Part shown: positions 1 through 64,000 of the stretch, in pieces
Numbering within the stretch: position 1 is the first letter of the stretch
Layout of the letters: each line of letters begins with the position of its first letter
Source: Cyanidioschyzon merolae
Lineage: Eukaryota
Assembly (NCBI GenBank): GCA_000091205.1
Contig: AP006495.2
Reading direction: 5' to 3' (one strand)
DNA length: 64,000 bases
Translations under genes and position numbers: made by a program
The notes under the pieces: model-generated
What the model was told of the DNA's origin: nothing
What the model saw: the letters and a program-made list of their open reading frames with translations, nothing else
Databases searched by the model: none

Positions 1-2306
1 GGTCCATATCGGCCTTGAGCAAACAGTGGTACCGGCGTTGGGAGCAGTCTCTCCCGCACACGTCACACTGGTACTCAATGGCTGCCGCTGCGGCATATAA
101 TTCACGGCGCGTTGCCATGGGCGCCAGATGCATGCGCGATTTCGGAATACGCGACCCGTCGTCAAACAAGAATATGCGAGGAAGTCCGCCCTCAAGACCA
201 GCTGAGCTTGCTGCCAGGCTTCCCGAGCTGGTGGAGATAAGCGTCGCACCGGAACCCGAAAACCCGCCGCTAACAGTCTGTGGGCGCGTCTCGGGTGCCA
301 CTCCGTAGTTAATCAGGCCCCACTGCTCCAGAAAGGCGTGCACACGCATGACGGCACCCACATCGCCAGCGAGATGCCTCCGAACAGCTGTGCCTGTTAG
401 GTAGCGGGTCGGATCCTGCCGCCACGTGTCAATCATAAAATTTCGGTAAAGCATGTATACTTCGGGCGTTTTCGAAGCAAATTTCCCAGAGAAAAACTCC
501 GGCAACGCGCGTCGCTCAATGTCGTGAATCGCATCGATGCGAAACCATCGGCTGTGCGCGGGAACACGAATCGGCGACTTTTCACCAATCGCCGTGGCAG
601 CAGCCGCAGCCGGAAGCGTTTCCCGCTCCGCGAGGCCACCGAGTGCCTCGGCGACGCGACGCGGTGCAAGCGATTCTCGATCACGTGGCGCGTGTGCTGC
701 CGGCCCCGGAAGCGCATCCTCTTCGGCTGCCGCAGCGTCATTCCGCTCTTTTCGTCGTTCGCGTAATGCTTCTCGCTGCTGTGCTAACCTCTTCTGTAGC
801 TGCTCATCCCGCGAAGATGCAGTTACATTGCGCATGCGCAGTGTCGCGTCATCTGGAACTAGCGGACGCACCGTTGGGCGTGAAATGCGCGGTGCAGCGC
901 CGGCCGCAGCGCTTGGCTGCTCCGCATCGACCGCAGCGCAAGTCTCCGTTGTGAACGTGATCGGGCCAGCAATATTCGGTGCCGGAACTTGCTCCGCGGG
1001 TGCATTGCTCGAGCTTCCCGCGTCCTGGCTCGCTATCGGCGGTGCCAAGCGAACCTTGATCTTCATCGGCTCTGCGGATTCCTCTCGGACGGCGCGCACC
1101 GTCACCCGTTCTGGCGTGCCGTCTGGCTCCGGCTTCACGGGACTCGGTTCAGCGGATTTTCGTTTCGACGGCGTCGGTGCTGCGGTCTTCGACTCGGATC
1201 CTCGCAGGTGGCCATCGATGCGCGAGGCCGATGGCGGTTTCCACTCATCGACATTGAGCTTCTCCTCTTCGGGTATTACCTCATAGTCGTTTTCATTGCA
1301 CCACTCATTGAACTTTTCGCAATCCTCGAGAAATCTTTTCTGCACATGCCATATTTTGCCCTCAATCACTCCGGAGAGATTCTCCTCCTCTCCGTGCAGT
1401 TCGCCGTCGGGATCTTCTACCTCCTGAGCGGGAATCCATGAATCGTACGAATCGGGAAAGTACCACCAGTGCGTCAGTACTTGATTCCCTTTCCTTTTCA
1501 GACTCACGCAGTAGTCCTCTGCCTCGGTCTCAGCCTCTGTCGTGCCGGGTGGATCGGGGTACACAATATGTGTTGCCTCGCGAGGCGACGAAACGACGGA
1601 CGCACCATGCTTCCTTGCAATGGCGCTGAGGCGGTCAATCTCCGCCGAACCCAATGCCGGTGCGAAAAACAACCGCGGCATCTGGAGCTGTTTCCGTTTT
1701 ATCAGTTCCCGCTCAACTTCTTGGAGCATCTCTAAAAAAACTCCAGTCATATCGGGTTTGTGGAGATCAAAACGCCGTATTCCACGAGCAACCCTGAACC
1801 GAAAACAGCATTCGATAATTGTACGCAATGAGCCGTGTGCCGAGTAGTCGTGAAAGAGACGATTCGGCAGTTTCGTCATGAAACCCCGAATTTCTGGCGG
1901 CTCGACGGAGTTCCGTCCGAGAACCCGCTCTTGAAACTGAAGCAGGTTACCGGTCAGGAGGCTCAGCGCGCGCGGGGAGACGTCCACAGAGTCACCGGGT
2001 CGAAACCCCAGTTGTTCCGGCGATTCAGCGTTTAGCTGTGCCGAGATTGCCTCGAACTTCGCAATTTGATGAGGATCCTCGTAGTCTTTCATGGATATAT
2101 TACAGGACTTTACCCGCTTCCGCCGCGAATCCGCAGGTCTCTGACCTTCAGCTGACGGAAAAGCAGTGTCTTCCCGCGCATCCGCTGCAGCTCCTGTGCG
2201 CACTTCTTCAGACGGGGTAGACGTCGACTTGTTCCCGTCCGGGATGTGTGTTCCGTTGCCTTGCTGCTCTCGCGCGGTGCGGGAGCGTCTCTTCCGCGGG
2301 GGAACC
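1..2306 (-). CDS. SWI/SNF complex subunit SWI3/SMARCC (BAF155/170-like). Partial: C-terminus lies beyond the window start
   Basis: A continuous minus-strand ORF opens at ATG 2306 and runs off the window edge, so it is absent from the ORF track. Translation matches the BAF155 N-terminal region (LLQFQERVLGRNSVEPPEIRGFMTKLP..., VLTHWWYFPDSYDSWIP, KIWHVQKRFLEDCEKFNEWCNENDYEV). It has a SWIRM domain (WFRIDAIHDIERRALPEFFSGKFASKTPEVYMLYRNFMIDTWRQDPTRYLT...FLEQWGLINYGV), then a ZZ-type zinc finger start (YQCDVCGRDCSQRRYHC). The start could instead be the internal Met MKDYEDPHQ near 2093. Confidence 0.7.
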
Positions 2307-2318
2307 ATGAAAAACACG

Positions 2319-4444
2319 TCACAGAGTTACTAGCTCCACCGAAAGACTTTCAAAAGTCGATAGCTTGAATATCAGTATACAGTAGTGGCGAGCTGCGCGC
2401 CCCAGATCATACGTCTCCAACTGATGCGCAGATGCCTCCCTGTCTTTTTTGGACCGGCCATCTACTACTGGTTTCAACTTGTTTCCGTAAAATTCCGCCT
2501 GGAGAGGTTCCCCCACAAAGTTGGCTCTTGTCAACTCTGGAGGCCTTCTTTCCATCACCGCACATCTCCTGATATTGATAGCGACATTAAAGTCTCGGTT
2601 CACAAACTCCATACGTTTCTTGCCATCATTGGTTGTACTAACCAATGCGATTAGTCCACGATCTTTCGCCCTCCCTTCCGGTGACTGCTTCGTCAGCGCT
2701 CCGTACTTTGATATATCCACAGGACTCCTCTGGCACTTTTCGATCTGCACGCTCTGGAGTATGCACCCCAGCTCATGGTGTGTATACGATGTTCGGAACT
2801 CATCTACAGGTATCGTAACGAGACGCCTTGTGCACTCCTTGTACGCTCTTGTCGTCGGAGCTGGTGGACATCCTTTTTGGGTCATCCAGCGCCCTGCTCC
2901 GCACGCTACTACGAGCCTCTGACTTTCATCCTCTTTGAAGGCACTCAACTCATTGAAAAAATTCGCGAATGCACGCGGTTTCCCACAATACAAGTTCATA
3001 CGCAAACGAGCCCACCGGGGCTTTGCATACTCATTCCACAGTGCATCCCAATGAGCAACGCGAACTTCCATGAATTCCTGACAAGCTTGAAAGTCTGCTC
3101 CGCGGCTCGTCATCTGGTTCATAGCTTCAAGGTGCTCTTGCATTCCTGCATTTCACGTCTCATTTTTCCCTCGCATTCAGTATTCCCGACTCTCGGTGAT
3201 ATCCCGCTCGTGAGAGGTTTAACTGATGCATGTCTTTCTGGCATAAATTGCCTTCAATACCATCCTCCGCACGCTTGGGTACTGCGATGTTATGATATTC
3301 GTATTCATAGGGTCCGCGCCATCGACAATGTCGTTCTCATGCACTTCCTGCGTCGTAGGATACACCTGCTTCTTTTCTTCATGCTTCGTCATGGGCGATA
3401 TCGAAGACGGACCAGTACGATCTGTCTCCAAGCGCCGATTGTGTACATATATGGCTACTCCATCGCGTTCGATCATCCCCGTGAGTACATTTCGCTTGTC
3501 CTTTTTGTGACGTTTGAAATCGAAGATATTCTTCCAAGTACGTCTCCTGCTTTGTACCGGTGAACTCTGTCTTCCTTACATCGAACTCCGGACAGATCTC
3601 CTTCATGATGCCGTACAGGATTCTGGAGTCGATCGTCACAACGCGTGACTTGATGTTGCACAACGGCAGGACGTTGAAGTGCTTCCCCAGAAGCGCAGCC
3701 TTCCGTTTCTCCGACTCTTCATTTTTTCCCGCGCCTACGTCCTTTCCAGTCTTGCGTTCCAGGTCTCGGTCCAAAAACACGAGATAGTGCAGGATTAGGG
3801 TATAGGATCCTTTACCATATTTTTCCATATTTGATATTTTTTCTTGTGAATTCGGCAGCCCCAGTACCGCAAGGTGCTTTCGAATAGCCGCGCGGATCAC
3901 AGAAGCTTCATTCCTTCTCCCGCGTGACATCTTCCCGTCGACGAGTTCGATCTCTTGTGCATTCTTACTCTCGTTCGCGACGCCATTGATCATGGCTCAT
4001 CTCCCTTTCCGAGCGAGACCCGGGTACAGCGCATAGACGGCGCGTACCATGAAGCGTTTGACGTTCACGGTCATCTGATTCCTCAGGTTCGTGAGGTACT
4101 TCATTGCCCCGTAGGCGTAGACCTCCGCGAGTCACCTCTGTATCTAGAACCGCTGCAGCGGTATTTGGGTAATTCTCGTTGAGGGCATGCACTCGCTCAT
4201 TTTCGTCGACGTTTCCCCTCTACCAACGATCAAGTGGCAAATAAAGGTCCTGCTGAAAAAAATCCTCCGGAACCGCGACTGTTTTGATGTCTGTCAGGTC
4301 GCGATACATCCATTTCACCAAATGCATTAGTCCTGAAGGAGCCTTTACATTACTCACGGAGTATGACACGACACGGTTTCTGATGGCCTCTCGCATCTTT
4401 GCCTTGTACGCATTCTTGGTATGTCCAAGAAGACAGACTTTCAC
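2319..4444 (-). pseudogene. Fanzor-like RuvC nuclease, frameshifted (copy A)
   Basis: Three overlapping reading frames are needed to follow the protein homology seen in copies B and C. The acidic repeat (KHEEKK...NDxVVD) is present as one unit. The N-terminal part is heavily diverged. Confidence 0.65.
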
Positions 4445-4870
4445 ACCGACTCTTCATACTGTCGCCTTTCTTGCAGCCTTTGATGTCGGGCTTCCTTCTT
4501 TTGCTCCTTCGTCTCGTCCTGTTCTTCTTTGCTTAGCACTATTTTTCATTCTCTCCGTAAGTCGGCGACACTGTGCCTCCGGGATCCTCCACTTGCTTTT
4601 CCATACCTTTCCTTTTTAATATTTTATGAAAAATAACGCTCGTTAAACGCGTCTGGTAGAAACCGCGAAAAATCACTTTCGTTCACTGACTTGAGGATTA
4701 GAACACAATTGAATTGAAAAACTATACGTTGCCACGACTTTAATGCAAATACAACTTGACCGGTAGAGCAACAAGACAACGAATGGTCACGAATGCATTT
4801 CCCTTCAAAGGCGACATGCGCGTCGTGTCTCGAGGCTGCCAGGTTTGGAGATGCGCGTATCGAGCGCGCT
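2330..4870 (-). mobile_element. Fanzor/TnpB-like element, copy A (decayed)
   Basis: Minus-strand ORF pieces 4220..4444, 3379..3993, 3219..3476 and 2319..3143 together align to one ~700-aa protein. It carries RuvC-I (VDGADPMNTNIIT), RuvC-II with a zinc-binding segment (TIPVDEFRTSYTHHELGC...EKCQRS) and RuvC-III (FVNRDFNVAINIRRC, about 2570-2597). Frameshifts fall near 3480 and 3200. The conserved 5' flank (to about 4870) and the 3' tail (to about 2330) are shared with copies B and C. Confidence 0.75.
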
Positions 4871-5757
4871 ATATAGAACAAAGAACAGAGACTCACTTGT
4901 AACTAGCAACGAGATAACGAGTTCTTTCCCTGTGTACGATCAACGTCAAAAATGGGGAAAAGATTTCCATATTGTCCAAAATATTCCTCATAGACGGACG
5001 GTCCCGCGAGCCGGACAAGTCTACCAGGCTGGTGCTTCCTGCTCCCCCAGCGGCAGGCGCTTTCGTGAACTCCGAGCAGCACGTCCGCAACGCCATTCAT
5101 TGTGGAATTACAAGTCGGCAGAATGCTTCTGGGCGTGTCGCCCTGGTCGCAGAGGGCTCCTAATACGCTGCTTCACGCTGCCGCAGGCAGAGGGTCTATC
5201 TGCCCAGGTATCAGCCTCTCAAAATGATATTTAGCCCTGATTCCGTAGCAGATGGAGCACGCCTCGAGCCGACGCCCTCTGTGGTATAAAAAAGCCGTTC
5301 TAGCTCTATGAACTATCTGCTCCAGCTGTTCAGGCGCAAAGGCGGATACGGAAAGGCAGGTACTCGGCGCACGATAGAACATAGGAGACGACCAGCATAT
5401 CCGAGAGGAATTATGGTTAACGAAGCTTGAAGGAAGGGTGCAGCATGATGAAAGCTTTTGAGCTTTCCAATATCCATCCCGCAGTCTGGGATCCGTAGTC
5501 CATACAAACGTGCTGTCATCGAAAAGCAAAAAATCGGACACACAGACTCGACGCGTCGACGGCGCTACGTTTGGCGGCTAGCGGCCTGGTGGCGCCTTTT
5601 CGCTGGGCGCAATTCGCTGCGGCGGACTGACTGAATGGGCGATAGCGCGGCAGCCATTGGAAGGCCGCGCTGTGGTATGTACGGAACCTAAGACGCTGGA
5701 GTCGCATGGGGTTGGACTCTTGACCAAAGAACCCTTCAACTTCTCCTTTGTGTACAT

Positions 5758-7107
5758 ATGGATCATAAAGTTGTCGCGTTAAAGTGGGACTCCCGGAGCC
5801 TGCAGTTGAGTCCGCGACCGATCGGAACGTACCTGCGAGCAGACGGCCGACTCGGGCGCCGACGGCGACAAGGTTCCTCCGGTCAGCCTGGTGCAGATTC
5901 AGTGCTTTCTGATGGTGTCTTGGAGGTAGCAAGTTCCAGGTCCGCATTTCTGTCGAAGCATGATACGTCTGCGCTTACATCGGAGGAGGGCACTCGTCGC
6001 CAGCGGGTTTGGAGCTTTGCCTTGCCCCTGTCGCGCCGGCGTTTCTCTGAGGCGGAAGAAGAGGCCCGCGGCTCATCGCTCAAGTCATCTGTCCAGCCCA
6101 GGGCGACTAGGAAGCAGCCGTCGTGGAAGTATTTGGTATCGGGTGCACTTGCTGGCGTCATTTCGCGAACAGCGGTGTCACCGCTTGAGGTCGTCGCAAC
6201 GATGAACATGTCGACTTCGTTGGCGACGCGTAACTTTATCCACGAAATGATTGATATCTTCCGCCGGGAGGGTCTGCCGGGTCTATTCAAAGGAAATCTT
6301 GCGAACTGTCTGAAGGTCGCACCCACAAAAGGCATTCAATTTGTCGTGTTCGAGACCTTCAAAAGGCTGATGGCTCGTCGGCGCCAGTGGTCCCAGGTAC
6401 GCCGAGCAGCGCGCTTCCCCGAGGGCAACGTACTTGTGGAGGAGCTCGATGATATAGAGCTTACAGCTGGTGAGCGCCTGATCGCTGGAGGCATCGCCGG
6501 TATGGGTGCAGCTGTCCTATGTTATCCACTTGAGGTTTCCAAAACGCTTCTGACCGCCGAACCTGGGCGCTATCGGGGCGTGTTCGGAACGCTGCGATCT
6601 CTCGTTCGGGAAAGAGGCTTCCAAGCATTATACCGCGGGCTCGTACCGACGATGATCGCCATGTTCCCGTACGTCGGCCTCGAATTTATGGTGTACGAGC
6701 AGCTCAAAATAACTCTGGCGAATAAGCGTGCTCTAGCTATGGCCGCCGTTGGAAAAGGCCCAGAAGGAGCGTCGCCAAATGCTCGACTCGGACGACAGCC
6801 GTCGAGCGACCAGCTCCCTGTCGGCGTTCTGCTGCTGATTGGAGCGATCGCCGGCACAGTTGCCCAAACGGCCTGCCATCCGCTAGACGTCATACGCAAG
6901 CGATTACAGTTGCAGGGCATTGGCAACCGACCGGTTCAATATAAGAGTATGATCCATGTAGCCCAAGAAATCATTAGAAATGAAGGTGGAGTGCGGGCAT
7001 TGTACAAAGGCCTATCACCGGCAGCAACGAGTGTGTTCCCCAGCGCTGGCGTAAGCTATCTCGTTTACGAATGGTGCAAGAATGCTCTCGGGGCAAAATC
7101 ATTCTGA
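5758..7107 (+). CDS. mitochondrial carrier family (SLC25) protein with a ~120-aa N-terminal extension
   Basis: Starts at ATG 5758. Three carrier repeats each carry a Px[DE]xx[KR] signature (SPLEVVATM, YPLEVSKTLL, HPLDVIRKRLQ). Six predicted TM helices. GxxxG-type motifs (GALAGVISRT, AGGIAGMGAA, IGAIAGTVAQ). Resembles adenine-nucleotide/CoA-type carriers. Confidence 0.85.
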   Translation: MDHKVVALKWDSRSLQLSPRPIGTYLRADGRLGRRRRQGSSGQPGADSVLSDGVLEVASSRSAFLSKHDTSALTSEEGTRRQRVWSFALPLSRRRFSEAEEEARGSSLKSSVQPRATRKQPSWKYLVSGALAGVISRTAVSPLEVVATMNMSTSLATRNFIHEMIDIFRREGLPGLFKGNLANCLKVAPTKGIQFVVFETFKRLMARRRQWSQVRRAARFPEGNVLVEELDDIELTAGERLIAGGIAGMGAAVLCYPLEVSKTLLTAEPGRYRGVFGTLRSLVRERGFQALYRGLVPTMIAMFPYVGLEFMVYEQLKITLANKRALAMAAVGKGPEGASPNARLGRQPSSDQLPVGVLLLIGAIAGTVAQTACHPLDVIRKRLQLQGIGNRPVQYKSMIHVAQEIIRNEGGVRALYKGLSPAATSVFPSAGVSYLVYEWCKNALGAKSF

Positions 7108-8789
7108 GCGAAAGTCTAATGCTCACTGCTTGCTCTAGAGCTTTCCAGAGGATGCACGATCAAACTGGAGGCCTCGCCCAGCACCCTACGCTTCTCATTA
7201 GTGTAAAATGGTCGTCAACGGAGCGCATGCTGTATTGTGCCTCGAAATGACTTGGGGAGTTGCTTTATCGTAGCGCGCGGCCATGTGGCTGCCGGGTTTG
7301 CTCGGTCGCGCACTGTGGTTCCGACCTCACAGCTTCGGGACTGGAGCGTTGGGACGACGTCCTACCTGTGCTGACTGCATTCATTTCAGAATGAAATGGA
7401 ACGGTTCCGTTAACTTGGACGTACAGGCCAAAGTTTGGGTTTCTTGCCACTGTAACCGACACTGGCCTTTGCGGGCTTTTTTCTAAGATTGCTTCCTTTT
7501 CCTCTTTCTTGTCCTTGGCTTGAAATGCCGCAGTTTCGCGTGCTGCACTAGCTCCGGTGACAGCAGTCGAGATATGTCACTGGCTGCGTTCAAATCCCGA
7601 TTTCCCGGCTTCCGACTGTTCTCTACGCCTCTCATGCGCAGGCGGAAGTAACGATATAAGCTTCGCTTACCGTTTTCATCTCCTTTGTGTGCAGCCTTGG
7701 TATGCACTTTTCAGCGGTGAAGCGTGACTGTAATCCGGTATCCCATGCGTCCGTCACACCTGTTCCTCCTGCGGGTACTGCCGAGTGGCGCGCGAACGCT
7801 TTGTTCATCGTTCGATACACGCTCCTGACGGGTACAGAAGGCTCGCCAGGAACTCCCTGCTCCGTTTCCACGCCTAGTGCCTTATCCTATGATAAGAGGT
7901 TTCCTTTGGGCGATCCCCCCCGGCGGGTATGCTGCCTGCTGTACACACAACACAGGTTGTCCCATTTATTAGAAGATTTACGGAACGCGATGTTGCCGAT
8001 GAAGAAGCGAGTTCCAGGAGGAAAATCGAGGCTCGAGACCCTGACGTGGAATTTCGGATCCGCCTGCGCTCCATTCACGCAAAGCGCTGACAATCTCTCC
8101 ACAGAGGGCGATCGCCGCGATGAGAAAAGTCTGAGTCCGAGATCCATTCCGAAGGAAAGATAAGAGACAAGAGCCCCTGAATGCATATTCCATGGAAGGT
8201 ATGATGCTTCTATGTAACGCAGATTCGCTCATGACCGTAAAATGAAAAGGATTAGCCATTCGACAGGAATCGCTCCGTTGACGTAAGAGGTTCGGCGAAC
8301 TTTCGGAATGTGCTTCTGAACAAGTCGGCAAAGGACGAAGTGAACTAACTTTCCTCGTCAATTCAACAACGCAAAGTGCTGTGCTTACGAGTTGCCTTGA
8401 AACAGAAAGATCGAAAACTAGAAAAATGCGGTATCCGCGCACGCTACACTTATGAAACACACATTATTGGGGGATTTTACGTCTGCATCGGATAACAAAA
8501 TCGGTTATTTCCCGATATCTGGTTCGAGGGCGTCGCGAATCATCTTGATTCCGATGACACAACGAATTCCATTGACGACGAATCGAAGGAGATACCCCAG
8601 AAAGATGACCGCGAATCCTTAAACAACTTATGCATGCGCAAGGCCCAAATGCTTCACGTCGAATCTCATGGCTGCAGATCTGGGAAAACGCGTAACAGAA
8701 TATCAAAAGGCACGGATAGAGCGAGCAGCCCAATGGTCTATAGTCATCCGACACTAGCGAAGACAACGAAAAAGCGCTCGCGAAAGATT

Positions 8790-9060
8790 CGCAACGGAAC
8801 GAAATCGTTTCACGAACACAGGGTAAATGAATACCCATTCACAGACTCCTTCAAACCTTTTTCGACCGGCCGCCTGTTATCGCTTTAAGCTTCTCCTTGT
8901 TGAATTCGAGCCTGAGAGGCTGTGCGAAAAAATCAGATCAAAGCAGCTCCTCGGGTCAAGTCTTCGTCAACGCATATCTCCTGATTCTTGTTGCAGTGTT
9001 AAGGTCTCGGTTCACGAATTCCATGCGTTTATTGCCTATGGTGGAACTCACCAATGTAGG
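8790..9060 (-). mobile_element. solo Fanzor 3' fragment (degenerate C-terminus plus tail)
   Basis: Reverse-complement translation reads GNKRMEFVNRDLNTATRIRRYALTK. The downstream segment cttttttcgaccggccgcc matches the conserved tail motif ttttctcgaccggcc. This is part of composite repeat (i). Confidence 0.55.
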
Positions 9061-9189
9061 GAGTCCTCGAACTCGCGTCCTCAAAGCCATTTCGCTGCTC
9101 TGTCAGCTCTCACTTATTTTCTATATCCTAAGCGCTGCGCTACCCTCTCCCCGTCAAGACCTTCTAAGTTGTACACCCTAGATCACCTC

Positions 9190-10110
9190 TTATTTTCTGA
9201 GAATGCACGCACTGTATTATGCCCTTTGGTGAGGACCCTCCCGGCAGGAGAAGCACTTGCGCAGGAGAGACGACATGGGTCCCAGTATGTCACCGTGCGC
9301 TGAACTCTTGAACGGTTCGCCCATTGGAGCGATCATAACGTTTCACAATTGAAATCTCTCTTCCGATTTAGTTGACCAACGGAGCGAATAGAGGAATGAG
9401 AAGCAGCTCTACCCGGATAGAAATCCCAAAGGCTCCAACGCAAGTGGAATTCTGAAATGCACGGTGTCCAACAGGAGGACGTATCCAGGTTTCAGGGAAA
9501 AGTTTTCTATGATTCGACGCAATGGTTGGTGCTGTCGTATACGAGCCCCCGCTACGAGCGAAACTGATGCCGACAGGTGGATGCGCTGCAGCTAGAACAC
9601 ATGATGATATCATCGTTCTCCTCCAGTTTGCTTGTACACACAAAGGCTCCCTTCACCTCCGGGAACATCCACATACGCTCCGACCGTCTCGTCCGAAATA
9701 ACTCTCATCGACTGAAAAAAAAACCGACGTCCCTGTGATTCATACTCTTTGTGAAGTTCCAGGAACGCTGCAGTCCCGATTTCGGTGCAAGATGGCCGTG
9801 AATGTCCTACCACTTTTTTGTGTCTGTAGCCCAGTGTTTGAGGACCACACGAACCAGCTGGTGAAAAACAGAGACACCTATTGTGGCTACTATCGTCGCT
9901 TTTGTTTCTCGTAAAGTGATCAATAGGACGTGTTCTATCATTGACTGCGAGCAGTCTCTGAGAATATCGGTTTTTGGCACGGAGCGCATACGCTCCTTTC
10001 TTACAGTGACCCCCAACCATATGAGTTCTGTTGTATAACTTACCTGAAAGCGAAATGCAGTCCTCCTTGCACTTTTCAGTAAGCAATGCATCCTACAGGC
10101 AATTCTGCTA
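9190..10110 (+). repeat. diverged copy of the ~950-bp 'MNALLRAS' repeat unit
   Basis: The 5' part (ttattttctgagaatgcacgcact..., with an AIITFH-encoding stretch near 9320-9350) and the 3' end (caaccatatgagttctgttgtata...cctacaggcaa, about 10020-10105) align to units 43177-44135 and 62899-63840. Confidence 0.5.
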
Positions 10111-11188
10111 CGTTCTATTCGGTACTTTTGCATAGCGATTTCGATCTCCCGAGATACACGGCCAAAAGTATTCGTCTACATGCAGCAGAGGTGCAGCAGA
10201 ATTGAGTTGAACGACTTTAAGAAGAGGCGCAGCGAGTTCCTGTCAATCGTTATCGGGCCATCAGAGATCCGAAACTCTTCATGGAAACAGGTAAACAATG
10301 TACGTCTTGAGAAGAGCCAAGCTTGAATGTTTCCGATAATGGAGAGAACATTCCCTCGAGGACAGCATCAGCAGAGCGCCATGGTTACATTTTTGAAGCA
10401 TTGTTTCTTCAACCTTTTCGCTCCAGTCAAGAAGCCTCCAGTCTAGTATCCGCGCGTCCAAATAAAGATCCGTGGAGCGAACGTCTCTATTGAAAGTTGC
10501 AGCTTATATGAACGTAACTTGGTATCCACGCATCGAGCGTATAAATAGACTAGCAGGGCGATCGAGCTTTCCGGCGGATGGGCCTCAGAGCACCCGGCTC
10601 ATCGAAGCATCGTGGAATAGACGCCTTCCTGCCGCTTCCGGGAGCGTGGACGCAGCACGGACAGCTAGCTGACCCCATTGGCGGCGGCTGCGCCCTCCAA
10701 GACCCCGAGACACGTCCTACATGTCTCGTAGGGGCCTGACATTGCGACCCACATCCTCCGCTCACTGAGTAGAACGCTTCATCGGGCCGCGACGAGCGTC
10801 GACTGAAAACAATCACCCTGTCCGTTTTATCCAGTATCTACTTGCTCCCTTCGGTACCGGCTGTCGCGCAGCCTGCGCCAACGAACTACTCAATACTCGT
10901 CTCGATGGTGAGTGCTAACGTGGGAGTCATTGCCCGCCCTGGCGACAATAGGAACACAAAGACCGCCGGTGTTTAGAAACAGAGGCCAAAGCGCCTGCCA
11001 TAGACGCCAGAGAAAGAGCCCGTAAGGCCGTGCGAACGGGTGCCGAAACGACTTTCACAGGGTGGTACGCGAAGCAGCACGAAGCAGCGACAGCTGCGAG
11101 TGCCTTTTTACGGACTCGAGGAGCGTTCCCCAACAGCGACAACCCTCAGTGATCAGCGACCAAGAGTGTGCGGAGAACTTGAGAAACT

Positions 11189-13609
11189 ATGGAGCTTGTT
11201 GTCACGAGAGACGGTTTCGGTGACTCCGAACAGAGCACGCCGCTCACCGCGGTGCGTCCAGACACTACCTGTAACGAGGACGTTGACGAGGTCACTGGCC
11301 AGGTAGGGCCAGCTCCTGCGAGCGAACCAGAAAAGTTTTGGGTACATCTAGGCCAGCTCCTCGGAGCCTTTGGAAGTTTTAGAGTTTTAACTGAATTTTT
11401 GCACCGGTTTCTGGAGGCCGAGGCCTCCATCGCCGGAACCGCATCACATAGCACTAGCGCACCATGTTCGTGCACTGAGGCAGTACGTTCGGCAGGACAG
11501 CACGCATCTTCGCAATCGTGTTGTATGCATGGAACTGGATCTCGGTTTAGAATGTCGCTACGAAGGTACAGAAACTGGCTTGTGCCGCTCACTGCTTGCG
11601 ATCTTGAAAACGAGTTGGACGCAATATCCCCCGAGCCAGCGGCAGCGCGCCTGGGGAACACGGCTCCTTTGTATAGTGCAGGTCAAGAGAACCCATCCGC
11701 TCAGATATCCGATGTTTTTATACAGAAAAAGGCTCGTAACCGATATTTGCAGTGGGTTCGCTTACGTGCTTGGCTTCAAGAAAGGCTCATATCGTGTGCG
11801 CATATGCGTTTGCCTTCCTTTGCGCCGCGGTGGAGCGAATTCTCGATGGAAAACTTGCCTTCTTTTGAGAACATTCGAAAGAGCTTGTTTTTAATGAATT
11901 GGCGGTGCATGTGGAGTTCATTACCTGAGTCAGCGGTTACCGTTGGCACGCGCCGACCTGCAGATCACCGGGACTCGCTTATCTTCACCTGCTGGTTCAG
12001 CAAAAAGGATACGATTACCGAGAAATCCTGCAGGAAGAAACGACTTTGGTCGAGTAGGTTGCTGTGGAGAGCGCAAACTACAAACGATGGATTCACTCGT
12101 ATCCATGGTGCGACGAGGAGCTCGCGATGTTCTGCTTCGGAATCAGTACCAAAATCCGCTGAGCTGGACAGGGATGCGAATACGAGCGAACGCATGTGCG
12201 ATGGCGATCCCACACCTCCACAACCTGCATCGGTAGCCATGCATTCTTCACCACAGGTGCAGCACGAACAGGAGGATGCACGACAGCTGCGGTGGCTGTA
12301 TCGCTTGCCATGGACACAGAGAAAATGGATATGGTGCGAAACGGATGAGAGCACGCACCCTGGAGCAGAGGGCTCTCGTGCCACCGGAAACAACCAGAAT
12401 GCACGCAGCATCGAGACATGGCGAGTGCTGGATAGCCTTTCTCTCGATCTGAATCGCGTCTCAAGTTGGCTGACAGCACGTCGCTTATCTTCGACTTTTG
12501 AGGAGTGGGATGCGGACGAGGAGCCGCCACTGGATCCATCTGCTCCCCTAATCATTTCAGCAGCGCGGAGTTCAACTGCAGAAGACGACAGCCCGCGCTT
12601 TAACTTGTTGCACGGGGTCACGGAGACAGCAGCAGATACGCAGGAATCAATACAAGCAGACACGCAACTGGACGCTGCGAATCATCACCAGGGAAACTCG
12701 CCGGGATCGTTGCGCAGCGCCTCAGCGGGGCAATCGCGAATGCGCATGGAATTCACGAGCGACGAACATACTGTATTTCAGGACGATTCCTCGGCGAGCG
12801 GATCCAGGGTGCCTAGGCACTTGCGGGAACCCATTCAGCGGCTTACAATGAATCTGCACTTTCTATTGGATAACCCGCACCTGAACGTAGCCCCGTATGA
12901 ACGCCTTGCGAACATGGGTAGCTCTAGTTTTGACGACCTCTCCGCACTGGATCACGCTCAACGCCATCTGGGAAACGTGGAGAATCTGCGGACCCACAGC
13001 GGACTCGACCCTGAGACCATCGAGAGATACACGCTCGTCGGCTCTGTAACCGAAGAGGGAATCCCAGTCATCGGGACCTTGAATCCGGGGCCGCTAGACC
13101 TAGAACACTCCTCTACATGGAACTCGAATGATGACTCAGGTGCTGACAATGCAAATCAGGTAACTAGAATGGCATCAGACGCCGCTCGCGTTAGCGCTCC
13201 CGGCGAATGCTGCTGCGTCGTCTGTCTGGAGCCAATGCGCCGAGCGGAGATAGTTCGAATTCTGCCGTGCTGCCATTTTTATCACAAAGATTGTGTGGAT
13301 CGCTGGCTCCAACGGCATAAGCGGTGCCCCGTTTGCAATGGTGACATCGAACAGCTAGCGCTCGCTTTCTCTGATCCGAGTGCCGGCTGCGACAGCGGCA
13401 CGCAGGGCGCCAACGGATCAGCGCGGGTGGCTATCCGCGGAGGCCATGCGGCGTCCCGTCGTGATCGACTGAGGCGGCGCTACCGTGCTGGGGATCGAGC
13501 TCCGAGTCCTGCGCTCTTTTTTCCGAACGAGGACCCGCTGGATCTCATTGAAGCAGATGGCGCCTGGTGGGACTGGTTCCAAGGCCCAGCGCCGCACGAG
13601 CTTGAATGA
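11189..13609 (+). CDS. RING-H2 finger E3 ubiquitin ligase-like protein (806-aa ORF; long Ser-rich N-terminus, true start uncertain)
   Basis: Starts at ATG 11189. The C-terminal C3H2C3 RING-H2 reads CCVVCLEPMRRAEIVRILPCCHFYHKDCVDRWLQRHKRCPVCNGDI (about 13207-13345). Confidence 0.7.
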   Translation: MELVVTRDGFGDSEQSTPLTAVRPDTTCNEDVDEVTGQVGPAPASEPEKFWVHLGQLLGAFGSFRVLTEFLHRFLEAEASIAGTASHSTSAPCSCTEAVRSAGQHASSQSCCMHGTGSRFRMSLRRYRNWLVPLTACDLENELDAISPEPAAARLGNTAPLYSAGQENPSAQISDVFIQKKARNRYLQWVRLRAWLQERLISCAHMRLPSFAPRWSEFSMENLPSFENIRKSLFLMNWRCMWSSLPESAVTVGTRRPADHRDSLIFTCWFSKKDTITEKSCRKKRLWSSRLLWRAQTTNDGFTRIHGATRSSRCSASESVPKSAELDRDANTSERMCDGDPTPPQPASVAMHSSPQVQHEQEDARQLRWLYRLPWTQRKWIWCETDESTHPGAEGSRATGNNQNARSIETWRVLDSLSLDLNRVSSWLTARRLSSTFEEWDADEEPPLDPSAPLIISAARSSTAEDDSPRFNLLHGVTETAADTQESIQADTQLDAANHHQGNSPGSLRSASAGQSRMRMEFTSDEHTVFQDDSSASGSRVPRHLREPIQRLTMNLHFLLDNPHLNVAPYERLANMGSSSFDDLSALDHAQRHLGNVENLRTHSGLDPETIERYTLVGSVTEEGIPVIGTLNPGPLDLEHSSTWNSNDDSGADNANQVTRMASDAARVSAPGECCCVVCLEPMRRAEIVRILPCCHFYHKDCVDRWLQRHKRCPVCNGDIEQLALAFSDPSAGCDSGTQGANGSARVAIRGGHAASRRDRLRRRYRAGDRAPSPALFFPNEDPLDLIEADGAWWDWFQGPAPHELE

Positions 13610-14728
13610 GCCGGGCATTTCGCGGATAACCGGTACCAGCATCTTTCTCAGCGTTCCCGACGACGATTCCTGACCCTCTCACCGCGACAACCTGTATGCA
13701 TTGGATGGGGCAGTTGAGGCTTCTTCGCTTTCCGCCATGTCGTCTCACATATTGTTATGTATTCACGAAGCTCGAGACAAGTTCCTGCCTCTCGGGTGGT
13801 TGAATGTCGAGGATCCGCAGATCCATCCAGAACCCTCCGAGTGCACGAAACCAATATTTAGCAGCCTCTAGACCCCAAGATAAAATGCGAACGCGCCAGC
13901 GTTCTATCAACCACATTGCCGTGTTTCTCTTCAGATTCGTGCACTGAACGATCCCGCCATCCCGCGCACGCCGTGCATGCTGCAGTCGCGTGCGATCGTG
14001 CAGGAAGCGCCACCGCCATCGCCGCGCGCAGCGTCGACCGCTCCGCGTGCGCTTATGGAATCGGACATCCGCTGTCGTACGCGTGTTTGTAGCTCGCTTG
14101 CGTATCGCTGATGCATTCGATTGGAGCATGTAGCGCATGAAGTGCATCGGTATTGCGGGTGCGCTATGAAAAATATTCCAGGCATCCGCCCGGCTCCAAA
14201 GAAATCGCACATCCGCTCTAATCCGCATGCGACCCCGCACAAGCGCGCCCGCGATGCGGGGTGTGCGTGGCACCGCCCCCGAGCCCCGGTGCGCTGATTC
14301 GCTGCGCGGCGGCGGCGGCACTTATGGTCTTTGCGAGCGCGCTGGCCCAGTGGGCACGCAACAACTGCTGTCGGCGATCGTCGTCCGCGGTGGAAGGTGC
14401 GCGTCGCGGGCGCTGTGCCGCCGCTGCCCCCTACGATGATGGAGCTTCCGCGACGCTTGCCGCACATGTGGGCAGCGCATTTTTGTTCAATGATGGATGA
14501 AGCGGACATCTCTCGTGCGTCGCGCGCCACGCTCCACGTGTCCAGGTTTATCCAGGGCGGCCATTGGCGCGCTGTCCCGTCGGTTTTTGCTTCAAACGCA
14601 TCGTTTGGCGAAAATGGCGCTCGTTGCACGCTTCACTGCGCGGGAGAGCGCGTTCGTTCATAACTGACGCACCGCCCCAGAGTATACAAAGCAGTTCGCA
14701 AAGCAAAGAGCGTTGACTGGACTTGACT

Positions 14729-15862
14729 ATGACAGAGGAGGAAATAACAGCTCTTGTGATCGATAATGGTTCTGGGATGGTGAAAGCGGGTTTCGCGGGA
14801 GACGACGCGCCCCGTGCAGTTTTCCCATCCATAGTGGGACGTCCGCGACACCAAGCAGTCATGGTTGGCATGGGGCAAAAAGACTCTTATGTGGGCGACG
14901 AAGCGCAGTCGAAACGCGGTATCCTATCGCTCAAGTACCCGATCGAGCACGGCATCGTAACGAACTGGGATGATATGGAAAAGATCTGGTACCACACTTT
15001 TTACAACGAGTTGCGCATCTCCCCCGAGGATCATCCAGTGTTGTTAACCGAAGCACCTTTGAACCCGAAAGCCAACAGGGAAAAAATGACCCAGATCATG
15101 TTCGAGACGTTCAACGTTCCCGCGATGTACGTCGCGATCCAGGCAGTATTGTCGTTGTATGCTTCGGGGCGCACCACGGGTATTGTCGTCGACAGCGGCG
15201 ACGGTGTGACGCACACTGTGCCCATCTACGAAGGCTATGCCTTGCCGCATGCTATCATGCGCATAGATCTGGCTGGACGAGACCTAACCGACTATCTCGC
15301 CAAGATCCTTACAGAGCGCGGATATTCATTCACGACGACAGCCGAACGAGAGATCGTGCGAGACATCAAGGAAAAATGTTGTTATGTGGCACAGGACTAC
15401 GATCATGAGTTGGAGATTGCCTCATCGCAGCCGGCGAAAATCGATAAGCAGTATGAACTCCCCGACGGACAAATCATCACGATTGGGAGTGAGCGTTTCA
15501 GATGCCCGGAGGTGCTCTTCCAGCCGTCCTTGATCGGTATGGAGGGCGAGGGTATTCATAATGTTGCTTATCAGAGCATCATGAAATGCGATGTCGACAT
15601 CCGGAAAGATCTGTACGCAAACGTGGTTCTCAGCGGCGGCACGACGATGTTCCCAGGCATCGCGGATCGGATGCAGCGGGAACTCGCTAGTGTTGCACCA
15701 TCTTCGGTGAAGATCAAGCTTGTAGCGCCAGCGGAGCGCAAATATAGCGTGTGGATCGGCGGCAGCATTTTGGCCTCGTTGAGCACTTTTCAGCAGATGT
15801 GGATTAGTAAGGCGGAGTATGACGAGTTCGGACCCTCTGTGGTACACCGCAAATGTTTCTGA
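14729..15862 (+). CDS. ACT: actin
   Basis: Intronless 377-aa ORF from the first ATG at 14729 (the track start 14723 is a TTG). Canonical actin sequence throughout ([28 protein letters not shown], ...[20 protein letters not shown]). TGA stop. Confidence 0.97.
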
Positions 15863-17510
15863 GGCAGACGCTTGAAGCGCTGGAGAATTCCATTCCAGAC
15901 CGGTGCGAATCCGGCGTCGGTTATCCTGATTGGAGTTATGGTAGAGTCTGCGCGAAATGCAACGTAAAAGGACGGTTGCTCGGGTGTCCTTCCTGTGAGC
16001 GCATTACCCCCGATATTCCAAGCAACGCAGCGATCATATCGTGGAATCGTAGTTTGAACGCAGAGCTTGTTCCGCTGTTGCGAAGGGTCGGCTGCTGATA
16101 GTGTTGCTGTCTTTGGCAGATATCCATCGCTGAAATGGCAAACATGAAAGCTGCTCCACCGTGCTGTGGTGCCCGCACCGACGCGATCGGCGTCATAGCG
16201 AGTGCTCGCGGTGAGCTCGGCACCCGGGGATTGTACGAACTGACGAATATTCCCAAAGGCAAGTATGGGCGAGGGCACCTGTATCTCGGGGGTGGTTCAG
16301 CGCCGAATGCAGCACGCTCTCCGGGACGCGCATCGCAGTCGTGAAGTCGGAGATCCGCCGGTTCTCTTTTTTATTTGGTAAAACATTTACACACAGGCCA
16401 GCGTTGCTCATCTGTGCGTTTGATACCAGCGCGCGGTGAAGCATCCATCGCTCCACACCCTACTTCCAGGCTCCGTAGCCCATACTTCTTCTCGGGTATA
16501 ATGGTGGTTTGATGCTTTCAATCGAGCACCTAGTGCCTTCCCTGATCGTCCGCTATAGCGCCTATAGCGCCGGTGCGGTTGCAGCACGGAGACGGAACGG
16601 CTTTGCAGTACCGCGGAGGGCATCGGCTCGAGGATTCCCTGGCTCATGTGAACGCTGCTACATACAAGAAGCTCGTCAATGATAGAATATACCAACCTTG
16701 AAAATTGGCACTTTCAAAGAGGACACCAGTCTGTGTTCGACTGGAGCATACTGGAGCCAGGCGCAGTCCGCTGCAAAGGCATCCGGAGGGTTCCGTTTGC
16801 GCTTCCTGAATTCCCACTACTCCCACCAAACACGCTGAGCGGCGGTACGCCCTTTTAGAGCAATTGAAAACCGCAGCATAGTTCTTTTCAAAGCTGGACA
16901 ACGAGAAACCATCGCTGCGGCAAGCCTTCGTATCCACGTCTCCCTCTCCGCTTCTAGAGTGTGGTTGCCCCTTGTCGCGGATACAAGCCTCAGGCGCCTA
17001 TTCACGATAGACAGATACAGCCCACCGGTCTGCGTCACTCCTAGAGAAAGGCGCACCAAACGCACACATTTCCCACCACTGATTCTATCCAACCATTCTT
17101 AGTTGCGACTTTTTTGGTGTAGGATCGTTTACAGTAACCAACGGTTCCGGAGTGCCGCATGGCTTTCCCTAACTGGGGCCTCAGATACCAAGCGCCGGCT
17201 GGTCGTGCGCGCCGATGCCATGTACGACCAGCCGTTAACGAAATCGCAGCCGACGGATCGCTGCGCGCATTTTTGAAACGCCTCGAACTGGGGCGAGTGC
17301 TCCCGAGCGGCACTTCTGCTGACGTCGAGGACGTTTGCCTGCACGATCTTTGCGGAAACGAAGGTGCCGACAGACGTTGTGCTCGGCGCTTTCTTATTCC
17401 AGTGCTTGTCTGCAGAAATTCCGTCGCGAGAGATATTTGTGTGGCGCACCATCCGTCAGACTTGTATAACGGTGCTTTCTGGTACTCGTTGCCGCCGTTG
17501 ATTTGGAGCT

Positions 17511-20500
17511 ATGGAGCGACGAGCGAGTGGCTCGCGAGCGCCATTGACTCCAGTACAGCCTGTTAGCGAAGATGTGCCGCAAAGCCGGGGGAGAACTCCC
17601 GAAGAAACCCGACAGACAACACCAGAGCGTGCCCTGAAGCGTGCGCTTTCACCGACTTTCTCCGAGAAGACTACGAAAAGCAAGACAAATTCAATCCATA
17701 GTTCGAAAAACAAGCGAGTCTCCTTCGGAGGTCAGGAAGTGAAGTTCTACGAACGTCATGAGTTTGAGTGGTCTTCGCCGCCGGCACCGTCCCCGTCGAG
17801 GCGTCAGTCTCTGGAGCCGCAGGGAGACCACGCATATCCCGGTGTTGCGTCGTCGAGCTTTGCAGGGCGCGTTTCGAACACGCCCAGCGCTTATGAGCAC
17901 GAACCGAATGTGCGTGCCGCAGCAGCAAAGACGCATACTGGAAACAACACACTAGACGCGCCTAGTCCGCATCGTGACCTGCCGCACTTGCTCGCGACTG
18001 CATGCCCGACTGTGGGGTCGATGGAGAGCGACGACGACAACACGATACAGAGCGGCTCCAGTCTGAGCGAAGCGACGCTAGCGCAAGTGGCCTACGGAAT
18101 CAGATCCTATGCCTCCGGCGCCGCAGATGATGCAACGTCTTCAACGAATGAGGACGACTCGCTTCAGTACCGAGAACGTTTCAGCGGAAGCAGTGAGGGC
18201 CTCAGCCTGTTCATGGATGAAGACATCACGAAAGCAGTCGGACATCCGCGCATGTCGATGCCTCTGACTGGGACGACGTCCCTAACGAGGAGCGTCACGC
18301 GAACGCTGCTAACCGGGGGCGAGCGCTTCGGCCGGCGGGCTTCGCTCAGCCGGCCACCTCTGCCGCGCCCTCGGCGATCTTCAAGGCTATCGACCGGCTC
18401 GTGGCGTGCAACGAGCAACGTTGACTATCAGGGAACAACGAGGGGGAATCGGCGGGACTCGATCGATGATAATATTACTGGCAAGGTGCCTTCGCTGGCT
18501 GCTCTCATCGACGCTGACTCGGAAGAAACTGCTGTAGGAGATCGCTCGCGCGAGCGCTTCGCCCATGAAACCGATGCGGGGGACAACATACGCCCGTCGT
18601 CCACACCTGGCAAGCTTCGCTACGAGGACGAGCCCCCGAAGTTCCCAAGCATCCAGGAGGGAAGCTCGTCCCAAGAGCCTTCGCTTTCTCATCACAGCGA
18701 CTCGGGCAGGAATTGTGCGAACAGCGAGGATACGCCACGGTGGCGATCATTATGGTCGACCGATATTCGTGATGCTCAACTGGGGATCGTCGCGAACACA
18801 TCGCCCACGGTAGCGACTTGCGTTCCCCCAAGGAAAGAGTCCAATTCACCGATAGCCGGTTCAATATCTGAGGTGCAGCGAGACGAGGAATCTGGTGGTC
18901 TCACGACGGTTCCGGAAACCAGTGCCCTCCTTGAAGACATAACAGGACAGGTGCCGAGGCTAACTGCCCTGATAGACGAAGACAACGAGATATCTGATTT
19001 GCATCTTCAGCAAATGCCACAGGGAAACGGGAACAGTCAAATCAGTGTACATGGGGGCGTTTGCCGCGTAGCGTCCGAACAGGCGAACAGTGCGTCTAGG
19101 TCCTTCGCGGCCGACACAAAGAGTCCGGCCCTGTCGCCGGACCTGACGGCTCGAGACTTGATTCCGCAGCAGAGCGAGAGCCCCCAGCGGCGGGTCACTT
19201 TGGGATCCGTCGGTGCCCCGATTCAACAAAGTACTCGTAGTATGCACGGATTCGATACGAGTACAAGTGTTGCACGGCGTCGATCGTTGGCAGCTAGCGT
19301 TCGACGACTGAGCATGAAAGCGTCGCTTGTGCAGACGCTTTCTGCATCCAAAGAGATACACTTGCGAGAAGTCCATTCGGGAATGAAAGCGAATTCGCAT
19401 TCGAAGTTGGGTGCCTCGCCAGAGGCCGAACCACTCGGCCGAGTCCTGCAAGAACGATACAGTAACCAGATAGTGCGTCTGGAGCGGGATCCTAATGAAA
19501 CAGCGAAAACTGTCGTAGCGACTCAGAGCAGTACGATTGGCAAAGGTGCACCGCGAGATGACACGGGGCTCGAAAGCTCTTCGCTTCCCGCGTCAGAGGC
19601 GTCCGTCGCTTCCGCGCCGGGAAACGCTGTATTCAAGGATTTCCTCTATGCGGCTGGGGTCAGATTCCTCGACGATCTCTCTACGAGGAGGCGCATCACC
19701 TCTTTTGGGGTTCCCAGCAACCGAATATGTGTACAGCCGGATTCGCTCGAACAGCACATCAGAGTCGCCTGCATAACAGTCGCTCTGCTTGGCGCATTTC
19801 AATATTCATGTGAAGTGCTCGCATCAGAGAATGGAAAGCTCGCCACTGAAATCGCGAAAGCTGAGGAGGAATTCCGTACCCGTTGGCTCTTTACGCGGCT
19901 CATTGAGCTCCACTTTTCTGGCTCAGAACCGAATCTACTGACTCGATACCAGCTGCAACTCAAACGATTGAAAAACGTTGGCCGTCTTCGAGCTCGTTGC
20001 GAGTGGTATCTCTGGCGAGCGCGGCACGAGCAACGGATTCAGGTACAGCTCAGAGCCCAACAGGAAAACCTGCAGAACGATCTCGCCCAACTCTGCGGAC
20101 TAGCAGAGAACCTGCGCGCCACGATCTCTGCTGCCACTGAGGATGCGATCACCAGTGGACTGGGGCAGCTCTCCACGGACCCAAAACTCGTACACGAGCG
20201 AAACCTCCACAACCAGAATACTTTACGACACGTCGAAGAGCGCGATGCTCAAATTCAGGAAACACGCTCGCGCCTCGAGCAGCTCCATCACGAACTCAAC
20301 CGGCTTTCTGAACACAAGGCCCAGCTCGCAACCGAATGCCTCGCTTTGCGAACTCGGCACCAGGAGCTCCAGGCAAAGGCTCGTCTCGGCGATGCAGCGA
20401 GCTGCTCGTTAATGCTCGCTGAACAACAGGACTCATTTGATATCCTGGTGTCGTTGACGGCCTGCCGACCGATTTCTATTTCGAACGACACGCTGTGTGT

Positions 20501-21185
20501 CCGTGTCGGGTCTACCGTAGACATTCGATGTTCTTTTGTCCAAGAGAAAATGCCTTCCGACGCATGCGGTTCACTCGTCCTCAACAATGTTCAGGCGTGT
20601 GGCGTGACGCCTCCAAACGAGGCAACGGAAGCGCCGATTCTCATCGAGCGTGTAGCGCAAGCCGTTGTCGCATCGTTTACAGCACAGCAGCGAGAGCACT
20701 TCAGCGTGATGCGAGCCATCTCCGGGAGGCCCCTTTGGCAACTGCGCTGGGTCCTATTCGCCGTCGCTAGAGCAGTAACTGAACTCCAGGCTCTCCTCCG
20801 CAATATTAGCATATGGAAGCGGACCAAGCCATATGAAGTTGAATATCGGGAGTCCCATGATCACGCTGGCCTTGTGCATGCACTCTTTTCTGATATAACG
20901 AAACATATTCGTGTTGAGGTCATCCTCAAGCTAGAGCCGGCATCTCAGGCACTGTGCGGAATCCAGCTTCGCCTGCACGACATTGTTTGGCACCTTCCGA
21001 ACCGCTGCGAGCGACTCTCAGCGTCGTTCGTGGCCATCATATCGAACAACTTGGAACAATGGGCACGACGAGAACAAGACGTTGAAGTTGCACCGCCAGC
21101 ACAACACGTGCGACTCGCAGCGCTTATCGAGACCACCCTCGACGCAGTAGCGCAGACCCTGCAAGAAGCTCGACACGCTCCGTAA
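17511..21185 (+). CDS. large coiled-coil protein; candidate KNL1/Spc7-family kinetochore scaffold
   Basis: 1224-aa ORF from ATG 17511. N-terminal KRVSFGGQEVKFY (17712-17750) resembles the PP1-docking RVSF motif. Two copies of a motif follow: DDNITGKVPSLAALIDAD (about 18466-18519) and LEDITGQVPRLTALIDEDNE (about 18921-18980). Next comes FLYAAGVRFLDDLSTRRRIT (about 19641-19710), then a long coiled coil, then a ~250-aa C-terminal globular region. The family assignment is an inference. Confidence 0.6.
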   Translation: MERRASGSRAPLTPVQPVSEDVPQSRGRTPEETRQTTPERALKRALSPTFSEKTTKSKTNSIHSSKNKRVSFGGQEVKFYERHEFEWSSPPAPSPSRRQSLEPQGDHAYPGVASSSFAGRVSNTPSAYEHEPNVRAAAAKTHTGNNTLDAPSPHRDLPHLLATACPTVGSMESDDDNTIQSGSSLSEATLAQVAYGIRSYASGAADDATSSTNEDDSLQYRERFSGSSEGLSLFMDEDITKAVGHPRMSMPLTGTTSLTRSVTRTLLTGGERFGRRASLSRPPLPRPRRSSRLSTGSWRATSNVDYQGTTRGNRRDSIDDNITGKVPSLAALIDADSEETAVGDRSRERFAHETDAGDNIRPSSTPGKLRYEDEPPKFPSIQEGSSSQEPSLSHHSDSGRNCANSEDTPRWRSLWSTDIRDAQLGIVANTSPTVATCVPPRKESNSPIAGSISEVQRDEESGGLTTVPETSALLEDITGQVPRLTALIDEDNEISDLHLQQMPQGNGNSQISVHGGVCRVASEQANSASRSFAADTKSPALSPDLTARDLIPQQSESPQRRVTLGSVGAPIQQSTRSMHGFDTSTSVARRRSLAASVRRLSMKASLVQTLSASKEIHLREVHSGMKANSHSKLGASPEAEPLGRVLQERYSNQIVRLERDPNETAKTVVATQSSTIGKGAPRDDTGLESSSLPASEASVASAPGNAVFKDFLYAAGVRFLDDLSTRRRITSFGVPSNRICVQPDSLEQHIRVACITVALLGAFQYSCEVLASENGKLATEIAKAEEEFRTRWLFTRLIELHFSGSEPNLLTRYQLQLKRLKNVGRLRARCEWYLWRARHEQRIQVQLRAQQENLQNDLAQLCGLAENLRATISAATEDAITSGLGQLSTDPKLVHERNLHNQNTLRHVEERDAQIQETRSRLEQLHHELNRLSEHKAQLATECLALRTRHQELQAKARLGDAASCSLMLAEQQDSFDILVSLTACRPISISNDTLCVRVGSTVDIRCSFVQEKMPSDACGSLVLNNVQACGVTPPNEATEAPILIERVAQAVVASFTAQQREHFSVMRAISGRPLWQLRWVLFAVARAVTELQALLRNISIWKRTKPYEVEYRESHDHAGLVHALFSDITKHIRVEVILKLEPASQALCGIQLRLHDIVWHLPNRCERLSASFVAIISNNLEQWARREQDVEVAPPAQHVRLAALIETTLDAVAQTLQEARHAP

Positions 21186-21374
21186 AAACACGACGACGTT
21201 GAAACACGCAAGGTGAACCGGGTGTTTCAAAGACGCGTGTGCTCACCGGTTATCCAGCGAAACGCTACAAAGTCAACGCTGTCGTCGGCAAAAGTAAGCA
21301 CTCGCGCTCCCGAACGAGCCTACCCACAACGACCCTACCAGCGAGCGTTTCCCGGAGGTTCCTTCCCAAAACAT

Positions 21375-21647
21375 TCATTCCGCTGCACCATGCGTCGCAC
21401 GCGTATAGACCAACTGTGCCTGGTGTGTCGACACAGGCTTCACGAGGTCTTTCGCGATGAGCTCTCGAATCGCAGACCGGGCGAGGCTTCCGTTTATTTT
21501 CAAACGTTCCACAAGGACACTCGTGGTAATCAGTTTGTATTTTGCGGCTTCCTTAAGCAGGCGATCGTGCGTTTCGGGATCAAATATTACTTTATGGTCG
21601 GATTTCTCCTTCGTTTTTCCCTTGGACCACTTTTTCTTACCTGCCAT
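21375..21647 (-). CDS. RPS25: 40S ribosomal protein S25 (eS25)
   Basis: Reads [85 protein letters not shown]. The first ATG is at 21647; the track start is a TTG further upstream. An extra N-terminal exon cannot be excluded. Confidence 0.85.
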
Positions 21648-22070
21648 TGTGTTGCTCGTGTGAGAGAGCAATGAAATGTCACTGATAGGATTGCGTGGCG
21701 GAATAGATGACGACGTAGCGCGGGCGCATTCTTGTACTTTATGGACAATCTATACATTTGAAAACAAACTGTACAATCGTGGAATCTTTATCCCTGGGCC
21801 TCGAGGCGTAGGCGACGCCCTTAATGGAAATGCCAGTCATTGAAACACACATACTGTTTCGTCTGCTGTGATAGCGTTCGCACCTGCCGGTAAACGAACT
21901 TGCTGCGGCTACGTTTCGGCGGACTTGAACTGATTGCTCCGCGTCGTGATTCTAGACGAGGGAAATTCTTCTCCTTGCGATAACGTTGCTTGCCGGGAAA
22001 CCACTGTCAACGAGGTGAAACCGTGTTGTACGCATCAGCTCCCCAGACGTCCGGGTCGTTTGCGTGACGC

Positions 22071-23501
22071 ATGCGGTTCGGCGGAGGCAGAGCGTCGCGC
22101 AACAAGTCGCGGACGTGGTCCCGTTCCCGATGGCGGCGGCGGAAACGCTCGGTGTACGCGCAGTCGTACCGCGGCGGTGGCGAGGGCACGTCCGCTGCTG
22201 TGGGGCTCCTGGACGTCACGAACCGGGACCGTGGTCTCTATGTTTTACGCATGCCTCGCTTTCTCGGCGAGATTCTTGACAAGTGCGCTGAGAGGGAGTT
22301 GCAGGCTGCTGTCGAACTGGGAACGGGGGCAAAAACCGCGCTACCGCCTGGAACGGGGACGGTCATCGGGCGCCTACGTGTCAGCTCCGCCCTGAAACCT
22401 TTTGAAGACGGGGCAGTCAGTTCCCACGAGGCTGCCCGAGCACCGAATTCGGGCAACGTTGTTGCGCAGGTGATCCTCGATGAACCGGTTCTTCGGTCAC
22501 ATGTACCAGAGAGTTGGGAAGAGGCCGCATCAGATGCAGTTGAACGGAACCAAATTCCAACGAGATACGATCTTCGGATATACGAAGAGAATCCTAACAT
22601 GCAAGTCTTTTCAATAGACTCAAGCGATCCATACGCGCCTGCACGGCTTGAAGGGACGGTTCTAAGCATCGGTGGTCTGCAGCCTCGTCTGGATGACGCA
22701 TTGCGAGCAATGCACCGCCGTCGTGCAACGATGCATCAGACAACGGTACGCAAAGCGGGTAAGCGAATTCGATCCATCTCTGACGCTGACCTGCGCCAAG
22801 AAGAGCTGAAACGTCTTCGCCCTGATGCAGAATCGCAACCGGCACTCGTCTCCGGACTGATGGCGAGATCCGCAAGCAAAGCTAGTGGCGAAACACCGGT
22901 TTCCGGTCCGGCATTCATTGGCGTACGGAGAGCGGCGCAGGAAATAGAGTCTCAGTTCGCGCGTCAGATCGAGAACCGCCTGCAGACGCGATTACTCAGG
23001 CGGGACGCCAGCTCCCGGGCTATTGTTGACGCAAAAGATGAAAATGAATGGCGTGAGTCCGTCACGACGCGCGTTTTCCGTCTCTTCGAGGAGCAGTTCT
23101 GGTGGCGCCTTCAGGACCTGGCGGAGAACTTACAGATCCCGGCAGCGCGATTGAAGCCAGTCATCTCTGAGCTGTGTGATTATAACCAACGTGGACCATA
23201 TCGAGGAATGTACAGCTTGAAAGATCATCTGAAGACCGAGAATCAGCGAGCGATGATGGATACACTCTTCCAGCGTCGCGCGGCCGAACTGGAAGCCGCT
23301 CGTCGCGAACGGGACCAGGAGCGGGAGAACCGTCGCCGTGAACGCGAAGCTGTAGAGCGTGCGGCGAAACGTGCACAGCTCGTTGCAGAATCCGATTATG
23401 TGGATTCTCTTATCCAGCGAGACGGCGAAACGGACCTGGGAGAGCGCCAGGACGGTGACGATGGGGAGGCATCGGATGTCGACTACCTGGATGAATCGTG
23501 A
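22071..23501 (+). CDS. general transcription factor IIF beta subunit (Tfg2/RAP30-like)
   Basis: The N-terminal region LLDVTNRDRGLYVLRMPRFLGEIL resembles RAP30 LDLTGAKQNTGVWLVKVPKYLSQQW. The C-terminal winged-helix region FRLFEEQFWWRLQDLAENLQIPAARLKPVISELCDYNQRGPYRGMYSLKDHLK resembles ...KEILKEIGVQNVKGIHKNTWELKPEYR. Acidic tail. Confidence 0.6.
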   Translation: MRFGGGRASRNKSRTWSRSRWRRRKRSVYAQSYRGGGEGTSAAVGLLDVTNRDRGLYVLRMPRFLGEILDKCAERELQAAVELGTGAKTALPPGTGTVIGRLRVSSALKPFEDGAVSSHEAARAPNSGNVVAQVILDEPVLRSHVPESWEEAASDAVERNQIPTRYDLRIYEENPNMQVFSIDSSDPYAPARLEGTVLSIGGLQPRLDDALRAMHRRRATMHQTTVRKAGKRIRSISDADLRQEELKRLRPDAESQPALVSGLMARSASKASGETPVSGPAFIGVRRAAQEIESQFARQIENRLQTRLLRRDASSRAIVDAKDENEWRESVTTRVFRLFEEQFWWRLQDLAENLQIPAARLKPVISELCDYNQRGPYRGMYSLKDHLKTENQRAMMDTLFQRRAAELEAARRERDQERENRRREREAVERAAKRAQLVAESDYVDSLIQRDGETDLGERQDGDDGEASDVDYLDES

Positions 23502-25691
23502 TCGATGGATAATGGGGTTGAGTTGCTCTGCGATGCGCATACGATGTCAATTTCGAAACTGCACCCGTGTCCATAGTGCTACCGGCTTCGTTCGGAAGCT
23601 GATCTCGACAGAACATACTTCGATGCGAAAACGCTGATAGGCCGTTCGCAAGAGCTAGACGTGCTCTGCTGCAGGTGTTTCTTTGTCTCGAGGGCGGCTA
23701 CGGCGACGCGGCTGCCCCGCTTTTATGTGCCTCTTGAAATTGAATGTTGCAGGTCGCACTCGGATGAAAAAGTTCAGGCAGACTAGACCCACAAGATCGT
23801 CGTGGATGCACACTATTGGGGCAACTCCGTCTGCTTCATGGTGCGTTTTTCCGCCAAAGTTCCACAGATGCTTAGCGCACTGAACTGCTCTCGTGATCGA
23901 GTTGTATCAGGGCCCCAGCACAGTACTTGACTGAATCTGCAGCTTCCGCCCTGGATCGGAACGGGAGGGTCTTAGCGCATTCTATGCTGCACCCTTTCCA
24001 GAGCCTAGTTCGATGAAGAGAGAACACTCAACTGCTCCATCTGTTACTGCCTTGCGATTTTTCTCCGAACTTTTTCTTCGATGTAGATTCTCGGCATCTC
24101 AAGCAGAGCAACAAGCATGTATGGACTGGTGCGTATTCTTAGGATGCCCGGTCGTTTTTGTCCGTGTCTCCTGCGACGCGTAGCTGCTGGAATCTGTTAC
24201 ATCACCCGAATCAAGATGTGTCGCGACGCTCTTGTACATGAGTTCGCAAACTACCCGATATTATCATCCACTTCTTGCGTAGAAGCCTCCACTCTTCTCC
24301 TTTCATTTCATACAGCATGCATAAACCACGCATTCTCCAGTTTTTCGATTTTCTGTTTCAAGGAAGGTCCTGGACGCGGCAATCTGCACCGCTGGGTTGA
24401 CGACAGAAAAAAATTGAAGTCTTCCTTTGAAGACTTCCGCACAAGCTCAAGTCGAAAGTTCAGTGAATTTGTCCCGCCGAATAATCGATTCCGTTCGAAA
24501 GACAATTCCAGCTCTCTTTGTGGCCATGGACGAAAAGCGCGCGACTGCAGCATGAGGCGCCTCTCGGGATACGCCCCCGGACGCTCCCGTCTCTTCGCTT
24601 TCCATGGACAGGGGTCTTTGACGAGGAATCCCGGCATTGCAGCGATCGCTTCGAGTGGAGAGTGCGTCCTCGCGTCGTACGAAGTGAGCGAACAAGGATC
24701 GAAATTTCGTGGCTCTTTCTGCAGCCGGAATTCGCGTTCCGCTACTTTTTTCATCATGGGCAGTATTGTATGCCAAACGCCCTCTATCGAACGCGATGGC
24801 ATGCGTTTGCCTCTACAGAGGACAGGTTTCTCGTCTAGGGTATCGCATAACAGAAGCTAGTGGTAGTCGGAGATGGCGTCGGACGCGGGAATAAACCTTG
24901 GCACCGAGGCGAGCTTCCTGTTCCCGTCAAGAGCATGCACTGAGTGGTGAACCAGGCGTTCGGGCACGAAAAAAGTCCTTTCAGACGATACGTTATGGTG
25001 GACATGCGGGAACAGCAGACAATAACAAGGTGTCAACGTTGCGAATGGCGCACCGAGGCTGTGGACAAAGGCCATGAGCAACGCAAGCGAAGCATAGATT
25101 GCGGCTTCCAGCTTTGCATGAAGTGCATCGACAACAACCGGAAGCTCCAAAATCGAGTCTTGAGGCTGCTGTCAACATCGGTCGACTGGTGACATCGAAT
25201 CTGGATGGCAACAGGAGACACGCGTTTTTCTAAAGCCGGACATGAGCGACAGCAATCGAAGCAGTCTCGGAAATATCTCGCAAACGCTGCTGTTACTGAC
25301 GATGAAAAGGGACCCAAACTTTAGTTTGTACGTCCATGCTAGGTGGCAGGACCAGTTTCATTTTGACCTGGCACGGGTGAAGCAGATAGAGTGCATTTCC
25401 GGGTAACGCAGTTCGATCAGTGCGAGCATGCCCACCCTGGCCGAAAAGAACTCGCGATGAGGTATCCAGTTTGAAACTACGGACCTCTGTTGGGATACGC
25501 TTGCCTTGCATGCGTTAGACAATCTTCGATGGTTTCTTGGCGAACTTCCATGCAGTTGATTCGTCTGGACCCTGGCATCGGGTCTGAGGCAGTTTCAACC
25601 AGTCGCGATGGCGCAGACAAACTTGGCGGGTAGTTTTTAATTTTGCTTCAACTTCGCGTGCGGTGTTGGCACTTGTGTGAGCAGCGGTACC

Positions 25692-27974
25692 ATGCACGCC
25701 TCCCATAAAGTGAACCACTTCTTAAAATATCTGGTTCTGACATTTGCTTTCGTTGTGTTGTGTTCCCTTCAGCCGAAAAGGCCTTGTGGTGGCAGCGATG
25801 TTGTTCGATTGCGTGCCTATCAACGAAACTATGGAAAGCTTCAGCCGCTTCACCTCACTGTGCGTCCTGGACACGTTCTCACCTCTTGTCGACACTTCTG
25901 TACAGATGAAGGCGTTTGTCGACCAATCAAGTTCGAGCAAAGGCGCTTGCGATTTCTGGAAAAGTTCTGTGGCGAACAGCGTGTTGCGCTGAGCGGCCCG
26001 GCTCTGCTGTTTCTCAAGCCTTCGCGCTTTACGCTGCAGTGTTCGAAAACCGCGAACTCTTTTGAGGTGCTATCCCAGGGTCCTATGTGGCTCGATGTGC
26101 ACCGCGTAAGGATGATGAGTGGAACGGATAGTCCCACAGCGGTAAGCCAGCACACGCGAGCATCTCCTGCTAACACGGGACCTTTCGATACCAATCGATT
26201 TCGTCGGGAAAACGCGAGCTCAGAACTCCTAGTTCATTATGTCTCAGATCCGCTAAGTGTGGGAGAGTCGCGATATTTCGTATCTCACATCGAGTTTCGG
26301 ATTTCGCAGCTACCAGAGGTGCACGACGCTATGCGGAACGCATCCGCTGGAAACCGTAACTCGGCTCAGGCGGTCTCTGTTAGATTCGTGCCAACGGATC
26401 CGAACAAGGATCCGCGCCCTTACCTAGTCGACCCTGTCATGAGTCGGCAAGTGGTGCACGCGTGGTCCTGCGGCAATGAGGCAGCGAGCCGCAAGTTGCA
26501 AGCCTGCGCGCATTACATACCACAACGGCGCTCCGTGGGCGAACTCGCTTCTCTCTGGATGCTCATCCTCGGTGTCATCATCTTAGCTGGCCAGAATCAT
26601 TATCGGGGCGCCCGGCGGGAGTCCCCGAGATCACTCAAGAGCACTCCACAGGGTCATAACTGGTCCCGCATCTCGCGGCAGAGGGCGTCATCGCTTGATG
26701 ATGGCGTCCATCACATCCCTGTCGACTGCGAGCACGGGGTTCATCGGGGTCTTGATCGACCGGGGTCGACCGTTGCGCGTGCTTCGCACGTTTCCGACAC
26801 CTCAAAACCTCTGGAATCTGCAAGTGCTTTCGGGGTATCCACTGCGAATACCATCGAGGCTCCTCGCGATTCTGATATGCATGCGACATGTGCCCGAATC
26901 CCCACTCCAGCATGGGCGTCGCGCACTTTCCTCATTTTGTTTCTCATCCTGCAGAATTCTGCAATGGCGTTTTTCTACTTTATTGGTATTTTTTGTCCTC
27001 CCTCCTCTTGTGTGAAGCTTGTCGCGATCGATGTAGCCACGGCACTGGCATGCAGCGTTGGTGCCGCTTGCTGCACAGAGCTCTGGAGTCTCGTCTGCTG
27101 GATCGACTGCGAAAGCGGCAACGAGCGGGCCAGTATCGGCGAGGCCCAGGATGTACCTCTCGAAAAAACGCCTCCGGATGTGTCTGCACATGCCGCGAAT
27201 GTTGAACCTATTGCTGCGAGCGTTTCCAACGGGAAGCGCGCGCCCCTCACGGACAATTATTCACCTGGGGCGGGTTCGGCTGAGCCTTGGAACGAGTCCG
27301 CTAGCAAAGGCAGCATCTTCCGTACGCAGTGCGGTGCGCTGCCGCGTCTTGCAGCGAGACACTCGGAACGACTGCGACTTCTGGAGCGACTCAATTTCAA
27401 TCCGCTCATGCTGTGGTTTTTTCGAATTTTTCAGTGGAAACGCTCCACTTTTTGGTTGATACGGGATACAAATATCATACCATGCTGGTTTACGGGCCCA
27501 GTTATATACTATTTGGGCTTGCGCCTGTTGATCACGCTGTTGCTTTGGAGTGGAGAGCCTTCGCGCCCGGAGGCACTGTTCGTTAACCTCCAAGCCATGA
27601 TTCCAGTTTTCTTGGGGTCAAGTTTAGGTGCAAAAGTCGCCCGTTCGATTCGCTCCAGACAAGTTCCTAGGTGGTTCTCAAAGGTGCAACAAACGGAAAT
27701 CTTCCAAGTTTCACCCGCGCGCATACTGCAGGTATGGTTTCTCGTTGATGTGCTTCTCAACGGCTGGTTTTATCCCGGTGCGGGTAGACCGTTACCGTTT
27801 ACACTGATTTTTCGTTTGCCGCGGGCCTGTGCCGGTGATTTTTTGGACAATTTAACAGAGTATTCGAACAGTGATGAAAAGTTATACCTGGCTGCCTATC
27901 AGCTTTTGCCTTGGTACGGTTGGAATGCTATATGCAAACTTTTTGCGGCCTTGGTTCTTTTCGTGGAGGCTTGA
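25692..27974 (+). CDS. hypothetical multi-pass membrane protein with an N-terminal signal/anchor
   Basis: First ATG at 25692 (the track start is a GTG). A hydrophobic N-terminus (FLKYLVLTFAFVVLCSL) is followed by a ~400-aa soluble region, then several C-terminal hydrophobic helices. No family recognised. Confidence 0.45.
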   Translation: MHASHKVNHFLKYLVLTFAFVVLCSLQPKRPCGGSDVVRLRAYQRNYGKLQPLHLTVRPGHVLTSCRHFCTDEGVCRPIKFEQRRLRFLEKFCGEQRVALSGPALLFLKPSRFTLQCSKTANSFEVLSQGPMWLDVHRVRMMSGTDSPTAVSQHTRASPANTGPFDTNRFRRENASSELLVHYVSDPLSVGESRYFVSHIEFRISQLPEVHDAMRNASAGNRNSAQAVSVRFVPTDPNKDPRPYLVDPVMSRQVVHAWSCGNEAASRKLQACAHYIPQRRSVGELASLWMLILGVIILAGQNHYRGARRESPRSLKSTPQGHNWSRISRQRASSLDDGVHHIPVDCEHGVHRGLDRPGSTVARASHVSDTSKPLESASAFGVSTANTIEAPRDSDMHATCARIPTPAWASRTFLILFLILQNSAMAFFYFIGIFCPPSSCVKLVAIDVATALACSVGAACCTELWSLVCWIDCESGNERASIGEAQDVPLEKTPPDVSAHAANVEPIAASVSNGKRAPLTDNYSPGAGSAEPWNESASKGSIFRTQCGALPRLAARHSERLRLLERLNFNPLMLWFFRIFQWKRSTFWLIRDTNIIPCWFTGPVIYYLGLRLLITLLLWSGEPSRPEALFVNLQAMIPVFLGSSLGAKVARSIRSRQVPRWFSKVQQTEIFQVSPARILQVWFLVDVLLNGWFYPGAGRPLPFTLIFRLPRACAGDFLDNLTEYSNSDEKLYLAAYQLLPWYGWNAICKLFAALVLFVEA

Positions 27975-28789
27975 GTTTCCCCTTCACTGACTTGCCGGAT
28001 TGCATTATCATCATTGAAGGCAAGGCCTCCGCGGAGCAATATTTGAAACGCCATCTGCAGCATCCTCAAGGATGCTACTGCTAGTGATTCCGTCATGGGG
28101 GGCGCTGCCAGCTTTCCGGTAGCTGTGATGCCTGCAACTTTGCTGGTACTCTGTTCCCTTGATGCATGATTGGAGCGAATCTTCGGTTTGTGTACGTTAG
28201 CGAGCATGATGAGATGCCACGTGCACTGCGCCTGCGTCGGTTTCATGTTATGTGGAGGCTTTGAGGATCAGAATGGATGTGACGGCCATGAAAGCAAATG
28301 TGGCATCCTAGAATTGCGATGGAACGCAAAAGAAACGATGCCTAGTGCTGACCTCCCAAAGAGGAAACGGCAGAGGATGCTGGCAGCTCCTTTGCGATGG
28401 TGCCAGACCTTGATGGACATTTGATCCACGGGTTATCCCTACCTAGTGATAAACGACTTGTCCGTGCCAGTGGAACGAAGACTCCAGCGTGCTTGTATAC
28501 GTTTCATAATCTTTCACCTACATTGTGTTCCGGCCCTAGGTGGGTGTAATCAAATGCTTTTTCGAGGTTTATAGCAGATTCGCTCGAAAGGCGTTCTTTT
28601 TCAGAAATCGAAAATCTACAAAATGGTTTGGACGTGGAAATTGGGGGTCCCGGAGTTCCGTTGTCCCCGAGTTCAACAAAAAAAGGAAAAAATCCTCTTC
28701 TCGCCAACCTCGCAGCGAAGAAGAGCATGTTACGAAGATGAAGATTGTGACGAGACTGTAGTGGGACAGAGGGTACGAGTTCGAGGAAT

Positions 28790-29060
28790 TCTCCCACTAC
28801 TGTGTTCAACTGGCGGGAAGAAACGCAACGAGTTTGTGAACCGGGACTTCAATGCCGCCATGAATATCAGACGATGCACGGCGAAGCCGAGACCCGACCA
28901 GCCCACGCGAGCCAACTCTGTTGGGCAGCCTCTCAGGCTCGACGCGCAAAAGTAGAAGCTGAGGGCGATTGCAGGGGGCCCGCCAAGAACGGCTGGGAGG
29001 CGTTTGTGACTGGATATCCATTTACCCTACAGCTGCGAAACTTTTTCGCTCCGTTGAGCT
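28790..29060 (+). mobile_element. solo Fanzor 3' fragment
   Basis: Translation reads GGKKRNEFVNRDFNAAMNIRRCTAKPRPDQPTRANSVGQPLRLDAQK, followed by a tail containing ggctgggaggcgtttg. It overlaps the antisense strand of the 3' end of the TMEM53-like gene region. Confidence 0.6.
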
Positions 29061-29257
29061 TGCAGACCCTGCGCATCCCAACTGGACTCGAACCTAATAT
29101 CGATGTATCCAGAAAGATTAGGGGCGCATTAAAAGTACAGAAGAAACGCTCGTCCATGCAGAAACGTCGCGGAGGATCGCCCTAGTCGCATTCTGCAACG
29201 TGGCCGAGTAATCTGGTCGGAGATATTGCCCTGTTGTCTCTGGATTTGCAGCAATCT

Positions 29258-30661
29258 TCATTTTGCTGCTGCTGGTGCTGCTGTTATCGAAGTCGGATTA
29301 GCCTTCGACTCGGAATCGCCGGTCGCCTCATGCAGTTTGTCGAGCATGCCGCGCATGCCGACCTCAACATCACTCAAAGCTCGCTTCAAAAAGCTCTCCA
29401 CTTGTGCCTTGTACTCTTCGGGATGCACTTTGAAATGTGTGGCATGTTGGCTCTGTTCCCAAACTTTTTGGTAGACCTCCAGCCCCCGACGTCTCTGAGC
29501 ATCGATGTACTCACGCACGCTCTTGTCAAGGTCTTTCACAATGCTGTCATCGAGGCTGTAGAGGTAGAGTTGCGGAACGGATGGGAGTTGCACGTTTTGC
29601 AGGGCGTGTTCCGCTGCCCGGAAACCCTCAGCAACATTCAGAAATCGAAACAGAGCTTCCGCAACAGCATTCCAGACACGGTACCCCACTTTTGGACAGG
29701 CTGCATAGAGACCTTGGGCTAGAGAACTCGCCTGCATGTGTCCTGGTCCCGAATCGAATATCACTCCTCGGATCTGCCGCTGGAGTTTTCGACCCATATC
29801 CTCTGTGACGTACTGGCCCCGCTGAATGATGTCTAGCATATAGCCGTAGATTCCTGTGCCAATAGAAAACGAATGGACCACTATCGGTCTATTTTCAGGG
29901 ATTTCGTCCATTAAATGTAGCACACGCAGTGCTTGTCGTCGCGAGAAGGCCGGAATCAACGCCGTCTGGAGACCATTAAACAACGTGATCACATCGTAGC
30001 CACGGTCTCTGTACCACTCTGCGTATTTCACCATATGTCGCTGCTGTGCACCGAGCCACGACAACAAAATAACAACGGGTCGTTGCGAGTCGCCAACAAA
30101 GGCTGCTGCATCTACGACGGAGCCCGCAACGTGCCTCCTCGTATGCGGATTTTCATTGAATTGCGTCGCCAGTAGTACCGTCCCGAACAGAGAAGCACGG
30201 AGACATTCCGGGTTTGTGTCACCTAGTCTTCGCCAGATACAGAAGAGCAAGGCCCCCAGTTGCGTCAGAAGCGAGAGTGGTCCATTCTCGTCGTTCCCGT
30301 CTGGTCTTTCGTTACGACCTCGGCCGCCGTCGCTACCACCGCCGCCGCCGCTGTGGCCACTGTTGCCGCCGTATCCTCCACCACATAAACTTGCTAACGG
30401 GCTCTCAGTCCCAGATGCGGATCCTTGCGTCCACACTTTCGGGTTAAACGGCAAAGAAGCACGTTTTCGCTCTAGCACAGTGCAGAGGGCGTGACTCCGA
30501 GGTTCTTCAGCAGAACGTTGTACGACGTGACAGCGCGGAAGCGTTGCAAAGCTCGTTCCTGACCTCGCTCGCCGAACACTGGTGCAGTTCCTCCTCCTAA
30601 TCAAAAACTTCTCTGAAGATACAGCCCCCGAAGGAGTGAATGCGACTCGCAAACACGCCAT
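29258..30661 (-). CDS. TMEM53/DUF829 family alpha/beta-hydrolase-fold protein
   Basis: PVVILLSWLGAQQRHMVKYAEWYRDRGYDVITL matches TMEM53 [28 protein letters not shown]. Also IRGVIFDSGPG, QLYLYSLDDSIV and HATHFKVHPEEY. Gly-rich N-terminal region. The first ATG is at 30661 (the track start 30709 is a TTG). Confidence 0.75.
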   Translation of the reverse strand: MACLRVAFTPSGAVSSEKFLIRRRNCTSVRRARSGTSFATLPRCHVVQRSAEEPRSHALCTVLERKRASLPFNPKVWTQGSASGTESPLASLCGGGYGGNSGHSGGGGGSDGGRGRNERPDGNDENGPLSLLTQLGALLFCIWRRLGDTNPECLRASLFGTVLLATQFNENPHTRRHVAGSVVDAAAFVGDSQRPVVILLSWLGAQQRHMVKYAEWYRDRGYDVITLFNGLQTALIPAFSRRQALRVLHLMDEIPENRPIVVHSFSIGTGIYGYMLDIIQRGQYVTEDMGRKLQRQIRGVIFDSGPGHMQASSLAQGLYAACPKVGYRVWNAVAEALFRFLNVAEGFRAAEHALQNVQLPSVPQLYLYSLDDSIVKDLDKSVREYIDAQRRRGLEVYQKVWEQSQHATHFKVHPEEYKAQVESFLKRALSDVEVGMRGMLDKLHEATGDSESKANPTSITAAPAAAK

Positions 30662-31799
30662 TCGCACAAAGACCTCGGCTTTCACGGAACAGAGCACTGT
30701 CGCTGTCAACCAGACGAACTAGTTACGTTAACCGCAAAAACCAATGTCTCTGAGTAATAACCCTCGATACTTCTAAGGAAACTTCTAAGAATCCCTAATT
30801 AACAGTGTGACAAAGCGCTCCTGGTGCGCGAGTTACGTCTCTGCGTCACTATTCCCACGAGTTTTTCCGTATGAGTTCAAGCACTTACTCACAAATGCGT
30901 ATTGGAACGCGCGCACGGCGGTGAATGGTGCCGCGCACCTCCGGTCGCGTGCGTGCCTCGCCAGCCAGTCCGCAGGGATATAAAGTTTCTATACATACAT
31001 GTTTATACAAGATCTCGCACCCTCGAGAGACGCCGATCACTCTTGGAAGTTATGGGTATGTATGATCATGATTAATGTCGAGCATACGCTCTGCGAGCCT
31101 GCTGCCTCTGTCGGCTCGACGCTGGCGGGTGCATCGCAGATGCTAGGGCCGCGAGTCTGGAATACACGCTCCTGCCGCGTGTCGCACTGAAATGGAACGC
31201 TGGACTGCTCGCTCCGTTCCTGCAAATAGGTTTCTTCCGAGTTGTTTCTCGTTGTTCAGGCTCGATATTCTTAGTGCAATATTGAGGGTTTATTACTTTC
31301 ATAGATGATTTTAGAAATACCAGTAGGCTTTCGATTTGGCTCCAGTGGCGCTTTCCCGCTGGAATCCGCTACATCTCTGTGATGTAAATGATTCGCGACG
31401 CTCCCGAACCAGTGCTCAAAAAATAACGGATATCGTTGTTTTATGCATAAATACATGCTCCGACTCTTCTCCTTTACTTACATATACGATGACTCAATCA
31501 CGTATTCTTCAATTTCACGATCTTTCCGTTCGAGGCATGTGATGGGCGCAGCGATCCGCGGTGCAGGATCGACAAAGAGAAAACTCGATGTCGAGCTTCA
31601 GGACTAGTTCATGGGCTCGTGTCCAAAGTTCACTGAACGTCTGACGTCAGAGAATCGATTTTCTCGAAAAAATTATCCTCCGCTCTTTGCGGTCATCGAC
31701 GAACCTGCCTTCGACAACAGTATGATTCATCCGAGGGGATATGCTCCAAAAGGCTCCCGTCCCCTCAGTTCCATCGGGAAAGAGTCTTGGACTTGGACT

Positions 31800-32110
31800 T
31801 GAGTCACCAATCGCAAAATCGTTGCAGAGCTAATTGCCCTGTAATGCTTCGTGGAACGAAAAATGTCCAACGACCATGGAGGGTACATGTATCTACCCTC
31901 TCGCAGACGCTTCCCAGCTTGTATTCGACCTGCCCCCAACTATCGGCTTCAGCTTCCCTTTGTCCGCTTGGAGCCTGAGAGGCCATCCCCCGAAGTTGGC
32001 TCGCGTCAGCTCCTCGGGTTTCGTCTTCGGCACGGCACACCGTCTTTTATTGATGGCGGTGTTGAAATCTCAGTTCATGAACTCCATGTGTTACCTGCTG
32101 ATGGTTGAAC
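31800..32110 (-). mobile_element. solo Fanzor 3' fragment (degenerate)
   Basis: The plus strand is antisense to the Fanzor C-terminus (antisense ORF LPFVRLEPERPSPEVGSRQLLGF... mirrors those of other copies). The tail motif gcagacgcttcccagc...cgacc is near 31886-31910. Confidence 0.5.
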
Positions 32111-32989
32111 CCATCAGTGCTTAGATTGCTAGAACTCGCGCCCTCGGCGCCACTAAAGTCTCGTCATCGCCCCGTCGCGCAGAAAGCTTTTTCTCCGATC
32201 TCCCCTTCTTCTTCTTTACTGGCTCATCTGCTATTGATGATCGGCGAGAAGAGGATTTTTTCGTTGTTTACCAGCAGTAGGCGGCAATGACGGCACTCCG
32301 GAATCCCCCACTTCCATGGCCAAACATTTCCTTTAGATTTCCTATTTCTTCAAATGAACGCGCTTCGAACAAATCTCCCGTAAACTGCGAAAAAGCATTC
32401 AATAGCATCCACATGGGGTGGAACATAATTAAGGTACTCCAAACCTAGACTGTTGCGCCTGGGCGTGAGCAGCCTGCGAACAATTTTACGCTGAGTTATC
32501 TGTTAAAGTCTTGGACTGATCCTGTGTGAAAGATAGTTGGTTTCAGAGCTTGCTGCGGTACGAAGATCGTGACCGAAAGTCAGGAAGGTTTGCGTTAGTC
32601 GCTTCGGCGTTTCACAGTACCCTTGATAAACGTTGGGCTGTGTCGAGGTATGCAATCGTAAGCGTTCCTGTTCAGCACCTCTGGAGCACCTGTTTTGGAT
32701 TTGGTCTCAGCCAGTAGGAGCTCTCGCAAAACCACAGAGTTGAGCGACCATAATTTAATGTGAGTTGCGGGAGCCGTAGTTTTCGTCCGCAAAATTGCCA
32801 TCAACCACGAACGACGCACTCGCTTAGGACCTCTTTTGTGTAGACTGGACAACAGCATCAAAGCTTGGGAATAAGGTTGTGCTGTATCCGGTCGAAAAAG
32901 TGCACGGCGGCGTCTCCGAAACGGCCACCAGGTTGCCTCCTTTCGTGAAAACTCTCGGACTCGCCGGGCATAACACCGAAAGAGGATCT

Positions 32990-35900
32990 ATGCCACTTGG
33001 TTGTGGTGCGCGGTTTCTCAACGGCAGCGGCTGCGCCCCCGGTAACGACGTTAGCGTCGACCTTAATGGGAAAGTACCCGAATTTATTGACATGCAGCCG
33101 TGCAGGGAGAAATCGCATAGTGCTGCTCGCCTATCTATAGTTTCAGATGACAGCAATGTCCACGCTGCGGATCAAGCCAGGCTCCGAATCATAGCCCGGG
33201 ACGTGCGCCCGCTGAATGTTACAAAACCGGAAATCGCCAGCGTCAGATTAGTAGAGAGATCTGTGCAGCAAGATCAGGGTACGCACGTCAGCATTGATGG
33301 CTATTCTCTGCTGCTCAGTGGACAAGTCGCTGGATACTTGCGCACGCTGCAGCAGTTTCTTGATTTTGAAGTGCTAGAATGTGTCAAGCAGGAAATCGAT
33401 CGCCAGATCTGGTTCGTGGTTTCTCTAACGCCGCATCTGAAGAAAGAGCCACCAGAAAATGCAACCATTGGATTGATACCAGGTAAGCGATCCGCAACAC
33501 ATGATTCTTTTCTATGGCTTGCACGTCACCTCCTGATGGAGCGTCTCTTCGGCAGCACCCTGGAGCCGTCGCCTCGAATTCCCAGCTGCGGCGTTTATCC
33601 ATGCACAGCGTGCGACGCGAGAGATAACAGGCACTCTGCGACGCCCAAGCGTTTTCGCTTGGCGCAAGTTATCCGCGTTTTACCATCGAAACTCAAAGCT
33701 TTCCTGCATTTGAAGCACAGAGCGATGCAGCACCTCGAGAACATCTATGCGTCAGCGTATACGCAGTGCTCCTCGTTACAAACTCTGCCGGAAAATGTGC
33801 TAGTGCAGATATTTCAGCACACAGATAGCCCAACGATTTTGGCGCTTGGTCAGCTGTCGAGTTGGTTCCGCTGCCTAACGAACCCGATCGTACCCGAGCT
33901 GAATGTGGAGCTGTTTAAGCACCAGCAGGCAGCTGTCTTGTGGATGCTCTCGCGCGAGCGTCATCGAGAGCACCGATGCGGGCCAGTAGCGCCACTACCC
34001 CAGTGGAAAAACCCTCTTCTTCAGCATTTGGACGGAGATCTCTATTTCAACTGGATGCATCGGCGTCTAGAGCGCAATCAAAGCACCTGCTATGATTGTC
34101 GCGGAGGGTTGCTCTGTGATGAGCCTGGTCTGGGCAAAACCGTAACTGCACTTGCGCTGATCGCACGTACACGCAGTACAATTCCCGCCATTCCATTGTT
34201 TTCCGTAGACGTTGAGTACTTCGGCTCTTCGGAAACCGATTTGGCCGTCTTTATTTGTAAGCAAACACTACAATTCCTGGACCAGGTTATTGAGAAAGCG
34301 CGAGCGAGGCTGAGCAGAGCAAGTTTGGATGAATTCACACAGGATGTTGGAGCAGTGCGCAGTCGGCTGGAGGAGTATTCAGATATGTTTCACAACCACA
34401 TCAACGGATGCTGTACGGGACAGGTACCGGAACTGCTGCGGTTTTTGGGCAACTGGCTACAATGCCACGAAGGTGTGCTGTCATCGATCGTCGGAAGCGT
34501 TGCCGCTAAGGGCGCTATAGGAGCTTATCTGCGCCTCGTGGTCCAGCAAAACCCATACACAGCAAAGACTTGCGTATTGCCGCCATCGGAAATGTTATAT
34601 GTGCAGCCGGGACGCGAAAAACTTTGGTTCTTCATTGTTAGCGGAAAATATCTGCAGGGACCGAGCGGTTTTCTCCGTCTCGCATCGGAGGGCATTCCCG
34701 CTGCCTCCGCTGCGGGTGCTCGCTTGTGCAGGGGAGCCTCGCGGAGCACAATCCTGGAATGCGCGGGTCTGTGCGCGCTGGCGAATGAACACACTGGAAA
34801 CCAGGGCGCGGACGGTACGCTGCTCATGGAGCCATCAGAGTACGCGCAGGGACCCAGCGCAGCGATAGAGCCGTTTGCGATGCCATTTCGGAGACGGTGC
34901 AAGAGCAGGCGCGTACCAGAAATAGAGTGTGCTTTCGACTATCACCTTATTGTCTGCGTTCCAACGACACTTGTAGCATTACCCGAGAACCTGATACCTC
35001 ATTGGACGGTTCAGATACGTCGTCTCGTGCGAGCACCACATGAGCTCCGCTACTGCCTCTTCAGCCAGATTCGAAATGCTGTGGTGCGGGAAATCGCCGA
35101 CTACGATGTCGTCTTCATATCATTGAACGAACTTCGCAGCGAGTATAGCTCACTGGTTCGTGGGCTGAGCATTTTGAATCGGGTTTATTGGCTACGTATG
35201 ATTATCGACGAGGGACACTCACTGGGTTCGCTTTCATGCACCAGTCTGCAGCGCTGCTGCCTCATAGTACTAGCAGAGCGGCGATGGATCATGACTGGAA
35301 CTCCAACTCCAACTACCAAGAGTGGAATTGCAGAGGTGCATCACCTGTACCCACTTTTTTCCTTTCTTGGACTGGAACCGTTCGTATGGGCGCGCCGTGC
35401 GGTCTTCCAGCAGTGCGTTCAGCGACCGCTGGAGCGCGCACTAGGCTACGAGGGCATTCATATCCTACAGCAAACTCTAGACCATATCATGATCCGGTCC
35501 ACGAAGGAAGAGGTTCAGGACATACCTCATCTGGAAGTACGCGATGAAATGCTTTCTTTCACCAAAGAGGAGGCGGATGCCTATAATGCGCTTGTGTCCG
35601 TAGTCAAGCGTAATTTGTTCCTAGCTGACTTTTTCGACGAGAATCATCGGGAATCGCTTTTGAATCCCGAAAACAGAAAATCCGCGCGAGTTGTACTGCA
35701 GAACCTAAGGCTCTGTTGTTGCGTGACAGGCCATATGAAATTTGAAGTTATTAGAGAGGAACTCGAAGAGCTTCTTCGCACCTTAAGACAATCTATGCAG
35801 GCTGCAAAGGACAATACGAGCCCATCGTTGGGCTTTCGTTGCGGTGCAAAGCGCCACGTACCTGAGACGAATCAAGACTGGTGGAGCCCCTGTAGCGGGG

Positions 35901-37375
35901 ACGCAATTGCTGATTTCGAAAACGGAATGGATCGAGCTGTGAGCACCGGAAGCTCCACTCTAGCCCAATCATCCGATTGCAAGCGGAGAAGAGCCCAGGT
36001 CCTGATGAAGCATGATCACTCTGCGTGGAACGCTTTGGACGCCGCTCCAGCTGCCCCAGTGCGGCGGTGCCTCTGGTCGCTGAGCCCGAGCTTGGCAGCA
36101 GGCAACCTGGATCCAGAGCTTGCACAGACGGGGACCCAATCGACGGCGGTCGAAGCGCTGCGCTACCCCATGCAAGCATTCGAGTCTACGGGCATAGAGA
36201 CGGGACCTTTCGCACAACGCTGCGCACAACCTTTGCCCCCCGCAGAATCTCCTGGAGAACACTGTGGTGGGCCTCCAGCGCTCGGCGACGCCGGCGCCGA
36301 CATTGCCGCGGCACTGTCACCAGTCGATTACATAGAAGATAGACTACGTCATATTGAGCGCGTGCTTCGCGACCCTGTATATGCCCAAGGCTGTATTTGC
36401 GAATCCTGTGGTCGCATTGGCTCCCTCATGCCAATCGTTACGCCGTGTGCTCATATCCAGTGCCTTGACTGTGCGGCTACGAATAGGTATGCGTGCAACA
36501 TATGTGGCCGCAAGTATGTGCTCGGTCGCCGCCAGGAGCCGGTCGATTTGATCGAAATGCAGCCCAGCTTCACTCAAGAGGCCTGGGTTCCCAGGTGGGA
36601 TCGAAAAATGACGAGTAAGATCGCCCGCATGCTGCAGCTTCTCGGAGAGTGGTCCAGCGCGACATACACAGCGAGCCGGGAGGGCGCTCCCTGTTCTGAT
36701 CAAGGAGGCAACAGCAGACAGAGTTGTGTTGCGCACGGCAAGCGGGAAAAAGTGATCATTTACTCAAACTTTGCTCATCATTTCGACGTCATTCACTACC
36801 ATTTGTGTCAAGGAAATTTTGACTTTGCATACTATTGCTCGCGCTTGAGTCCAACAGAGCGACGCGCTCAGATCGACCGGTTCATCTACGATCCGCACAC
36901 TTGGATCCTCCTGATGGATGAAAAAGGCGCACTGGGACTCGACCTCAGCTTTGTAACACGCATGATCATCATGGAACCTGTTTGGAATCGCTCCCAAGAG
37001 CATCAGATCATAAGCAGAGCGCATCGTATTGGAGCGAAGCAGCGGGTCATTGTCTATCGTCTGATGATGGTGGACAGTGTCGAGACAGATCTGATCGATA
37101 TGAGTTCGGAACCGACACATCAAAATGGTACTGCGCGCAACTCAGACCGCCTTTCTGATGCCGGGGAGACAGACTCATACCAATACTCTGGTGTGGATGC
37201 GTCACCAAAAAAGTCCAGTGGGATTTCTCTGAGTAACAAGGAAAAAGAGGAAAAGCTCCGCCGAAATCGTCTACTGCAACGTCTACATTTTGTCGTGGCA
37301 GCATCCGGCCGCCCGGGCACAATCGCTTTCCGCCGAGTTCAGGTTTTCCGCAAGGGAGCGGCTCCCATGCCATGA
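32990..37375 (+). CDS. SNF2-family DNA helicase/ATPase with F-box and embedded RING finger (RAD5/RAD16/SHPRH-like architecture)
   Basis: F-box-like LPENVLVQIFQHTDSPTILALGQLSSWFRCL (about 33784-33875). SNF2 motif I LLCDEPGLGKTVTALALIAR (about 34110-34170). DEGH box MIIDEGHSLG. RING CESCGRIGSLMPIVTPCAHIQCLDCAATNRYACNICGRKY (about 36388-36520). Helicase-C IIYSNFAHHFDVI...LLMDEKGALGLDLSFVTRMIIMEPVWNRSQEHQIISRAHRIGAKQRVIVYRL. The track start 32879 is a GTG; the first ATG is at 32990. Confidence 0.85.
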   Translation: MPLGCGARFLNGSGCAPGNDVSVDLNGKVPEFIDMQPCREKSHSAARLSIVSDDSNVHAADQARLRIIARDVRPLNVTKPEIASVRLVERSVQQDQGTHVSIDGYSLLLSGQVAGYLRTLQQFLDFEVLECVKQEIDRQIWFVVSLTPHLKKEPPENATIGLIPGKRSATHDSFLWLARHLLMERLFGSTLEPSPRIPSCGVYPCTACDARDNRHSATPKRFRLAQVIRVLPSKLKAFLHLKHRAMQHLENIYASAYTQCSSLQTLPENVLVQIFQHTDSPTILALGQLSSWFRCLTNPIVPELNVELFKHQQAAVLWMLSRERHREHRCGPVAPLPQWKNPLLQHLDGDLYFNWMHRRLERNQSTCYDCRGGLLCDEPGLGKTVTALALIARTRSTIPAIPLFSVDVEYFGSSETDLAVFICKQTLQFLDQVIEKARARLSRASLDEFTQDVGAVRSRLEEYSDMFHNHINGCCTGQVPELLRFLGNWLQCHEGVLSSIVGSVAAKGAIGAYLRLVVQQNPYTAKTCVLPPSEMLYVQPGREKLWFFIVSGKYLQGPSGFLRLASEGIPAASAAGARLCRGASRSTILECAGLCALANEHTGNQGADGTLLMEPSEYAQGPSAAIEPFAMPFRRRCKSRRVPEIECAFDYHLIVCVPTTLVALPENLIPHWTVQIRRLVRAPHELRYCLFSQIRNAVVREIADYDVVFISLNELRSEYSSLVRGLSILNRVYWLRMIIDEGHSLGSLSCTSLQRCCLIVLAERRWIMTGTPTPTTKSGIAEVHHLYPLFSFLGLEPFVWARRAVFQQCVQRPLERALGYEGIHILQQTLDHIMIRSTKEEVQDIPHLEVRDEMLSFTKEEADAYNALVSVVKRNLFLADFFDENHRESLLNPENRKSARVVLQNLRLCCCVTGHMKFEVIREELEELLRTLRQSMQAAKDNTSPSLGFRCGAKRHVPETNQDWWSPCSGDAIADFENGMDRAVSTGSSTLAQSSDCKRRRAQVLMKHDHSAWNALDAAPAAPVRRCLWSLSPSLAAGNLDPELAQTGTQSTAVEALRYPMQAFESTGIETGPFAQRCAQPLPPAESPGEHCGGPPALGDAGADIAAALSPVDYIEDRLRHIERVLRDPVYAQGCICESCGRIGSLMPIVTPCAHIQCLDCAATNRYACNICGRKYVLGRRQEPVDLIEMQPSFTQEAWVPRWDRKMTSKIARMLQLLGEWSSATYTASREGAPCSDQGGNSRQSCVAHGKREKVIIYSNFAHHFDVIHYHLCQGNFDFAYYCSRLSPTERRAQIDRFIYDPHTWILLMDEKGALGLDLSFVTRMIIMEPVWNRSQEHQIISRAHRIGAKQRVIVYRLMMVDSVETDLIDMSSEPTHQNGTARNSDRLSDAGETDSYQYSGVDASPKKSSGISLSNKEKEEKLRRNRLLQRLHFVVAASGRPGTIAFRRVQVFRKGAAPMP

Positions 37376-39282
37376 ATGCTGTACGGGGGGTTTTCGTGCG
37401 TTAACCTAGAGCCTGGACGGCAACTTTTTTAAGGCTGAACTTGTCGGCAGCGTATTCTGGCCATGGTGCCTTCTGGACGCGGAGACACGGCGAATGGCGA
37501 ACTCACAGGGCAGCAGGCGCTCCGCTTTTTCACACAAGAGCAACATCGCACGGCATGCACATCGGGAAATCGCGGGCTCCGTTGCGCATAGGAGATTATT
37601 GTTTTGCCTGGGGTTCATAGAACCGCTTGGTACAAAATACCTGGACCTTGATGTAGCTCAGAAGCGTGCCGTTTTCGCACTGCATCGTAACGTGTTCGAC
37701 GCGACAGAAGCGCCAGAGCAGCTGCGTTGCGTATGTGCGGCTATGTGACGCTAGTTGTGCATAGATTTGCTTTCGTGATCCACAGGTTATATGCTCTATT
37801 TATATTTTTATGACATGGGATTCATGCAACGAGACGGCCTCGTCCGGATAGATGCCGGCTGACAGTTCTTGTTCCAAGGATCTCGCCCTTGATGCGGATA
37901 CTTGCGGACTCGACCATGAGCCCTGGAACTGTATTCTTCTCAGAAACAATGGCTGGATTTGGCAAGTTTCCAGGAATCGCGTTTATGAGAGACGCCTTCG
38001 ATGGCGCTGGATGTGCCGCTACCGGTCCCGCAAGTGGACTGGAAGGCTCAGGCAGACCATAGCAAGGGTCAGCTCGAAGCTTGCTTCCGCGTATTACCAG
38101 TATTTAGTGCATCCCTGCGTAGTCAGGAGGAGAGCGATTCCGAATTGCGACTGCGATCCGGTCGATCTCGTCTCTTCAATCGTGCCTGAGCTGAAGTCAC
38201 GCTCGAGAAGTGCAGCTACCTGTTTGGTCCACTGAAACACATAACAATGCCGCCAATTTGGGGGCCGCAAGCAGTAGTCTGTCATCTTCGTTCTATGCGT
38301 GCTAGGACACGCGTCTACCAATGCCCACTCAAGCTCGCGTGCGAATTATGCAGAGGACTCGTTCTTGTGCACCTTTGAAGAATTTCCCGTGCGGCGTCTA
38401 ATGCTACTTAAAGCTCGTCAATGCAAAGGGAGTGGAGGCTTTTCCACCGCGGTTCCAAATAGAATCTGATTCATTCTACAAACCGTGGGGATCGGTGACT
38501 TCCATAGACGACAGAGCGGAAGCTTGCATTCTAACTTTACTTGCAGCGAGATGGTCCATTCGAAAGGAATTCACGGAACCCAGGTCAGTTCTGGCGCCAG
38601 ATTAGCTCATGGTGCGAAGAGTACGATGCGCACTAACCCAAGAGGTGTCAGAATGCGTAAATGTTTCCATCATTCCCAGGTTCGACGATATGCATGCGTT
38701 TCAACAGGTTCATGGCAACCTTCACTGCATCGGCGAGGGATGTGTGCGATTTGACGAACGTTCACTATCGTATGCAGCTCGACAACGGCAAGATTTCTAC
38801 AGCCTTCCCTGCCACGGGCCTCTCTGGGCAAAGCGCGACGCGGTCACGATCCCTTGCGTCGTCGGAGTGTTCATGGACCCACAAAAGCGTTAAAGTGGAG
38901 GTGCTGAGGTTTGGATCCGTTTAGTGCACTTCTGGTGGCGATCTGAAAGGCACTTGCACGTATTGGCACCCCCGCCAGTTACAAGAGTACCCCGACCAAA
39001 GTGCTCGCTCACGTCGCAGCAGGTGTTGCCGAAAGCAAGCACCTTCGGCTCTCTCACAGACGGCAACTTTCCCCGTCCACTCGAATATGGGCAGGAGCTG
39101 GCAAGTCCTTTTCCGTCGCTTCTCCTGGGAAGCAGGGCCGAACGTCCCCTTGCTCGTCAACTAGACACTTCATGGGGGCGGGGAGTCATCTTTTCAGCTT
39201 CATACCCAAGAACATCGTCAAAAGACCACAAACCGCAGTGGAAGCGCCTTGAGAAGAATAAAACAAATGGACGGCGCTGACA

Positions 39283-39560
39283 CCGCACACCAACAACGCC
39301 GTTCGAAAGTCGAACGACGTCGGGCGTGTACAGAAGTGGCGAGTGACCCGCCCTAGACAAGAAGTCGCCATCTGTGGCGCAGACGCCTCCCAGCCCTTTT
39401 GGACCGGCCACCTACTATTGCTTCCAACCCTGTCTCATATATTTCAACTTTTAGAGGTTGTCCAATGAAGTTGTCTCTCGTCAACTCTGGAGGTCTCTTC
39501 TCCAGCACCGCACATCTCCTTATATTGATTGCGGCATTAAAGTCTCTGTTAACAAATTCC
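39283..39560 (-). ncRNA. candidate omega-RNA/right-end region of Fanzor copy B
   Basis: The last ~150 nt of coding sequence plus ~100 nt of non-coding tail are conserved in every copy and fragment. Antisense consensus is cagtagtggcg...gcgccctagac...ctgatgtgcagatgc...ttttctcgaccggcc. By analogy with TnpB/Fanzor this is where the guide RNA scaffold is encoded. Not shown to be transcribed. Confidence 0.35.
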
Positions 39561-41782
39561 GTACGTTTCTTGCCATCATTGGTTGTACACACTAATGCAA
39601 GCAGCCCTCGCACTTTCGCCCTCGTTTCCATTTGCTCCTCCATCAGCGGTCTGTACTTTGCTATTTCCTCAGGGCTCCTCTGGCACTTTTCCATTTCGAC
39701 CCTCTGAAGTGTGCACCCCAGCTCGTGGTGTGTATAGGACGTTCGGAACTCGTCTACAGGTATCGTAACGAAACGCCTTGCGCACTCCTTGTACACCCTC
39801 GTCGTTGGAGCTGGCGTAGTGCCGTTCTTGGGCGCCCAGCGCCCTGCCCCATACGTTACTACGAGCCTCTGACTTTCATTCTACTCGAGGGCGCTCAATT
39901 GATTAAAAAAATTCGCGAACGCCCGCTGCTTTTCACAGTAGAGATTCATTCGCAACCGAGCCCACCGGGGCTTGGTGTACTCCTCCCACAGCGCATCCCA
40001 ATGCGCAACGCGAACTTCCATGCATTCCCGAAAAGCTCGAAAGTCCGCTCCGCGGCTCGTCACCTCGCTCAAAGCTTCCAGGTGATCCTTCATTCCTGCT
40101 CTCCATGCCTCGATTTTCTTCCTTGCATTCATGATTCCCGATTCTCGATAGTACCTCGCTCTCGAGAATCTCAAAAGACGCATATCTTTCTGACGTAAGT
40201 TACCGTCAGTCCCATCTTCCGTACGCTTCGGTGCTGCGATGGTTATGATATTCGTATTCCCGGGGTCCGCGCCAAGGACAAAGTCGTTATCTTGCACTTT
40301 CTGGGTCGCAAGATCCGCCTCCTTCTTTTCTTCATGCTTCGCCGCGCTAACGACAATGTGGTTATCCTCCATCTCCTGCGTCGCAGAATCCGCCTCCTTC
40401 TTTTCTTCATGCTTCGTCACGTCAACGACAAAGTCGTTCTCATGCACTTTTTGCGTCGCAGGACCCACCTCCTTCTTTTCTTCATGCTTCGCCTCGTCAA
40501 CGACAAAGTCGTTATCCTCCACCTCCTGCATCGCAGGATCCTCCTCTTTGTTTTCTTCATCTTTCGTCACGGGCGCAGCTGAGGGAGGGACTGACCGATC
40601 TTTCTTCAACCGCCGATAGTGTACACACAAGGCTACTCCATCGGTTTCGATCATCCCAGTGAACAACTTTTGCTCGCTCACTCTCAGACGTTTGAAATTG
40701 AAGATATTCTTCCAGTACGTCTTCCGGTTTTCGCCGGTGAAGTCCTCCCTGCTAACAATGAACTCCGGACTGATCTCCTTCATGATGTCGTGAAGGACTG
40801 CGGAGTCGATAGTCACAAAATGTGACTTGATATTGTACAATGGAACCGCGTTGAAGCGCTTACCCATTAGGAAGGCCTTCCGTCTCTCCCACTGTTCATT
40901 TGTCTCTTCACTCAGCTTCATCTCTACTTTGCGTTCGAGTTCACGGTCCAGAAACACAACTTAGCGCAGGACGAGGCGGTAGTATCTTTCCTTATCTTTT
41001 TTCAGCTCTGATATCTTGTCTGTTGGATTCGCCAGACCCAAAACTGCACGGTGCTCTTCTACAACTGCACGGATTACAGAATCCTAATTTGTGCTCCTGC
41101 GTGACGCCTTCTTGTCGACAAATTCGAACTCATCTTCACACTGTCGATTGTTCGTGATGCCATTGATAATCGTCCATATCCCCTTGCGAGAGACGCCGGG
41201 ATAGAGTGCAAACACGTCGCGTATCATGAAACGTTCGTGGTTCATCGTCAATTGGTTCTTCAGGTTCGTAATGTACTTCATTGCCCCGTATGTGTAAATA
41301 TTTCCGTCACCGCAGTATCGATTACCCTCGAAGCAGAATTCCGCGAAGTTTTCGTGGAGGACTTCCACCCGCTCATTTTCCCTCCGCGCTTCCTCTGTAC
41401 CAAGCATCAGCTGACGAATAAAGGTCTTATCGAAAAACTCGTCCGGAATCTCGACCGTTTCCATGTTCGTCACGTCGCGATACATCTCCCTCGCTAGATG
41501 CATCAGTCCTGACGACGCCTTGAAAATACTCTTGGAGTACGAATCGAAACGTTTTTCGAATGCGTCTCGCATCTTTTCCCTGTAGTGATCCTTGATATGT
41601 TTAAGAAGACCGGCTTTCGCCACCATCTCGTCGTACAGTTGTCTTTCTTGCCGCCTTAGACGTTGAGCCTCCCCCTTTCGGTTCTTCTTCTCTTCCTTTT
41701 CTTCTGGACTCGGTACTGTTTTTTGTTTTTTTCTGGCAGCCGGCGACCCTGGACCTCCAGGATCGTCGATTTGCTTTTTCAT
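39353..41782 (-). pseudogene. Fanzor-like RNA-guided RuvC nuclease homolog, interrupted by stops and a frameshift (copy B)
   Basis: Three consecutive ORFs align colinearly to copies A and C. Catalytic D (RuvC-I), E (RuvC-II) and D (RuvC-III) motifs are all present in this copy. Confidence 0.75.
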
Positions 41783-42756
41783 AGCTTTCCTATTTTAGTT
41801 TTTTTGAAAAAGAATGCTCTTTGAACCCTTGTGTTACATACAGCGAAAAACACTTGACTAGACTTGTTTGAGGGCTGAAACAGAAACGAGCTGAAAGACT
41901 GTACTTGGCTACCACCTCAACGGATATCCGACTTTTTACAGCTGAACAACACGCTCCTGGTCAGCATCGCGTTTCCCTTCAACGGCGGCATGTGCATCGC
42001 GTCAGTTGACTGCCTGATCTCCGAGATGCGTTCATTAAGCGCAATGCGTCCACCGCACGAGACGCCACTCCGATCGATGAAGGACACGTGTCCGACACCC
42101 CGCATTGGCACATGCGTGTTCGCATCGCATTGCAGCCAAACTAAAGTATCGAAAATAGGAAACTCATGTAGAACGATCTCTTGCTATAGACTCTGTCGCT
42201 GGTGCCGAAGCTACTGCCCATCGCAGTACCGCCTTGACATACATGGAAATGTTGGGACCTGACGCGATACCTCGCGATGCTTCTATCAAAAGCATAGCGT
42301 TCTCTGCGGCTTACCGTTGTGTGGATGACGTATGCATCACTCTTCTCAAAAGGAATTTCGTTAGTTTTATTCATCGTAACCAAACTAGGTACGGTGGGAT
42401 TCCTGAACACGGACATACGTTTAATGCCGATGCTTGTCATGCATGCTGCACTGACGCTGGAATGAGGAACTGACCTGAATTATGCTTCTATCCTGCGTCA
42501 TAGGCTGGTACTGGTGACCGTTCAAGTCATTTCCATGCTATCGTCGTAGCCAACTTATGGTGCCCGCTACGTTCCCCGGATCCGGTGATCATGGTAGAGG
42601 CACACCACACATGTAGCGTCCATATCTGCCAAGACGTTCGAGCCTTGCATCTCGGCTGACACGATCGAGGAACCCGACAAAAGCACATACTGTATTCTGG
42701 TCTACTCCATAAGATTAGCTTCAAGAGCCTAACCCGTACATCGACGACCGCACACG

Positions 42757-43126
42757 CACACAAAACGCCGTTCCAAGTCGAAAGACGGCAGTGTACAGTA
42801 GTGGCGGCGAACGCGCCCTAGACAAAACGTCTCCAACTGATGTGCAGATGCTTCCTAGTTTTTCTCGACCAGTCCCCTGCTATCGGTTTCAGTTTCTCCA
42901 CGTTCACTTGGGCCTGGAGAAGCTGTCCCACAAAGTTGGTTCGCTTCAGCTCTGCGGGTCCCTTCTTCTGCACCGCAAAGCCCCATATATCAATAGCAGC
43001 ATTGAGGTCTCGCTCCACGATCCCCAAGCCTTTATTGATGCTGCTTGGACCGACCAGTGCAAGTCGTCCTCGAACTCGTGCCCTCTGTGCCAATTCCTTC
43101 TTTATCAGGTCTCCGTGTTTTTCCAT
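42757..43126 (-). mobile_element. solo Fanzor 3' fragment, part of composite repeat (ii)
   Basis: ORF 42818..43126 reads ...RARVRGRLALVGPSSINKGLGIVERDLNAAIDIWGFAV.... A well-conserved tail (cagtagtggcggcgaacgcgccctagac...ttttctcgacc) lies at 42757-42900. Confidence 0.65.
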
Positions 43127-43176
43127 CGCCGAAACGCCCCGCTGGCTCTTCTTAAAGTCGACGTTCTGAAACGTAC

Positions 43177-44135
43177 ATCCCAGCTTACATTTCCCGTGAA
43201 TTTTTCATTTCCTCAGAATGAACGCACTTCTTCGCGCCTCTAGGCGACGACCTGCCCGGAGACAGACGGACCTGCGGATGGACGACGATATGTGCCCCGG
43301 TGCGTTACATTGCGGTGCACGCTTCAGCGATTCGCCATGTGCAGCGATCATCACGTTTCACGAAAGGAAACACTCCTTCGATGCGGCTCAACCATGGACT
43401 GTACGAAGCAATGGAAAGCAGCGCTACCCCGATAGAATCGGCAAAGCCCGGGCGCGACGGGAAATAGTGCATTGGCGTATTGTCCTATATAAAAGGATAC
43501 GGCCAGGCGTCAGGGGGTGTGTCTTGAATGACTCGACGAAGTGGCTGGTGCTCTTGTATGAGCCTTCTGCAACAGCGAAACGGAGACCTCGAAATGAGTC
43601 CGCTGCAGCTGGAATAGATGATGATTTCCGAACTCTCCTTGAGTTTGGTGTTAGATATGAAGGGCGCCCTGTATGCGGATGCCCATGTACGATCCGGCTG
43701 TTTCGCGCGAAGGAGGTCTCGCCGGCTGAGCAACCGAACAGAAGCCCCTACGCCGCATACCGGCGGAGACGTTCCAGGAACTCTGCCGTTGCGATTTATG
43801 CGGAAGACAGGCATGAATGAAACAGGACTCTTTTTTGCGACTGTGTCGCAATGTCTCCAGGGCCGCACGAACGAGATGTCGACAAACAAAGACGACCGTG
43901 GTGGCTGCTATCGTCGCTTTTGGTTTCCGCAGAGTGCCTGTTGGGGCGCTTTTCTACGATTGACCGAAAACTTGCTTTAAGAATATCTGTTTACGCCGCG
44001 GAGCGAATGCACACTATTCCAGCGTTTCTCAACCATGTGAGTTCTGTGGTATGAGTGACCTGAAGAAAGAATGCAGTACACCTTGCACTGTTCAGAAACG
44101 ATATATACCCTACAGGCAACTCATCTATAATCTAT
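43177..44135 (+). repeat. ~950-bp 'MNALLRAS' repeat unit (copy 1), near-identical to 62899-63840
   Basis: Direct comparison of the two stretches shows >97% identity with one small indel near 43510. Its ORFs are not preserved between copies, so it is probably non-coding. Confidence 0.8.
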
Positions 44136-45625
44136 GCGGCACACAGCATAGTGATTTCGATATACCGCAATACATTCCAGCAAGGGCGAAACAAAGTTGA
44201 GATGAAAGACTACAAGCCAGGTGTACAAAATCTCAAGTTTTGGTCGCTTCCCACTGTCATCTGCAGAAGCCTTTGATGGCTTTTTATGCGTCTTCTTCGG
44301 TAATCACCGAGCCGAAGTCGGCTTTTAACTTTTCTGGTCTTTACTTTGCCTCCAGATTCGATATAGGCCAGCGAGGATTGTTGACGACGGCGTTCAAGAA
44401 CCTATTTTGGCGCCTCTCGCTGTTGCCAAGGCATACCATTCCATGACGGAGGTTGCCATCCAGCCTTCCCTTGCCATATTCGTCTTCTCTGCATGCAGGC
44501 TAGCTTATTCCTTGATAATGATACCACTTGGCTGTGGTAAGTGGTCCCATAAATTCACTACACCTCCTCTGCCTTCTGAGTACGACCCTGCGTCGCGTGA
44601 ACGCTTGTTCCGTCGCTCATTGCACGCCCATGACAGGTACTAATGGCTTTCCCCGATATCGTCCTCCGTCTCTGCGCCCGATACAGTACTGTGCAATCAG
44701 GGGCTACTTCTCGAGGATCTCCTCGGCGATTACTCTGTGAACTGACCGCGCAAGCGCACTGTCCCGTCCGATTTAGCATTTTGTAGAACGCGATGCTGCC
44801 CCTAACGAAAAACATACCATACACGAATCCGGTCTAGAGAACAAGTCGATTATTTTCATTCCGTCTACGCTTCCTTTGCGCAAAGTGATGACGGAATTTG
44901 TACATGAAGCGATTGCTGTGATGATTCTGGCCAGAAACTAGGACGTTTTCAATGCGGACAAAGGAGCCTGGAGATTCTGGTAACATATGCCATGAAAGGA
45001 ATCATGCTGGAGCCGAATACCATGTCGTCGACATTGACGGAGAAAGGGGGGTTTTATTTCGAACTAGATCGATTGTTAGACGTGAGAAAGTCATTGAGCT
45101 TTTGGATTAAGCGTATGTAGAAATCGTCAATGGACGACGTCAAATTTCTTTCTCTGTGAATCCAGCGGCGTGCATTGCTGTGCCCAAGCATTGCCTTGAA
45201 ACGGAAAGATGGAAAAATTGAAGTACGCAGGATTTGAACATGTTACATGGAAGGACGGGAGAAGACTGAAGGCCTGTCCGAATGGAATGGATTGTGATAA
45301 CGGGTATTTTTGAGCATTTGCTCAAAGGCGTCGCGAATAATTTTGTTTCAGATGAAGTGACGAATCCCGGCATCGAAGAGTCGACGGAATCTCTCTGCAA
45401 ACTCTAAGAAGACTCCTAAAACTAAGTATGAGCCTGTAAGCTTTTGTTGCTGGGCGTCGAATGCCGACGCGGCACAGAAATTCGGAATAAAAATCGAAAG
45501 GCAGGAGCGCAGCGAACAGTACAATGCTCCATTCGAACTGAATACGTTTTGGACAACAGATCCGGTGTTGTTCAGTGGCCACGGTTTGTATTTTTTGTGT
45601 GTCGATCCCTCGCCGGCGTAGCAAA

Positions 45626-46900
45626 ATGCTGAAACGTTCATCGAAGGTGGATCTACCATGCTTCCTGATTCGTTGGCCCGAAGCTAGTTTACGTTTAAGC
45701 TGCAGAAAGATCGCTACTTTTTCGACTCCGACGAAACGCAGCCACACGAGTGGTGTCGAACTGCGTGCTTTGCAGAGGACACGAGCAAGCTGCCTGGATC
45801 GAAGGCCCATTACGCTCAATGGACTTCAACTGGCGGAGGATGGATCTGCGCATCCAGTTAGGAACGAGCTATTTTACCACCTCGTCGAAGGAAGACGTCG
45901 TGTACGAGCGGACGCTAAACAGCCCAGGTTCCAAGTTAGCCCAAGCTACGAGTACGGCGCAGTGGCACCCGGCGGCGGTTCGGGCGATGGGACACGTTCG
46001 AGGAAGTACGGTGGTGATAATGACGATAATGAAGAGGACAGGGCCCTCGACCCTGAAATTGAAGCTTTGCTAAGGAGAGAGGAACGCGGAGTTTCTTCCC
46101 TTCCTGAGGAGTTCCAGCGCAAAGTCGGTGAGGGCAGTCTCGCTGTGAAGGATCTGAAACGCCTCCTCATTATCGAGAAAATCCCTCTAATCGGTGCGCT
46201 GGCCAGTAGGTGGCCTGGTCTTCGAAGTCGTCTTGTTGCAAATCCTCGTTTTATGTCGGTCATGGCGGTGGAGCTAGTCATCGGCTTCTTTTCCAAAAGT
46301 GCAGCGGAGGTTAAACAGCGGGGCCGGAATTTTTGGTCCGAGTTTGACTTCTACCTATCGGATATCATGCTTGAACTTGTAGGTGACTTTTCCCTTGTCT
46401 GGTTGCTCTCACCAACGATGAATGCATATCGAATGCCCGCGACAAACTCTGCTTTCACTTCGTTGCTTGGGCATCTAGAGCGGCTACCCAAGTTTGCTCT
46501 GCAACCGGGCATGCAGTATACCCTTGGTCAACGTTCGGCTTGTTTGCTTCTCAAAGGATTGCAGTTTGGTGCTGTAGGATTCTGTGCGTCCGTTGTTGGT
46601 CACTCACTTACGAAACTGCTCGTGTACTCGCGAAGGTGTCTCGGTCCTCAATCAGCATCGAGCTCGGTGAAGCTTGCCCCTGTCTTGGCCAATTCGATAT
46701 CTTGGGGGGCTTTTATGGGACTCTCGAGCAACCTCAGATACCAGGCCGTGAGCGCTGTGGAGGCTCGTATGCTGGAGCCGCTTTTAGCTGGCGCTCCTGC
46801 GATTGTCTTCACGACGATATCGTTTTTGCTGCGATTCGCGAATACATATATAGGCGGTGTTCACTGGATTCAATGGGCCCGGTGGACAGGCGTTCAGTAG
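45626..46900 (+). CDS. RETICULATA-related (DUF3411) family protein with a transit-peptide-like N-terminus
   Basis: WPGLRSRLVANPRFMSVMAVELVIG...FWSEFDFYLSDIMLELVGDFSLVWLLSP, LKGLQFGAVGF, WGAFMGLSSNLRYQAV, ...FANTYIGGVHWIQWARWTGVQ resemble plant RER proteins (…MGVSANARYQ…ARMTGSQ). The N-terminus is S/T/R-rich. The first ATG is at 45626. Confidence 0.6.
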   Translation: MLKRSSKVDLPCFLIRWPEASLRLSCRKIATFSTPTKRSHTSGVELRALQRTRASCLDRRPITLNGLQLAEDGSAHPVRNELFYHLVEGRRRVRADAKQPRFQVSPSYEYGAVAPGGGSGDGTRSRKYGGDNDDNEEDRALDPEIEALLRREERGVSSLPEEFQRKVGEGSLAVKDLKRLLIIEKIPLIGALASRWPGLRSRLVANPRFMSVMAVELVIGFFSKSAAEVKQRGRNFWSEFDFYLSDIMLELVGDFSLVWLLSPTMNAYRMPATNSAFTSLLGHLERLPKFALQPGMQYTLGQRSACLLLKGLQFGAVGFCASVVGHSLTKLLVYSRRCLGPQSASSSVKLAPVLANSISWGAFMGLSSNLRYQAVSAVEARMLEPLLAGAPAIVFTTISFLLRFANTYIGGVHWIQWARWTGVQ

Positions 46901-48734
46901 TCTCCTCGGCTTTACAGACTGCCTGGAATATCCTAGAGGACACAACGCATGTTATATCCTTTTCCTAGCAGAGACTGCATAATCCAGATCGCACATAGTT
47001 CCTCCGATTGCGACATGCATCAGTTCCTGCTTGAAAATCTGCACCGATTTTTCTGGGAAAGTTTATGCGGAAAACCGTTGCCGCCCGCTTCTACCAAAAT
47101 GCACCAATACGTAGCGCGTGTTACACCGGGTTCGTATTATGTGGAAAGTGTTTCCAGAAATGGAGATGAGTCAAGGCGAGCGATGAACCGAGGACGTGTT
47201 CGTGCATTTGGCGCTGCCGTTTCTTCTGGTATGGAGGCAGCCGAGTTCGTCTCGCAAACAGATCTGGCGGATGGAAACAGAAACCCAAGGAAGTTTCTCT
47301 TGAGACACGACCTCGTTACGATCTGCTTTCAGGAGAATGCTTTCGCGGACAACGTCAGTTTCTTATTAGTTTCTGATCCAGTGCTGCGAACTCTCAGAGG
47401 AGGCGGATAACGGCTACGGGTGTTTTCATTCCGAGAAGTTGCGCACCATTGCGTTTGCACGTGCTCTCTGCTAAGCCAATTCCTTACGAAGCACGTTCTT
47501 TTGGACGTGAATCTTCCCACGGATTTCGTGAGCACGATCGAGCTTGATCACGTAGTTGTTTGCGGACTCCACTATCGCTCTTCATGAGATCTACTGGAAA
47601 AGCCTAAGAAATGCCATTGGGACGCAACGGGTAAAATGCCAGGTGCGAGCAGGTCTGCGAGCGAAACGCTTATAATTGAAGACGAGGGTGGAAGCGTTCA
47701 CGCTCAAACTGGCGAACATGCAGTTCCTACTGGCTAGCACTTGAAGTGCGGAAGGAGCTCAGCTGCACGCTTCCCGACCACGTGGTGCTTGACGGCATGG
47801 AACGAGAGCGACTCATCGAACTTGCGTTTAGCTTTCAGCCTGACCAGAGGTTTCGGTCGGACCCGAACTTCTCTTTCTGAAACCAATGCCGCAATTGGTT
47901 GCCTGACGGAAGAATGTTGAATTTGCCCTTCAGAGGGAATCAACAAAGGGTCTGCTGTGTAGACCTCTGTAGAGGCATCTTCTCTAGTTTTTGACAGTTT
48001 TACGGCGGCAAGGTACACCTTCTGACAGGGCGAATGCATCATATGGCATGGCGAGGGACTCCGCTCACCATTGATCAACTTGCACGCAACTATCGAGATG
48101 GCTCGCCCTGACCATATTTTATCTGAGCACGCCAGGGAGCCCGATGGATAGACTCAATTAGGAACACGATGTTTCACACCCATTTCAGAATAAACTGTAA
48201 GAGGTCGCCTGTTGAGCAAGTGCACGCTGACTTTTGATTCCCTTCATATTGTCATCAACGCCAACCTTTGCGGGATATTTATGCAGCTGCTTCCTTTTGC
48301 TCTCCCACCTCCGAGTTTAGATGCGCCCGTCTCTCATGTCGCTCCAGCTGCGCTCTCGGCAGTCGAAGGATATGGACGTCCCCGTACAAGTCAAGATTTC
48401 GTCGCTTCTGCCCGTTGTCCACGCCTTTCCTGCACAGACTGTAGTTCCGATGAACGCTTCGCTTGCCATTCTCATCTTCTGTACGTACAGTCTCGGCGCG
48501 TCATTCGAAACAGATGCACTCCGCTGTCGACATGCGTTCTAACATATCATCCACGTCGCCATGGCCGGCGGCCGCCATGCGGACCATGAACGCTGACTTG
48601 AACGCGCGCTACATGCCCTTTACGAGTGTAAGAGGTTTCCGTAGATGCCGTTCTCAGTCTCCGCGCTCGATGCCGCACCCGACGATCACGGGCTTCTTCG
48701 GCGCGATGCCTCGTTGCGTACGCTGTCCACTGCA

Positions 48735-48790
48735 AAAGCGAGCGCAAGCGAGCGCAAGCAAGCGCAAGCAAGCGCAAGCAAGCGCAAGCT
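48735..48790. repeat. 10-bp minisatellite (aagc[ga]agcgc) x ~5.5
   Basis: The sequence reads aagcgagcgc aagcgagcgc aagcaagcgc aagcaagcgc aagcaagcgc aagct. Confidence 0.9.
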
Positions 48791-49530
48791 GTTCCATGGG
48801 ATGTCGGACTCTGGGCACGCGATGCTGTCCGTGGTGAACCAAGCAACGGAAGGAGAATCCAGACGGGAGATCAAACCGTAAAATTCCGACCCGTCTGCGC
48901 TCTCTTCATGCAAAGCTGTGACTCCCTCTACGGGTTGCTATCGTGGCGATGGCTCAGGGCCGAGCCCAGACCCTTCTCCCTCGAAAACAGAAGCGATAGA
49001 AGGCTTCGGGAGCGTACGACGCCAGAAGTGTCATGCTGCTGAGGAATGCCGCGTGGTCGTTGGCAACAAAGAGAGGTACGTTTGTGGTTCGAATAGAATC
49101 GATGACTCGACGTGACATGGTTAGTGAACTTTCGCCGTGAGCTTGTGAAGGACTTGGCGGGAGGCGAAGTCGACTTTTTGCCGTCGTCAAACGACTAGAG
49201 CGAATCACAGCGCCACGAGTTGCTTCGCGACTGATAGATCGAAAATTGGAAGAACGCGTGCTTTGAGCACGCTACGAGTACGGAGCTGAGAAGGGTTGAG
49301 GCTTCTGATTGTGGGATGAAGTATGGTACAGCTTATTTTGCTAAGCTTTTCTCGAGGGCGTCGCGAATGCTTTTTACGAGAGTGGAAGAATGAATGCCCT
49401 TCTGCGAGAGTCAGAAGAGCGACCAGGAAGATACAACCGAGAATCCTAGAACTACGCATGGATCCTAGGAAGACCAGTACTGCTACATGTCGAATGTGCA
49501 GTCTATACATTTGCAAAAGTTCGGAAAACA

Positions 49531-51066
49531 ATGAGAAATCCAGGAATAGAGGACATGGATCAGAATACCCTTTTACTGGACACATGTATGGCATCTCCGC
49601 GGCTCATGCGCCATACGGTCGCTTTGCAGAACGCATCTGAATCGACATCGCGGCGACGATTTTGCTGCACAGCTTATCGTGCGGTGCACCAGCTCCGTCT
49701 GCCGCTGACGGTCGCGTTGACGTGTTTGCAGGCTGGTGCCGGTGCTTGTGACTGTACCTGTGCAGGCGTGGACTGCACTCGTTTCTACAAGGGTTGTGGT
49801 GCTTTTATCCGATATCGCGAAAGATACTCTGAGAGCGTTGCTATTGTTTTCGTATTAGGATTTCGTCCGAGTTGCAGCCAGAGAAATGGCGCTCTGAACA
49901 ACGAGGCCGGCGAGCGTTTTATGTTTCTCCAAAGGCCGTCTTCGAAAGTTTTATTCACGTGCTCTACCGCTGCAGTCGCAGATGGACGCAGCAGGCTGTC
50001 CGCCAAGCGGACCAACCGAGCCACCTGTTGTTCGAAGCGAGGGAACACTGCAGTGTGGTGCCTGCAGTCTGCAGAGCCCCCAGCGTTGGCGCCCTCTGGA
50101 GGAGTCTTCTTTGCACCGGCGAAACTGAAACTTTTTGCCGGCAGTTCGAATAAAGAGTTAGCTTTTGGCGTGGCGCGATATCTTGGCAAAGAGGGGCCTG
50201 ATGAGCTAATTTGTAAAAATTTCGCCGACGGGGAAAAATACGTGCGCCTCGTCCAAAGCGTGCGGGGTTGCAACGTCTTCATCCTGCAGTCGACGTGCCA
50301 GCCGGTCAATGAGAACCTCATCGAGCTCTTGCTTATGATAGATGCGTGTCGTCGAGCCCATGCGTTTCAAATCATTGCGGTCATCCCGTATTCCGCGTAT
50401 GCTCGAGCTGATCGGATCTTTGATCTGGATTCGAAGCGCCGGGAGGCACTCACATCCAAACTTGTAGCGAATTTGATCTGTGAAAGCGGCGCGGACCGTG
50501 TGATTCTCGTAGACATTCATTCGCCGCAATCATGCGGCTTTTTTGACATTCCCGTGGAACACATTTATGCGTCACCTGTTTTGGTTGACTATGTACAAAC
50601 ATGCCTCGAAAATCTTGGAAATATCATCATTGTTTCACCAGACATAGGTGGAGTTGCCCGCGCCAGAGCATACGCAAAAGCACTTGGCGATGCTCCTTTG
50701 GCGATCGTGGATAAACGTCGCGACAGCAGAACAAAGCATGAAGTCATGAATCTTGTTGGCGATGTCGCGGGTAAGGTAGCAATTGTGGTGGATGACATGA
50801 TCGATACTGCTGCAACCGTCTACTCTGCGGGACAGCTTTTGAGGTCGAGTGGTGCTGCCAAGGTCTTGACGCTCGCCACACATGCCGTGTTCAGCGAGGT
50901 GGCGCTCAAACGCGTGTCTTCAGGCCTTTTCGAAGAGGTGATAGTCACAGATACTGTACCGGTGCCGCCAGAGAAACAGTTTCCACAGCTCCGCGTTGTT
51001 AGCTGTGCGAACCTGATTGGAGAGGCAATATGGAGGGTGCACGAGGAGACTGCGCATGCCCTGTGA
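49531..51066 (+). CDS. PRPS: ribose-phosphate pyrophosphokinase (PRPP synthetase) with a ~190-aa N-terminal extension
   Basis: The catalytic domain from about 50119 reads LKLFAGSSNKELAFGVARYLG...VIPYSAYARADR...IVVDDMIDTAATV...VTDTVPV, colinear with PRPS1. ATG at 49531. The true start may be an internal Met. The extension could be an organellar targeting sequence. Confidence 0.88.
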   Translation: MRNPGIEDMDQNTLLLDTCMASPRLMRHTVALQNASESTSRRRFCCTAYRAVHQLRLPLTVALTCLQAGAGACDCTCAGVDCTRFYKGCGAFIRYRERYSESVAIVFVLGFRPSCSQRNGALNNEAGERFMFLQRPSSKVLFTCSTAAVADGRSRLSAKRTNRATCCSKRGNTAVWCLQSAEPPALAPSGGVFFAPAKLKLFAGSSNKELAFGVARYLGKEGPDELICKNFADGEKYVRLVQSVRGCNVFILQSTCQPVNENLIELLLMIDACRRAHAFQIIAVIPYSAYARADRIFDLDSKRREALTSKLVANLICESGADRVILVDIHSPQSCGFFDIPVEHIYASPVLVDYVQTCLENLGNIIIVSPDIGGVARARAYAKALGDAPLAIVDKRRDSRTKHEVMNLVGDVAGKVAIVVDDMIDTAATVYSAGQLLRSSGAAKVLTLATHAVFSEVALKRVSSGLFEEVIVTDTVPVPPEKQFPQLRVVSCANLIGEAIWRVHEETAHAL

Positions 51067-51373
51067 GCATCTCTGGTTGTTGTGCCCAGAGGAAAATTTT
51101 TCTCCCGAGATGGCCTGGTTTGGCTGAACCTCCCTCGCGGCTACCAGGATCTGTCCAGCAGGACCGTCTCTGCAAATGCTGATGCACGCCAATTAGTTCT
51201 GGAGCAGTTCGTAAATTTCGTTCCAAGACAGAGGTTGAACCGACTTACATCTTCGCTTTAGGCCAAAGAAGGATCCATAACCACATCACTACAACCATTC
51301 CCATCATCCACACGTCTCGTCCGAAGGAATCATGCCTGGGGCACCCAGCCCTTGGTAGGCGAAGAGCTAGATA

Positions 51374-51972
51374 CTAGGTAGCTTTTCCGTAGACACCCAG
51401 AATTTGTTTCAGCTCTCCACTGCGGTACATACTCTCCATAATATCGCTCCCTCCAATGAATTCGCCATCGACAAATAATTGCGGTATGGTGGGCCATTGG
51501 CTGTACTTTTTGATCGCCTCCCGTAGAAGCGGGTCCGCTAGCACATTATACGACTGGAACGGAACCCCCATGGCTTTCAGGATGCTCACAGCTTTGTAGC
51601 TGAAGCCACAGAGTGGGGCCTCGGGTTCCCCCTTCATATATAAAACAACTTTGCTCGACATGACGTCCCGCTCGATGCGCTCCATGACGTCCGCCCAGTC
51701 AGCGTCTGACGGCTGTTGCTTCCGCTGCGGTTGAAAGTCCGGGTGTGAGTTCCCTGAAGGGGTCTGCGAGGAAATAGCGCTATAAAGACGAAGGCCTCTC
51801 GCCCGGGGCGAAAAAGTTCCGTGATGATGCACAATGTGCTGCTGGCGACTGCAAGCAGCTGAAAAATTGCGGAAACGACCCCAAGCTGTTTCCAACTGCC
51901 CAGCACCCCGGTGCAGCTGCACGAAACCCATCAATAGCTTGGTCCCAGATACACCAAAACTCTTTGTCGCCA
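51374..51972 (-). CDS. GRX5: monothiol glutaredoxin (Grx5-type, CGFS active site), probably mitochondrial
   Basis: VVLYMKGEPEAPLCGFSYKAVSILKAMGVPFQSYNVLADPLLREAIKKYSQWPTIPQLFVDGEFIGGSDI. ~90-aa N-terminal presequence. The first ATG at 51972 sits inside the terminal ggtgtgATGgcgac of the Fanzor copy C right end. Confidence 0.85.
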
Positions 51973-51974
51973 TC

Positions 51975-54625
51975 ACACCGCAAAACGCCTTTCAAAAGAC
52001 AAAAGCTGTCGCCGGCAGTGCACAGCAGTGGCGAGTGACCCGCCCTGGACAAGACCTCTCAACTAATCTGCAGACGCCTTCCAGCTTTTCTCGACCGGCA
52101 ACCTACCAGTGATTCCAACTTTTTCTCATATACTTCCACCTTCAGAGATTGTTCCACAAAATTCCCTTTTGTCGGCCCGGGAGGTCTCTTTTCCATCACC
52201 GCACATCTACGTATACTGAAAGCGGCGTTAAAGTCTCGGTTCACGAATTCCATGCGTTTCTTCCCGTCCGTCCGACTCACTAGTGCGAGTCGCTCACGAA
52301 CTTTCGCCCTCCTTTCCATTTGCTCCTCCGTCAGCGGTCCGTACTTTTTTATTTCTTCAGGGTTCCGCTGGCACTTTTCCATCTCGGCCCTCTGAAGTGT
52401 ACAGCCCAGTTTATGGTGTGTATACGATTTTCGGAACACATCTATCGGTATCGTAACGAAACACCGTGCATACTCTTTGTAGGGTCTTTTCGCTGGAGCT
52501 GGCATAGTGCCTTTCTTGGGCGCCCATCGTCCTGCTCCGAATGCCACTACGAGCCTCTGACTGTCATCCTCCTTCAAGGCGCTCAACTCGTTGAAAAAAT
52601 TCGCGAATGCACGCTTCCTCCCACAATACATGTTCAGTCGCAGACGAGCCTACATGGGCTTCGAATACTCCTTCCACAGCGCATCCCAATGAGCAACGCG
52701 AACTTCCATGAACTCCCGAAAAGCTTTAAAGTTCGCTCCGCGGCTACTAGCCTCGCTCATAGCTTCCAGGTGATCCTTCACTCCTGGATTCCACTTCTCA
52801 AATTTCTTCCTCTCATTCATCATACCGGATTCTCGGTAGTATCTCGCTCTCGAGAATCTCAAAAGACGCATATCTTTCTGACGTAAGTTACCGTCAGTCC
52901 CATCTTCCGCACGCTTGGGCACAGCGACGGCTATAAAATTCGTGTTTCCAGGGTCAGCGCCAAAGACAAAGTCGTCCTCATGCACTTTTTGCGTCGCAGG
53001 ACCCGCCTCCTTCTTTTCTTCGTGCTTCGCCTCGTCAACGACAAAGTCGTTATCCTCCACCTCCTGCATCGCAGGATCCTCCTCTTTGTTTTCTTCATCC
53101 TTCGTCACGGGCGCAGCTGAGGGAGGGACTGACCGATCTTTCTTCAACCGCCGATAGTGTACACACAAGGCTACTCCATCGGTTTCGATCATCCCAGTGA
53201 ACAACTTTTGCTCGCTCACTCTCAGACGTTTGAAATTGAAGATATTCTTCCAGTACGTCTTCCGGTTTTCGCCGGTGAAGTCCTCCCTGCTAACATTGAA
53301 CTCAGGACTGATCTCCTTCATGATGCCGTAGAGGACGCCGGAGCCGATAGTCACAAAATGTGACTTGATATTGTACAATGGAACCGCGTTGAAGCGCTTA
53401 CCCATCCGGAAGGCCTTCCGTCTCTCCCACTGTTCATTTGTCTCTTCACTCAGCTTCATCTCCGCTTTGCGTTCGAGTTCACGGTCCAGAAACACAACTT
53501 AGCGCATGACGAGGCGGTAGTATCTTTCCTTATCTTTTTTCAGCTCTGATATCTTGTCTGTTGGATTCGCCAGACCCAAAACTGCACGGTGCTCTTCTAC
53601 AACCGCACGGATTACAGAATCCTAATTTGTGCTCCTGCGTGACGCCTTCTTGTCGACAAATTCGACCTCATCTTCACACTGTCGATTGTTCGTGATGCCA
53701 TTGATAATCGCCTATATTCCTTTGCGAGAGATGCCCGGGTAGAGTGCAAACACGTCGCGTATCATGAAACGTTCGTGGTTCATCGTCAATTGGTTCTTCA
53801 GGTTCGTAATGTACTTCATTACCCCGTATGTGTAAATATTTCCGTCACCGCAGTATCGATTACCCTCGAAGCAGAATTCCGCGAAGTTTTCGTGGAGGAC
53901 TTCCACCCGCTCATTTTCCTCCCGCGCTTCCGCTGTACTAAGCATCAGCTGACGAATAAACGTCTTGTCGAAAAACTCGTCAGGAACATCGACTGTTTCC
54001 ATGTGCGTCACGTCGCGATACATCTCCCTCGCTAGATGCATCAGTCCTAAAGAAGCCTCAGGAAAACTCATGGAGTCCAACTCGCAACAGTTTCTGATGG
54101 ACTCCCGCAATTTTTGCTTTTACGAATTCTTGCTATGTCCGAGAAGACAGGCTTTCACGACCATCTCGTCGTACAGTCGTCTTTCTTGCAGCCATTAACG
54201 TAGGGCCTCCCCCTTCTGCTTCTTCGTCTTGTCTCGTTCCTCTATGTTTGGCTCTATGTATCGTTTTTTTCGCCAGCCAGCGATACTGGCCCTCCAGGGT
54301 CCTCCACGTCGCTGTCCAGAACATTGGTTTTTTATTTTTTGAAATAGAACGCACTATGAACGTCTCTGCTCTAAACCACGAAAAATACTCGAATACTCTT
54401 ATTTGAGGGTTGAAACACAACTGAAATAGAAGCCGTACTTGGCTACGACCTGACCGGAAATCCAACTTTTACATTACGGCCACACGCCAGAGATTAAGAT
54501 CACGTTTCCTTTCAACGGCGACATGCGCGTCGTGTCTCATGTCTGCCTGATCTCCCGGGTGCGCTCACCAAGCGCAATGCGTGCACCGCGCGAGACGCTG
54601 CACCAATCGATAAAGGCCTAAGATC
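51975..54625 (-). mobile_element. Fanzor/TnpB-like element, copy C (pseudogene)
   Basis: ORFs 53712..54110, 52650..53495 and 52059..52631. RuvC-I FGADPGNTNFIAV. RuvC-II is degraded to IPIDVFRKS (E to V). RuvC-III is degraded to RDFNAAFSI. Two TGG-to-TAG nonsense changes (about 52645 and 53700). It shares the same TAG/TAA in-frame stops as copy B (53500-53640). Two acidic repeat units. Confidence 0.8.
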
Positions 54626-56680
54626 GTTGCCGCGCACAACTTGCCTCTAGAGCCCGGTACGCGCTGCGCTGCACCACAGCGTGAGATGCGTCGCGCCCGG
54701 TGCGGCATTGATCGAGTTCCTGGTGCCTTCGACTGCGATCGCGGGCTCTCGCCCCGCGGAACGGCTATCTCTCTATAAGCGCTATACGTTTGCGAATTGT
54801 GTGGATGTCAGAATGACGCGCAACTGGCCGAACAGCGCCGCACAGCACTCACATAGAAGCGAGCATGGACTGAAAAGCAGGTACGGGCATAGGCACACGG
54901 CGTTGCGCCGCATGCTGCCGCCTTTCGCCGCGCAGCACACCGACCGAGGCGGCGTTCAACCGGCAACGCTCCGCGCCCCTGCCAGATATATTGCTTGGGA
55001 ATCTGCGCATCGCCGCTGCGTCGAATCGCGGGGCAGTATCGCTCCTGGCATCGCGTGCGTGCAGGTTTGGATCGATTGTGCCAGATGCGCGAGCGAGCGC
55101 GCGCGCCGCGGATCCCTGTGATCGATGTTTACCGAGATATATGCGCTGTCTATGAATAACTATTTTTGTTTGAAATGAATGCTAGATGTACAGTCTCAAC
55201 AATCGAGGTTCATCCATAACGAGTTCAGGAATGCGCAAACCGGTTTTCTGTTGAATTTTCGAGGGGTTGCTTTCGTGATTTGCAGCTGGAGTTTGTAGCG
55301 TTATGGAAAACAAAAGGATGTTGGAAACCTTCGAACAAGGATTCGTGAAATGATGGATATCAGAATCCGATGCATATGGACACGGCTCGAATCATCCTGT
55401 TTCCTTGCGAGAAGCATGCTGAAATCACGCGTGATTCAGGTTTTCGAATTTTTTGTTTCAGGGCAATTCGCGGGCGTAGCTATTTGCGCGGCTTGATTGA
55501 CAAGGCATAAACTGGACGCCACTGGTTAACGGCCTTTTCTATAAGCTCATGCAGAAAGTACCCGTAACTTTTCAGGTCGAAAAATCAGTTCAGATCGAAT
55601 GATAAATCATCCTGACTGTGTGGCCATCGACGAGTCAGGATTCGACGGCAGCATGATACACCCCGCGAGATGTGCTCACAGAGGCTTCGATCTCTTCTAG
55701 TTGCGTGGAAAGGGTTGCTCGACTCGTTGTTTTGTCCTCGCAGCGCTTGCTTCCAGTGGAGCGTGCATCGTCGCCTTGCACGAACGGCGGACAGGCGGAC
55801 CGAATTTTCCTTACTTGTTCTCCGGCTTGGATTTTACTTCCGGTACTTTTCTCATCACGGGCAACATGGCGTTCCATAAGCCCTGTATTGCCTGGGACAG
55901 TGTGCGCTAGCGCATGCAGCAGACAGTGTACTCGCCGAAAGCATTGACGATGACAAGCCCAGGATCGCAGGGAATGGCTCGAGTTCCAGAAACGGATGCG
56001 GGAATCTGTGGACGCCTTCCGTATCCGTAGAGGGCATGCACTGAGCGATAAGGCAAGCATTTATACGCCACAGGGTGACGCGCAAAGAAGCGTAAGCGGC
56101 GGTCACACGGAAGCACCTGACCACAACTAAGTGTCACAGCAGTGACGAGCGCACCAAAAATATGCACAGGAACGATGAACATGGGAAGCGAGGCCTAGAT
56201 CGCAACCTTTGCCTGTGCAAGAAATTGGTGCGCAACAGGAGTAAGCAGCAGAATACCGGACCTGAACGCTGCGGTAAACAGCTCTCAAGAGTTGGCGACC
56301 GAGCTGCAGGACTAGGAGGTACCAGCTAATTGAAAGCCAGCGGTGCGAGGGAGACGATAAGCGAGCAGTTGCAAAAAAAATCCGACACGGACTGGTGTTT
56401 ATTACAATGGGAAGAGATCAAAATTTAAGGACGTACACCTGACTTGTCTACCCGATCCCATCGAACTGTATTTTGACATGAGTGTTATCGGATCAACGTA
56501 GACGAACGCATGATCTACTGTATGATGCATCGCACATCCATCGCGTGAAGATGCTCATTCTCATCATCATGCTCGCCATGGCAAATATCATCGGGATCAA
56601 CGACCACTAGATACTTGACCGCTATGACCTTTATCGATTGTAAAGGCGCTCCGTATGTTCATAAACATCCAATGAAACCG

Positions 56681-57514
56681 TCAAGCTTTCGGGTCCGTTG
56701 CCTCCGGAGCTAAACTGCTACGCGGTTCAGCTGAGTACTCGCTTTCCACTCGTTGCTTGACGCGCATGAATTCGTGCTCCCAACGCATGCGCAGTCGGAA
56801 AACAGTGTCCAGGCGCTCGGGTTTCATGAGATTAAAAGCATCAATTCGTCGGTTCACTTGATGCATCTGTTCCTGGAGCTCCCGCGCTGCTGCCTCCCAG
56901 CGCTCAGCTCGTTGTGCTGTGCTCGCAGGTGACGTGTCCTCGGCGGTAGCAACTCGAGCTCGATACGCTCGTTCCAGAGCCAGACGAATACGTTTCACTT
57001 CGGCGTCTACTTCATGCATACATTCTATCCAGACAGGTCGCAGTCCGTGCCGCTGTAAAAGACCATGCATGGTATACGTGACAAGGTCGACACCGAGTGG
57101 TGGTTGCGGCAGCTGCAGTGGCCCTCGTGGGAGCCGCTCGAACGCCCCTTGCCGAATCGCTTCCTGAATCTGTGACTCAACCCAGTCACGAATGGCTCGT
57201 TCATCTTCGAAGCGACTCGAGTCCTGCTCCAGAACGGCCAGGAGGTCCTTGCGTTCGGCCTCGCCAGCAACCTTTTGCTCTAGAAAGGGATAAATGCGAT
57301 TTTGTAGAAGGTCTACGGCGCGACGCAGACGGGCAGTGCGCTCCTGTCGAGCGGCCTCACTCGGTACGACGCGTTCGGTGCGCTTTTGCACGCCTCCAGG
57401 GCCAGCAGGGCGCTCTGCTACGGCCACGAGTGCTCGGCTCGGTACTGCGTGCCAGTGACTGCGTCCACGAGTGGTGAGCGGGCGAAGCAGATATGAGCGC
57501 AGGGTACCGAGCAT
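56681..57514 (-). CDS. DUF1992 (DnaJC28 C-terminal-like) domain protein, probable mitochondrial presequence
   Basis: VESQIQEAIRQGAFERLPRGPLQLP resembles the DUF1992 motif (IreAi.rGeFdnLpGkGkPL). The track start is a TTG; the first ATG is near 57514. The following N-terminus (MLGTLRSYLLRPLTTRGRS) is R/S/T/L-rich. Confidence 0.45.
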   Translation of the reverse strand: MLGTLRSYLLRPLTTRGRSHWHAVPSRALVAVAERPAGPGGVQKRTERVVPSEAARQERTARLRRAVDLLQNRIYPFLEQKVAGEAERKDLLAVLEQDSSRFEDERAIRDWVESQIQEAIRQGAFERLPRGPLQLPQPPLGVDLVTYTMHGLLQRHGLRPVWIECMHEVDAEVKRIRLALERAYRARVATAEDTSPASTAQRAERWEAAARELQEQMHQVNRRIDAFNLMKPERLDTVFRLRMRWEHEFMRVKQRVESEYSAEPRSSLAPEATDPKA

Positions 57515-57574
57515 ATGCGACTGTTGCACAGATGACCGCCCGGGCCCTGTGTCAGTCCTCCGGAGGTGCGCCAA

Positions 57575-58090
57575 CGCTTACACCGCTGGCAAACGCCTTT
57601 CAAAAGTCGAAAGCAGTCGTCAGCAGTGCACAGTAGTGGCGGCAAACGCGCCCTGGACAAAACGTCTTCAGCTGAACTGCCGAAGCCTCACTGTCTCTCT
57701 CGACCGGCCACCTACAACTGGCTTCAACTTCATTCCGTACAATTCGACCATGGAAGGCTGCCACACAAAGCTGGCTCCTGTCAGCTCCTCGAATCGCTTC
57801 TCCAGCACCGCGCATCGTCTGATATTGATAGAAGCATTAAAGTCTGGGTTCACAAACTCCATGCGCTTCTTGCCCCCGTTGGTTGTACCCACCAGTGCGA
57901 GGAGTCCTCGAACTTTCGCCCTCATTTCCATCTGCTCTTCCGTCAACGGTCTGTACTTTTCTATATCCTCAGGGATTGGCTGAAACTGCTCTATCTTGAC
58001 CCTCCGGGACGTACACCGCAGCTCGTGGTGTATATATGATGTTTGGAGCTCATGTATCGGTATTGTGACGAAGCATCGTTCGCAATCCTT
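57575..58090 (-). mobile_element. solo Fanzor 3' fragment (longest; includes the RuvC-II region)
   Basis: ORF 57668..57946 reads ...RAKVRGLLALVGTTNGGKKRMEFVNPDFNASINIRRCAVLEKR. 57950-58090 aligns to the copy A DEFRTS region. A conserved tail (gcctttcaaaagtcgaaagc...cagtagtggcggcaaacgcgccctggac) lies at 57575-57700. Confidence 0.65.
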
Positions 58091-58719
58091 GTACGCTCAT
58101 TCCGAGTCGCTGTTAACCGGAAACGATATTCTCCTCGAAAAGCCATGAAAGTGGTGCTGTGGCTTTCCGCCAGACACGGTGGCTGCTTTTGCCGTGCCCA
58201 TGGCCCTGCAGGCGTGTTTCAGGGTGCGCTGACTGCACAAAAGCGCCGAGTTCGCGCTGCTGCCCTAGCATCTGGGTGCTGGCAGCTCCACAGCACAGAT
58301 ATCTCATGATGTGCGGGTGGAGCATGCTGCTTCAGCACCGTAAGAACGACGCGCTCTCATGCGCGTTCCCCCATGATCCAAGATGTAATCCATAGAGTGA
58401 TACTGGCGGCTATCACCGAGCGTCTTGCATATAGAATGCAAATCTGGGAACTGCATCCTAGGGCTCGGAGTTCCATGTCACGAACAGTGCATATGCTCAA
58501 GATCGGTGCTCGAAGCGAACGCGCTGTACACCATACACTGCATTGCTGCACGAGAACAGTGCTATGCTCGGGGCCGGATAGAGTACCTTACGAAAAGTCA
58601 GCAGGAACGTCGCTTTCAGGTACGGTGCGTGACACGGGCCAGGCGAGAGCGATCCGTTTGCCCCTCACTTCGGAATGCGAATTCGCTGTTCATGAGTGTC
58701 TTCCCGTAGTAATGCCTCT

Positions 58720-59010
58720 TTACTTCAGTTCAGAGGCGCGCCTGTTCGAGTTGGTTTTGCGCTTGCGTTCGAGCTTTTTGCCGATTCTATCGTGGAGTAG
58801 ACCTGCTTTTTATTCCTCCTTGTACTCCGTGATTCACGCCCATCAAAGACGTATTTTCTATTGTGAAACGTAATGATCGCAGCACTGGGCGAATCGCTGA
58901 AGCGTTCTGCACAATCACGTCGGAGCATACGTCGTCGTTCTTCAGCAAGTCTTTCTCCCTCCGGCCAGATCGTCGACTACGGGCATTCAGAAGTGCGTCC
59001 ATTTGACGAA
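58720..59010 (-). repeat. partial 'MNALLRAS' repeat unit (inverted), adjacent to Fanzor fragment 59270-59520
   Basis: Minus-strand ORFs encode MDALLNARSRRSGRREKDL... and ...CAERFSDSPSAAIITFHNRKYVFD, homologous to the start of units 43177 and 62899. Confidence 0.5.
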
Positions 59011-59269
59011 ATAGAAAATCCGTGCGAAAGGTATGGACATGAAATCTAGGGATTCCGGAGGGCTGTCATTGCCAGGCACCGGGAAAATGGAAATAATCCC
59101 CTTCTCGTCGACCACTGAGCGAAGAAGAGCAAGTGACGACGACGACAAAGAAGAGAATAGATAGGCGAGAAAAGATGCATGCCCGACGAGACGCAGGCGA
59201 TTCTTGAGTAGCACAGAGGGCGCGAGCTCTTAGAATCTTCGCATAGATGAATTCAGTCAGCGGCAATAA

Positions 59270-59520
59270 ATGAAAGGTATTCGTGAACCGAGACTTCAAC
59301 GCCGCCATCAACATCAGGTGATATCTGGTGTCCAGGACGAGACCCGAGGATCTGAGGCGATCCAGCTTTGTGGGGCAGCCTCTCAGACTCGAATTGCAGA
59401 AGGAGGAGCTGAAACCGATAGCAGAGGGGCTGTCTAAAACGGGCTTGGAGGTGTTTGTGAGTGGATATTGATTTATCATGCATCGCTGCCGAACGTTTGT
59501 AGTTTCACGGACGATGGGCA
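59270..59520 (+). mobile_element. solo Fanzor 3' fragment
   Basis: 59274-59320 reads VFVNRDFNAAINIR then a stop. Next comes ...SSFVGQPLRLELQKEELKPIAEGLSKTGLEVFVSGY and the tail gggcttggaggtgtttgtg. Confidence 0.6.
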
Positions 59521-59910
59521 ACTTAGTGTTAATTTTTCAAGTTACTGTAATATATGTCTAATGATTACCAGAGCCGTCGGCGTCGATTGGGGCCTCGTGC
59601 CGAGTTACATGCGCGCTCGCACAGAGCGTCGCAGCACCGTCGAGTCGCTGTGTTTTCGACGAGGGTGGCTTTTCATAGACGACGGCGGCTGAAGCTCTGC
59701 GTGCTTCTGTAATCGTCTGCTTTCCTCGCAAATACGCTAATTTGGATCAGCAACAACAGACGAGGCGCTTAAGCTCTAGATCTGCGGTTTGCTACTGTTC
59801 CACTCGATAGACGATTCTTTTTTGTTCACCAAAGTTCGCAGTGGTCTCGAGCTCCGCTTTGTAGCAAGGTTTCGTGCTTCTCGTCGCTGCTCTGGACCAT
59901 CTGTTGTTCT

Positions 59911-61083
59911 ATGTCGCACCGCAAGTACGAAGCTCCACGGCACGGGTCGCTTGGCTTCCTTCCCCGGGGAAGAACGAAGCGTCACAGAGGACGCGTGCGC
60001 TCCTGGCCACGGGACCCTGGACCAGCTGTGCCGCCACACCTCACTGCTTTTCCGGTGGTAAAGGCGGGCTGCACACATGTTGTGCGGCAGATCGATCGTC
60101 CTGGAAGCAAGGTCCACAAGAAGGAGGTCGCTGAACCTGTCACGATTCTGGAAGCGCCCCCGATCGTGATCTGTGGTATCGTTGGTTACAGCGAAACGCC
60201 CCGCGGCCTTCGAGCAATAAGGACGGTTTTCGCAGAGCACTTGAACGATGAAGTGAAACGCAGGTTCTACAAAAACTGGTATCGTGCGAAGAAGAAGGCC
60301 TTCACCAAATATGCGCTGGCCAAATACTCCATGGGTGAATACCGCAATGATCTAGACACCATACGCCGACACTGCAGCGTGGTGCGCGTCATTGCGCACA
60401 CCCAGCAGCGAAAGTTCCGGTTACGCCAGAAGAAAGCACATATCTTGGAAATTCAGATCAATGGCGGCACTATCCCTGAAAAGGTTGATTTTGCGGAGCG
60501 TCTGCTGGAGAAGACCGTTTCGATCGATGACGTAATCTCTAACGATGAAATGGTCGATACCATTGGTGTTACGAGAGGTAAGGGTTTTGAGGGCGTAGTC
60601 ACGCGCTTCGGTGTCCGTCGTCTGCCTCGGAAGACGCATCGTGGACTTCGAAAAGTGGCATGTATTGGAGCGTGGCACCCGGCCCGGGTGCAGTTTACTG
60701 TTCCTAGGGCTGGCCAGAGAGGCTACCATCATCGAACTCAAATGAATCTCAAGGTTTACCGAATCGGCAAGAAAGGTGATGGTAAGTCAGCAACGACCGA
60801 GTATGATCTCACGGAAAAGGGTATAACCCCGCTCGGTGGATTCCCACACTACGGTGTCATTCGTGAGGACTGGGTTATGCTTCGCGGCGCCGTGCAAGGT
60901 CCTAAGAAGCGTCCTATAATCTTACGCAAATCCCTATTCCCGCAGATTAGCCGTCGTGCTCAAGAAAAGATAGAGCTCAAGTTCATCGACACCTCGAGCA
61001 AGTGGGGCCACGGGCGTTTCCAGACTGCCGCAGAAAAAGCCCGCTACATGGGTGTTCTCAAGCGCACGGCCATCAGTACCTAG
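59911..61083 (+). CDS. RPL3: 60S ribosomal protein L3 (uL3)
   Basis: [27 protein letters not shown]...[40 protein letters not shown]...[14 protein letters not shown].... Intronless, 390 aa. One divergent stretch ([27 protein letters not shown]) differs from the usual uL3 sequence here. Confidence 0.93.
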
Positions 61084-62462
61084 TCATCCGCTCGTTCCTT
61101 GACTTGCGGCAAATTATAGAGCCATATTCCAAATAAGAGCACGCCTAAACCGAGCAGGACCATAAACGAAAAACGAGACTGGACCAGCAGCGGTACTGGC
61201 AGGCAGAAAACTAGCGTTGTTAGCGGCACAGAAATCAACGATGCAACCACGGAGTCGAGAGCGGATGCGATTTTCAGCAATCGCAAACCCGTGATGTTGA
61301 ATACAATATTCACAGCAACGTACGCAAGAGCTAGCCACGGCATCCAACTGCTCTCACGCCCCGCAAATGTGCTGAGTGCACTAGAAAAGTAATCGCCAAT
61401 GGAGGGGCTTTCAGCCAAGCGAGCTGCAAAAGGTGTTGTGAAAGGCAGCATGAGCGAGATAGCAGCAAACTGCATGAGGCTCGAAAAAGTATTGACAATG
61501 AACAGATCCGGTTGCACGCCACTTCGTTTGAAAACGCGCTCTTTGAGTACAACGGCTAAGGCAACGAATGCGTAGGATCCGAAGAATAAAAACGCATTCA
61601 TCCATACGCCTCCCGAAGAGAGATTCAAAGCTGCTTCGTTCACAGTTTGAGGGCCAATGGAAATCAGCACACCGGCGAGGACAACAAGCATGCCATAAAT
61701 TTGGGTGAGCGTGTAGCGACGACCTAGCAGAGCATACGAGGCCAAGGCAATGAATATGAGGATTCCTTGATTCAGTACTGGAAGCAGAGCACCGGGAAGC
61801 CGAGAAGCAGTAAACATACCGATTACGAAAGTAAGCGCCTCCAGTGCCCCAATGAGGGCGAACAGACGCCAGTTATTCACTGCCCACTTGACCTGCGTCA
61901 TAGGGACAATACGCATGCGCACTCGTATCCAGAGAATAGAGGCATAAACCAGCACGTAGCACAAGGTGACAAAAAGTGAGAGGAAAAATGTGTACGAATA
62001 CATTATCTGCAAGTCCATCCGGTAAACTACGCGGTTCAAGACCGATAACGCCACGTACGCTGCAGTGGTCAACAGCACGTCAGACGACACCCGCGTCGCT
62101 ATTCTACCACCCGTTTTTGCAGTTTTATTCTGCTGCATGAGCAAAGAGGCTTTCCGCATTTCAACGGGTCTACTTCGGGGTGCAGTAAAGCGGGGTCCAG
62201 GCTCCACGGGGCACCCCGCAAACGTTACTCGTGCCCTAGCGCCAGTCGAGCGGAAGGCTTGGTAAAGCCGACTGACAGGCGCTTTATTTACCTCCGCTGG
62301 ACTAGCAACATGATTTCTACGGGCAAAGGGGTTAGACTTTATGGAGTGAGCGGAACAAAACTGTGATATCCATCCACTGTTGGTGAACATTGCATGCTCA
62401 TCTTTGCCACCAGAACGAAAAATTTGCCACCGCCGGGTAAATTCATGCTCGCGCGCAGACAT
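61080..62462 (-). CDS. CRT-like transporter (PfCRT/CLT family, DMT superfamily), ~10 TM
   Basis: [11 protein letters not shown] resembles Pf[80 protein letters not shown] resembles [72 protein letters not shown]...NTFSSLMQF...LPF resembles REIVFKKYKI...NAMVSFFQLF...LPV. ATG at 62462 lies inside Fanzor-derived sequence, so the start is uncertain (alternatives at 62393 or 62156). The 3' end overlaps the uL3 stop by 4 bp. Confidence 0.65.
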
Positions 62463-62764
62463 CTGCTAGCCTCTCTCGACTGGCTACCTGCTACAGGATT
62501 CAGTTTCTTTTTGTACATTTCTACCCTGAGAGATTGCCCCACGAAGTTGGCTCTTGTCAGCTCTGCGGGTCTCTTCTTCAGCACCGCACATCTCTCGATA
62601 TTGATAGCAGCATTAAAGTCTCGTTTCGCGTACTCCTGGCGTGCATAGTCGTTGGTTGAAGTCATCTCTCCAGGAATTTCTGGTAATCGTTCCCTCTGTA
62701 CCACGTTAGTAATGTCATCGCCCCGTCGGTCAAAAGAGTCTTCTCGGCTGTCTCCCTTTTTCAT
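62345..62764 (-). mobile_element. solo Fanzor 3' fragment, part of composite repeat (iii)
   Basis: ORF 62339..62764 reads ...YARQEYAKRDFNAAINIERCAVLKKRPAELTRANFVGQSLRVEMYKKKLNPVAG. The tail motif gcagacatctgctagcctctctcgactggc is at 62455-62490. The fragment overlaps the 5' end of the CRT-like ORF. Confidence 0.6.
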
Positions 62765-62898
62765 ATTCTTCTTCTACGTCATCGTCACTTGCTCTTCTTT
62801 GCTTGATGGTCTTCGAGACGAGAAATTTTTCATTTTCTTTCGAGGCCGGAGATGACGGCCCTCCAGGATCTTCGAATTCCATGTGCTAACGTTTCCCA

Positions 62899-63840
62899 TG
62901 AATTTTTCATTTCCTCAAAATGAACGCACTTCTTCGTGCCTCTAGGCGACGACCTGCCCGGAGACAGACGGACCTGCGGATGGACGACGATATGTGCCCC
63001 GGTGCGTTACATTGCGGTGCACGCTTCAGCGATTCGCCATGTGCAGCGATCATCACGTTTCACGAAAGGAAATACTCCTTCGATGCGGCTCAACCATGGA
63101 CTGTACGAAGCAATGGAAAGCAGCGCTACCCCGATAGAATCGGCAAAGCCCGGGCGCGACGGGAAATAGTGCATTGGCGTATTGTCCTATATAAAAGGAT
63201 ACGGCCAGGCGTCAGGGAGTGTGTGTCTCGAATGACTCGACGAGGTGGCTGGTGCTCTTGTATGAGCCTTCTGCAACAGCGAAACGGAGACCTCGAAATG
63301 AGTCCGCTGCAGCTGGAATAGATGATGATTTCCGAACTCTCCTTGAGTTTGGTGTTAGATATGAAGGGCGCCCTGTATGCGGATGCCCATGTACGATCCG
63401 GCTGTTTCGCGCGAAGGAGGTCTCGCCGGCTGAGCAACCGAACAGAAGCCCCTACGCCGCATACCGGCGGAGACGTTCCAGGAACTCTGCCGTTGCGATT
63501 TATGCGGAAGACAGGCATGAATGAAACAGGACTCTTTTTTGCGACTGTGTCGCAATGTCTCCAGGGCCGCACGAACGAGATGTCGACAAACAAAGACGAC
63601 CGTGGTGGCTGCTATCGTCGCTTTTGGTTTCCGCAGAGTGCCTGTTGGGGCGCTTTTCTACGATTGACCGAAAACTTGCTTTAAGAATATCTGTTTACGC
63701 CGCGGAGCGAATGCACACTATTCCAGCGTTTCTCAACCATGTGAGTTCTGTGGTATGAGTGACCTGAAGAAAGAATGCAGTACACCTTGCACTGTTCAGA
63801 AACGATATATACCCTACAGGCAACTCATCTATGATCTATA
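62899..63840 (+). repeat. ~950-bp 'MNALLRAS' repeat unit (copy 2)
   Basis: Near-identical to 43177-44135. Ends with the shared ...ttctcaaccatgtgagttctgtggtatgagtgacctgaag...cctacaggcaactcatctat. Confidence 0.8.
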
Positions 63841-64000
63841 GAACGCATTATACAGTGACGTCGAAGACCTTCTGCAAACTTCAGCTGGGATGGAACGAAA
63901 GTGCGTTGAAAGAGCATAAAAGGGTATTCTGATCCATGTCCTCTATTCCTGGATTTCTCATTGTTTTCCGAACTTTTGCAAATGTATAGACTGCACATTC

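Follow-up and report, generated by a model that had tools for sequence, protein, structure and literature searches.

KNL1 proteins comparable to the one analyzed here have been described in Galdieria sulphuraria, human and yeasts. The Galdieria protein (GSUL006022_Knl1) has the same motif order as KNL1 of Cyanidioschyzon merolae, i.e. KRVSFGG.Q(V/I)K(I/F), FFMDED(V/I)S and E-I-T-x-x-I-P-x-L-x-x-L-x-E-[DE] repeats with a proline at +4, followed by RRKSIAANVKRLS, FL..A.VRFLD, the Spc7 domain and a C-terminal globular region. Tromer et al. 2015 described it as a KNL1 ortholog and treated its repeats, which have Pro at +4, as MELT repeats. Two of the Galdieria repeats match the extended pattern given below, with E at -2, and one copy reads M-T-A-E-I-T and is closer to M-E-L-T; in C. 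merolae, by contrast, -2 is D or N and the middle copy has decayed. Human KNL1 (CASC5) is about twice as long as the algal protein and carries about 19 MELT repeats with T-omega and SHT flanks as well as KI motifs, in place of which C. merolae has two to three sites with a Pro/Leu/acidic extension. The C-terminal tandem RWD of the human protein is seen bound to Nsl1 and the KMN network (PDB 4NF9, 4NFA, 8PPR, 8Q5H). The founders of the Pfam family PF08317, S. cerevisiae Spc105 and S. pombe Spc7 (PDB 9S4Q and 9S5N, KMN junction), share with the algal protein an Spc7 region with a conserved W-Y-x-W-R helix, a similar length class, an N-terminal RVSF and a few MELT-type sites.

Our analysis of a C. 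merolae stretch of 64,000 nucleotides (the window) indicates that the gene CMM239C encodes KNL1 (Spc105/Spc7) of the outer-kinetochore KMN network, with roles inferred from yeast and human. We give this joint reading a probability of about 0.9. The translated ORF is 100% identical to BAM81078.1/XP_005537114.1, and its features are the following.

17511..21185, + strand: complete intronless KNL1/Spc105/Spc7 gene, an ATG ORF of 1224 aa plus stop codon
17691..17771, + strand: N-terminal putative PP1-docking block, aa 61-87, a weak SILK-like SIHS, then KRVSF (aa 68-72) and GGQEVKFYERHEFEW
18210..18269, + strand: FMDEDIT block, aa 234-253, with the invariant MELT-like site T240, then G..PR.S...T
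18465..18518, + strand: MELT-like repeat copy 1, aa 319-336, DDNITGKVPSLAALIDAD, with T323 and P327 at +4
18717..18773, + strand: decayed middle repeat copy, aa ~403-421, NSEDTPRWRSLWSTDIRD, located by alignment
18933..18983, + strand: MELT-like repeat copy 2, aa 475-491, EDITGQVPRLTALIDED, with T478 and P482 at +4
19275..19313, + strand: conserved basic block RRRSLAASVRRLS, aa 589-601, with two R-R-x-S sites
19635..20129, + strand: Spc7 homology domain (Pfam PF08317), aa 709-873, beginning FKDFLYAAGVRFLDD, 61.5 bits
19746..20387, + strand: predicted long helical (coiled-coil) stalk, aa ~746-959, from AF2 helices and weak coiled-coil Pfam matches
20397..20711, + strand: RWD-N in the structure model, aa ~963-1067, helix, four strands, helix
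20733..21176, + strand: RWD-C in the structure model, aa ~1075-1222, helix, four strands, two helices

The assignment to the KNL1 family rests on the sequence profile, the C-terminal tandem-RWD fold and the conservation of short linear motifs across the lineage, and the nearest relatives are all Spc7-family proteins. The exact sequence is entered in Dataset EV1 of van Hooff et al. 2017 as Cyanidioschyzon_merolae_CMER002329_Knl1, the one Knl1 entry for this species. Hence the identification as a KNL1 ortholog made in the preliminary description of this DNA is correct and not new. It adds little by itself, as UniRef already uses a Pfam-based Spc7 name and, of the database names, the one at NCBI alone is still 'hypothetical protein'. 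The word "compact" in that description is not apt, since 1224 aa falls inside the range of 344-1563 aa of the relatives found. These relatives come from an exhaustive HMMER search, which reached Galdieria and fungi; a word-indexed search, with a profile of the C-terminal alignment, gave only one extra relative. The practical value lies in a motif-level map of KNL1 for a minimal, transformable red alga. The map places a putative PP1 site, three threonines that are candidates for phosphorylation, the one repeat that has decayed and the basic block conserved among orthologs, and it delimits the two RWDs.

The C-terminal half shows the domain order of the Spc7 family. Comparison with the Pfam profiles gave the PF08317 match well above the curated threshold (gathering score 34.5, E=8.8e-17), in agreement with the Spc7-domain start that had been proposed from FLYAAGVRFLDDLSTRRRIT (aa 711-730). 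The yeast SPC105 chain 9s4q_Kl is the sole PDB sequence match by phmmer and hmmsearch; the sequence similarity to yeast Spc105/Spc7 is weak (E about 1e-5), and the profile match to Galdieria is confined to the Spc7 region and the first part of the RWD. The coiled coil of ~200 aa suggested earlier corresponds to long helices predicted at residues 47-102, 110-182 and 192-260 of an AF2 model starting at aa 700, all with low pLDDT. That model (aa 700-1224) is poor overall, with pLDDT 56.8, and the one trimmed to aa 950-1224 is usable; both were built on only four sequences and the stalk region is of low confidence. The trimmed model shows two RWDs, i.e. a predicted C-terminal tandem-RWD fold most similar to that of human KNL1 at a sequence identity of only 16-17%. 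The globular tandem RWD of the preliminary description is borne out by the modelled fold. Pfam Knl1_RWD_C matches aa 932-1069 with 25.4 bits, just under its cutoff at sequence level.

The N-terminal half is otherwise fast-evolving and disordered, with conserved short linear motifs inside. Residues 1-700 are rich in serine (15% Ser). Across orthologs with an overall identity of only 29-40%, KRVSFGGQ, the two repeats and the FL..(A/G)GVRFLDD block vary little or not at all. The N-terminal RVSF noted before lies within KRVSFGGQEVKFY (aa 68-80), and S61, S65, K68-Q75, K78, Y80, E81, H83, E84, E86 and W87 are invariant in four cyanidiophyte orthologs. Spc7-family relatives from Galdieria, of other red-algal type and from fungi carry [KR]RVSF at the corresponding place near the N-terminus. 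The SILK equivalent is only weakly similar (SIHS in C. merolae, SI[IV]G in relatives). Going by the KNL1 literature (Liu et al. 2010), the block would bind protein phosphatase 1 (PP1). Further downstream, R589-S601 is nearly invariant in cyanidiophytes and reads RR(R/K)SIAA.VKRLS in Galdieria-type KNL1, and its R-R-x-S sites look to be of the basophilic (Aurora-type) kinase kind.

Three conserved [DE]-[DN]-I-T sites, T240, T323 and T478, are MELT-like. Compared with M-E-L-T, position -3 is acidic where the canonical motif is hydrophobic; fungal relatives (P0048, P0081) have M-[DE]-[LI]-T, while cyanidiophyte cores have no Met at -3. The preliminary description was right about two intact repeat copies, both of which are invariant or nearly so in cyanidiophyte orthologs, but it overlooked the decayed copy and the FMDED(I/V)T site at aa 234-240, which is invariant and more MELT-like. 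In the block around this third site F234, M235, D236, E237, D238, T240, G244, P246, R247, S249 and T253 are invariant, and Galdieria-type KNL1 carries the same block as FFMDED(V/I)S. The real sequence contains two matches to the extended pattern [ILVM][TS]..[ILVM]P.L..L[ILVM]..D, against 0/20,000 shuffles of aa 1-700 that contain any, and so the motifs exceed chance. The consensus of 33 units from 13 proteins is D(-2) I(-1) T(0) x x [ILVM](+3) P(+4) S L(+6) x x L(+9) [LIVM] x [DE] D(+13), where the units were selected by a pattern that required I/T, P(+4) and L(+6); D(-2) and L(+9) are the most conserved among the positions not fixed by this pattern. The red-algal repeat is a lineage variant of MELT that is extended by a fixed set of residues, namely a hydrophobic one at +3, Pro at +4, Leu at +6 and +9 and an acidic one at +12/+13, and the extension probably adds contacts with the reader.

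The middle copy decayed by substitutions, not by a frameshift. Three distant cyanidiophyte orthologs (P0002, P0003, P0004) have three repeat copies, with an intact one opposite C. merolae aa 403-421, where only P409, L414 and D418 are retained. A compensated frameshift was considered and rejected because the other two reading frames of C. merolae contain no intact middle repeat. The decayed sequence is identical in environmental C. merolae-like sequences.

By analogy with the yeast and human proteins, the tandem RWD would dock KNL1 on the Mis12 complex via the Nsl1 and Dsn1 tails, and the coiled-coil stalk ahead of it may pair with Zwint-1/Kre28. The N-terminal KRVSF would recruit PP1, and Aurora kinase phosphorylation of its serine would probably block this binding. 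At unattached kinetochores Mps1 may phosphorylate the acidic I-T sites (T240, T323, T478), which could then bind MadBub, a checkpoint protein of the Bub1 type, in the canonical case by way of Bub3. The docking of MadBub would start spindle-checkpoint signalling, and PP1 would reverse it after attachment. The dataset of van Hooff et al. 2017 lists the expected partners Mis12, Nnf1, Nsl1, Dsn1 and Zwint-1 for C. merolae, and also Mps1 and MadBub.

The most important point against the step from T240/T323/T478 through Bub3 to MadBub is the possible lack of a C. merolae Bub3. In the Bub3 set of van Hooff et al. 2017 Galdieria is represented but C. merolae is not, and we found no literature on a C. 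merolae Bub3. Among the best 120 of 1270 matches to Galdieria Bub3, four Galdieria species with 60-95% identity are followed by generic eukaryotes at ~40%, and there is no Cyanidioschyzon or Cyanidiococcus protein. The repeats are nonetheless conserved between Cyanidioschyzon, Cyanidiococcus and a third lineage, and C. merolae MadBub retains its TPR (Mad3_BUB1_I, 111.8 bits). It could be that the protein is KNL1, that Bub3 was lost in the Cyanidioschyzon lineage, and that the repeats are bound directly by MadBub, e.g. through the TPR, or by another factor, the hydrophobic and acidic extension supplying the affinity normally provided by Bub3. The KI motifs of vertebrates are a precedent for such direct TPR-KNL1 contact. 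Another comes from C. elegans, where KNL1 'TF' motifs are bound by the BUB-1 TPR according to PMC10996584. Among the matches listed, a metagenome scan gave no cyanidioschyzonacean Bub3, and no Bub3 locus came out of the sample carrying a C. merolae-like KNL1, but the scan missed even the Galdieria-type Bub3. The lack of a Pfam GLEBS match in C. merolae MadBub is likewise shared by the MadBub of Galdieria, which has Bub3. Galdieria combines Bub3 with the same repeat type, and the repeat is therefore compatible with reading through Bub3. We regard a Bub3-free connection as unlikely, and as slightly more doubtful the evolutionary claim that the lineage lost Bub3 and keeps the KNL1 repeats under purifying selection for direct reading by MadBub or another factor. 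If this is true, a minimal, genetically tractable eukaryote would by nature link KNL1 to the spindle checkpoint without Bub3; the possible absence of Bub3 beside conserved MELT-like repeats is relevant to the flexibility of the KNL1-Bub1 connection among eukaryotes.

It is quite improbable that the repeats are a different short linear motif, whether PP2A-B56 LxxIxE-like or for another partner, with FMDEDIT alone, or nothing, as the MELT equivalent. Their C-terminal half, L-x-x-L-[ILV]-x-[DE]-D, is loosely like hydrophobic-acidic docking motifs, and Tromer et al. allow 'other, yet unknown functions' for extra motifs in repeats. However, +11, the place of the essential Glu of LxxIxE counted from Leu +6, is not conserved (D6 Q6 A6 E5 N4 of 33 units), and the LxxIxE reading of the repeat tail was rejected on this ground. 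The conserved D(-2) and L(+9) lie around the core of I(-1) and T(0), the M-E-I-T or A-E-I-T of some Galdieria-type copies links them to canonical MELT, and the published treatment of the Galdieria repeats points the same way. Scarcely credible is a coiled-coil protein that acts outside the kinetochore and has just the Spc7 and RWD domains in common with KNL1. Nothing specific speaks for it apart from the NCBI name, whereas the full domain order with RVSF and MELT-like motifs fits KNL1, as do the published Knl1 entry and the Spc7-family relatives.

The KNL1 locus has no non-coding competitor, as no tRNA or Rfam RNA is present in the window. Its start codon is supported by the N-terminal MER..R.PLTPVQP, which is kept across orthologs. 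On the minus strand, ORFs of 102-163 aa overlap the gene; such shadow ORFs are usual opposite a long GC-rich reading frame.

The ORF at 17511-21185 (+) runs unbroken from its ATG through 1224 codons to a stop, and its product has the domain composition, fold and motif conservation of the KNL1/Spc105/Spc7 kinetochore scaffold. The ATG start codon is supported because the N-terminus MER..R.PLTPVQP is conserved among the cyanidiophyte orthologs. Residues 1-700 are rich in Ser (15%), the remaining 524 in Leu and Ala. The protein is identical (1224/1224, 100%) to CMM239C of C. merolae strain 10D (BAM81078.1 / XP_005537114.1), labelled 'hypothetical protein' at NCBI and 'Spc7 kinetochore protein domain-containing protein' in UniRef.

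KNL1 was proposed for this ORF from the sequence alone in the preliminary description, and every test suggested there supports it. Pfam Spc7 (PF08317) scores 61.5 bits over aa 709-873, above the gathering score of 34.5, while Knl1_RWD_C (PF18210) reaches 25.4 bits at aa 932-1069, slightly under its cutoff of 27.8. Among solved structures, sequence similarity is detectable to yeast SPC105 alone, whether the search uses the single sequence or a four-ortholog profile. An exhaustive HMMER search with a C-terminal profile gave 66 relatives at E<=1e-3; each of the 18 that were scanned has the Pfam Spc7 domain, with Knl1_RWD_C matching five of them and the MELT_2 model five. The protein had been called compact, but its length is ordinary for the family.

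The KNL1 assignment is not new. The survey of 90 species by van Hooff et al. 2017 (PMC5579357) covers C. merolae 10D, and the file Knl1.fa of its Dataset EV1 holds '>Cyanidioschyzon_merolae_CMER002329_Knl1' with exactly this sequence; hence the identification was already known computationally, the protein itself being experimentally uncharacterised. No mention of CMM239C by name was found in the literature searched. According to Tromer, Snel and Kops 2015 (PMC4558858), KNL1 orthologs occur across all eukaryotic supergroups, the red alga Galdieria included, and in the Galdieria repeats Pro is conserved at position +4 relative to the MELT Thr.

C. merolae KNL1 aligns end to end with three cyanidiophyte orthologs (from Cyanidiococcus yangmingshanensis and two further lineages) at 29-40% overall identity. 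The N-terminal half is poorly conserved, with conservation mostly in a few islands, which are listed here with the repeats and the start of the Spc7 domain. All four peptides quoted in the preliminary description (KRVSFGGQEVKFY to FLYAAGVRFLDDLSTRRRIT) are found in the ORF.

Conserved segments of the C. merolae KNL1 protein (all on the + strand)
KRVSFGGQEVKFY at aa 68-80, within the candidate PP1-motif island S61..S65..KRVSFGGQ..K.YE.HE.EW.SP, conserved in cyanidiophyte orthologs
aa 174-196 (window 18030-18098, +), acidic/Ser block DD.NT..S....EA.LA..A.G, DDDNTIQSGSSLSEATLAQVAYG, many positions invariant in cyanidiophyte orthologs
aa 234-253, MELT-like island F-M-D-E-D-(I/V)-T-...G.PR.S...T, conserved in cyanidiophytes
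aa 319-336, repeat copy 1, DDNITGKVPSLAALIDAD
aa 475-491, repeat copy 2, EDITGQVPRLTALIDED
aa 589-601 (window 19275-19313, +), basic block RRRSLAA.VRRLS, RRRSLAASVRRLS, conserved from Cyanidioschyzon to Galdieria KNL1
FLYAAGVRFLDDLSTRRRIT at aa 711-730, within the Spc7-domain start F..FL...GVRFLDD.S.RRR.TSFGVPS, conserved in cyanidiophyte orthologs

The basic block contains two R-R-x-S sites, and to our knowledge it matches none of the KNL1 motifs described so far. For the acidic/Ser block, no known KNL1 motif is an obvious match.

Both MELT-like repeats proposed earlier hold up; a third MELT-like site and a degenerate repeat had been overlooked. C. merolae has two copies of the extended pattern [ILVM][TS]..[ILVM]P.L..L[ILVM]..D and each distant cyanidiophyte ortholog has three; the pattern never appeared when the disordered region was shuffled 20,000 times. 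The middle repeat (aa ~403-421, window 18717-18773, +) is degenerate in C. merolae, where all that is left is the Pro, a single Leu and a single Asp. The environmental relatives at 99% identity show the same decay, and three related lineages keep the copy intact. A frameshift origin is rejected: the remaining reading frames hold no intact copy, so the repeat was lost through substitution.

The distant relatives from the HMMER search share the architecture of C. merolae KNL1, with an N-terminal KRVSFGG.Q(I/V)K followed by 1-4 D/E-I-T-x-x-[ILM]-P-x-L-x-x-L units. Two Galdieria-type relatives, P0022 and P0027, have both the FFMDED(V/I)S and the RR(R/K)SIAA.VKRLS blocks, and the motif strings of P0027 are those of the published Galdieria sulphuraria Knl1. 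The consensus over 33 pattern-selected units from 13 proteins is [DG]-D-I-T-x-x-[ILVM]-P-S-L-x-x-L-[LIVM]-x-[DE]-D. The selection itself fixes a hydrophobic residue at -1, T/S at 0 (the I-T core), Pro at +4 and a hydrophobic residue at +6; outside it Leu +9 (26/33), Asp +13 (21/33) and Asp -2 (16/33) stand out. In some copies of the Galdieria type the core is M-E-I-T or A-E-I-T, a bridge to the canonical M-E-L-T.

By analogy, we infer that KRVSF would recruit PP1, a KNL1 function reportedly described by Liu et al. in 2010. The tandem RWD would dock C. merolae KNL1 onto the Mis12 complex, as in the known RWD docking to Nsl1 and the KMN network (PDB 4NF9, 8PPR), and the coiled coil would pair with Zwint-1. 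The acidic I-T sites may be Mps1 targets that recruit the Bub1-type checkpoint protein MadBub. Orthologs of Zwint-1, all four Mis12-complex subunits, the Ndc80 complex, MadBub, Mps1, Mad1, Mad2 and Aurora are present for C. merolae in the van Hooff 2017 dataset (PMC5579357). In its MadBub the TPR match is strong, and a KEN box and a CD1-like motif can be made out by eye.

Of all these points, only the Bub3 question might reward more work. Bub3 reads phospho-MELT, as described by Primorac et al. 2013 (PMC3779320), and the Bub3 ortholog file of van Hooff 2017 includes Galdieria and lacks C. merolae. We searched the Galdieria Bub3 against 5.8 billion proteins; the best 120 of 1270 matches comprise four Galdieria species at 60-95% identity, followed by generic eukaryotic Bub3 at ~40%, with none from Cyanidioschyzon or Cyanidiococcus. 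The ortholog file and this search are consistent with Bub3 having been lost, or having diverged strongly, in the Cyanidioschyzon/Cyanidiococcus lineage, and fall short of proof. The matches listed from a metagenome scan lack even Galdieria-type genes. A GLEBS motif, used as a proxy for Bub3, has no Pfam match in the MadBub of C. merolae, nor in that of the Bub3-bearing Galdieria, and so does not discriminate. If Bub3 were truly absent, the conserved repeats would have to be read another way, e.g. directly by the MadBub TPR, for which the direct TPR reading of C. elegans 'TF' motifs is a described parallel (PMC10996584); we regard this as rather unlikely.

The ORFs around KNL1 are all intronless and code for ordinary eukaryotic nuclear proteins, among them a mitochondrial carrier, RING E3 ligase, actin, TFIIF-beta, SNF2 ATPase, RETICULATA-like protein, PRPP synthetase, RPL3, CRT-like transporter, DUF829 protein and DJC28-type protein. 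On a contig from a hot-spring metagenome, a KNL1 gene with 99% identity stands in the shared order RING, actin, KNL1, RPS25, TFIIF-beta. The ribosomal protein S25 gene lies between KNL1 and TFIIF-beta as a 98-aa ORF (window 21375-21671, -); the gene call on the syntenic contig gives a PF03297 product of 90 aa. The 765-aa ORF at 25677-27974 (+) has no Pfam match and is probably a real lineage-specific gene, since the syntenic metagenome contig also calls it, running off the end. Three 2-kb stretches (2001-4000, 40001-42000 and 52001-54000) have strongly negative GC and AT skew, i.e. a pyrimidine-rich + strand, and overlap minus-strand or mutually overlapping ORFs without Pfam matches (2319-3143, 39881-40957, 52650-53495). 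The actin ORF (14723-15862, +) is listed with a TTG start, and its true ATG is probably two codons downstream because the metagenome call has 377 aa versus 379 aa here.

What the first reader, a model, noticed from the sequence alone, without database searches (positions are those of the whole stretch)
39283..42080. A family of Fanzor/TnpB-like RNA-guided-nuclease elements in a eukaryotic chromosome
Three ~2.5-2.8-kb copies (2330-4870, 39283-42080, 51975-54625) encode a ~700-aa protein with the full TnpB/Fanzor RuvC triad. RuvC-I is GADPGNTNIIT, RuvC-II is PVDEFRTSYTHHELGC...C with a zinc-binding segment, and RuvC-III is RDFNAAINIRRC. Copy B also has an N-terminal basic patch that looks like an NLS (KKQKT, KKNRK). 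The three copies share a ~400-bp conserved 5' flank and a ~100-nt conserved 3' non-coding tail. At least seven further solo 3' fragments bring the family to 10 or more members in 64 kb. This is an OMEGA-type system domesticated in a eukaryote, or still parasitising it. The lineage and the target/TAM are unknown.
Basis: partly seen in the sequence, partly recalled or inferred. Interest (0 to 1): 0.9.

Follow-up and report, generated by a model that had tools for sequence, protein, structure and literature searches.

The report
Known Fanzor1 transposons in red alga

Summary
The window is Cyanidioschyzon merolae 10D chromosome 13. In detail: there are three long minus-strand copies and seven short relatives, and the quoted motifs are present verbatim.

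The Fanzor assignment passes sequence and structure tests.
- A family profile hits only solved Fanzor1 proteins (E 9e-30 to 1.5e-17).
- An AlphaFold model (pLDDT 84) matches the Fanzor1 cryo-EM structures (E about 1e-15).
- The D, E and D residues align with SpuFz1 metal ligands D383, E541 and D606.
- The canonical RuvC-II Glu is replaced by Gly, which is the rearranged Fanzor active site.

Pfam alone does not reach threshold, and the zinc ribbon is degenerate.

All three window copies are pseudogenes. Across the family the nuclease core has dN/dS of about 0.2, and a few nearly intact ORFs exist in hot-spring metagenomes.

Five of the seven "solo 3' fragments" are short internal-deletion elements that keep both ends. 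The other two are 5'-truncated copies.

An omegaRNA at the 3' end is inferred by homology only. I found no significant covariation, fold stability or extra conservation there.

Bao & Jurka (2013) already reported one Fanzor1 family in this alga: CMe-1A, about 150 copies, about 3 kb, no TIR or TSD. Verdict: real, correctly read, already known.

The parts
39286..42083 (-). Copy B of the Fanzor1 element, the part shared with copy C. Its subfamily-specific 5' leader is shared with other loci up to about 42840.
   Evidence: BLASTN and nhmmer. The 3' conservation drop is.
39353..41782 (-). Fanzor1 pseudogene of copy B. One frame, 809 codons, with three internal stops (TAG 41084-41086, TAA 40961-40963, TAG 39881-39883).
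41672..41737 (-). N-terminal basic patch ARKKQKTVPSPEEKEEKKNRKG. It fits the classical bipartite NLS pattern KK-X12-KKNRK.
   Evidence: Read from the sequence. N-terminal NLSs are common in Fanzors (PMC10530073). Function was not tested.
40267..40560 (-). Tandem repeat of 75 bp (25 aa), 3.9 copies, in the acidic linker just upstream of RuvC-I. Copy A has 1 unit, C has 2, B has 4, and some metagenome copies have more.
   Evidence: TRF, alignment. It is disordered in the AF2 model, residues 379-469 of P0001.
40265..40267 (-). RuvC-I catalytic Asp (D506 of the reconstructed B protein, motif GADPG).
   Evidence: Aligns with SpuFz1 D383. Near-invariant in 94 relatives.
39749..39751 (-). Relocated RuvC-II Glu (E678, motif VDEFRT). 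The canonical position (YGAGRW, aa 644-649) holds Gly.
   Evidence: Aligns with SpuFz1 E541. The rearranged site is described in PMC10530073.
39542..39544 (-). RuvC-III catalytic Asp (D747, motif NRDFNAAINI).
   Evidence: Aligns with SpuFz1 D606.
39286..39352 (-). 3' non-coding tail with a terminal hairpin (CGTTCGA-CTT-TCGAACG). It is the candidate 3' part of an omegaRNA scaffold and the right end of the element. The flank below about 39286 would be the guide.
   Evidence: Conservation profile and alignment. The RNA role is inferred only.
2342..5520 (-). Copy A, heavily frameshifted, of the subfamily with the ~680-nt 'class IV' 5' leader.
51974..54620 (-). Copy C. A pseudogene with at least 6 in-frame stops, an N-terminal frameshift and the catalytic Glu changed to Val (IDVFRK).
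42754..43186 (-). 5'-truncated copy (last ~120 codons plus tail), lying directly upstream of copy B.
57572..58094 (-). 5'-truncated copy (last ~140 codons plus tail).
8792..9444 (-). Short non-autonomous relative from a divergent subfamily. Its 3' module matches aa ~715 to the end, and its upstream part is shared with the elements at 58777 and 62438. No direct match to B's 5' region was found for this one.
28506..29031 (+). Short internal-deletion element: 5' UTR plus about the first 33 codons, fused to the last ~95 codons plus tail.
   Evidence: (matches to B positions 253-432 and 2521-2771).
31877..32435 (-). Short internal-deletion element of the same kind.
58777..59498 (+). Short non-autonomous relative. 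It shares 665 bp with the element at 62438-63147.
62438..63147 (-). Short internal-deletion element, with a 5' match to B 330-468 and a 3' match to B 2566-2774.

Best explanation
**What it is.** The repeats are copies of the single Fanzor1-encoding transposable-element family of the red alga Cyanidioschyzon merolae, called CMe-1A in Repbase and in Bao & Jurka 2013.

**What a full element contains.** It is 2.8-3.2 kb and carries one intron-less ORF of about 750-810 aa. In order, the protein has:
- a basic N-terminus that looks like an NLS
- REC and WED domains
- an expandable acidic 25-aa repeat linker
- a split RuvC nuclease with the Fanzor-type relocated glutamate
- a degenerate TNB/zinc ribbon

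The element has a subfamily-specific 5' leader and a sharply defined, hairpin-bearing 3' end. It has no TIRs and no transposase gene.

**Shown here.** Family identity, fold, catalytic residues, copy structure, pseudogene status and purifying selection on the nuclease core.

**Inferred from the characterised Fanzor1 enzymes SpuFz1, GtFz1 and PpFz.**
- An intact copy would transcribe through its 3' end.
- The 3' region would fold into an omegaRNA scaffold bound by the protein.
- The read-through flank would serve as a ~20-nt guide.
- The RNP would cut TAM-flanked matching DNA in the nucleus. As proposed for TnpB, this would favour retention or re-copying of the element by homologous repair.

**Status in this window.** The three long copies are dead. 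B has 3 stops. C has many stops and has lost the catalytic Glu. A is frameshifted. The seven short relatives are non-autonomous derivatives or truncations that keep the 3' module. They could at most be mobilised in trans or supply RNA.
For: **Organism.** Six window ORFs are identical to C. merolae 10D proteins BAM81075-81089 on an 866,983-bp record.

**Prior description.** PMC3627910 lists one Fanzor1 family in C. merolae: CMe-1A, about 150 copies, about 80% identical to a ~3-kb consensus, no TIRs, TSD undetermined, some copies still intact.

**Fanzor1 identity.**
- Profile against the PDB hits only Fanzor1.
- The AF2 model has pLDDT 84 and its top seven Foldseek hits are Fanzor1 structures, E about 1e-15, target-normalised TM up to 0.72.
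- D, E and D align with SpuFz1 D383, E541 and D606.
- D484, E656 and D725 (P0001 numbering) are near-invariant in 94 relatives.
- The canonical Glu is replaced by Gly, as described for Fanzors.

**Family size.** 5140 representative clusters at E<=1e-3. 335 relatives in hot-spring metagenomes.

**Selection.** dN/dS is 0.43-0.50 over the whole ORF and 0.15-0.35 over RuvC residues 500-714.

**Nearly intact ORFs.** L022 has 747 aa from its first Met. L001, L003 and L004 have 752 aa.

**Element ends.**
- Sharp 3' boundary: column conservation (share of copies carrying the commonest base) falls from 0.80-0.89 to 0.34.
- A terminal hairpin is kept in two different sequence versions.
- No TIRs.
- Short derivatives keep the 5' and 3' modules.
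Against: **No direct evidence for an omegaRNA.**
- RNAalifold finds no consensus structure.
- A hand-built 5-helix model is 79.7% paired, the same as in shuffles (79.7%). Compensatory pairs number 10 against 7.1+/-1.7.
- Folding z-scores are only about -1.6 and are not an outlier along the element.
- Mean pairwise identity in the tail is 0.77 for the first 27 nt and 0.57 for the rest, no higher than codon third positions at 0.71.
- dS is not reduced in the last 95 codons.
- Rfam has no hit.

**Other points against.**
- The zinc ribbon has lost most ligand cysteines and Pfam TNB is sub-threshold, so activity of even the intact copies is unproven.
- No intact copy lies in this window.
- The TAM, the TSD and the way new copies arise are undetermined.
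- Identity with the Repbase CMe-1A consensus rests on the paper's description. I had no sequence to compare.
Confidence: 0.88

Rival explanations
1. The elements are inert fossils. The family is extinct in C. merolae 10D and the protein no longer does anything. What we see is neutral decay plus ectopic recombination between old copies.
For: - All three long copies in the window are pseudogenes.
- Most of the 80 metagenome loci lack a long ORF.
- Substitutions in the 3' region show no compensatory pattern, as expected for neutral decay.
- B and C share a ~1.1-kb gene-conversion tract that carries the same two stop codons.
- No copy is annotated as a gene in the NCBI record. The homologue hits come from JGI and ENA only.
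Against: - dN/dS of 0.15-0.35 in the RuvC core between copies with dS of 0.3-0.5 shows long purifying selection during diversification.
- Nearly intact 747-752-aa ORFs exist in related strains.
- Bao & Jurka report intact copies in the genome.
Confidence: 0.3
2. The Fanzor ORF is passenger cargo. The copies are spread by another machine: a non-LTR retrotransposon acting in trans, a Helitron-like or unknown transposase, or segmental duplication. The nuclease plays no part in mobility.
For: - The 3' end is constant while the 5' ends vary. There are at least four unrelated 5' leader classes joined to a common core at about the same point.
- One leader class is the 3' part of a LINE with RVT_1 fragments.
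- 5'-truncated copies exist.
- There is a hairpin close to the 3' end and there are no TIRs.
- Fanzor1 genes are known cargo of several transposon superfamilies.
Against: - No poly(A) or other clear retro-tail at the 3' ends.
- No RT in the window, and RT is adjacent at only one locus.
- No Rep/Hel or other transposase was seen in the parts of the flanks I examined.
- Class IV has a reproducible 5' terminus about 680 nt upstream rather than ragged truncation.
- Selection on the nuclease argues that it matters for the element's propagation.
Confidence: 0.2
3. It is a domesticated host gene family rather than a mobile element.
For: - Purifying selection on the nuclease core.
- Copy C ends at the start codon of a host glutaredoxin gene, so part of an element may have been co-opted as promoter or 5' UTR.
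Against: - Ten members in 64 kb at unrelated positions and on both strands, most of them broken.
- 335 relatives in metagenomes with different flanks.
- About 150 copies reported.
- Non-autonomous deletion derivatives exist.
- None of this fits a host gene.
Confidence: 0.03

Closest known systems
CMe-1A, the Fanzor1 element family of Cyanidioschyzon merolae (Bao & Jurka 2013, Mobile DNA 4:12; PMC3627910)
   Same: - Same organism, and the only Fanzor1 family listed for it.
- About 3-kb elements with one TnpB-like ORF, many diverged copies (about 80% identical to consensus), no TIRs and no detectable TSD.
- A distinct ~635-bp 5' part that also exists as a separate repeat, TE-N2_CMe. The ~680-nt class IV leader of copy A fits this description.
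   Different: Nothing essential. This analysis adds the following:
- the pseudogene status of the three chromosome-13 copies
- at least four alternative 5' leaders
- short internal-deletion derivatives
- the 25-aa repeat expansion
- the degenerate zinc ribbon
- dN/dS values

I could not align against the Repbase consensus itself.
SpuFz1, PpFz and GtFz: structurally and biochemically characterised Fanzor1 nucleases (PDB 8GKH, 9CF0, 9CER; PMC10432273, PMC11423790)
   Same: - Same overall fold (Foldseek E about 1e-15, target-normalised TM 0.5-0.72).
- Same metal-ligand D/E/D positions with the relocated Glu.
- Single-ORF element with the RNA module expected at the 3' end.
   Different: - Only 13-15% sequence identity.
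- The CMe protein has lost most Zn-ribbon cysteines.
- It carries a variable 25-aa repeat linker before RuvC-I.
- No omegaRNA, TAM or cleavage data exist for it.
TnpB of IS200/IS605 and IS607 (for example ISDra2 TnpB, PDB 8H1J)
   Same: RuvC/TNB core (Foldseek probability 1.00, E 0.04, 269 aligned columns). Same presumed logic: a guide RNA encoded at the right end of the element.
   Different: - TnpB is prokaryotic, about 400 aa, has the canonical RuvC-II Glu and is usually paired with a TnpA transposase.
- The elements here are eukaryotic, twice as long, have the rearranged site and encode no TnpA.
Chlamydomonas CrFNuc-1 Fanzor loci with extra ORF-less copies of the fRNA region (Jiang et al. 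2023, PMC10530073)
   Same: The genome carries more copies of the 3' RNA-module region than of the nuclease ORF (compared).
   Different: The Chlamydomonas elements sit in Helitron2 transposons and the fRNA was seen by small-RNA sequencing. Here the transposon class is unknown and the RNA is unobserved.

Membership tests
Fanzor1 | Significant sequence homology to established Fanzor1 proteins | tested here: met
   Family profiles hit only Fanzor1 chains in the PDB: 9CF0 at 9.1e-30, 8GKH at 1.7e-24 (4.4e-12 with the 14-sequence profile) and 9CER at 1.5e-17.
Fanzor1 | Fanzor/TnpB fold (WED, REC, split RuvC, TNB) | tested here: met
   AF2 model of the close homologue P0001 (76% identical to B): pLDDT 84.1, pTM 0.82. 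The top seven Foldseek PDB hits are all Fanzor1, E 1.8e-15 to 5.4e-13.
Fanzor1 | RuvC D/E/D with the glutamate relocated downstream and the canonical RuvC-II Glu replaced by Gly or Pro | tested here: met
   - B D506, E678 and D747 align with SpuFz1 D383, E541 and D606.
- The canonical position reads YGAGRW.
- The rearrangement is defined in PMC10530073.
- Copy C fails this test (E to V). Copy A keeps all three residues.
Fanzor1 | Encoded in a eukaryotic (or eukaryotic-virus) genome, multicopy, in a mobile element | tested here: met
   C. merolae 10D chromosome 13. Ten members in the window. 335 relatives in metagenomes.
Fanzor1 | Structured omegaRNA (fRNA) encoded at the 3' end of the ORF and the right end, with the guide in the flank | tested here: inconclusive
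   - For: a sharp 3' boundary and a terminal hairpin kept in two sequence versions.
- Against: no covariation beyond shuffles, z about -1.6, no excess conservation, no Rfam hit.
Fanzor1 | CCCC zinc ribbon in the TNB domain (Pfam PF07282) | tested here: not met
   - PF07282 scores 16.6 bits against a 26.3-bit cut-off on the B piece, and nothing on P0001.
- The alignment shows THHELGC where relatives have CxxC, and the second CxxxxC is lost.
- Distant relatives P0024-P0027 keep it.
- I treat this as a derived loss within the family, not as grounds for exclusion.
Fanzor1 | N-terminal disordered region with a nuclear localisation signal | not testable with these tools
   The sequence fits the bipartite pattern KK-X12-KKNRK. 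No NLS predictor or localisation assay was available.
Fanzor1 | RNA-guided, TAM-dependent dsDNA cleavage | not testable with these tools
   Needs biochemistry.
TnpB (IS200/IS605, IS607) | Adjacent TnpA (Y1 or serine recombinase), prokaryotic IS with LE/RE hairpins, canonical RuvC-II Glu | tested here: not met
   - The 2.8-kb element holds one ORF only.
- The canonical Glu is Gly.
- The host is a eukaryote.
- TnpB 8H1J is only a distant structural hit, E 0.04.
CMe-1A (Repbase) | Sequence identity to the Repbase consensus | not testable with these tools
   The consensus was not available. Assignment rests on organism, size, copy number, lack of TIRs and it being the only Fanzor1 family listed for C. 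merolae.

The most novel reading that the evidence does not exclude
CMe-1A may be a transposase-less, 'Fanzor-only' element that multiplies through a 3'-end-anchored copying process. The process could be RNA-guided break plus templated repair, or template switching. The only cis requirement would be the 3' module of about 350 nt.

This would account for four observations:
- the invariant 3' end
- at least four unrelated 5' leaders, one of them a LINE 3' end, joined at one point
- the short derivatives that keep the 3' module
- tandem arrangements in which a 3' fragment sits just upstream of a full copy (42754-43186 before copy B, with the same layout in L065, L066 and L073)

It would be a mode of Fanzor-driven spread that has not been described.
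Probability: 0.12. Interest if true: 0.65.

Novelty: already known. Interest (0 to 1): 0.25.

Why it matters
As a discovery it adds little. Fanzor1 in C. merolae has been in the literature since 2013, and Fanzor RNA-guided cleavage since 2023.

Two points give it some residual value.

- **A tractable host.** From my own knowledge, not tested here: C. merolae has a tiny, fully finished genome and efficient homologous-recombination genetics. Its Fanzor elements carry no transposase. That makes it a clean system for asking how Fanzor-only elements spread.
- **A hot, acidic habitat.** The alga lives at about 42-45 C and low pH (own knowledge). Nearly intact relatives exist in hot-spring metagenomes. 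An active member could be a thermotolerant compact editor with an unusual zinc-less TNB domain.

Tried and rejected
**Searches that gave nothing usable.**
- Pfam and NCBIfam on the ORF pieces gave only a sub-threshold TNB hit. Pfam on the intact homologue P0001 gave nothing.
- The first AF2 run, with a 15-sequence alignment, failed (pLDDT 38). A 94-sequence alignment fixed it.
- Rfam gave no hit in the window.
- Source names for distant relatives carried no taxonomic information.

**Tests for an omegaRNA, all without a significant signal.**
- RNAalifold on 34-64 copies found essentially no consensus.
- Two hand-built structures were tested for covariation and showed no excess over shuffles.
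- A sliding-window folding z-score along an intact element did not single out the 3' region.
- The per-region z-score was only mildly negative.
- Synonymous-site constraint in the last 95 codons was not seen.

**Tests on the element ends and neighbours.**
- A TIR search between the element ends found none.
- TSD or target-motif inspection at the class IV 5' terminus and the 3' ends found none convincing.
- A search for orthologous empty sites among the fetched loci found none, because all loci are anchored on copies.
- RT in the window: none. RT next to Fanzor was found at one locus only.

**An interpretation I dropped.** I first read the stop codons shared by B and C as common descent from a dead master copy. 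I rejected that in favour of a ~1.1-kb gene-conversion tract.
Full report
**Source of the window.** Six long ORFs of the window are identical to annotated proteins of Cyanidioschyzon merolae strain 10D (BAM81075, 81076, 81078, 81080 and others) on an 866,983-bp record. The locus tag is of the form CMM239C, which I read as chromosome 13. The genome is intron-poor (own knowledge), so reading ORFs directly is appropriate.

**The observation.** BLASTN of copy B against the window finds three long minus-strand copies:
- A at 2375-4829
- B at 39284-42083
- C at 51974-54616

nhmmer extends A to 2342-4870 and C to 54620.

Copy B is a single reading frame from 41782 to 39353, interrupted by three stop codons: TAG at 41084-41086, TAA at 40961-40963 and TAG at 39881-39883. 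Read through, it gives 809 aa.

Copy C has at least six in-frame stops within the homologous region and an N-terminal frameshift. Its catalytic glutamate is changed to valine (IDVFRK). Copy A needs several frameshifts.

tblastn and nhmmer find exactly seven further short relatives, with E from 1e-11 to 1e-48.

**What the protein is.**

*Pfam alone would not have settled it.* The best hit on the window pieces is Cas12f1-like_TNB (PF07282) at 16.6 bits, against a cut-off of 26.3. The nearly intact homologue P0001 gets no Pfam hit.

*Homologues.* A homologue search found close relatives in JGI/ENA metagenome data only: 53-82% identical, many of them fragments. It also found four distant ones, P0024-P0027, 24-26% identical, that pass or nearly pass PF07282.

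*Profile against solved structures.*
- A 14-sequence family profile hits one solved protein family, SpuFz1 (8GKH), at E 4.4e-12.
- An exhaustive HMMER search of 1.84 billion representatives found 5140 clusters at E<=1e-3 and 532 at E<=1e-30, mostly 580-700 aa and matching end to end.
- A 94-sequence profile then hit the three solved Fanzor1 proteins and nothing else below 0.01: PpFz 9CF0 at 9.1e-30, SpuFz 8GKH at 1.7e-24 and GtFz 9CER at 1.5e-17.

*Structure.* AlphaFold2 failed with the shallow alignment (pLDDT 38). With the deep one it gave pLDDT 84.1 and pTM 0.82, with only the repeat linker disordered. Foldseek against the PDB returns seven Fanzor1 cryo-EM entries as the top seven (E 1.8e-15 to 5.4e-13, target-normalised TM up to 0.72). 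Cas12 variants and ISDra2 TnpB follow at E of about 0.02-0.05.

**Catalytic residues.** Saito et al. report that SpuFz1 coordinates its two Mg ions with E541, D383, N385 and D606 (PMC10432273). The 8GKH chain is an MBP fusion. Counting along the HMM alignment gives an offset of 394. With that offset:
- the family's GADPG Asp aligns with D383
- the VDEF Glu aligns with E541
- the NRDF Asp aligns with D606

In the reconstructed B protein these are D506, E678 and D747. In the 94-sequence alignment the same three positions are near-invariant.

The position where canonical TnpBs carry the RuvC-II Glu reads YGAGRW. Replacement by Gly or Pro, together with a conserved alternative Glu downstream, is what Jiang et al. 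describe as the rearranged Fanzor site (PMC10530073).

**The zinc-binding claim is not supported.** Relatives have CxxC ... CxxxxC. The C. merolae proteins have THHELGC, and mostly no cysteine in the second half.

**The NLS claim.** The basic patch fits a bipartite NLS pattern (KK-X12-KKNRK). This is plausible but untested.

**Prior knowledge.** Bao & Jurka 2013 (PMC3627910) list one Fanzor1 family for C. merolae, CMe-1A. They describe it as follows:
- about 150 copies, each about 80% identical to a consensus of about 3 kb
- TSDs not determinable and no TIRs
- some copies still intact
- a 5' 635 bp that is 95% identical to a separate repeat, TE-N2_CMe

Everything found here matches that description. 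I could not align to the Repbase sequence itself. The finding is therefore a rediscovery.

1. *3' end.* In 64 non-identical copies, column conservation (the share of copies carrying the commonest base) is 0.80-0.89 up to B position ~39316, 0.67 over the next 30 nt, and 0.34 beyond ~39286. The last ~40 nt form a hairpin that exists in two sequence versions: CGTTCGA-CTT-TCGAACG and ACGTTTTTC-TTTT-GAAAAGCGT.

2. *5' end.* Upstream of a common core that starts near B 42050, the copies fall into at least four classes with unrelated leaders.
   - Class IV (copy A plus nine loci) has a reproducible 5' terminus about 680 nt upstream. This makes A about 3.2 kb, ending near 5520. It probably corresponds to the TE-N2_CMe-like part.
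   - Class I (B, and partly C) extends up to about 800 nt in some loci.
   - Class III is the 3' part of a non-LTR retrotransposon with RVT_1 fragments.
   - No TIRs and no convincing TSD.

3. *The seven short relatives.*
   - The elements at 28506-29031, 31877-32435 and 62438-63147 match B's 5' UTR plus the first ~33 codons, and also the last ~95 codons plus tail.
   - The elements at 58777-59498 and 8792-9444 match B only at the 3' module. They share their upstream parts with the short elements (58777 with 62438; 8792 with 58777 and 62438), so I class them with the first three.
   - They belong to a more divergent subfamily, about 50% amino-acid identity.
   - The fragments at 42754-43186 and 57572-58094 are 5'-truncated copies of the B/C type.

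4. *A tandem repeat.* A 75-bp (25-aa) repeat ends exactly at the RuvC-I Asp codon. It has 1, 2 and 4 units in A, C and B.

**Selection.** Nei-Gojobori estimates between copies that keep long frames give dN/dS of 0.43-0.50 overall. By region the values are 0.15-0.35 for RuvC residues 500-714, 0.13-0.46 for residues 715-775 and 0.25-0.70 for the N-terminal half, at dS of about 0.3-0.5. The nuclease was therefore under purifying selection while the family diversified. Many individual copies then decayed.

**The omegaRNA question.** By homology, the 3' region should encode the guide RNA. I could not show it.
- RNAalifold gives almost nothing.
- Single-sequence folds repeatedly show a 9-10-bp long-range stem (GCAGUAGUGG ... 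CCACUACUGU) that closes a multibranch domain, followed by the terminal hairpin.
- On a 34-sequence alignment this model is 79.7% paired, the same as in column shuffles. Pairs with compensatory changes number 10 against 7.1+/-1.7 (43 of 500 shuffles reach this).
- Folding z-scores average -1.6 to -1.7. Control segments give -1.2 and 0.0 inside the ORF and 0.0 in the flank. The region is not an outlier in a scan of an intact element.
- Mean pairwise identity in the tail (0.77, then 0.57) is no higher than at codon third positions (0.71). The flank is 0.28.

This is what one expects if most substitutions accumulated neutrally after insertion. The RNA remains an inference.

**Mechanism.** I commit to the following, with the inferred steps marked. 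An intact element expresses a nuclear Fanzor1 (inferred from the NLS-like patch). The protein binds an omegaRNA derived from the element's 3' end and uses the adjacent flank as guide to cut matching TAM-flanked DNA through D506, E678 and D747 (inferred from SpuFz1, GtFz1 and PpFz). This promotes maintenance or copying of the element by repair (inferred from the TnpB model). How new loci are colonised without a transposase is unknown. The invariant 3' end, the modular 5' leaders and the short derivatives suggest that the 3' module is the essential cis element. In this window nothing is active.

**Rivals.** Three alternatives are scored in their own section: a purely fossil family, passenger cargo moved by another machine, and a domesticated host gene.

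**Verdict.** The feature is real and correctly interpreted, but already known. Interest is low to moderate.

Noticed in passing
window 51971-51990 (3' end of copy C and start of the gene at 51374-51973, minus strand): Copy C ends within a few bases of the ATG of the annotated monothiol glutaredoxin gene (BAM81086.1), on the same strand. That gene's promoter and 5' UTR must therefore lie inside the dead Fanzor element, or the gene is transcribed by read-through. The same arrangement is present on a 94,860-bp metagenome contig.
   Followed up: partly
window 40423-41522 (copy B) versus 52977-54060 (copy C): B and C are mosaics. A central ~1.1-kb tract is about 96% identical and carries the same two stop codons (TAG and TAA). 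The 5' parts are only 63-73% identical and the 3' parts about 75-90%. This points to ectopic gene conversion between two copies 12.5 kb apart.
   Followed up: yes
L068 1639-5100 versus window 42610-40416 and 54616-49655: Metagenome contig Ga0080006_1136386 is B-like (97-100%) in its 5' flank and 5' part, and C-like (98-100%) from the shared tract onwards, including C's downstream flank. It is either a strain that lacks the ~12.5 kb between B and C through recombination between the copies, or an assembly chimera across the near-identical tract.
   Followed up: partly
L030 13-655 and 911-1657 (also L029; shared 3' part in L070 and L004 543-898): One class of Fanzor copies is preceded, in the same orientation, by the 3' part of a non-LTR retrotransposon: RVT_1 fragments, then an A-rich stretch just before the Fanzor core. 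The same junction recurs at several loci at 84-90% identity.
   Followed up: partly
window 42754-43186 followed by copy B; L065/L066 398-851 and L073 1375-1476 followed by full copies: There is a recurrent head-to-tail layout in which a 3'-end fragment of one element lies 0.6-1.6 kb upstream of a full copy on the same strand.
   Followed up: no
L002 (Ga0194039_1000997), gene at 5001-6962: The distant homologue P0024 (26% identical, intact CxxC...CxxxxC zinc ribbon, PF07282 above threshold) sits among genes for Evr1/Alr, XPG, TFIIS and LicD/glycosyltransferase 25. From my own knowledge that gene set is typical of giant viruses.
   Followed up: no
whole window: Ten family members lie in 64 kb. 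The published figure of about 150 copies in a ~16.5-Mb genome (genome size from my own knowledge) would predict about 0.6 per 64 kb, so this is a local repeat-rich island between ordinary host genes. None of the Fanzor ORF pieces looked up appears in the NCBI protein set of strain 10D.
   Followed up: partly
window 16456-16633 (+): A weak match (67% over 180 nt) to the class IV 5' leader of copy A (window 5262-5440). It may be a remnant of the TE-N2_CMe-like repeat without a Fanzor core.
   Followed up: no
P0001-P0023 and the look-up of encoding contigs output for L001: The close homologues carry a precomputed weak or faint hit to Pfam PF26935 (DUF8286). That family is absent from the Pfam copy I could scan. 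It may be a recently built model covering part of this Fanzor1 lineage.
   Followed up: no

Follow-up and report, generated by a model that had tools for sequence, protein, structure and literature searches.

A pseudogenised CMe-1A Fanzor1 copy in Cyanidioschyzon merolae and its right end, a candidate ωRNA template

We analysed a 64,000-nt stretch of Cyanidioschyzon merolae DNA (assembly GCA_000091205.1, contig AP006495.2; hereafter the window). Positions 39283-39560, read on the minus strand, form the 3′ terminus of one pseudogenised copy of CMe-1A, a Fanzor1 element. They comprise the final ~70 codons of the nuclease, which run from the RuvC-III motif to the stop codon, followed by a non-coding right end of 58-67 nt. 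On balance, our analysis favours a dual role for this region, which would be both the cis-acting right end of the element and the template of its guide RNA (ωRNA). Earlier publications cover the element family, the place where Fanzor guide RNAs are encoded, and ORF-less guide-bearing derivatives. New for CMe-1A are the right-end anatomy, the alternative tails, two deletion families, the GGTG motif, and the loss of the zinc finger. The locus is what a Fanzor element is expected to show and no new kind of system.

A Fanzor1 family and its nuclease

The repeat is ~2.8 kb long, and the window holds three full-length copies, A, B, and C, with pairwise identities of 72-90% (Table 1). Its family is CMe-1A, as matched by published description. 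CMe-1A was described as a C. merolae Fanzor1 family of ~3 kb with ~150 copies at ~80% identity, without TIRs, with TSDs undetermined, and with a 635-bp 5′ module that also occurs in another repeat (Bao and Jurka, 2013, PMC3627910). The repeat in the window agrees with this description in host, length of ~3 kb, high copy number, a single Fanzor1 ORF, and the lack of TIRs or TSDs, indicating that the element itself was already known. Compared by description only, the likeness to CMe-1A/TE-N2_CMe extends to copies of ~70-90% identity and to a modular 5′ part common to other repeats; right-end anatomy, tail variants, deletion families, and a guide-RNA proposal are not part of the CMe-1A description (PMC3627910). 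The genes around the repeat are eukaryotic, intron-free, and plastid-related, and identity of the RPL3 ORF to BAM81088.1 identifies the host strain as C. merolae 10D. Inside the element we found neither a second ORF nor a TnpA (Y1 HUH) gene, and a literature search yielded no link between Fanzor guide RNAs and C. merolae.

The majority consensus of the copies gives one ORF of ~759 aa, whose closest database relatives are metagenome proteins. Single ORF fragments matched almost nothing in Pfam or the PDB (a weak PF07282 match, E=0.009), and Fanzor structures were reached only by a family profile. This profile, built from the consensus and seven homologs, matched SpuFz1 (8GKH, E=7.7e-15) and the Parasitella Fanzor1 (9CF0, E=8.5e-14). 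An Asp (GADPG, RuvC-I), a Glu (VDEFRTS), and a second Asp (RDFNAAINI, RuvC-III) align to the catalytic motifs of SpuFz1. In the consensus, AYGAG places an inert residue at the canonical RuvC-II Glu site, and an alternative Glu follows in VDEFRTS; the rearranged catalytic site of Fanzors has been defined previously (PMC10530073). The profile match and the aligned D/E/D residues bear out the original prediction that the repeat is TnpB/Fanzor-like, and on sequence grounds we assign it as a Fanzor1 (TnpB-like) element.

The C4 zinc finger is part of the Fanzor/TnpB motif (Bao and Jurka, 2013, PMC3627910). This whole clade lacks the finger: no CxxC pairs were found between [TS][TS] and RD in the consensus or in the metagenome homologs P0001, P0031, and P0032, and such pairs do occur in P0033-35, which are more distantly related. 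The zinc-finger-less stretch (TSYTHHELGCTLQRVEMEKCQ ... LLALVSTT in the consensus, about 39590-39740 in copy B) still has the codon-position pattern of purifying selection.

No intact ORF is present in A, B, or C, each being broken by stops or frameshifts. The metagenome relative P0001 has a 752-aa ORF that is 73% identical to the consensus over 92% of the consensus and stops about 34 codons before the consensus stop. Among 56 non-redundant copies, identity to the majority base in the C-terminal half was ~0.93 at codon positions 1 and 2 versus 0.82 at position 3, indicating past purifying selection on the protein in the source lineage. Over the final 180 nt of the ORF, third-position (synonymous) identity rose to 0.866 versus 0.821 upstream (p=0.017), and identity at four-fold sites to 0.851 versus 0.792 (p=0.027). 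Raised synonymous conservation of this size is a modest sign of a possible overlapping function at the nucleotide level. A lone third-position peak (0.91 versus ~0.82) was also seen 660-720 nt 5′ of the stop codon (about 40015-40075 in B). The ORF further contains an acidic tandem repeat of 75 nt (25 codons, KHEEKKE...DNDFVVD), with ~4 units in B (40267-40571), two in C (near 52953-53109), one in A (near 3314-3391), and several in P0001.

Copies B and C have two in-frame stops in common that are absent from A and, because these stops are inactivating, must have been copied after the gene was dead. Compared with their homology to other copies, that between B and C is longer by about 80 nt on the left and about 17 nt on the right; the limits given for copy B in Table 1 were taken from the B/C homology on the left and from the GGTGTG motif on the right. 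Homology of copy A with some metagenome copies runs upstream to at least 5300: A and the metagenome loci L002 and L011 have at least 440 more nt in common, and ~600 nt are alignable between A and L002. Since the 5′ extent of homology differs between subfamilies, the exact left end and the TAM are not fixed. A hairpin lies near the left end (B about 42030-42060, C 54560-54590, A 4840-4865, L001 about 2676-2700), with compensatory variants between copies (GCGCG/CGCGC, CGCG/CGCG, TGCG/CGCA, TGCGC/GCGCA). Immediately beyond the right end of copy C (51984), a glutaredoxin-like (Grx5-type) ORF (51374-51976) begins on the same strand, an arrangement that places the insertion within the upstream region of that gene.

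Table 1. Coordinates of element copies, right-end features of copy B, and a neighbouring gene in the window. HMM denotes the nhmmer match of the 3′-end profile.
Feature	Coordinates	Strand	Remarks
Copy A	2293..4870	-	Full-length pseudogene; HMM 2293-2919; G1 tail 2342-2438
Copy B	39284..42083	-	Full-length pseudogene, two in-frame stops; ORFs 41084-41782, 39881-40957, 39353-39796; HMM 39243-39869
Last ORF fragment of copy B, 147 aa	39353..39796	-	VDEFRTS and RDFNAAINI; TAG stop 39353-39355
~215-nt coding block	39375..39590	-	Sole part common to 10/10 window copies
RuvC-III motif RDFNAAINI	39521..39547	-	By translation; aligns to NRDM... of SpuFz1 (8GKH)
G1 non-coding tail, 58 nt	39295..39352	-	Stop codon to ...GGCGTT; candidate ωRNA scaffold and right end
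Small GC hairpin GGCG-loop-CGCC	39338..39352	-	Directly 3′ of stop codon
Terminal hairpin ACGTCGTTCGA-CTT-TCGAACGGCGT	39296..39320	-	Position of 3′ foot fixed in independent copies
GGTGTG motif	39286..39291	-	GGTG 39288-39291; 0-7 nt past hairpin foot
Copy C	51984..54616	-	Full-length pseudogene; HMM 51936-52557; G1 tail 51984-52080; two inactivating stops in common with B
Short copy, G1	57592..58103	-	Codons ~613-759; no 5′ homology; HMM 57576-58103; G1 tail 57592-57689
Deletion derivative, G1	42764..44174	-	~1 kb of 5′ non-coding DNA (43183-44174) fused to codons ~637-759 and tail (42764-43187); HMM 42750-43187; G1 tail 42764-42854
Deletion derivative, G2	8775..10158	-	Junction similar to 42764-44174; HMM 8838-9185; 3′ limit approximate
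Deletion derivative, G2	62385..63839	-	5′ non-coding region, start and ~60 N-terminal codons, last ~80 codons; HMM 62449-62663; 3′ limit approximate
Deletion derivative, G2	28507..29070	+	5′ UTR and start region kept; HMM 28760-29009; 3′ limit approximate
Deletion derivative, G2	31840..32435	-	5′ UTR and start region kept; HMM 31901-32174; 3′ limit approximate
Deletion derivative, G2	58777..59520	+	HMM 59213-59459; 3′ limit approximate
RPL3 ORF	59911-61083		Identical to C. merolae 10D BAM81088.1 / XP_005537124.1

Tails and anatomy of the right end

An HMM built from the 3′-terminal ~630 nt of copies A, B, and C matched exactly ten copies in the window with nhmmer, comprising the three full-length pseudogenes and seven short copies, which lie close to the solo fragments noted originally. 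The E-values (1e-26 to 1e-215) indicate that this similarity is not due to chance. The original prediction held that all copies keep the same 3′ coding end and tail. For the coding end this is correct: a block of ~215 nt that includes ...GGCCGGTC...GAGGCGTCTG is found in all ten copies. The quoted tail (cagtagtggcg, gcgccctagac, tttcaaaagtcgaaag), here termed G1, occurs in only five of them, namely the three full copies and two short ones, and the same five alone were matched in the window by a G1-tail covariance model (B 39295-39389, 100.8 bits). The other five copies carry a different tail, G2, diverging right after GAGGCGTCTG, just before the stop codon, into GGGTA-loop-TACCC ... TTTTTCGTTCC. 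A third tail type was present in L089, a full-length relative of 55% identity. Across the window and some 290 kb of related loci, no tail-only copies lacking coding sequence were found, and every assessable copy bearing the 5′ part also has the 3′ block. The minimum kept by any derivative is about 215 nt of 3′ coding sequence plus a tail.

To delimit the right end we used 80 related metagenome loci, which reduce to 33-35 independent insertions with distinct flanks. In 35 independent insertions, the tail is conserved up to ...GAACGGCGTT (...GGCGTT), beyond which similarity collapses. Given that the stop codon of copy B occupies 39353-39355 and that similarity between independent copies ends at 39295, the non-coding tail is 58 nt long, or ~67 nt when measured to GGTGTG; the ~100 nt initially proposed was an overestimate. 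The last 25 nt form a terminal hairpin of 8-12 bp. Variants of the form CGTTTTTC-TTTT-GAAAGACG or ...TTCTA-CTT-TAGAA... keep the stem and leave the 3′ foot unmoved. Over 35 copies, the terminal hairpin had a mean z of -2.06, and z was below -2 in 57% of copies. Because of G·U pairs, the sense strand folds more stably than its complement (on average -11.4 versus -8.8 kcal/mol, Wilcoxon p=1e-6). Among 71 distinct metagenome tail sequences, ~15 have lost or replaced the last ~35 nt, and the terminal hairpin is absent from these. At L045 (654-808), a second copy of the final ~60 nt of the right end follows in tandem directly after ...GGCGTT.

The expectation that the tail ends near a GGTGTG motif was confirmed. 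GGTG occurs within 12 nt past the hairpin and its ...GGCGTT foot in 57% of the 35 independent insertions, compared with a background of 3.2%. The first 12 nt of the flank are G/T-rich; from about 12-20 nt outward, base composition is again that of the background and the sequence is variable. GGTG(TG) could be either the true element terminus or a target-site motif. Comparison of the left and right flanks of five copies gave no target-site duplications above shuffles, no inverted repeats were found at the element ends, and an Rfam scan of 39100-39700 returned no match. From the stop codon outward, the order of the right end is therefore the small GC hairpin, the terminal hairpin, the foot ...GGCGTT, a short variable spacer, and GGTG.

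A check of the tails for covarying pairs gave a divided result. RNAalifold, applied to 33 independent 3′ ends of 200 nt, yielded a weak consensus of 11 pairs (-4.8 kcal/mol), and it missed the terminal hairpin because the variants use shifted registers. In place of RNAalifold we used a structure drawn by hand, an alignment to a covariance model, and folding of each sequence separately. In the hand-drawn three-helix structure, 84% of cells pair, and the covariation score was 0.169 versus 0.124±0.010 for shuffles (0/500 as high) and at most 0.110 for slid partners. The covariance-model alignment of 59 distinct sequences gave 0.156 versus 0.106±0.007 (0/500), with slid partners at most 0.077, and 46 cells changed on both sides versus 24.5±3.4 expected. 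Compensatory changes were detected in seven of the ten terminal-hairpin pairs, and one inner pair of the small GC hairpin alternates between C:G and G:C (CG:21 / GC:18). Since such controls can be inflated by relatedness among the sequences and by an alignment fitted to the model, we read the covariation as moderate support for local hairpins and not for a global scaffold. In single-sequence folds, copy B reached z=-4.1, and the other four of the five window tails (-0.6 to +1.2) folded no better than shuffles. A candidate long-range pairing of CGCCACTACTGT with an upstream ACnGGGAGGCG was rejected, as a variable position would not stay paired with an invariant partner.

Short copies as deletion derivatives

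The short copies had been taken for variable 5′ truncations. This description does not hold: at least six of the seven also contain the 5′ non-coding region of the element, and only 57576-58103, which may be a true 5′ truncation judging by its sequence, lacks it. In four short copies, the 5′ UTR and start region were detected upstream of the C-terminal block (nhmmer E=4e-25, 1e-18, 3e-11, 4e-5), and 8858-10158 and 42861-44174 have ~1 kb of upstream non-coding DNA in common with 62885-63839. No preferred frame was found for this ~1-kb repeat in tblastx comparisons of the three. The short copies' C-terminal codons run only from ~613, 637, or 665-686 to the end (tblastn). Because at least six of the short copies include 5′ DNA of the element itself, we assign the origin of these six to internal deletion, and their 5′ regions and junctions point to at least two independent deletions that gave rise to non-autonomous families, which later multiplied. 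The families keep the 5′ non-coding region, the last 75-125 codons, and the tail.

These derivatives also bear on what the retention of the 3′ end means. In old short copies, the 3′ block (64-73% identity) and the 5′ parts (65-68%) have diverged equally since insertion, so individual copies are not being preserved. Part of the apparent 3′ retention is an ascertainment effect, since copies were found via their 3′ ends and 5′-only relatives, TE-N2_CMe, are on record (Bao and Jurka, 2013, PMC3627910). Because both ends persist in the short copies, as is usual for non-autonomous derivatives, retention of the 3′ end need only mean that it is a cis-acting right end, an alternative that the original prediction also raised.

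Within this set, 43183-44135 and 62885-63839 form a 955-nt upstream non-coding region of 98.7% identity, and the 3′ parts attached to it are only ~72% identical and have different tail types. This contrast suggests that the region was exchanged recently by recombination or gene conversion, or that it is mobile on its own. The insertion at 58777-59520, at the RPL3 locus, is present in six of six metagenome strains (98.3-98.8% identity), and no empty site was found among these six. Other dispersed repeats of 65-70% identity, unrelated to the Fanzor element, are also present in the window (24165-24534/31337-31703; 25038-25318/48233-48511, inverted; 8297-8423/45096-45222).

A proposed guide-RNA template, or a right end only

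Characterised Fanzor and TnpB guide RNAs are transcribed from the 3′ end adjoining the right end, and all tested Fanzors take their guide RNA from the non-coding right-end region, reaching 11-21 nt into the flank (PMC10432273, PMC10530073). The placement of the ωRNA at the 3′ end in the original prediction agrees with these reports. [quoted passage not shown] Its position, similar length, strand-biased hairpin, and sharp end followed by variable DNA lead us to favour the dual role. By homology, the tail would act both as the right end that mobilisation in trans requires in cis and as the template of a Fanzor ωRNA, with a scaffold made from the tail, perhaps plus up to 180 nt from the end of the ORF, and a guide read from the variable DNA just past the element end. 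The internal-deletion copies, in at least two independent families, are non-autonomous, 'ghost-like' derivatives; ORF-less 'ghost' loci that keep the ωRNA have a published precedent (Saito et al., 2023, PMC10432273).

The proposal of an ωRNA scaffold gains from the Fanzor1 protein, the right-end position, the sharp 3′ boundary, the sense-biased hairpin with its compensatory changes, and the slightly raised synonymous conservation. It loses from the weak global fold, the four of five window tails that fold no better than shuffles, and the equal divergence of 3′ block and 5′ parts in old short copies. Counting against a guide RNA, too, are that half of the copies carry another tail, that ~15 of the 71 metagenome tails lack the terminal hairpin, that all three full copies are pseudogenes, and that the zinc finger is absent. 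If the tail were a transposon end acting purely at the DNA level, a hairpin and the persistence of both ends would be expected just as much.

The main rival follows from this last point. The tail might be a cis-acting right end only, a DNA or ssDNA hairpin with a GGTG cleavage or target motif read by some transposase, with short-copy retention reflecting the needs of transposition and no guide RNA made. This explanation, which we regard as possible although doubtful, accounts equally well for retention of both ends and for GGTG. It is in keeping with the 5′ non-coding region kept by at least six of seven short copies, as in ordinary non-autonomous derivatives, with a hairpin near the end and GGTG strongly enriched just past it, with the compensatory variants of the left-end hairpin, with the weak global RNA fold, with the equally fast divergence of 3′ block and 5′ parts in old copies, and with the 5′-only TE-N2_CMe relatives (PMC3627910). 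It fits less comfortably with a protein that is a Fanzor1 whose catalytic residues were under past purifying selection, given that the guide has come from the region of the right end in every Fanzor tested to date. Moreover, G·U pairs give the sense strand better folding than the antisense strand, and synonymous conservation over 180 nt together with at least 215 nt of retained coding sequence exceeds what a short terminal recognition site would need.

Two further explanations fit less well than this rival. The tail could be a 3′ UTR of the Fanzor mRNA with transcription-termination or polyadenylation signals, as its place directly 3′ of the stop codon, its shortness (58-67 nt), and its sense-biased structure might suggest; we consider this quite improbable, since in 35 independent insertions conservation ends at one fixed position that is the repeat end, the tail is kept in deletion derivatives without an intact ORF, and no terminator-like T run follows the hairpin. 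A 3′ bias produced by one-ended, rolling-circle (Helitron2-type) copying from the 3′ end, which would leave 5′-truncated copies as in Chlamydomonas CRe-1/2/3, has literature precedent (PMC3627910) and could draw on the 3′ subterminal hairpin, the varying 5′ extent of homology between subfamilies, and the one short copy without 5′ homology (57592-58103), but it is very unlikely because the 5′ region of the element itself persists in at least six of seven short copies, no left end has an asymmetric terminal inverted repeat of the CCACTACTGTACAC block nearby, the flanks of five copies gave no TSDs, and no CTRR-type terminus is present.

Comparison with known systems places the dual-role interpretation in context. 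Spu-1 of Spizellomyces punctatus (PMC10432273) has a Fanzor1 protein, SpuFz1, to which the profile matches (E=8e-15), and many ORF-less derivatives that keep the element ends; SpuFz1 uses an ωRNA scaffold of 75 nt (Saito et al., 2023, PMC10432273). Spu-1 differs in having 30-nt inverted repeats and a CA/CATA motif, whereas the C. merolae family lacks inverted repeats, has lost the zinc finger, and has derivatives that still hold 75-125 C-terminal codons. RNA expression has been demonstrated for Spu-1, whereas an RNA from the C. merolae tail is a prediction. The Fanzor1 elements CRe-1/2/3 in Helitron2 transposons of Chlamydomonas (PMC3627910, PMC10530073) resemble the C. merolae family in an excess of 3′ ends and a 3′ subterminal hairpin. 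Their conserved 3′ region for a non-coding RNA and their additional solo copies of the guide RNA would have counterparts in the C. merolae tail and short copies. Unlike CRe-1/2/3, the C. merolae family has no asymmetric terminal inverted repeats, TSDs, or T-rich target, and its short copies are internal deletions rather than 5′ truncations.

Bacterial IS200/IS605 elements with TnpB, such as ISDra2, share a TnpB-family nuclease, hairpins near both ends, and the lack of inverted repeats and TSDs, and their guide RNA overlaps the ORF 3′ end and the right end. In contrast to these elements, the C. merolae element has no TnpA (Y1 HUH) gene, resides in a eukaryotic host, has a left boundary that is not defined, and carries its conserved flank motif (GGTG) on the right side and not the left. 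These likenesses admit a more speculative and unlikely scenario in which CMe-1A moves as its bacterial IS200/IS605 ancestors do, by single-strand copying, with strand-specific hairpins near both ends, a right-end GGTG, and no inverted repeats or target duplications. A zinc-finger-less Fanzor1 would then use guides from the DNA beyond the right end, and deletion derivatives would supply additional guides in trans.

In the haploid and genetically tractable alga C. merolae, a genome of 16.5 Mb holds about 150 copies of this one Fanzor family. Its defined right end, the candidate template for a guide RNA, and naturally occurring derivatives without an ORF would offer specific targets for experiments in this alga, which could show what part Fanzors play for their transposons in a natural eukaryotic host.

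Follow-up and report, generated by a model that had tools for sequence, protein, structure and literature searches.

Transposons that combine a transposase with a Fanzor are exemplified by the mariner/Tc1-Fanzor1 two-gene elements, among them PGv-1 and the Pythium ultimum element PUl-1 (Bao and Jurka 2013, PMC3627910), and the Mariner/Tc1-Fanzor association was noted again in a 2023 survey (PMC10530073). A further Fanzor1 family, CMe-1A of Cyanidioschyzon merolae, was reported as having about 150 copies that are some 80% identical to their consensus, with "classification unknown, no TIRs" and with no mention of a transposase partner (Bao and Jurka 2013, PMC3627910).

In bacterial IS200/IS605 and IS607 elements, a TnpA transposase is likewise paired with an RNA-guided nuclease of the TnpB family. 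The guide RNA of TnpB is encoded at the 3' end of the nuclease gene, at the right end of the element, and in decay series of these elements what remains is a single gene or just the ends. Internal-deletion derivatives such as Ds, derived from Ac, and MITE-like miniature elements retain the ends and lose internal coding sequence, the deletion junction being common to a subfamily.

The composite repeat considered here was found in a 64,000-nucleotide stretch of Cyanidioschyzon merolae DNA (contig AP006495.2; the window), and is very probably a Fanzor-deleted derivative of a two-gene Tc1/mariner-type transposon encoding a transposase and a Fanzor. It resembles PUl-1 in gene order (transposase first, Fanzor1 second, same strand), in its homologous transposase (31% identical, E=3e-14) and in the Fanzor-only derivatives found beside it (PUl-4 there, CMe-1A here). 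However, the inverted repeats (24 bp) and TA duplications of PUl-1 are clear, whereas the ends here are asymmetric, all copies are dead, and the dominant transposase-bearing form is without a Fanzor ORF. With CMe-1A the composite shares the right end, the 3' part of the Fanzor gene, the 5'UTR and a 32-nt left-end motif; CMe-1A differs in its 5' extension (consensus nt 1-785, including TE-N2_CMe) and in having no transposase, while the composite carries the transposase in place of about 50 bp and lacks Fanzor nt ~970-2781. Unlike in Ds, it is the accessory gene and not the transposase that was deleted, so that the main derivative would stay autonomous; miniature elements of about 560 bp are the fully non-coding form. 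The transposase is of the DDE (IS630/Tc1) type and not a Y1 enzyme or serine recombinase as in the IS200/IS605 and IS607 elements, and the omega RNA is putative here.

As CMe-1A was left unclassified (Bao and Jurka 2013), the composite supplies a candidate partner for it, an IS630/Tc1-mariner-type DDE transposase, and indicates which type of transposase probably moved the Cyanidioschyzon Fanzor family. The deletion series (both genes, transposase only, Fanzor only, neither) could serve to ask what a Fanzor transposon needs in cis; otherwise the case is one of ordinary transposon decay.

Copies and organisation of the composite repeat

A preliminary description had reported a recurrent arrangement of an antisense Fanzor 3' fragment followed by a unit of about 950 bp, and this repeat, a block of 1.4 kb, is real, with three long copies and a truncated inverted one (Table 1). 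An nhmmer query with 42700-44250 gave two matches to the entire composite, 62450-63919 (E=0) and 8837-10222 (E=3e-146), as well as the inverted partial copy at 59448-58759 (E=1e-59). Homology among the copies is unbroken from the Fanzor 3' end to ~44212, ~63916 and ~10217. The start (tttcatttcc...) and end (...ctcatctat) quoted earlier for the unit thus mark the edges of a near-identical tract, discussed below, and not those of the repeat. The 50-140 bp gap that had been taken as a spacer between the two parts is occupied by what is left of the Fanzor 5'UTR with its start codon (CMe-1A 869-969), together with a deletion junction. Relative to CMe-1A, positions 12-43, 994-1096 and 1119-1441 of the composite consensus correspond to 786-817, 869-969 and 2782-3093, respectively.

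Table 1. Composite copies, their parts and related Fanzor elements in the window
Feature	Coordinates	Strand	Remarks
c1 composite	8785..10217	(-)	alpha deletion type, type I right end; same locus in four metagenome contigs
c1 Fanzor remnant	8842-9185	(-)	
c1 transposase pseudogene	~9225-10133	(-)	
c2 composite	42757..44212	(-)	alpha deletion type, type II right end
c2 right end	42757..42817	(-)	Fanzor 3' untranslated end to element terminus, CMe-1A type (consensus ~3095-3169); same end type in full-length copies, L015 and L032
c2 Fanzor C-terminal remnant	42818..43185	(-)	CMe-1A nt 2740-3094; only RuvC-III motif (ERDLNAAIDI)
c2 alpha-type deletion junction and Fanzor 5'UTR remnant	43186..43239	(-)	43201-43229 = CMe-1A 869-897
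c2 decayed IS630/Tc1-mariner-type (DDE_3) transposase pseudogene	43240..44149	(-)	"MNALLRAS unit" in antisense
c2 left end	44150..44212	(-)	terminates ...GTTGAGATGAAAGACTA; motif = CMe-1A 786-817; inter-copy conservation ceases here (15-locus alignment)
Near-identical tract	43183..44135	.	98.9% to 62885-63839; sharp edges within element
c3 composite	62395..63916	(-)	beta deletion type, type I right end; left-end junction ...GAAAGAGCA/TA at 63916/63917
c3 Fanzor C-terminal remnant	62452-62726		
c3 Fanzor 5'UTR and first ~21 codons	62826-62931		
c3 transposase pseudogene	~62942-63853		
c4 truncated composite	58759..59505	(+)	beta type, opposite orientation
c4 transposase part	58764-59046		residues ~233-327; then deleted Fanzor, then right end
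A1, CMe-1A copy	2347..5521	(-)	entire 3169-bp published consensus, 82%; frameshifted
A2, full-length Fanzor pseudogene element	39297..42083	(-)	CMe-1A family, without transposase; 809 codons, 3 in-frame stops, 41782-39353
A3, CMe-1A copy (pseudogene)	51986..54616	(-)	
A4, CMe-1A 3' fragment	57594..58098	(-)	
Mini element	28506..29065	(+)	left-end motif, Fanzor 5'UTR, beta junction, Fanzor C-terminal remnant, right end; without transposase
Second mini element	31846..32456	(-)	structure as mini 28506..29065, inverted orientation

The Fanzor label itself is sound, as full-length neighbours in the window align with the consensus published for CMe-1A (Fanzor1) at 82-88%, along as much as 3169 bp. 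These copies carry the RuvC motifs GADPGNTN, VDEFRTSY and NRDFNAAINI, with [TS][TS] after the E of the second and RD in the third, and distant homologues have a Cas12f1-like TNB domain; when the Fanzor pseudoprotein was searched against PDB sequences, nothing matched. The remnants in the composites align to CMe-1A nt 2738/2809-3083/3140 at 66-73%. In c2, the remnant was recognised from an ORF at 42818-43126(-) and a tblastn match to residues 661-752 of Fanzor P0001, and is 73% identical to CMe-1A 2740-3140 (blastn). As only the third RuvC motif is kept, the composite remnant cannot be a nuclease.

The transposase gene and its two-gene relatives

The "~950-bp MNALLRAS unit" is a decayed IS630/Tc1-mariner transposase gene read in antisense. 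Its earlier placement on the strand opposite to the Fanzor fragment came from a spurious ORF; the sole recognisable gene lies on the minus strand, as does the Fanzor remnant. A minus-strand consensus of 15 copies reads HTH ... DETSF ... LLLDNVAFHHS ... PPYAPWFNPIE and matches Pfam DDE_3 (PF13358) with E=1.2e-23 and 84 bits (cut-off 28.6). The transposase ORF occupies positions 82-~985 of the composite consensus, and the DD35E catalytic spacing is found both there and in the intact homologue P0028. Matches of the consensus to HTH_Tnp_Tc3_2 (E=4.7e-4) and HTH_33 (E=3e-3) are under the Pfam cut-offs, and similar, likewise sub-threshold HTH matches are given by an intact relative in contig L129. 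Ninety homologues of the transposase were identified, many of them intact DDE_3 proteins of 292-303 aa; for intact homologues of ~295 aa, E went down to 2e-72.

The individual transposase copies in the window are interrupted by stops and frameshifts (in c2, tblastn matches lie in two frames, 43191-43835 and 43490-44101), and none among the window copies or the sampled metagenome loci is intact. Searches of single ORFs from the unit and from the Fanzor copies against Pfam and NCBIfam gave no match because the copies are too broken, and only the multi-copy consensus worked; a catalytic-motif regular expression likewise matched none of the three window copies. It had been noted earlier that the ORFs of the unit are not conserved between copies, and indeed tblastx scores are alike in all six frames with stops throughout. 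"MNALLRAS" and similar repeat ORFs should not be annotated as genes. Past activity of the transposase is suggested by the distribution of its copies; inter-copy variation has almost no codon-position bias, a weak signal that does not demonstrate selection on the transposase during its spread. Two other identities of the unit were rejected: a diverged N-terminal part of a compact Fanzor, since the unit is a DDE transposase, and a host gene, since 20 or more loci carry the unit and every one of them has decayed.

Further loci were sampled in metagenome contigs that derive from this organism or one close to it, and counts from them are lower bounds. At least 20 distinct loci of the unit were present, and the proposed co-occurrence with a Fanzor 3' part was borne out at 19 of 20. 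Among the matches listed, 29 were full-length and represent 15 distinct loci with common ends. Two deletion junctions were recognised, each common to 7-8 loci: alpha joins CMe-1A ~905 to 2738, its sequence being common to c1, c2, L057, L015, L036, L030 and L032, and beta, which the minis also carry, joins ~1070 to 2809. In every case, the minis included, both deletions spare the final 290-430 bp of the Fanzor gene along with the right end; the kept segment far exceeds the need of a transposase-binding repeat.

Two-gene forms were also found. At one metagenome locus (L054/L072) the transposase is followed by a full-length Fanzor (residues 6-751), and intact transposase-then-Fanzor pairs are present in all six informative foreign contigs, the Fanzors matching CMe-1A with E=0, 0, 3e-98, 5e-83, 2e-82 and 3e-11. 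As the composite shares its ends with CMe-1A and the relatives of its transposase elsewhere invariably precede a Fanzor of that clade, the red-algal Fanzors can be placed in the mariner-associated group. The single two-gene copy is itself decayed, and could in principle have arisen from a beta-type composite by conversion from a CMe-1A copy.

It is very probable that the ancestor was an IS630/Tc1/mariner cut-and-paste transposon with two genes on the same strand, a DDE (DD35E) transposase of ~300 aa and, after about 50 bp, a Fanzor1 (TnpB-like RuvC nuclease), the ends lying outside both. Internal deletion of most of the Fanzor reading frame would have produced the composite, in which the transposase, both ends and the final 290-360 bp of Fanzor were kept; the direction of change appears to be deletion and not gain. 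Such deletions would have occurred at least twice (alpha and beta), each deleted form then spreading to many loci, presumably by its own transposase, before point mutations and frameshifts led to the decay of all copies. CMe-1A would be the reciprocal, transposase-deleted derivative, with about 50 bp in place of the ~950-bp transposase segment, and the ~560-bp minis would have lost both genes.

It had been suggested that the repeat is either a chimeric element that captured a Fanzor end or a second transposon inserted into Fanzor elements. That it is one mobile element agrees with the 19 of 20 loci, and both proposed origins give way to the finding that the unit is a transposase of the same lineage. 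Capture of the Fanzor right end/omega-RNA region by an unrelated non-autonomous element, through recombination or transduction, would account for the chimeric DNA of the composite, in which blastn reveals no resemblance between the unit and full-length Fanzor copies, and the two right-end types on composites suggest exchange between lineages. Nevertheless, capture is very unlikely: the unit encodes the transposase and is thus the formerly autonomous part, two-gene parents exist, and the Fanzor 5'UTR, start codon and left-end motif are also kept in the order of CMe-1A, which fits deletion. Still harder to sustain is nested insertion, in which an independent IS630/mariner transposon would insert preferentially into CMe-1A elements. 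The window is rich in transposons, c2 and c4 lie only 670 bp from A2 and 660 bp from A4, respectively, and CMe-1A has no transposase. However, only about 10 bp separate the transposase stop codon from the Fanzor 5'UTR remnant, too few to accommodate the end of another element, and a second pair of ends is absent; the junctions are identical at 7-8 unrelated loci each, gene order and spacing are the same in the six intact foreign pairs, and the outer ends are common with CMe-1A. Chance or local segmental duplication, to which the four copies in one window might point, is practically eliminated by at least 15 full-length composite loci with unrelated flanks in metagenome contigs and by window copies that are mutually only ~65% identical outside the tract.

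The near-identical tract

The high identity (>97%) reported earlier for two of the units was confirmed, 43183-44135 and 62885-63839 being 98.8-98.9% identical, but its interpretation as a very recent duplication or mobilisation was not. Identity in the same alignment falls to 55% over the Fanzor part and to 53% over the final 80 bp, and the tract is internal to two old, diverged copies of different deletion subtypes and right-end types. The most likely explanation is ectopic gene conversion, a later and separate event in which one old copy would have been overwritten by the other over the transposase region.

That the unit was transposed or duplicated very recently, or that the identity was created in assembly or polishing, is improbable by comparison. 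Near-identity over ~950 bp is the expected outcome of a young insertion or of a collapsed assembly, contig L037 from the metagenomes is chimeric over the tract, indicating that assemblers are confused there, and the junction between the tract and the right part of c2 was seen in none of the independent contigs. Against this, both tract edges lie inside the element between strongly diverged flanking parts, which argues that the whole element has not recently moved, and independent metagenome assemblies reproduce three junctions: c3-left/tract (L001-L003), c2-left/tract (L037) and tract/c3-right (L111). In addition, mismatches are concentrated towards the left edge, and in metagenome contigs the loci have exchanged alleles, as conversion predicts. 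Ectopic gene conversion is therefore a better fit to the tract than a recent mobilisation, with the example of L037 advising caution over assembly chimeras. Conversion between copies whose flanks are only ~55-67% identical is mechanistically awkward.

Element ends and the candidate omega RNA

An inverted-repeat search found no terminal inverted repeats in the window copies, and the consensus ends share only CAGT ... GTTTCAC. Among relatives, a perfect inverted repeat of 14 bp flanks the intact gene pair of L129, and in L124 TTACACT motifs are repeated at both ends. The copies are strongly diverged, and one junction, the left end of c3 (...GAGCA/TAAAAGG), is precisely defined with respect to a TA target site; no convincing terminal inverted repeat or TA duplication could be demonstrated for the composite/CMe-1A family, as was likewise the case for CMe-1A in the earlier survey (Bao and Jurka 2013, PMC3627910), and the only hints of them are the end pattern CAGT ... 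GTTTCAC and this c3 junction. Copies of CMe-1A reach about 135 bp past the left-end motif where composites end. On the other side, composites bear two right-end types, type II in c2 and type I in c1 and c3.

A speculative and on balance improbable explanation for the retained Fanzor 3' end (last 290-430 bp and right end) is that it contains an omega-RNA gene required in cis, the Fanzor-less copies being guide-RNA satellites. Fanzor protein would then be provided in trans from CMe-1A, for homing or for retention after excision, and transposase by the satellites themselves, while the internal conversion tract could be a by-product of the repair of nuclease-induced breaks. If true, the labour would be divided three ways between derivatives of a single transposon.

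Rfam and tRNA scans of the window gave no match, and RNAalifold on 12 right ends gave no consensus structure. When sequences were folded singly, without an alignment, the mean z (calculated by hand from the individual values) was about -1 for the 21 type I ends and about +0.4 for the 13 ends of CMe-1A type, so that one end type has a modest surplus of structure.

Fanzor copies and the composite repeat

The eukaryotic window (53% G+C) contains long ORFs without introns, among them those for a mitochondrial carrier, Spc7/Knl1, TFIIF-beta, SNF2, a RETICULATA-like protein, PRPP synthetase, RPL3 and a CRT-like transporter. Self-comparison revealed two repeat families, a Fanzor family of ~2.5-3.2 kb and the composite (Table). 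The Fanzor label applied in the preliminary description is correct. Copy A2 on the minus strand contains a single 809-codon frame with three in-frame stops, in which the split RuvC triad reads GADPGNTN, VDEFRTSY and NRDFNAAINI; JGI metagenomes supplied its close homologues, and more distant ones carry a Cas12f1-like TNB domain. All 3169 bp of the consensus of CMe-1A, a Fanzor1 family published for Cyanidioschyzon merolae (Bao & Jurka 2013, PMC3627910, supplement 2), align with A1 at 82% identity, and the remaining copies match it at 82-88%, genomic copies being described as ~80% identical to the consensus (PMC3627910). This level of similarity makes C. merolae or a close relative the most likely source of the window.

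Among the three long copies, only A1 has the 5' part of CMe-1A (4867-5521), while A2 and A3 begin at consensus nt ~650-660. A lone fragment at 16380-16634 matches consensus nt 8-257, a part equated with the separate repeat TE-N2_CMe (PMC3627910). Just upstream of its RuvC-I GADPG motif, A2 carries a tandem expansion (40267-40571) of a 75-bp (25-aa) unit, HEEKKEAD.ATQ.V.DNDFVV, with three to four units versus one in the consensus; the expansion is also present in the metagenome homologue P0001.

Table. Coordinates of repeat copies in the window and of segments in the composite consensus
Feature	Position	CMe-1A equivalent or content
Fanzor copy A1	2347-5521	
Fanzor copy A2	39297-42083	
Fanzor copy A3	51986-54616	
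Fanzor fragment A4	57594-58098	
Composite c1 (-)	8785-10217	
Composite c2 (-)	42757-44212	
Composite c3 (-)	62395-63916	
Composite c4 (+, truncated)	58759-59505	
Mini elements (~560-600 bp)	28506-29065, 31846-32456	left-end motif, Fanzor 5'UTR, beta junction, Fanzor C-terminal remnant, right end; no transposase
Left-end motif	consensus nt 12-43 (sense)	786-817
Transposase ORF	consensus nt 82-~985 (sense)	
Fanzor 5'UTR, start codon, ~21 codons	consensus nt 994-1096	869-969
Fanzor C-terminus (third RuvC motif only), then right end	consensus nt 1119-1441	2782-3093

A recurrent arrangement of a Fanzor 3' fragment and a ~950-bp unit, whose ORFs are not conserved between copies, had been described previously, and both observations were reproduced: nhmmer (query 42700-44250) recovered the composite in full twice (62450-63919, 8837-10222) and once in part and inverted (59448-58759), and tblastx between copies found no preserved reading frame. 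The 'MNALLRAS' ORF named in that description is spurious. The boundaries drawn for the unit were misread, as in a four-way alignment of the window copies homology is unbroken from the Fanzor 3' part across the start of the unit to ~80 bp past its supposed end.

The RPL3 protein of the window was found encoded on metagenome contigs, and the organism is therefore represented in that collection. The four window copies all share the 18-mer GCGATCATNACGTTTCAC, and a scan with it matched at least 120 stretches; because the pattern falls within the unit, the sample is unbiased as to the Fanzor part. Among the matches listed, 29 full-length copies matched the composite profile and collapse into 15 distinct loci with unrelated flanks, in the alignment of which the ends are defined. 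In window orientation the right end reads ...GGGGTGAAACAAAA.TGAGTTGAAAGACT.TA, and the left end, of two types, reaches ~55 bp past the profile. Loci holding the unit form 19 sequence clusters among the matches listed, counted as 20 loci since an identical tract merges c2 and c3; they comprise 17 composites, one locus with a full Fanzor, one copy with an extra internal deletion and one truncated copy, the only one (1/20) without a Fanzor part, and the proposed co-occurrence of unit and Fanzor is thus borne out in this sample.

The unit as a transposase gene

The majority consensus built from the 15 loci reads, on the minus strand, as a transposase (MYRIDRRRIA...VSHTTVLRWL..., a putative helix-turn-helix; VDETSFGRNGRSVYGYSRRG; LLLDNVAFHHS; PPYAPWFNPIEGVFSIVK) with DD35E catalytic spacing. 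With its three frame segments joined, it matches Pfam DDE_3 at E=1.2e-23 and, weakly, HTH domains of Tc3 type. A database search identified 90 relatives, many of them intact (292-303 aa, 40-51% identity), and the transposase of PUl-1, a mariner-Fanzor1 element described in 2013 (PMC3627910), shows 31% identity (E=3e-14). The recognisable gene (44149 to 43240 in c2) shares its strand with the Fanzor remnant, whereas the unit had been placed on the opposite one.

The sequence taken as the start of the unit, tttcatttcctcagaatgaacgcac, corresponds in antisense to the Fanzor 5'UTR, which follows the transposase stop by ~10 bp; the terminus of a separate element cannot fit into this interval, and a second transposon nested in a Fanzor element is therefore rejected. 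Two types of Fanzor deletion are distinguished. At the alpha junction, carried by c1, c2 and five metagenome loci among the matches listed, the start-codon region is joined to CMe-1A nt 2738 at an ATG microhomology; at the beta junction ~55 Fanzor codons are kept, followed by nt 2809, and its carriers are c3, c4, seven metagenome loci among the matches listed and the two transposase-less minis. Since each junction is common to many loci with differing flanks, each deletion would have been a single event, after which the deleted element multiplied. The two minis are mutually inverted and flank a host DUF829 gene (29258-30709, minus strand).

Inspection of the copies' ends, where the preliminary description had looked to terminal repeats or target-site duplications, demonstrated neither terminal inverted repeats nor TA duplications in the composite family of the window. 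Both ends carry CAGT, then GTTTCAC 12-16 nt on, in inverted orientation, and TA follows the left end of c3, the sole exactly defined junction. Type I right ends contain two short hairpins (GGGTA...TACCC and GAAAC...GTTTC) with stems that vary among copies; folding support is modest (mean z ~-1 over 21 ends, a hand average of per-sequence values), RNAalifold predicted no structure on the right ends, and the folding test gave no excess structure for CMe-1A-type ends. No Rfam match was obtained for a candidate omega RNA in the retained Fanzor 3' segment. In the Fanzor-only copies, ~135-190 bp are conserved beyond the left-end motif, where all composites stop (41780-42083, 54317-54616, 4602-4867).

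Two-gene relatives and the history of the family

Genomic context was examined for seven intact transposase homologues, one on a contig that stopped just past the gene. In 6/6 informative contigs the strand of the transposase carries, 30-330 bp downstream of it, an intact ORF of 619-798 aa (546 aa in L126/L127, cut by the contig end), and all six are homologous to the CMe-1A Fanzor (E=0 for two, with 42-43% identity; 3e-98, 5e-83, 2e-82 and 3e-11). None of them has a confident Pfam annotation, two showing faint or weak precomputed PF26935 (DUF8286) matches. This constant order indicates that the pair is a conserved module. In L129 the two arms of a perfect 14-bp inverted repeat, TGAATAATGAAACA, enclose it, one 26 bp ahead of the transposase start and the other 175 bp beyond the Fanzor stop (chance expectation ~6e-4 by our estimate), and in L124 TTACACT motifs are repeated at both ends. 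At one site found in two metagenomes (L054/L072), the transposase precedes, by 77 bp, a Fanzor that spans residues 6-751, and both genes are decayed. The contigs with intact pairs (L124, L126, L129, L130, L132, L133) vary widely in G+C (33-58%); neighbouring genes encode ERCC4, RNase III and a DNA methylase in L124, and a 2OG-Fe oxygenase, peptidase M11 and a kinase in L126, and such surroundings may belong to viruses or algae.

The composite is best explained as a mariner-type transposon that was once autonomous and has lost most of its Fanzor gene. The earlier interpretation stands in so far as it recognised a single mobile element with a Fanzor end; a chimera that captured this end is rejected, as the unit is the element's own transposase gene, the Fanzor 5'UTR and start codon are kept, and two-gene copies exist. 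A parsimonious history in this alga would start from a parent transposon with transposase and Fanzor, from which the alpha and beta composites would derive by deletion of Fanzor, CMe-1A by deletion of the transposase, and the minis by deletion of both. An association of Mariner/Tc1 with Fanzor1 in general is already known (PMC3627910; PMC10530073). CMe-1A was listed without TIRs and with classification unknown (PMC3627910), and our literature search found no published link of it to any transposase; assigning a transposase partner to the Cyanidioschyzon Fanzor family is a modest addition.

The near-identical tract and an adjoining duplication

The reported identity of >97% between two units was confirmed, c2 and c3 sharing 98.9% over 951 bp in one alignment (43183-44135 versus 62885-63839), but not its attribution to recent mobilisation. 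Outside the tract, identity falls abruptly, to 55% across the Fanzor and right-end part and to 53% over the final 80 bp of the left end; with identity confined to an internal tract, the whole element was not copied recently. The two copies, in the same orientation 19.7 kb apart, also differ in type (c2 alpha with a CMe-1A-type right end, c3 beta with the other), and the next closest copy is only 68% identical to the tract. Ectopic gene conversion, in which an interior stretch of one of the two old copies would have been replaced by its counterpart from the other, is probably the best reading, albeit with strongly diverged partner flanks. An assembly effect retains a small probability. Three of the four tract junctions are reproduced in independent metagenome assemblies, and metagenome contigs show the alleles of the two loci exchanged, relative to the window, at 43216 and 43235, which are among the few sites that differ. 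A short contig, L037, bridges the left flank of c2 (from 42352) and the right flank of c3 via the tract and represents either a recombinant or a chimera introduced by assembly.

Next to c3, the last 84 bases of the window (63917-64000) are the exact reverse complement of 49492-49575, the inverted copy starting exactly at the left-end terminus (...GAAAGAGCA|TAAAAGG). In the metagenome contig L111 it can be followed to the equivalent of 48909 or further; the transposon end is thus adjoined by an inverted duplication, 667 bp or longer, that covers sequence upstream of the PRPP synthetase gene.

Follow-up and report, generated by a model that had tools for sequence, protein, structure and literature searches.

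How can two copies of a mobile element, lying at unrelated sites, come to carry exactly the same disabling mutations? The question is raised by a stretch of 64,000 nucleotides from Cyanidioschyzon merolae 10D chromosome 13 (the window), which holds three long copies (A, B and C) of an element with a Fanzor-type nuclease gene. A sequence-only reading had reported that B and C share two premature stops, and concluded that the element kept spreading after its nuclease frame was broken, mobilised in trans by an intact copy elsewhere. The core observation is real, with corrected details; the interpretation is partly right. The explanation that we regard as probable is that A, B and C are decayed members of one known family, and that the shared stops reached C by ectopic gene conversion of a B-like tract.

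All three copies belong to CMe-1A (also CMe-1), a Fanzor1 family of C. merolae described by Bao and Jurka (2013, Mob DNA 4:12; PMC3627910) and held in Repbase. According to that description, there are about 150 copies, each ~80% identical to a 3169-bp consensus with a single-exon ORF of 734 residues, and some copies are still intact; the element has no terminal inverted repeats, its target-site duplication is not determinable, it encodes no transposase, and its 5′ 635 bp are common to a second repeat, TE-N2_CMe (PMC3627910). The published consensus, taken from the paper’s supplement and aligned to the window by blastn, matches A, B and C at 82-89% identity. Host proteins encoded in the window are identical to entries for C. 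merolae 10D chromosome 13, among them BAM81075.1 and CYME_CMM239C. The window copies also share with CMe-1A the host organism, the single-exon ORF, and the lack of terminal inverted repeats and of a transposase; neither a second long ORF nor a TnpA (Y1) transposase gene was found within the window’s elements, and the published description has none either. The family, its age, the missing transposase and the mostly decayed state have thus been known since 2013; the paper gives no account of individual copies, of the alternative 5′ module of copy B, of a variable 75-nt repeat or of mosaic copies.

Self-comparison of the window yields three long minus-strand copies, besides several fragments limited to the 3′ end:
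2343-5521, minus strand: copy A, full-length CMe-1A; consensus 1-3137 at 82.5% identity (window 5521-2375).
39286 to about 42744, minus strand: copy B, nearly intact CMe-1A; consensus 661-3137 at 84-89% (42030-39326).
51977-54616, minus strand: copy C, 5′-truncated and heavily decayed CMe-1A; consensus 671-3169 at 84.6-84.9% identity (blastn; 54552-51986).
8842-9185, minus strand: CMe-1A 3′-end fragment.
42788-43185, minus strand: CMe-1A 3′-end fragment (consensus 2740-3140), head-to-tail directly upstream of B.
57594-58098, minus strand: CMe-1A 3′-end fragment (consensus 2665-3169).
59262-59393, plus strand: CMe-1A 3′-end fragment.
62452-62636, minus strand: CMe-1A 3′-end fragment.

Fanzor1 proteins are eukaryotic relatives of TnpB and act as RNA-guided DNA nucleases; the element’s 3′ end is the expected source of the guide RNA. 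The assignment of the window genes to this type is borne out by profile comparison with solved Fanzor1 structures (E 1e-27 to 1e-17). A profile search of a sequence library retrieved 3939 relatives, from which a 60-sequence profile was built; this matches Parasitella parasitica Fanzor1 (PpFz1, 9cf0; E 1.5e-27), Spizellomyces punctatus SpuFz1 (8gkh; E 1.5e-21) over profile positions 11-612, almost the full length, and Guillardia theta GtFz1 (9cer; E 2.5e-17). The depth of the profile was needed: a shallow profile of 7 sequences had no match in the PDB, and Pfam had none for the repaired B protein. The motifs GADPGNT (RuvC-I), VDEFRT (RuvC-II) and NRDFNAA (RuvC-III) are found in the family consensus, in the published CMe-1 protein and in copies A and B, and lie in register with the same motifs of SpuFz1 and PpFz1. 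The Asp-Glu-Asp triad of a split RuvC domain is therefore present in the family, in A and in B; in C it is broken (Glu to Val).

In its likeness to SpuFz1, GtFz1 and PpFz1, the C. merolae protein shows homology over nearly its whole length, with RuvC-I DPG, RuvC-II DEF/DEY and RuvC-III NRD aligned; it differs in its low identity to them and in a weakly scoring TNB motif (Pfam 12 bits versus 26). For the TNB/zinc-ribbon family PF07282, sequence P0001 reached 12.1 bits against a cut-off of 26.3, and sequence P0024 reached 34.4 bits; a Cas12f1-like TNB domain was matched at E <= 0.001 in 16 of the 60 aligned relatives. An AlphaFold2 model computed on a 26-sequence alignment (pLDDT 39) was too poor for use. 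Taken together, the profile matches support membership of CMe-1A in Fanzor1 beyond mere resemblance, and by homology its ORF would encode an RNA-guided nuclease.

Is any of the three copies still capable of making this protein? Frame translations contain no open frame in A, B or C, and a three-way alignment confirms three homologous copies, each with one large disrupted ORF, so that the window holds, as had been proposed, fossils of the system. The state of decay differs from copy to copy. Copy A, which carries a TE-N2_CMe-like 5′ module (5521-4880), has GAA (Glu) at codon 233 and TAT (Tyr) at codon 274. Its frame is indeed disrupted by frameshifts, of which two had been counted; the alignment gives 10 frameshifting indels and, in addition, three TGA codons, one of them at Trp203.

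Copy B has one continuous frame of 809 codons, from the ATG at 41782 to a TAG at 39355-39353, with zero frameshifts and three in-frame stops:
41086-41084, minus strand: TAG233, shared with C.
40963-40961, minus strand: TAA274, shared with C.
39883-39881, minus strand: TAG634, private to B (GAG in A and C).

The first two stand where A encodes Glu and Tyr, as had been reported. A frameshift placed near 39800-39880 proved instead to be the in-frame TAG634, which precedes RuvC-II and RuvC-III. At the 3′ end of copy B the terminal hairpin is perfect; the 5′ module (42744-42085) is unlike TE-N2_CMe and common to at least 7 environmental copies. With its three nonsense codons, B counts as a copy that died recently.

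Copy C is a much older wreck. It is truncated at 54616 and has no 5′ module, and its 3′ hairpin is lost. Its coding region contains the following features:
54317-54319, minus strand: start codon lost (CTG, versus ATG in A and B).
near 54272, minus strand: 1-nt deletion.
54197-54195, minus strand: TAA42, private stop.
54122-54120, minus strand: TAA67, private stop.
53714-53712, minus strand: TAG203, private stop at Trp203 (TGG in B, TGA in A).
53624-53622, minus strand: TAG233, shared stop.
53501-53499, minus strand: TAA274, shared stop.
52652-52650, minus strand: TAG607, private stop at Trp607 (TGG to TAG).
52439-52437, minus strand: RuvC-II Glu to Val (GTG in the VDEF motif; GAG in A, B and 58 of the copies scored).
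52235-52233, minus strand: RuvC-III Asp kept (GAC, NRDFNAA); only the adjacent Ile-Asn is changed, to Phe-Ser.
near 52059, minus strand: 1-nt deletion.

In all, C has lost its ATG and has two frameshifts, six in-frame stops and the RuvC-II substitution. The identical TAG/TAA pair, the two further TGG-to-TAG changes and the loss of the catalytic Glu had all been recognised in the sequence-only reading; the lost ATG, both deletions, TAA42 and TAA67 had been overlooked, and the degradation of RuvC-III was overstated, since its catalytic Asp is retained.

A wider sample of the family places these lesions in context. Environmental metagenomes supplied 80 further copies, which represent about 55 distinct loci, none of them from strain 10D itself; the alga whose populations these metagenomes contain is the same or a close relative, as some host proteins are identical to those of the window. 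No locus orthologous to A, B or C occurs among the 80 environmental loci. In 68 of 77 other copies, codon 233 encodes Glu (GAA or GAG); in one, an unrelated copy, it is a stop (TAG). Codon 274 encodes Tyr (TAT or TAC) in nearly all of the 77 and is a stop in none. The pair of TAG233 and TAA274 is found in no other copy among the 77 compared. Nonsense mutations do recur at other sites, namely at Trp203 in six copies and at Glu634 in four. Short conversion tracts were considered for the recurrent TAG634 and rejected, as there is no local rise in identity around it; the recurrence fits per-site rates.

The reading of these codons as stops is itself open to challenge. If short introns, read-through or recoding dealt with them, B and C could still be coding, and the single frame of B over 809 codons with no indel, together with a dN/dS below 1 within the region that B and C share, might be taken to point this way. 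In an alignment, however, the stops fall exactly on codons for Glu, Tyr, Trp and Glu, both in more than 70 copies and in the published protein, whose ORF has one exon; there is no change in length. At the positions of the window stops, the published protein reads Glu, Tyr and Trp (PMC3627910). The host genes of the window speak against the same idea:
14723-15862: actin, ending in TGA.
59911-61083: uL3, ending in TAG.

These two stops had already been cited in favour of genuine nonsense codons, and the wider set agrees: 15 host ORFs of up to 1498 codons run uninterrupted and end in TGA (9), TAG (5) or TAA (1), in line with the standard code. C. merolae has very few introns. Moreover, TAG634 would cut B off ahead of two RuvC motifs, and C also lacks its ATG and catalytic Glu. 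A variant genetic code and introns were therefore rejected on the codon-for-codon alignment, the uninterrupted host ORFs and the published one-exon ORF, and it is very improbable that B and C still code for the protein.

Evidence on how B and C came to share their stops lies in the divergence between the two copies along their length. A two-breakpoint maximum chi-square test on the B-C alignment, with 200 permutations, delimits a block (B 41510-40140, C 54048-52828) in which B and C differ at 54 of 1220 sites (4.4%). Outside it, they differ at 338 of 1413 sites (23.9%), as far apart as either is from A. The maximum chi-square is 196, versus about 9 under permutation, and this value was reached in 0 of the 200 permutations. 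The two sides of the block are as follows:
52828-54048, minus strand: B-like tract in C, holding both shared stops; patchy, with a near-identical core at ~53920-53005.
40140-41510, minus strand: matching tract in B, holding TAG233 and TAA274.

Sliding-window identity between B and C is 70-74% in the 5′ 700 nt, 92-100% in the central block and 76-85% in the 3′ 900 nt. The tract extends over about 1.2-1.36 kb, with approximate edges, and on the B side it includes two extra 75-nt repeat units (40438-40289). Copy A is equidistant from B and C throughout, and A-B and A-C identity are lowest in the central block (65-72%); slow evolution of this region can therefore not explain the block. The mosaic lies in the 10D reference chromosome, and its 3-4% internal divergence speaks against a collapsed assembly. 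By the window self-comparison it was confirmed that B and C resemble each other only as far as the ends of the element, with unrelated genomic flanks beyond. The two copies have the same orientation and lie about 12 kb apart.

The near-identity of the sequence around TAG233 and TAA274 shows a single origin of the two stops in B and C, whatever chance is estimated for the alternative. According to that alternative, the two nonsense mutations arose separately in B and in C, by RIP for instance. It could appeal to the recurrence of nonsense in unrelated copies (at Trp203 and Glu634); at per-site rates of about 3%, however, the joint chance of both stops is roughly 1 in 1000. The substitution spectra show nothing unusual (transition/transversion ratio 1.1-1.3, no CpA or CpG excess), so RIP-like or CpG-driven hypermutation was rejected, and the changes TAT to TAA and GAG to TAG are both transversions. 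The proposal is already refuted by the surrounding block, which is 96% identical overall and contains the stops; there is next to no probability left for it.

A sharp change of divergence inside two otherwise distant copies with unrelated flanks is the pattern expected of gene conversion, and the distribution of identity and lesions points to C as the recipient. B has ~85% identity to the family in all three segments, whereas C reaches 87% in the block but only 75% on its 5′ side and 81% on its 3′ side. Likewise, C has six private disabling lesions in the ~1.06 kb of coding sequence flanking the block and one within it. On these two grounds, C can be read as an old copy that was overwritten in the middle. 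The one private lesion within the tract, TAG203, would then have arisen after the tract was shared, because it lies inside and is private to C. The event was not recent, as the tract is patchy and 3-4% diverged. Pure drift after conversion would give a dN/dS of 1 within the block; the 15 synonymous and 20 non-synonymous differences counted there correspond to 0.35, a lower value, which we attribute to probable unconverted patches of old divergence.

The sequence of events may be pictured as follows. The copies would have diverged at a time when selection still acted on the protein in their lineages, and each inserted copy would then have decayed, B recently and C far longer ago. Later, homologous recombination (ectopic gene conversion) would have copied a tract of ~1.2-1.36 kb into C from a donor that was B or a very close relative of B, with TAG233 and TAA274 already on the donor tract. 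Two otherwise distant copies would share exactly two stops because the copied tract already carried both. Both the mechanism and the direction, from a B-like donor into C, are inferred from the pattern of identity; a third, unsampled copy could also have converted both B and C. C. merolae is known to repair and integrate DNA by homologous recombination (PMC3764038).

The first of these steps finds support in the RuvC half of the gene, where dS is 0.55-0.68 and dN/dS 0.2-0.3 for all pairs. The low dN/dS indicates that selection for the protein was acting in these lineages while most of the divergence built up. The same argument on selection was made by Bao and Jurka (PMC3627910). Some intact CMe-1A copies are on record, but none is intact in the window or among the 55 environmental copies examined, and a fully intact ORF was found in none of 81 loci. 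The best ORF belongs to one locus that was sampled three times (L001/L005/L006); its frame slips near codon 22 and is closed by a stop ~35 codons ahead of the usual end. When 77 copies are combined into a consensus, an intact ORF of 809 codons results. Copy B is three point reversions away from an open frame and, like this consensus, offers a practical starting point in the search for a working Fanzor of C. merolae.

One competitor of gene conversion is the view that a master copy with TAG233 and TAA274 kept transposing in trans, that B and C are its daughters, and that their low identity outside the block arose later. This agrees with the sharing of both stops in sequence of clearly common origin and with the unrelated flanks of B and C, and as CMe-1A has no transposase, any movement of its copies is in trans in any case (PMC3627910). 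If B and C stemmed from one master, however, they should match over their whole length, and they are 24% apart outside the block. Two extra conversions flanking the block of one copy would be needed, whose donors were not found among the sampled copies; the flanking parts of C match no sampled copy above 76-82%, and no sampled copy other than B and C has the stop pair. Whole elements that are near-identical at different loci would also be expected. Whole-length near-duplicate pairs with scorable flanks are the same locus sampled twice, except possibly L053/L078, and recent sharing between loci is seen as partial blocks: in six other pairs, blocks are 0.4-3.7% divergent inside and 15-25% outside, in short-read metagenome contigs, where the assembly of repeats may create chimeras. 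Transposition from a broken master is thus unlikely, and the earlier conclusion that the element spread after its nuclease frame broke does not hold for B and C, whose near-identity is confined to the block.

The appeal to an intact copy acting in trans fails at its premise. In bacterial relatives, TnpA moves the element and TnpB promotes its retention (PMC10055086). CMe-1A has no transposase (PMC3627910), and since its nuclease corresponds to TnpB and not to the mobiliser, the state of the nuclease ORF says nothing about what moves the element. CMe-1A resembles the IS200/IS605 elements (PMC10055086) in having a TnpB-like nuclease that is not the transposase, and a conserved 3′ end with a terminal hairpin at the boundary; it differs in lacking TnpA, in its eukaryotic host, and in a non-coding 5′ region of ~0.9 kb with exchangeable modules.

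A further possibility is that C was already chimeric when it inserted, either because a B-like broken element and an older one had recombined or because the polymerase switched templates. The same mosaic pattern would be predicted, and tandem or nested arrangements could favour such events. It would, however, require the mobilisation of an element with decayed ends (ATG, 5′ module and 3′ hairpin lost), and with B only ~12 kb away in the same orientation, local conversion is simpler; insertion as a chimera is accordingly improbable.

Ectopic gene conversion is familiar from yeast Ty and from human L1 and Alu elements, in which inactivating mutations spread between copies without transposition. 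Conversion of a B-like tract into C resembles these cases in the tract of near-identity within diverged non-allelic copies; it differs in that the B-C case is known from its sequence pattern alone, with a putative donor. Lesions shared by transposon copies are not in themselves proof of continued movement of a broken element. Since resident copies can pass lesions to one another by gene conversion, their divergence has to be examined over the full length. This methodological lesson is the useful one, as the B-C case is ordinary transposon decay and matters little beyond bookkeeping.

A more far-reaching idea would give the nuclease itself a part in the exchange. A still-active Fanzor1, guided by RNAs from element ends, might cut within or beside resident copies, and repair by homologous recombination would copy tracts between them; mosaics would then be the rule in the family and the B-C tract one footprint. 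If true, an RNA-guided nuclease would drive sequence exchange among its own fossils, including the spread of dead alleles. We hold this to be quite improbable.

The 3′ end of the element, from which such guides would come, is conserved as far as an abrupt boundary (...GAAAGGCGTT) and is closed by the terminal hairpin, which exists in two sequence versions and is kept in about half of the copies. For the last 181 nt of B, the predicted fold is more stable than those of shuffled sequence (z = -2.3); with 40 copies of the 3′ end, RNAalifold yielded neither a consensus structure nor covariation. In its position, this end would fit a putative guide (omega) RNA terminating at the element boundary. 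Tandem and nested arrangements of elements exist. Copy C is located upstream of a glutaredoxin gene (window 51374-51973).

In the family CMe-1A of Fanzor1 elements, premature stops recur at particular codons of the 809-codon Fanzor frame. Trp203 is replaced by TAG in copy C (53714-53712) and in the environmental metagenome loci L015, L040, L043 and L051, and by TGA in copy A (3999-3997); Glu634 is replaced by TAG in copy B (39883-39881) and in L059, L067/L076 and L079. At both codons the recurrence counts are about what is expected from per-site substitution rates of 3-10%, and among the copies sharing the Glu634 TAG there is no local rise in similarity around it. The stops at these identical codons arose in unrelated copies.

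The most nearly intact environmental copy lies at 5718-8428 of L001 (L005 and L006 represent the same locus). It has only two defects: the reading frame slips near codon 22, and a stop follows ...NFIG, approximately 35 codons short of the usual end. Because several further predicted proteins terminate at the same NFxG position, it is possible that this early stop reflects a shorter natural C-terminus.

Modules, repeat arrays and isolated pieces of the family occupy the following segments of the window.

4880-5521, minus strand: 5' module of copy A, of the published type resembling the repeat TE-N2_CMe
42085-42744, minus strand: 5' module of copy B, approximately 660 nt, different from that of copy A
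16439-16634: isolated piece matching the TE-N2_CMe-like 5' module of the published CMe-1A consensus (positions 65-257), apart from any Fanzor ORF
28506-28691: second isolated piece, matching consensus positions 787-969, immediately 5' of the ORF
40267-40560, minus strand: 75-nt repeat array of copy B, 3.9 units
52961-53104, minus strand: 75-nt repeat array of copy C, 1.9 units

Comparison of 42085-42744 with 4880-5521 indicates that 5' modules are exchangeable in this family. The copy B module is common to L008, L039, L044, L045, L052, L054 and L070 at 78-85% identity; copy C, which terminates at 54616, has neither module. The TE-N2_CMe-like 5' module has also been described as a separate repeat (Bao & Jurka 2013, PMC3627910), and the piece at 16439-16634 agrees with this status. 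The 75-nt tandem repeat, which encodes 25 Lys/Glu-rich residues just upstream of the first catalytic motif region (RuvC-I), is variable in copy number: copy A and the published consensus each have one unit, and L025 has more than copy B.

A CMe-1A fragment comprising only the 3' end (43185-42788) directly precedes copy B head-to-tail, with little or no spacer in the junction region (42744-43185); two tandem copies also occur in L033 and L034. A 218-bp repeat is found at 43183-43400 and 62885-63102 with 97% identity between the sites, and at both it adjoins CMe-1A 3' fragments that are mutually only ~73% identical. It may belong to a separate repeat family, or it may mark a second exchange of recent date.

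The ATG of the glutaredoxin gene (51973) lies only a few bases from the 3' end of copy C, on the same strand (interval 51973-51986). In the environmental copy L022 (4137-6545), the 3' end of the element is joined in frame to an ORF downstream of it, which by eye resembles a glycerol-3-phosphate dehydrogenase. Same-orientation insertions directly upstream of host start codons may be non-random.
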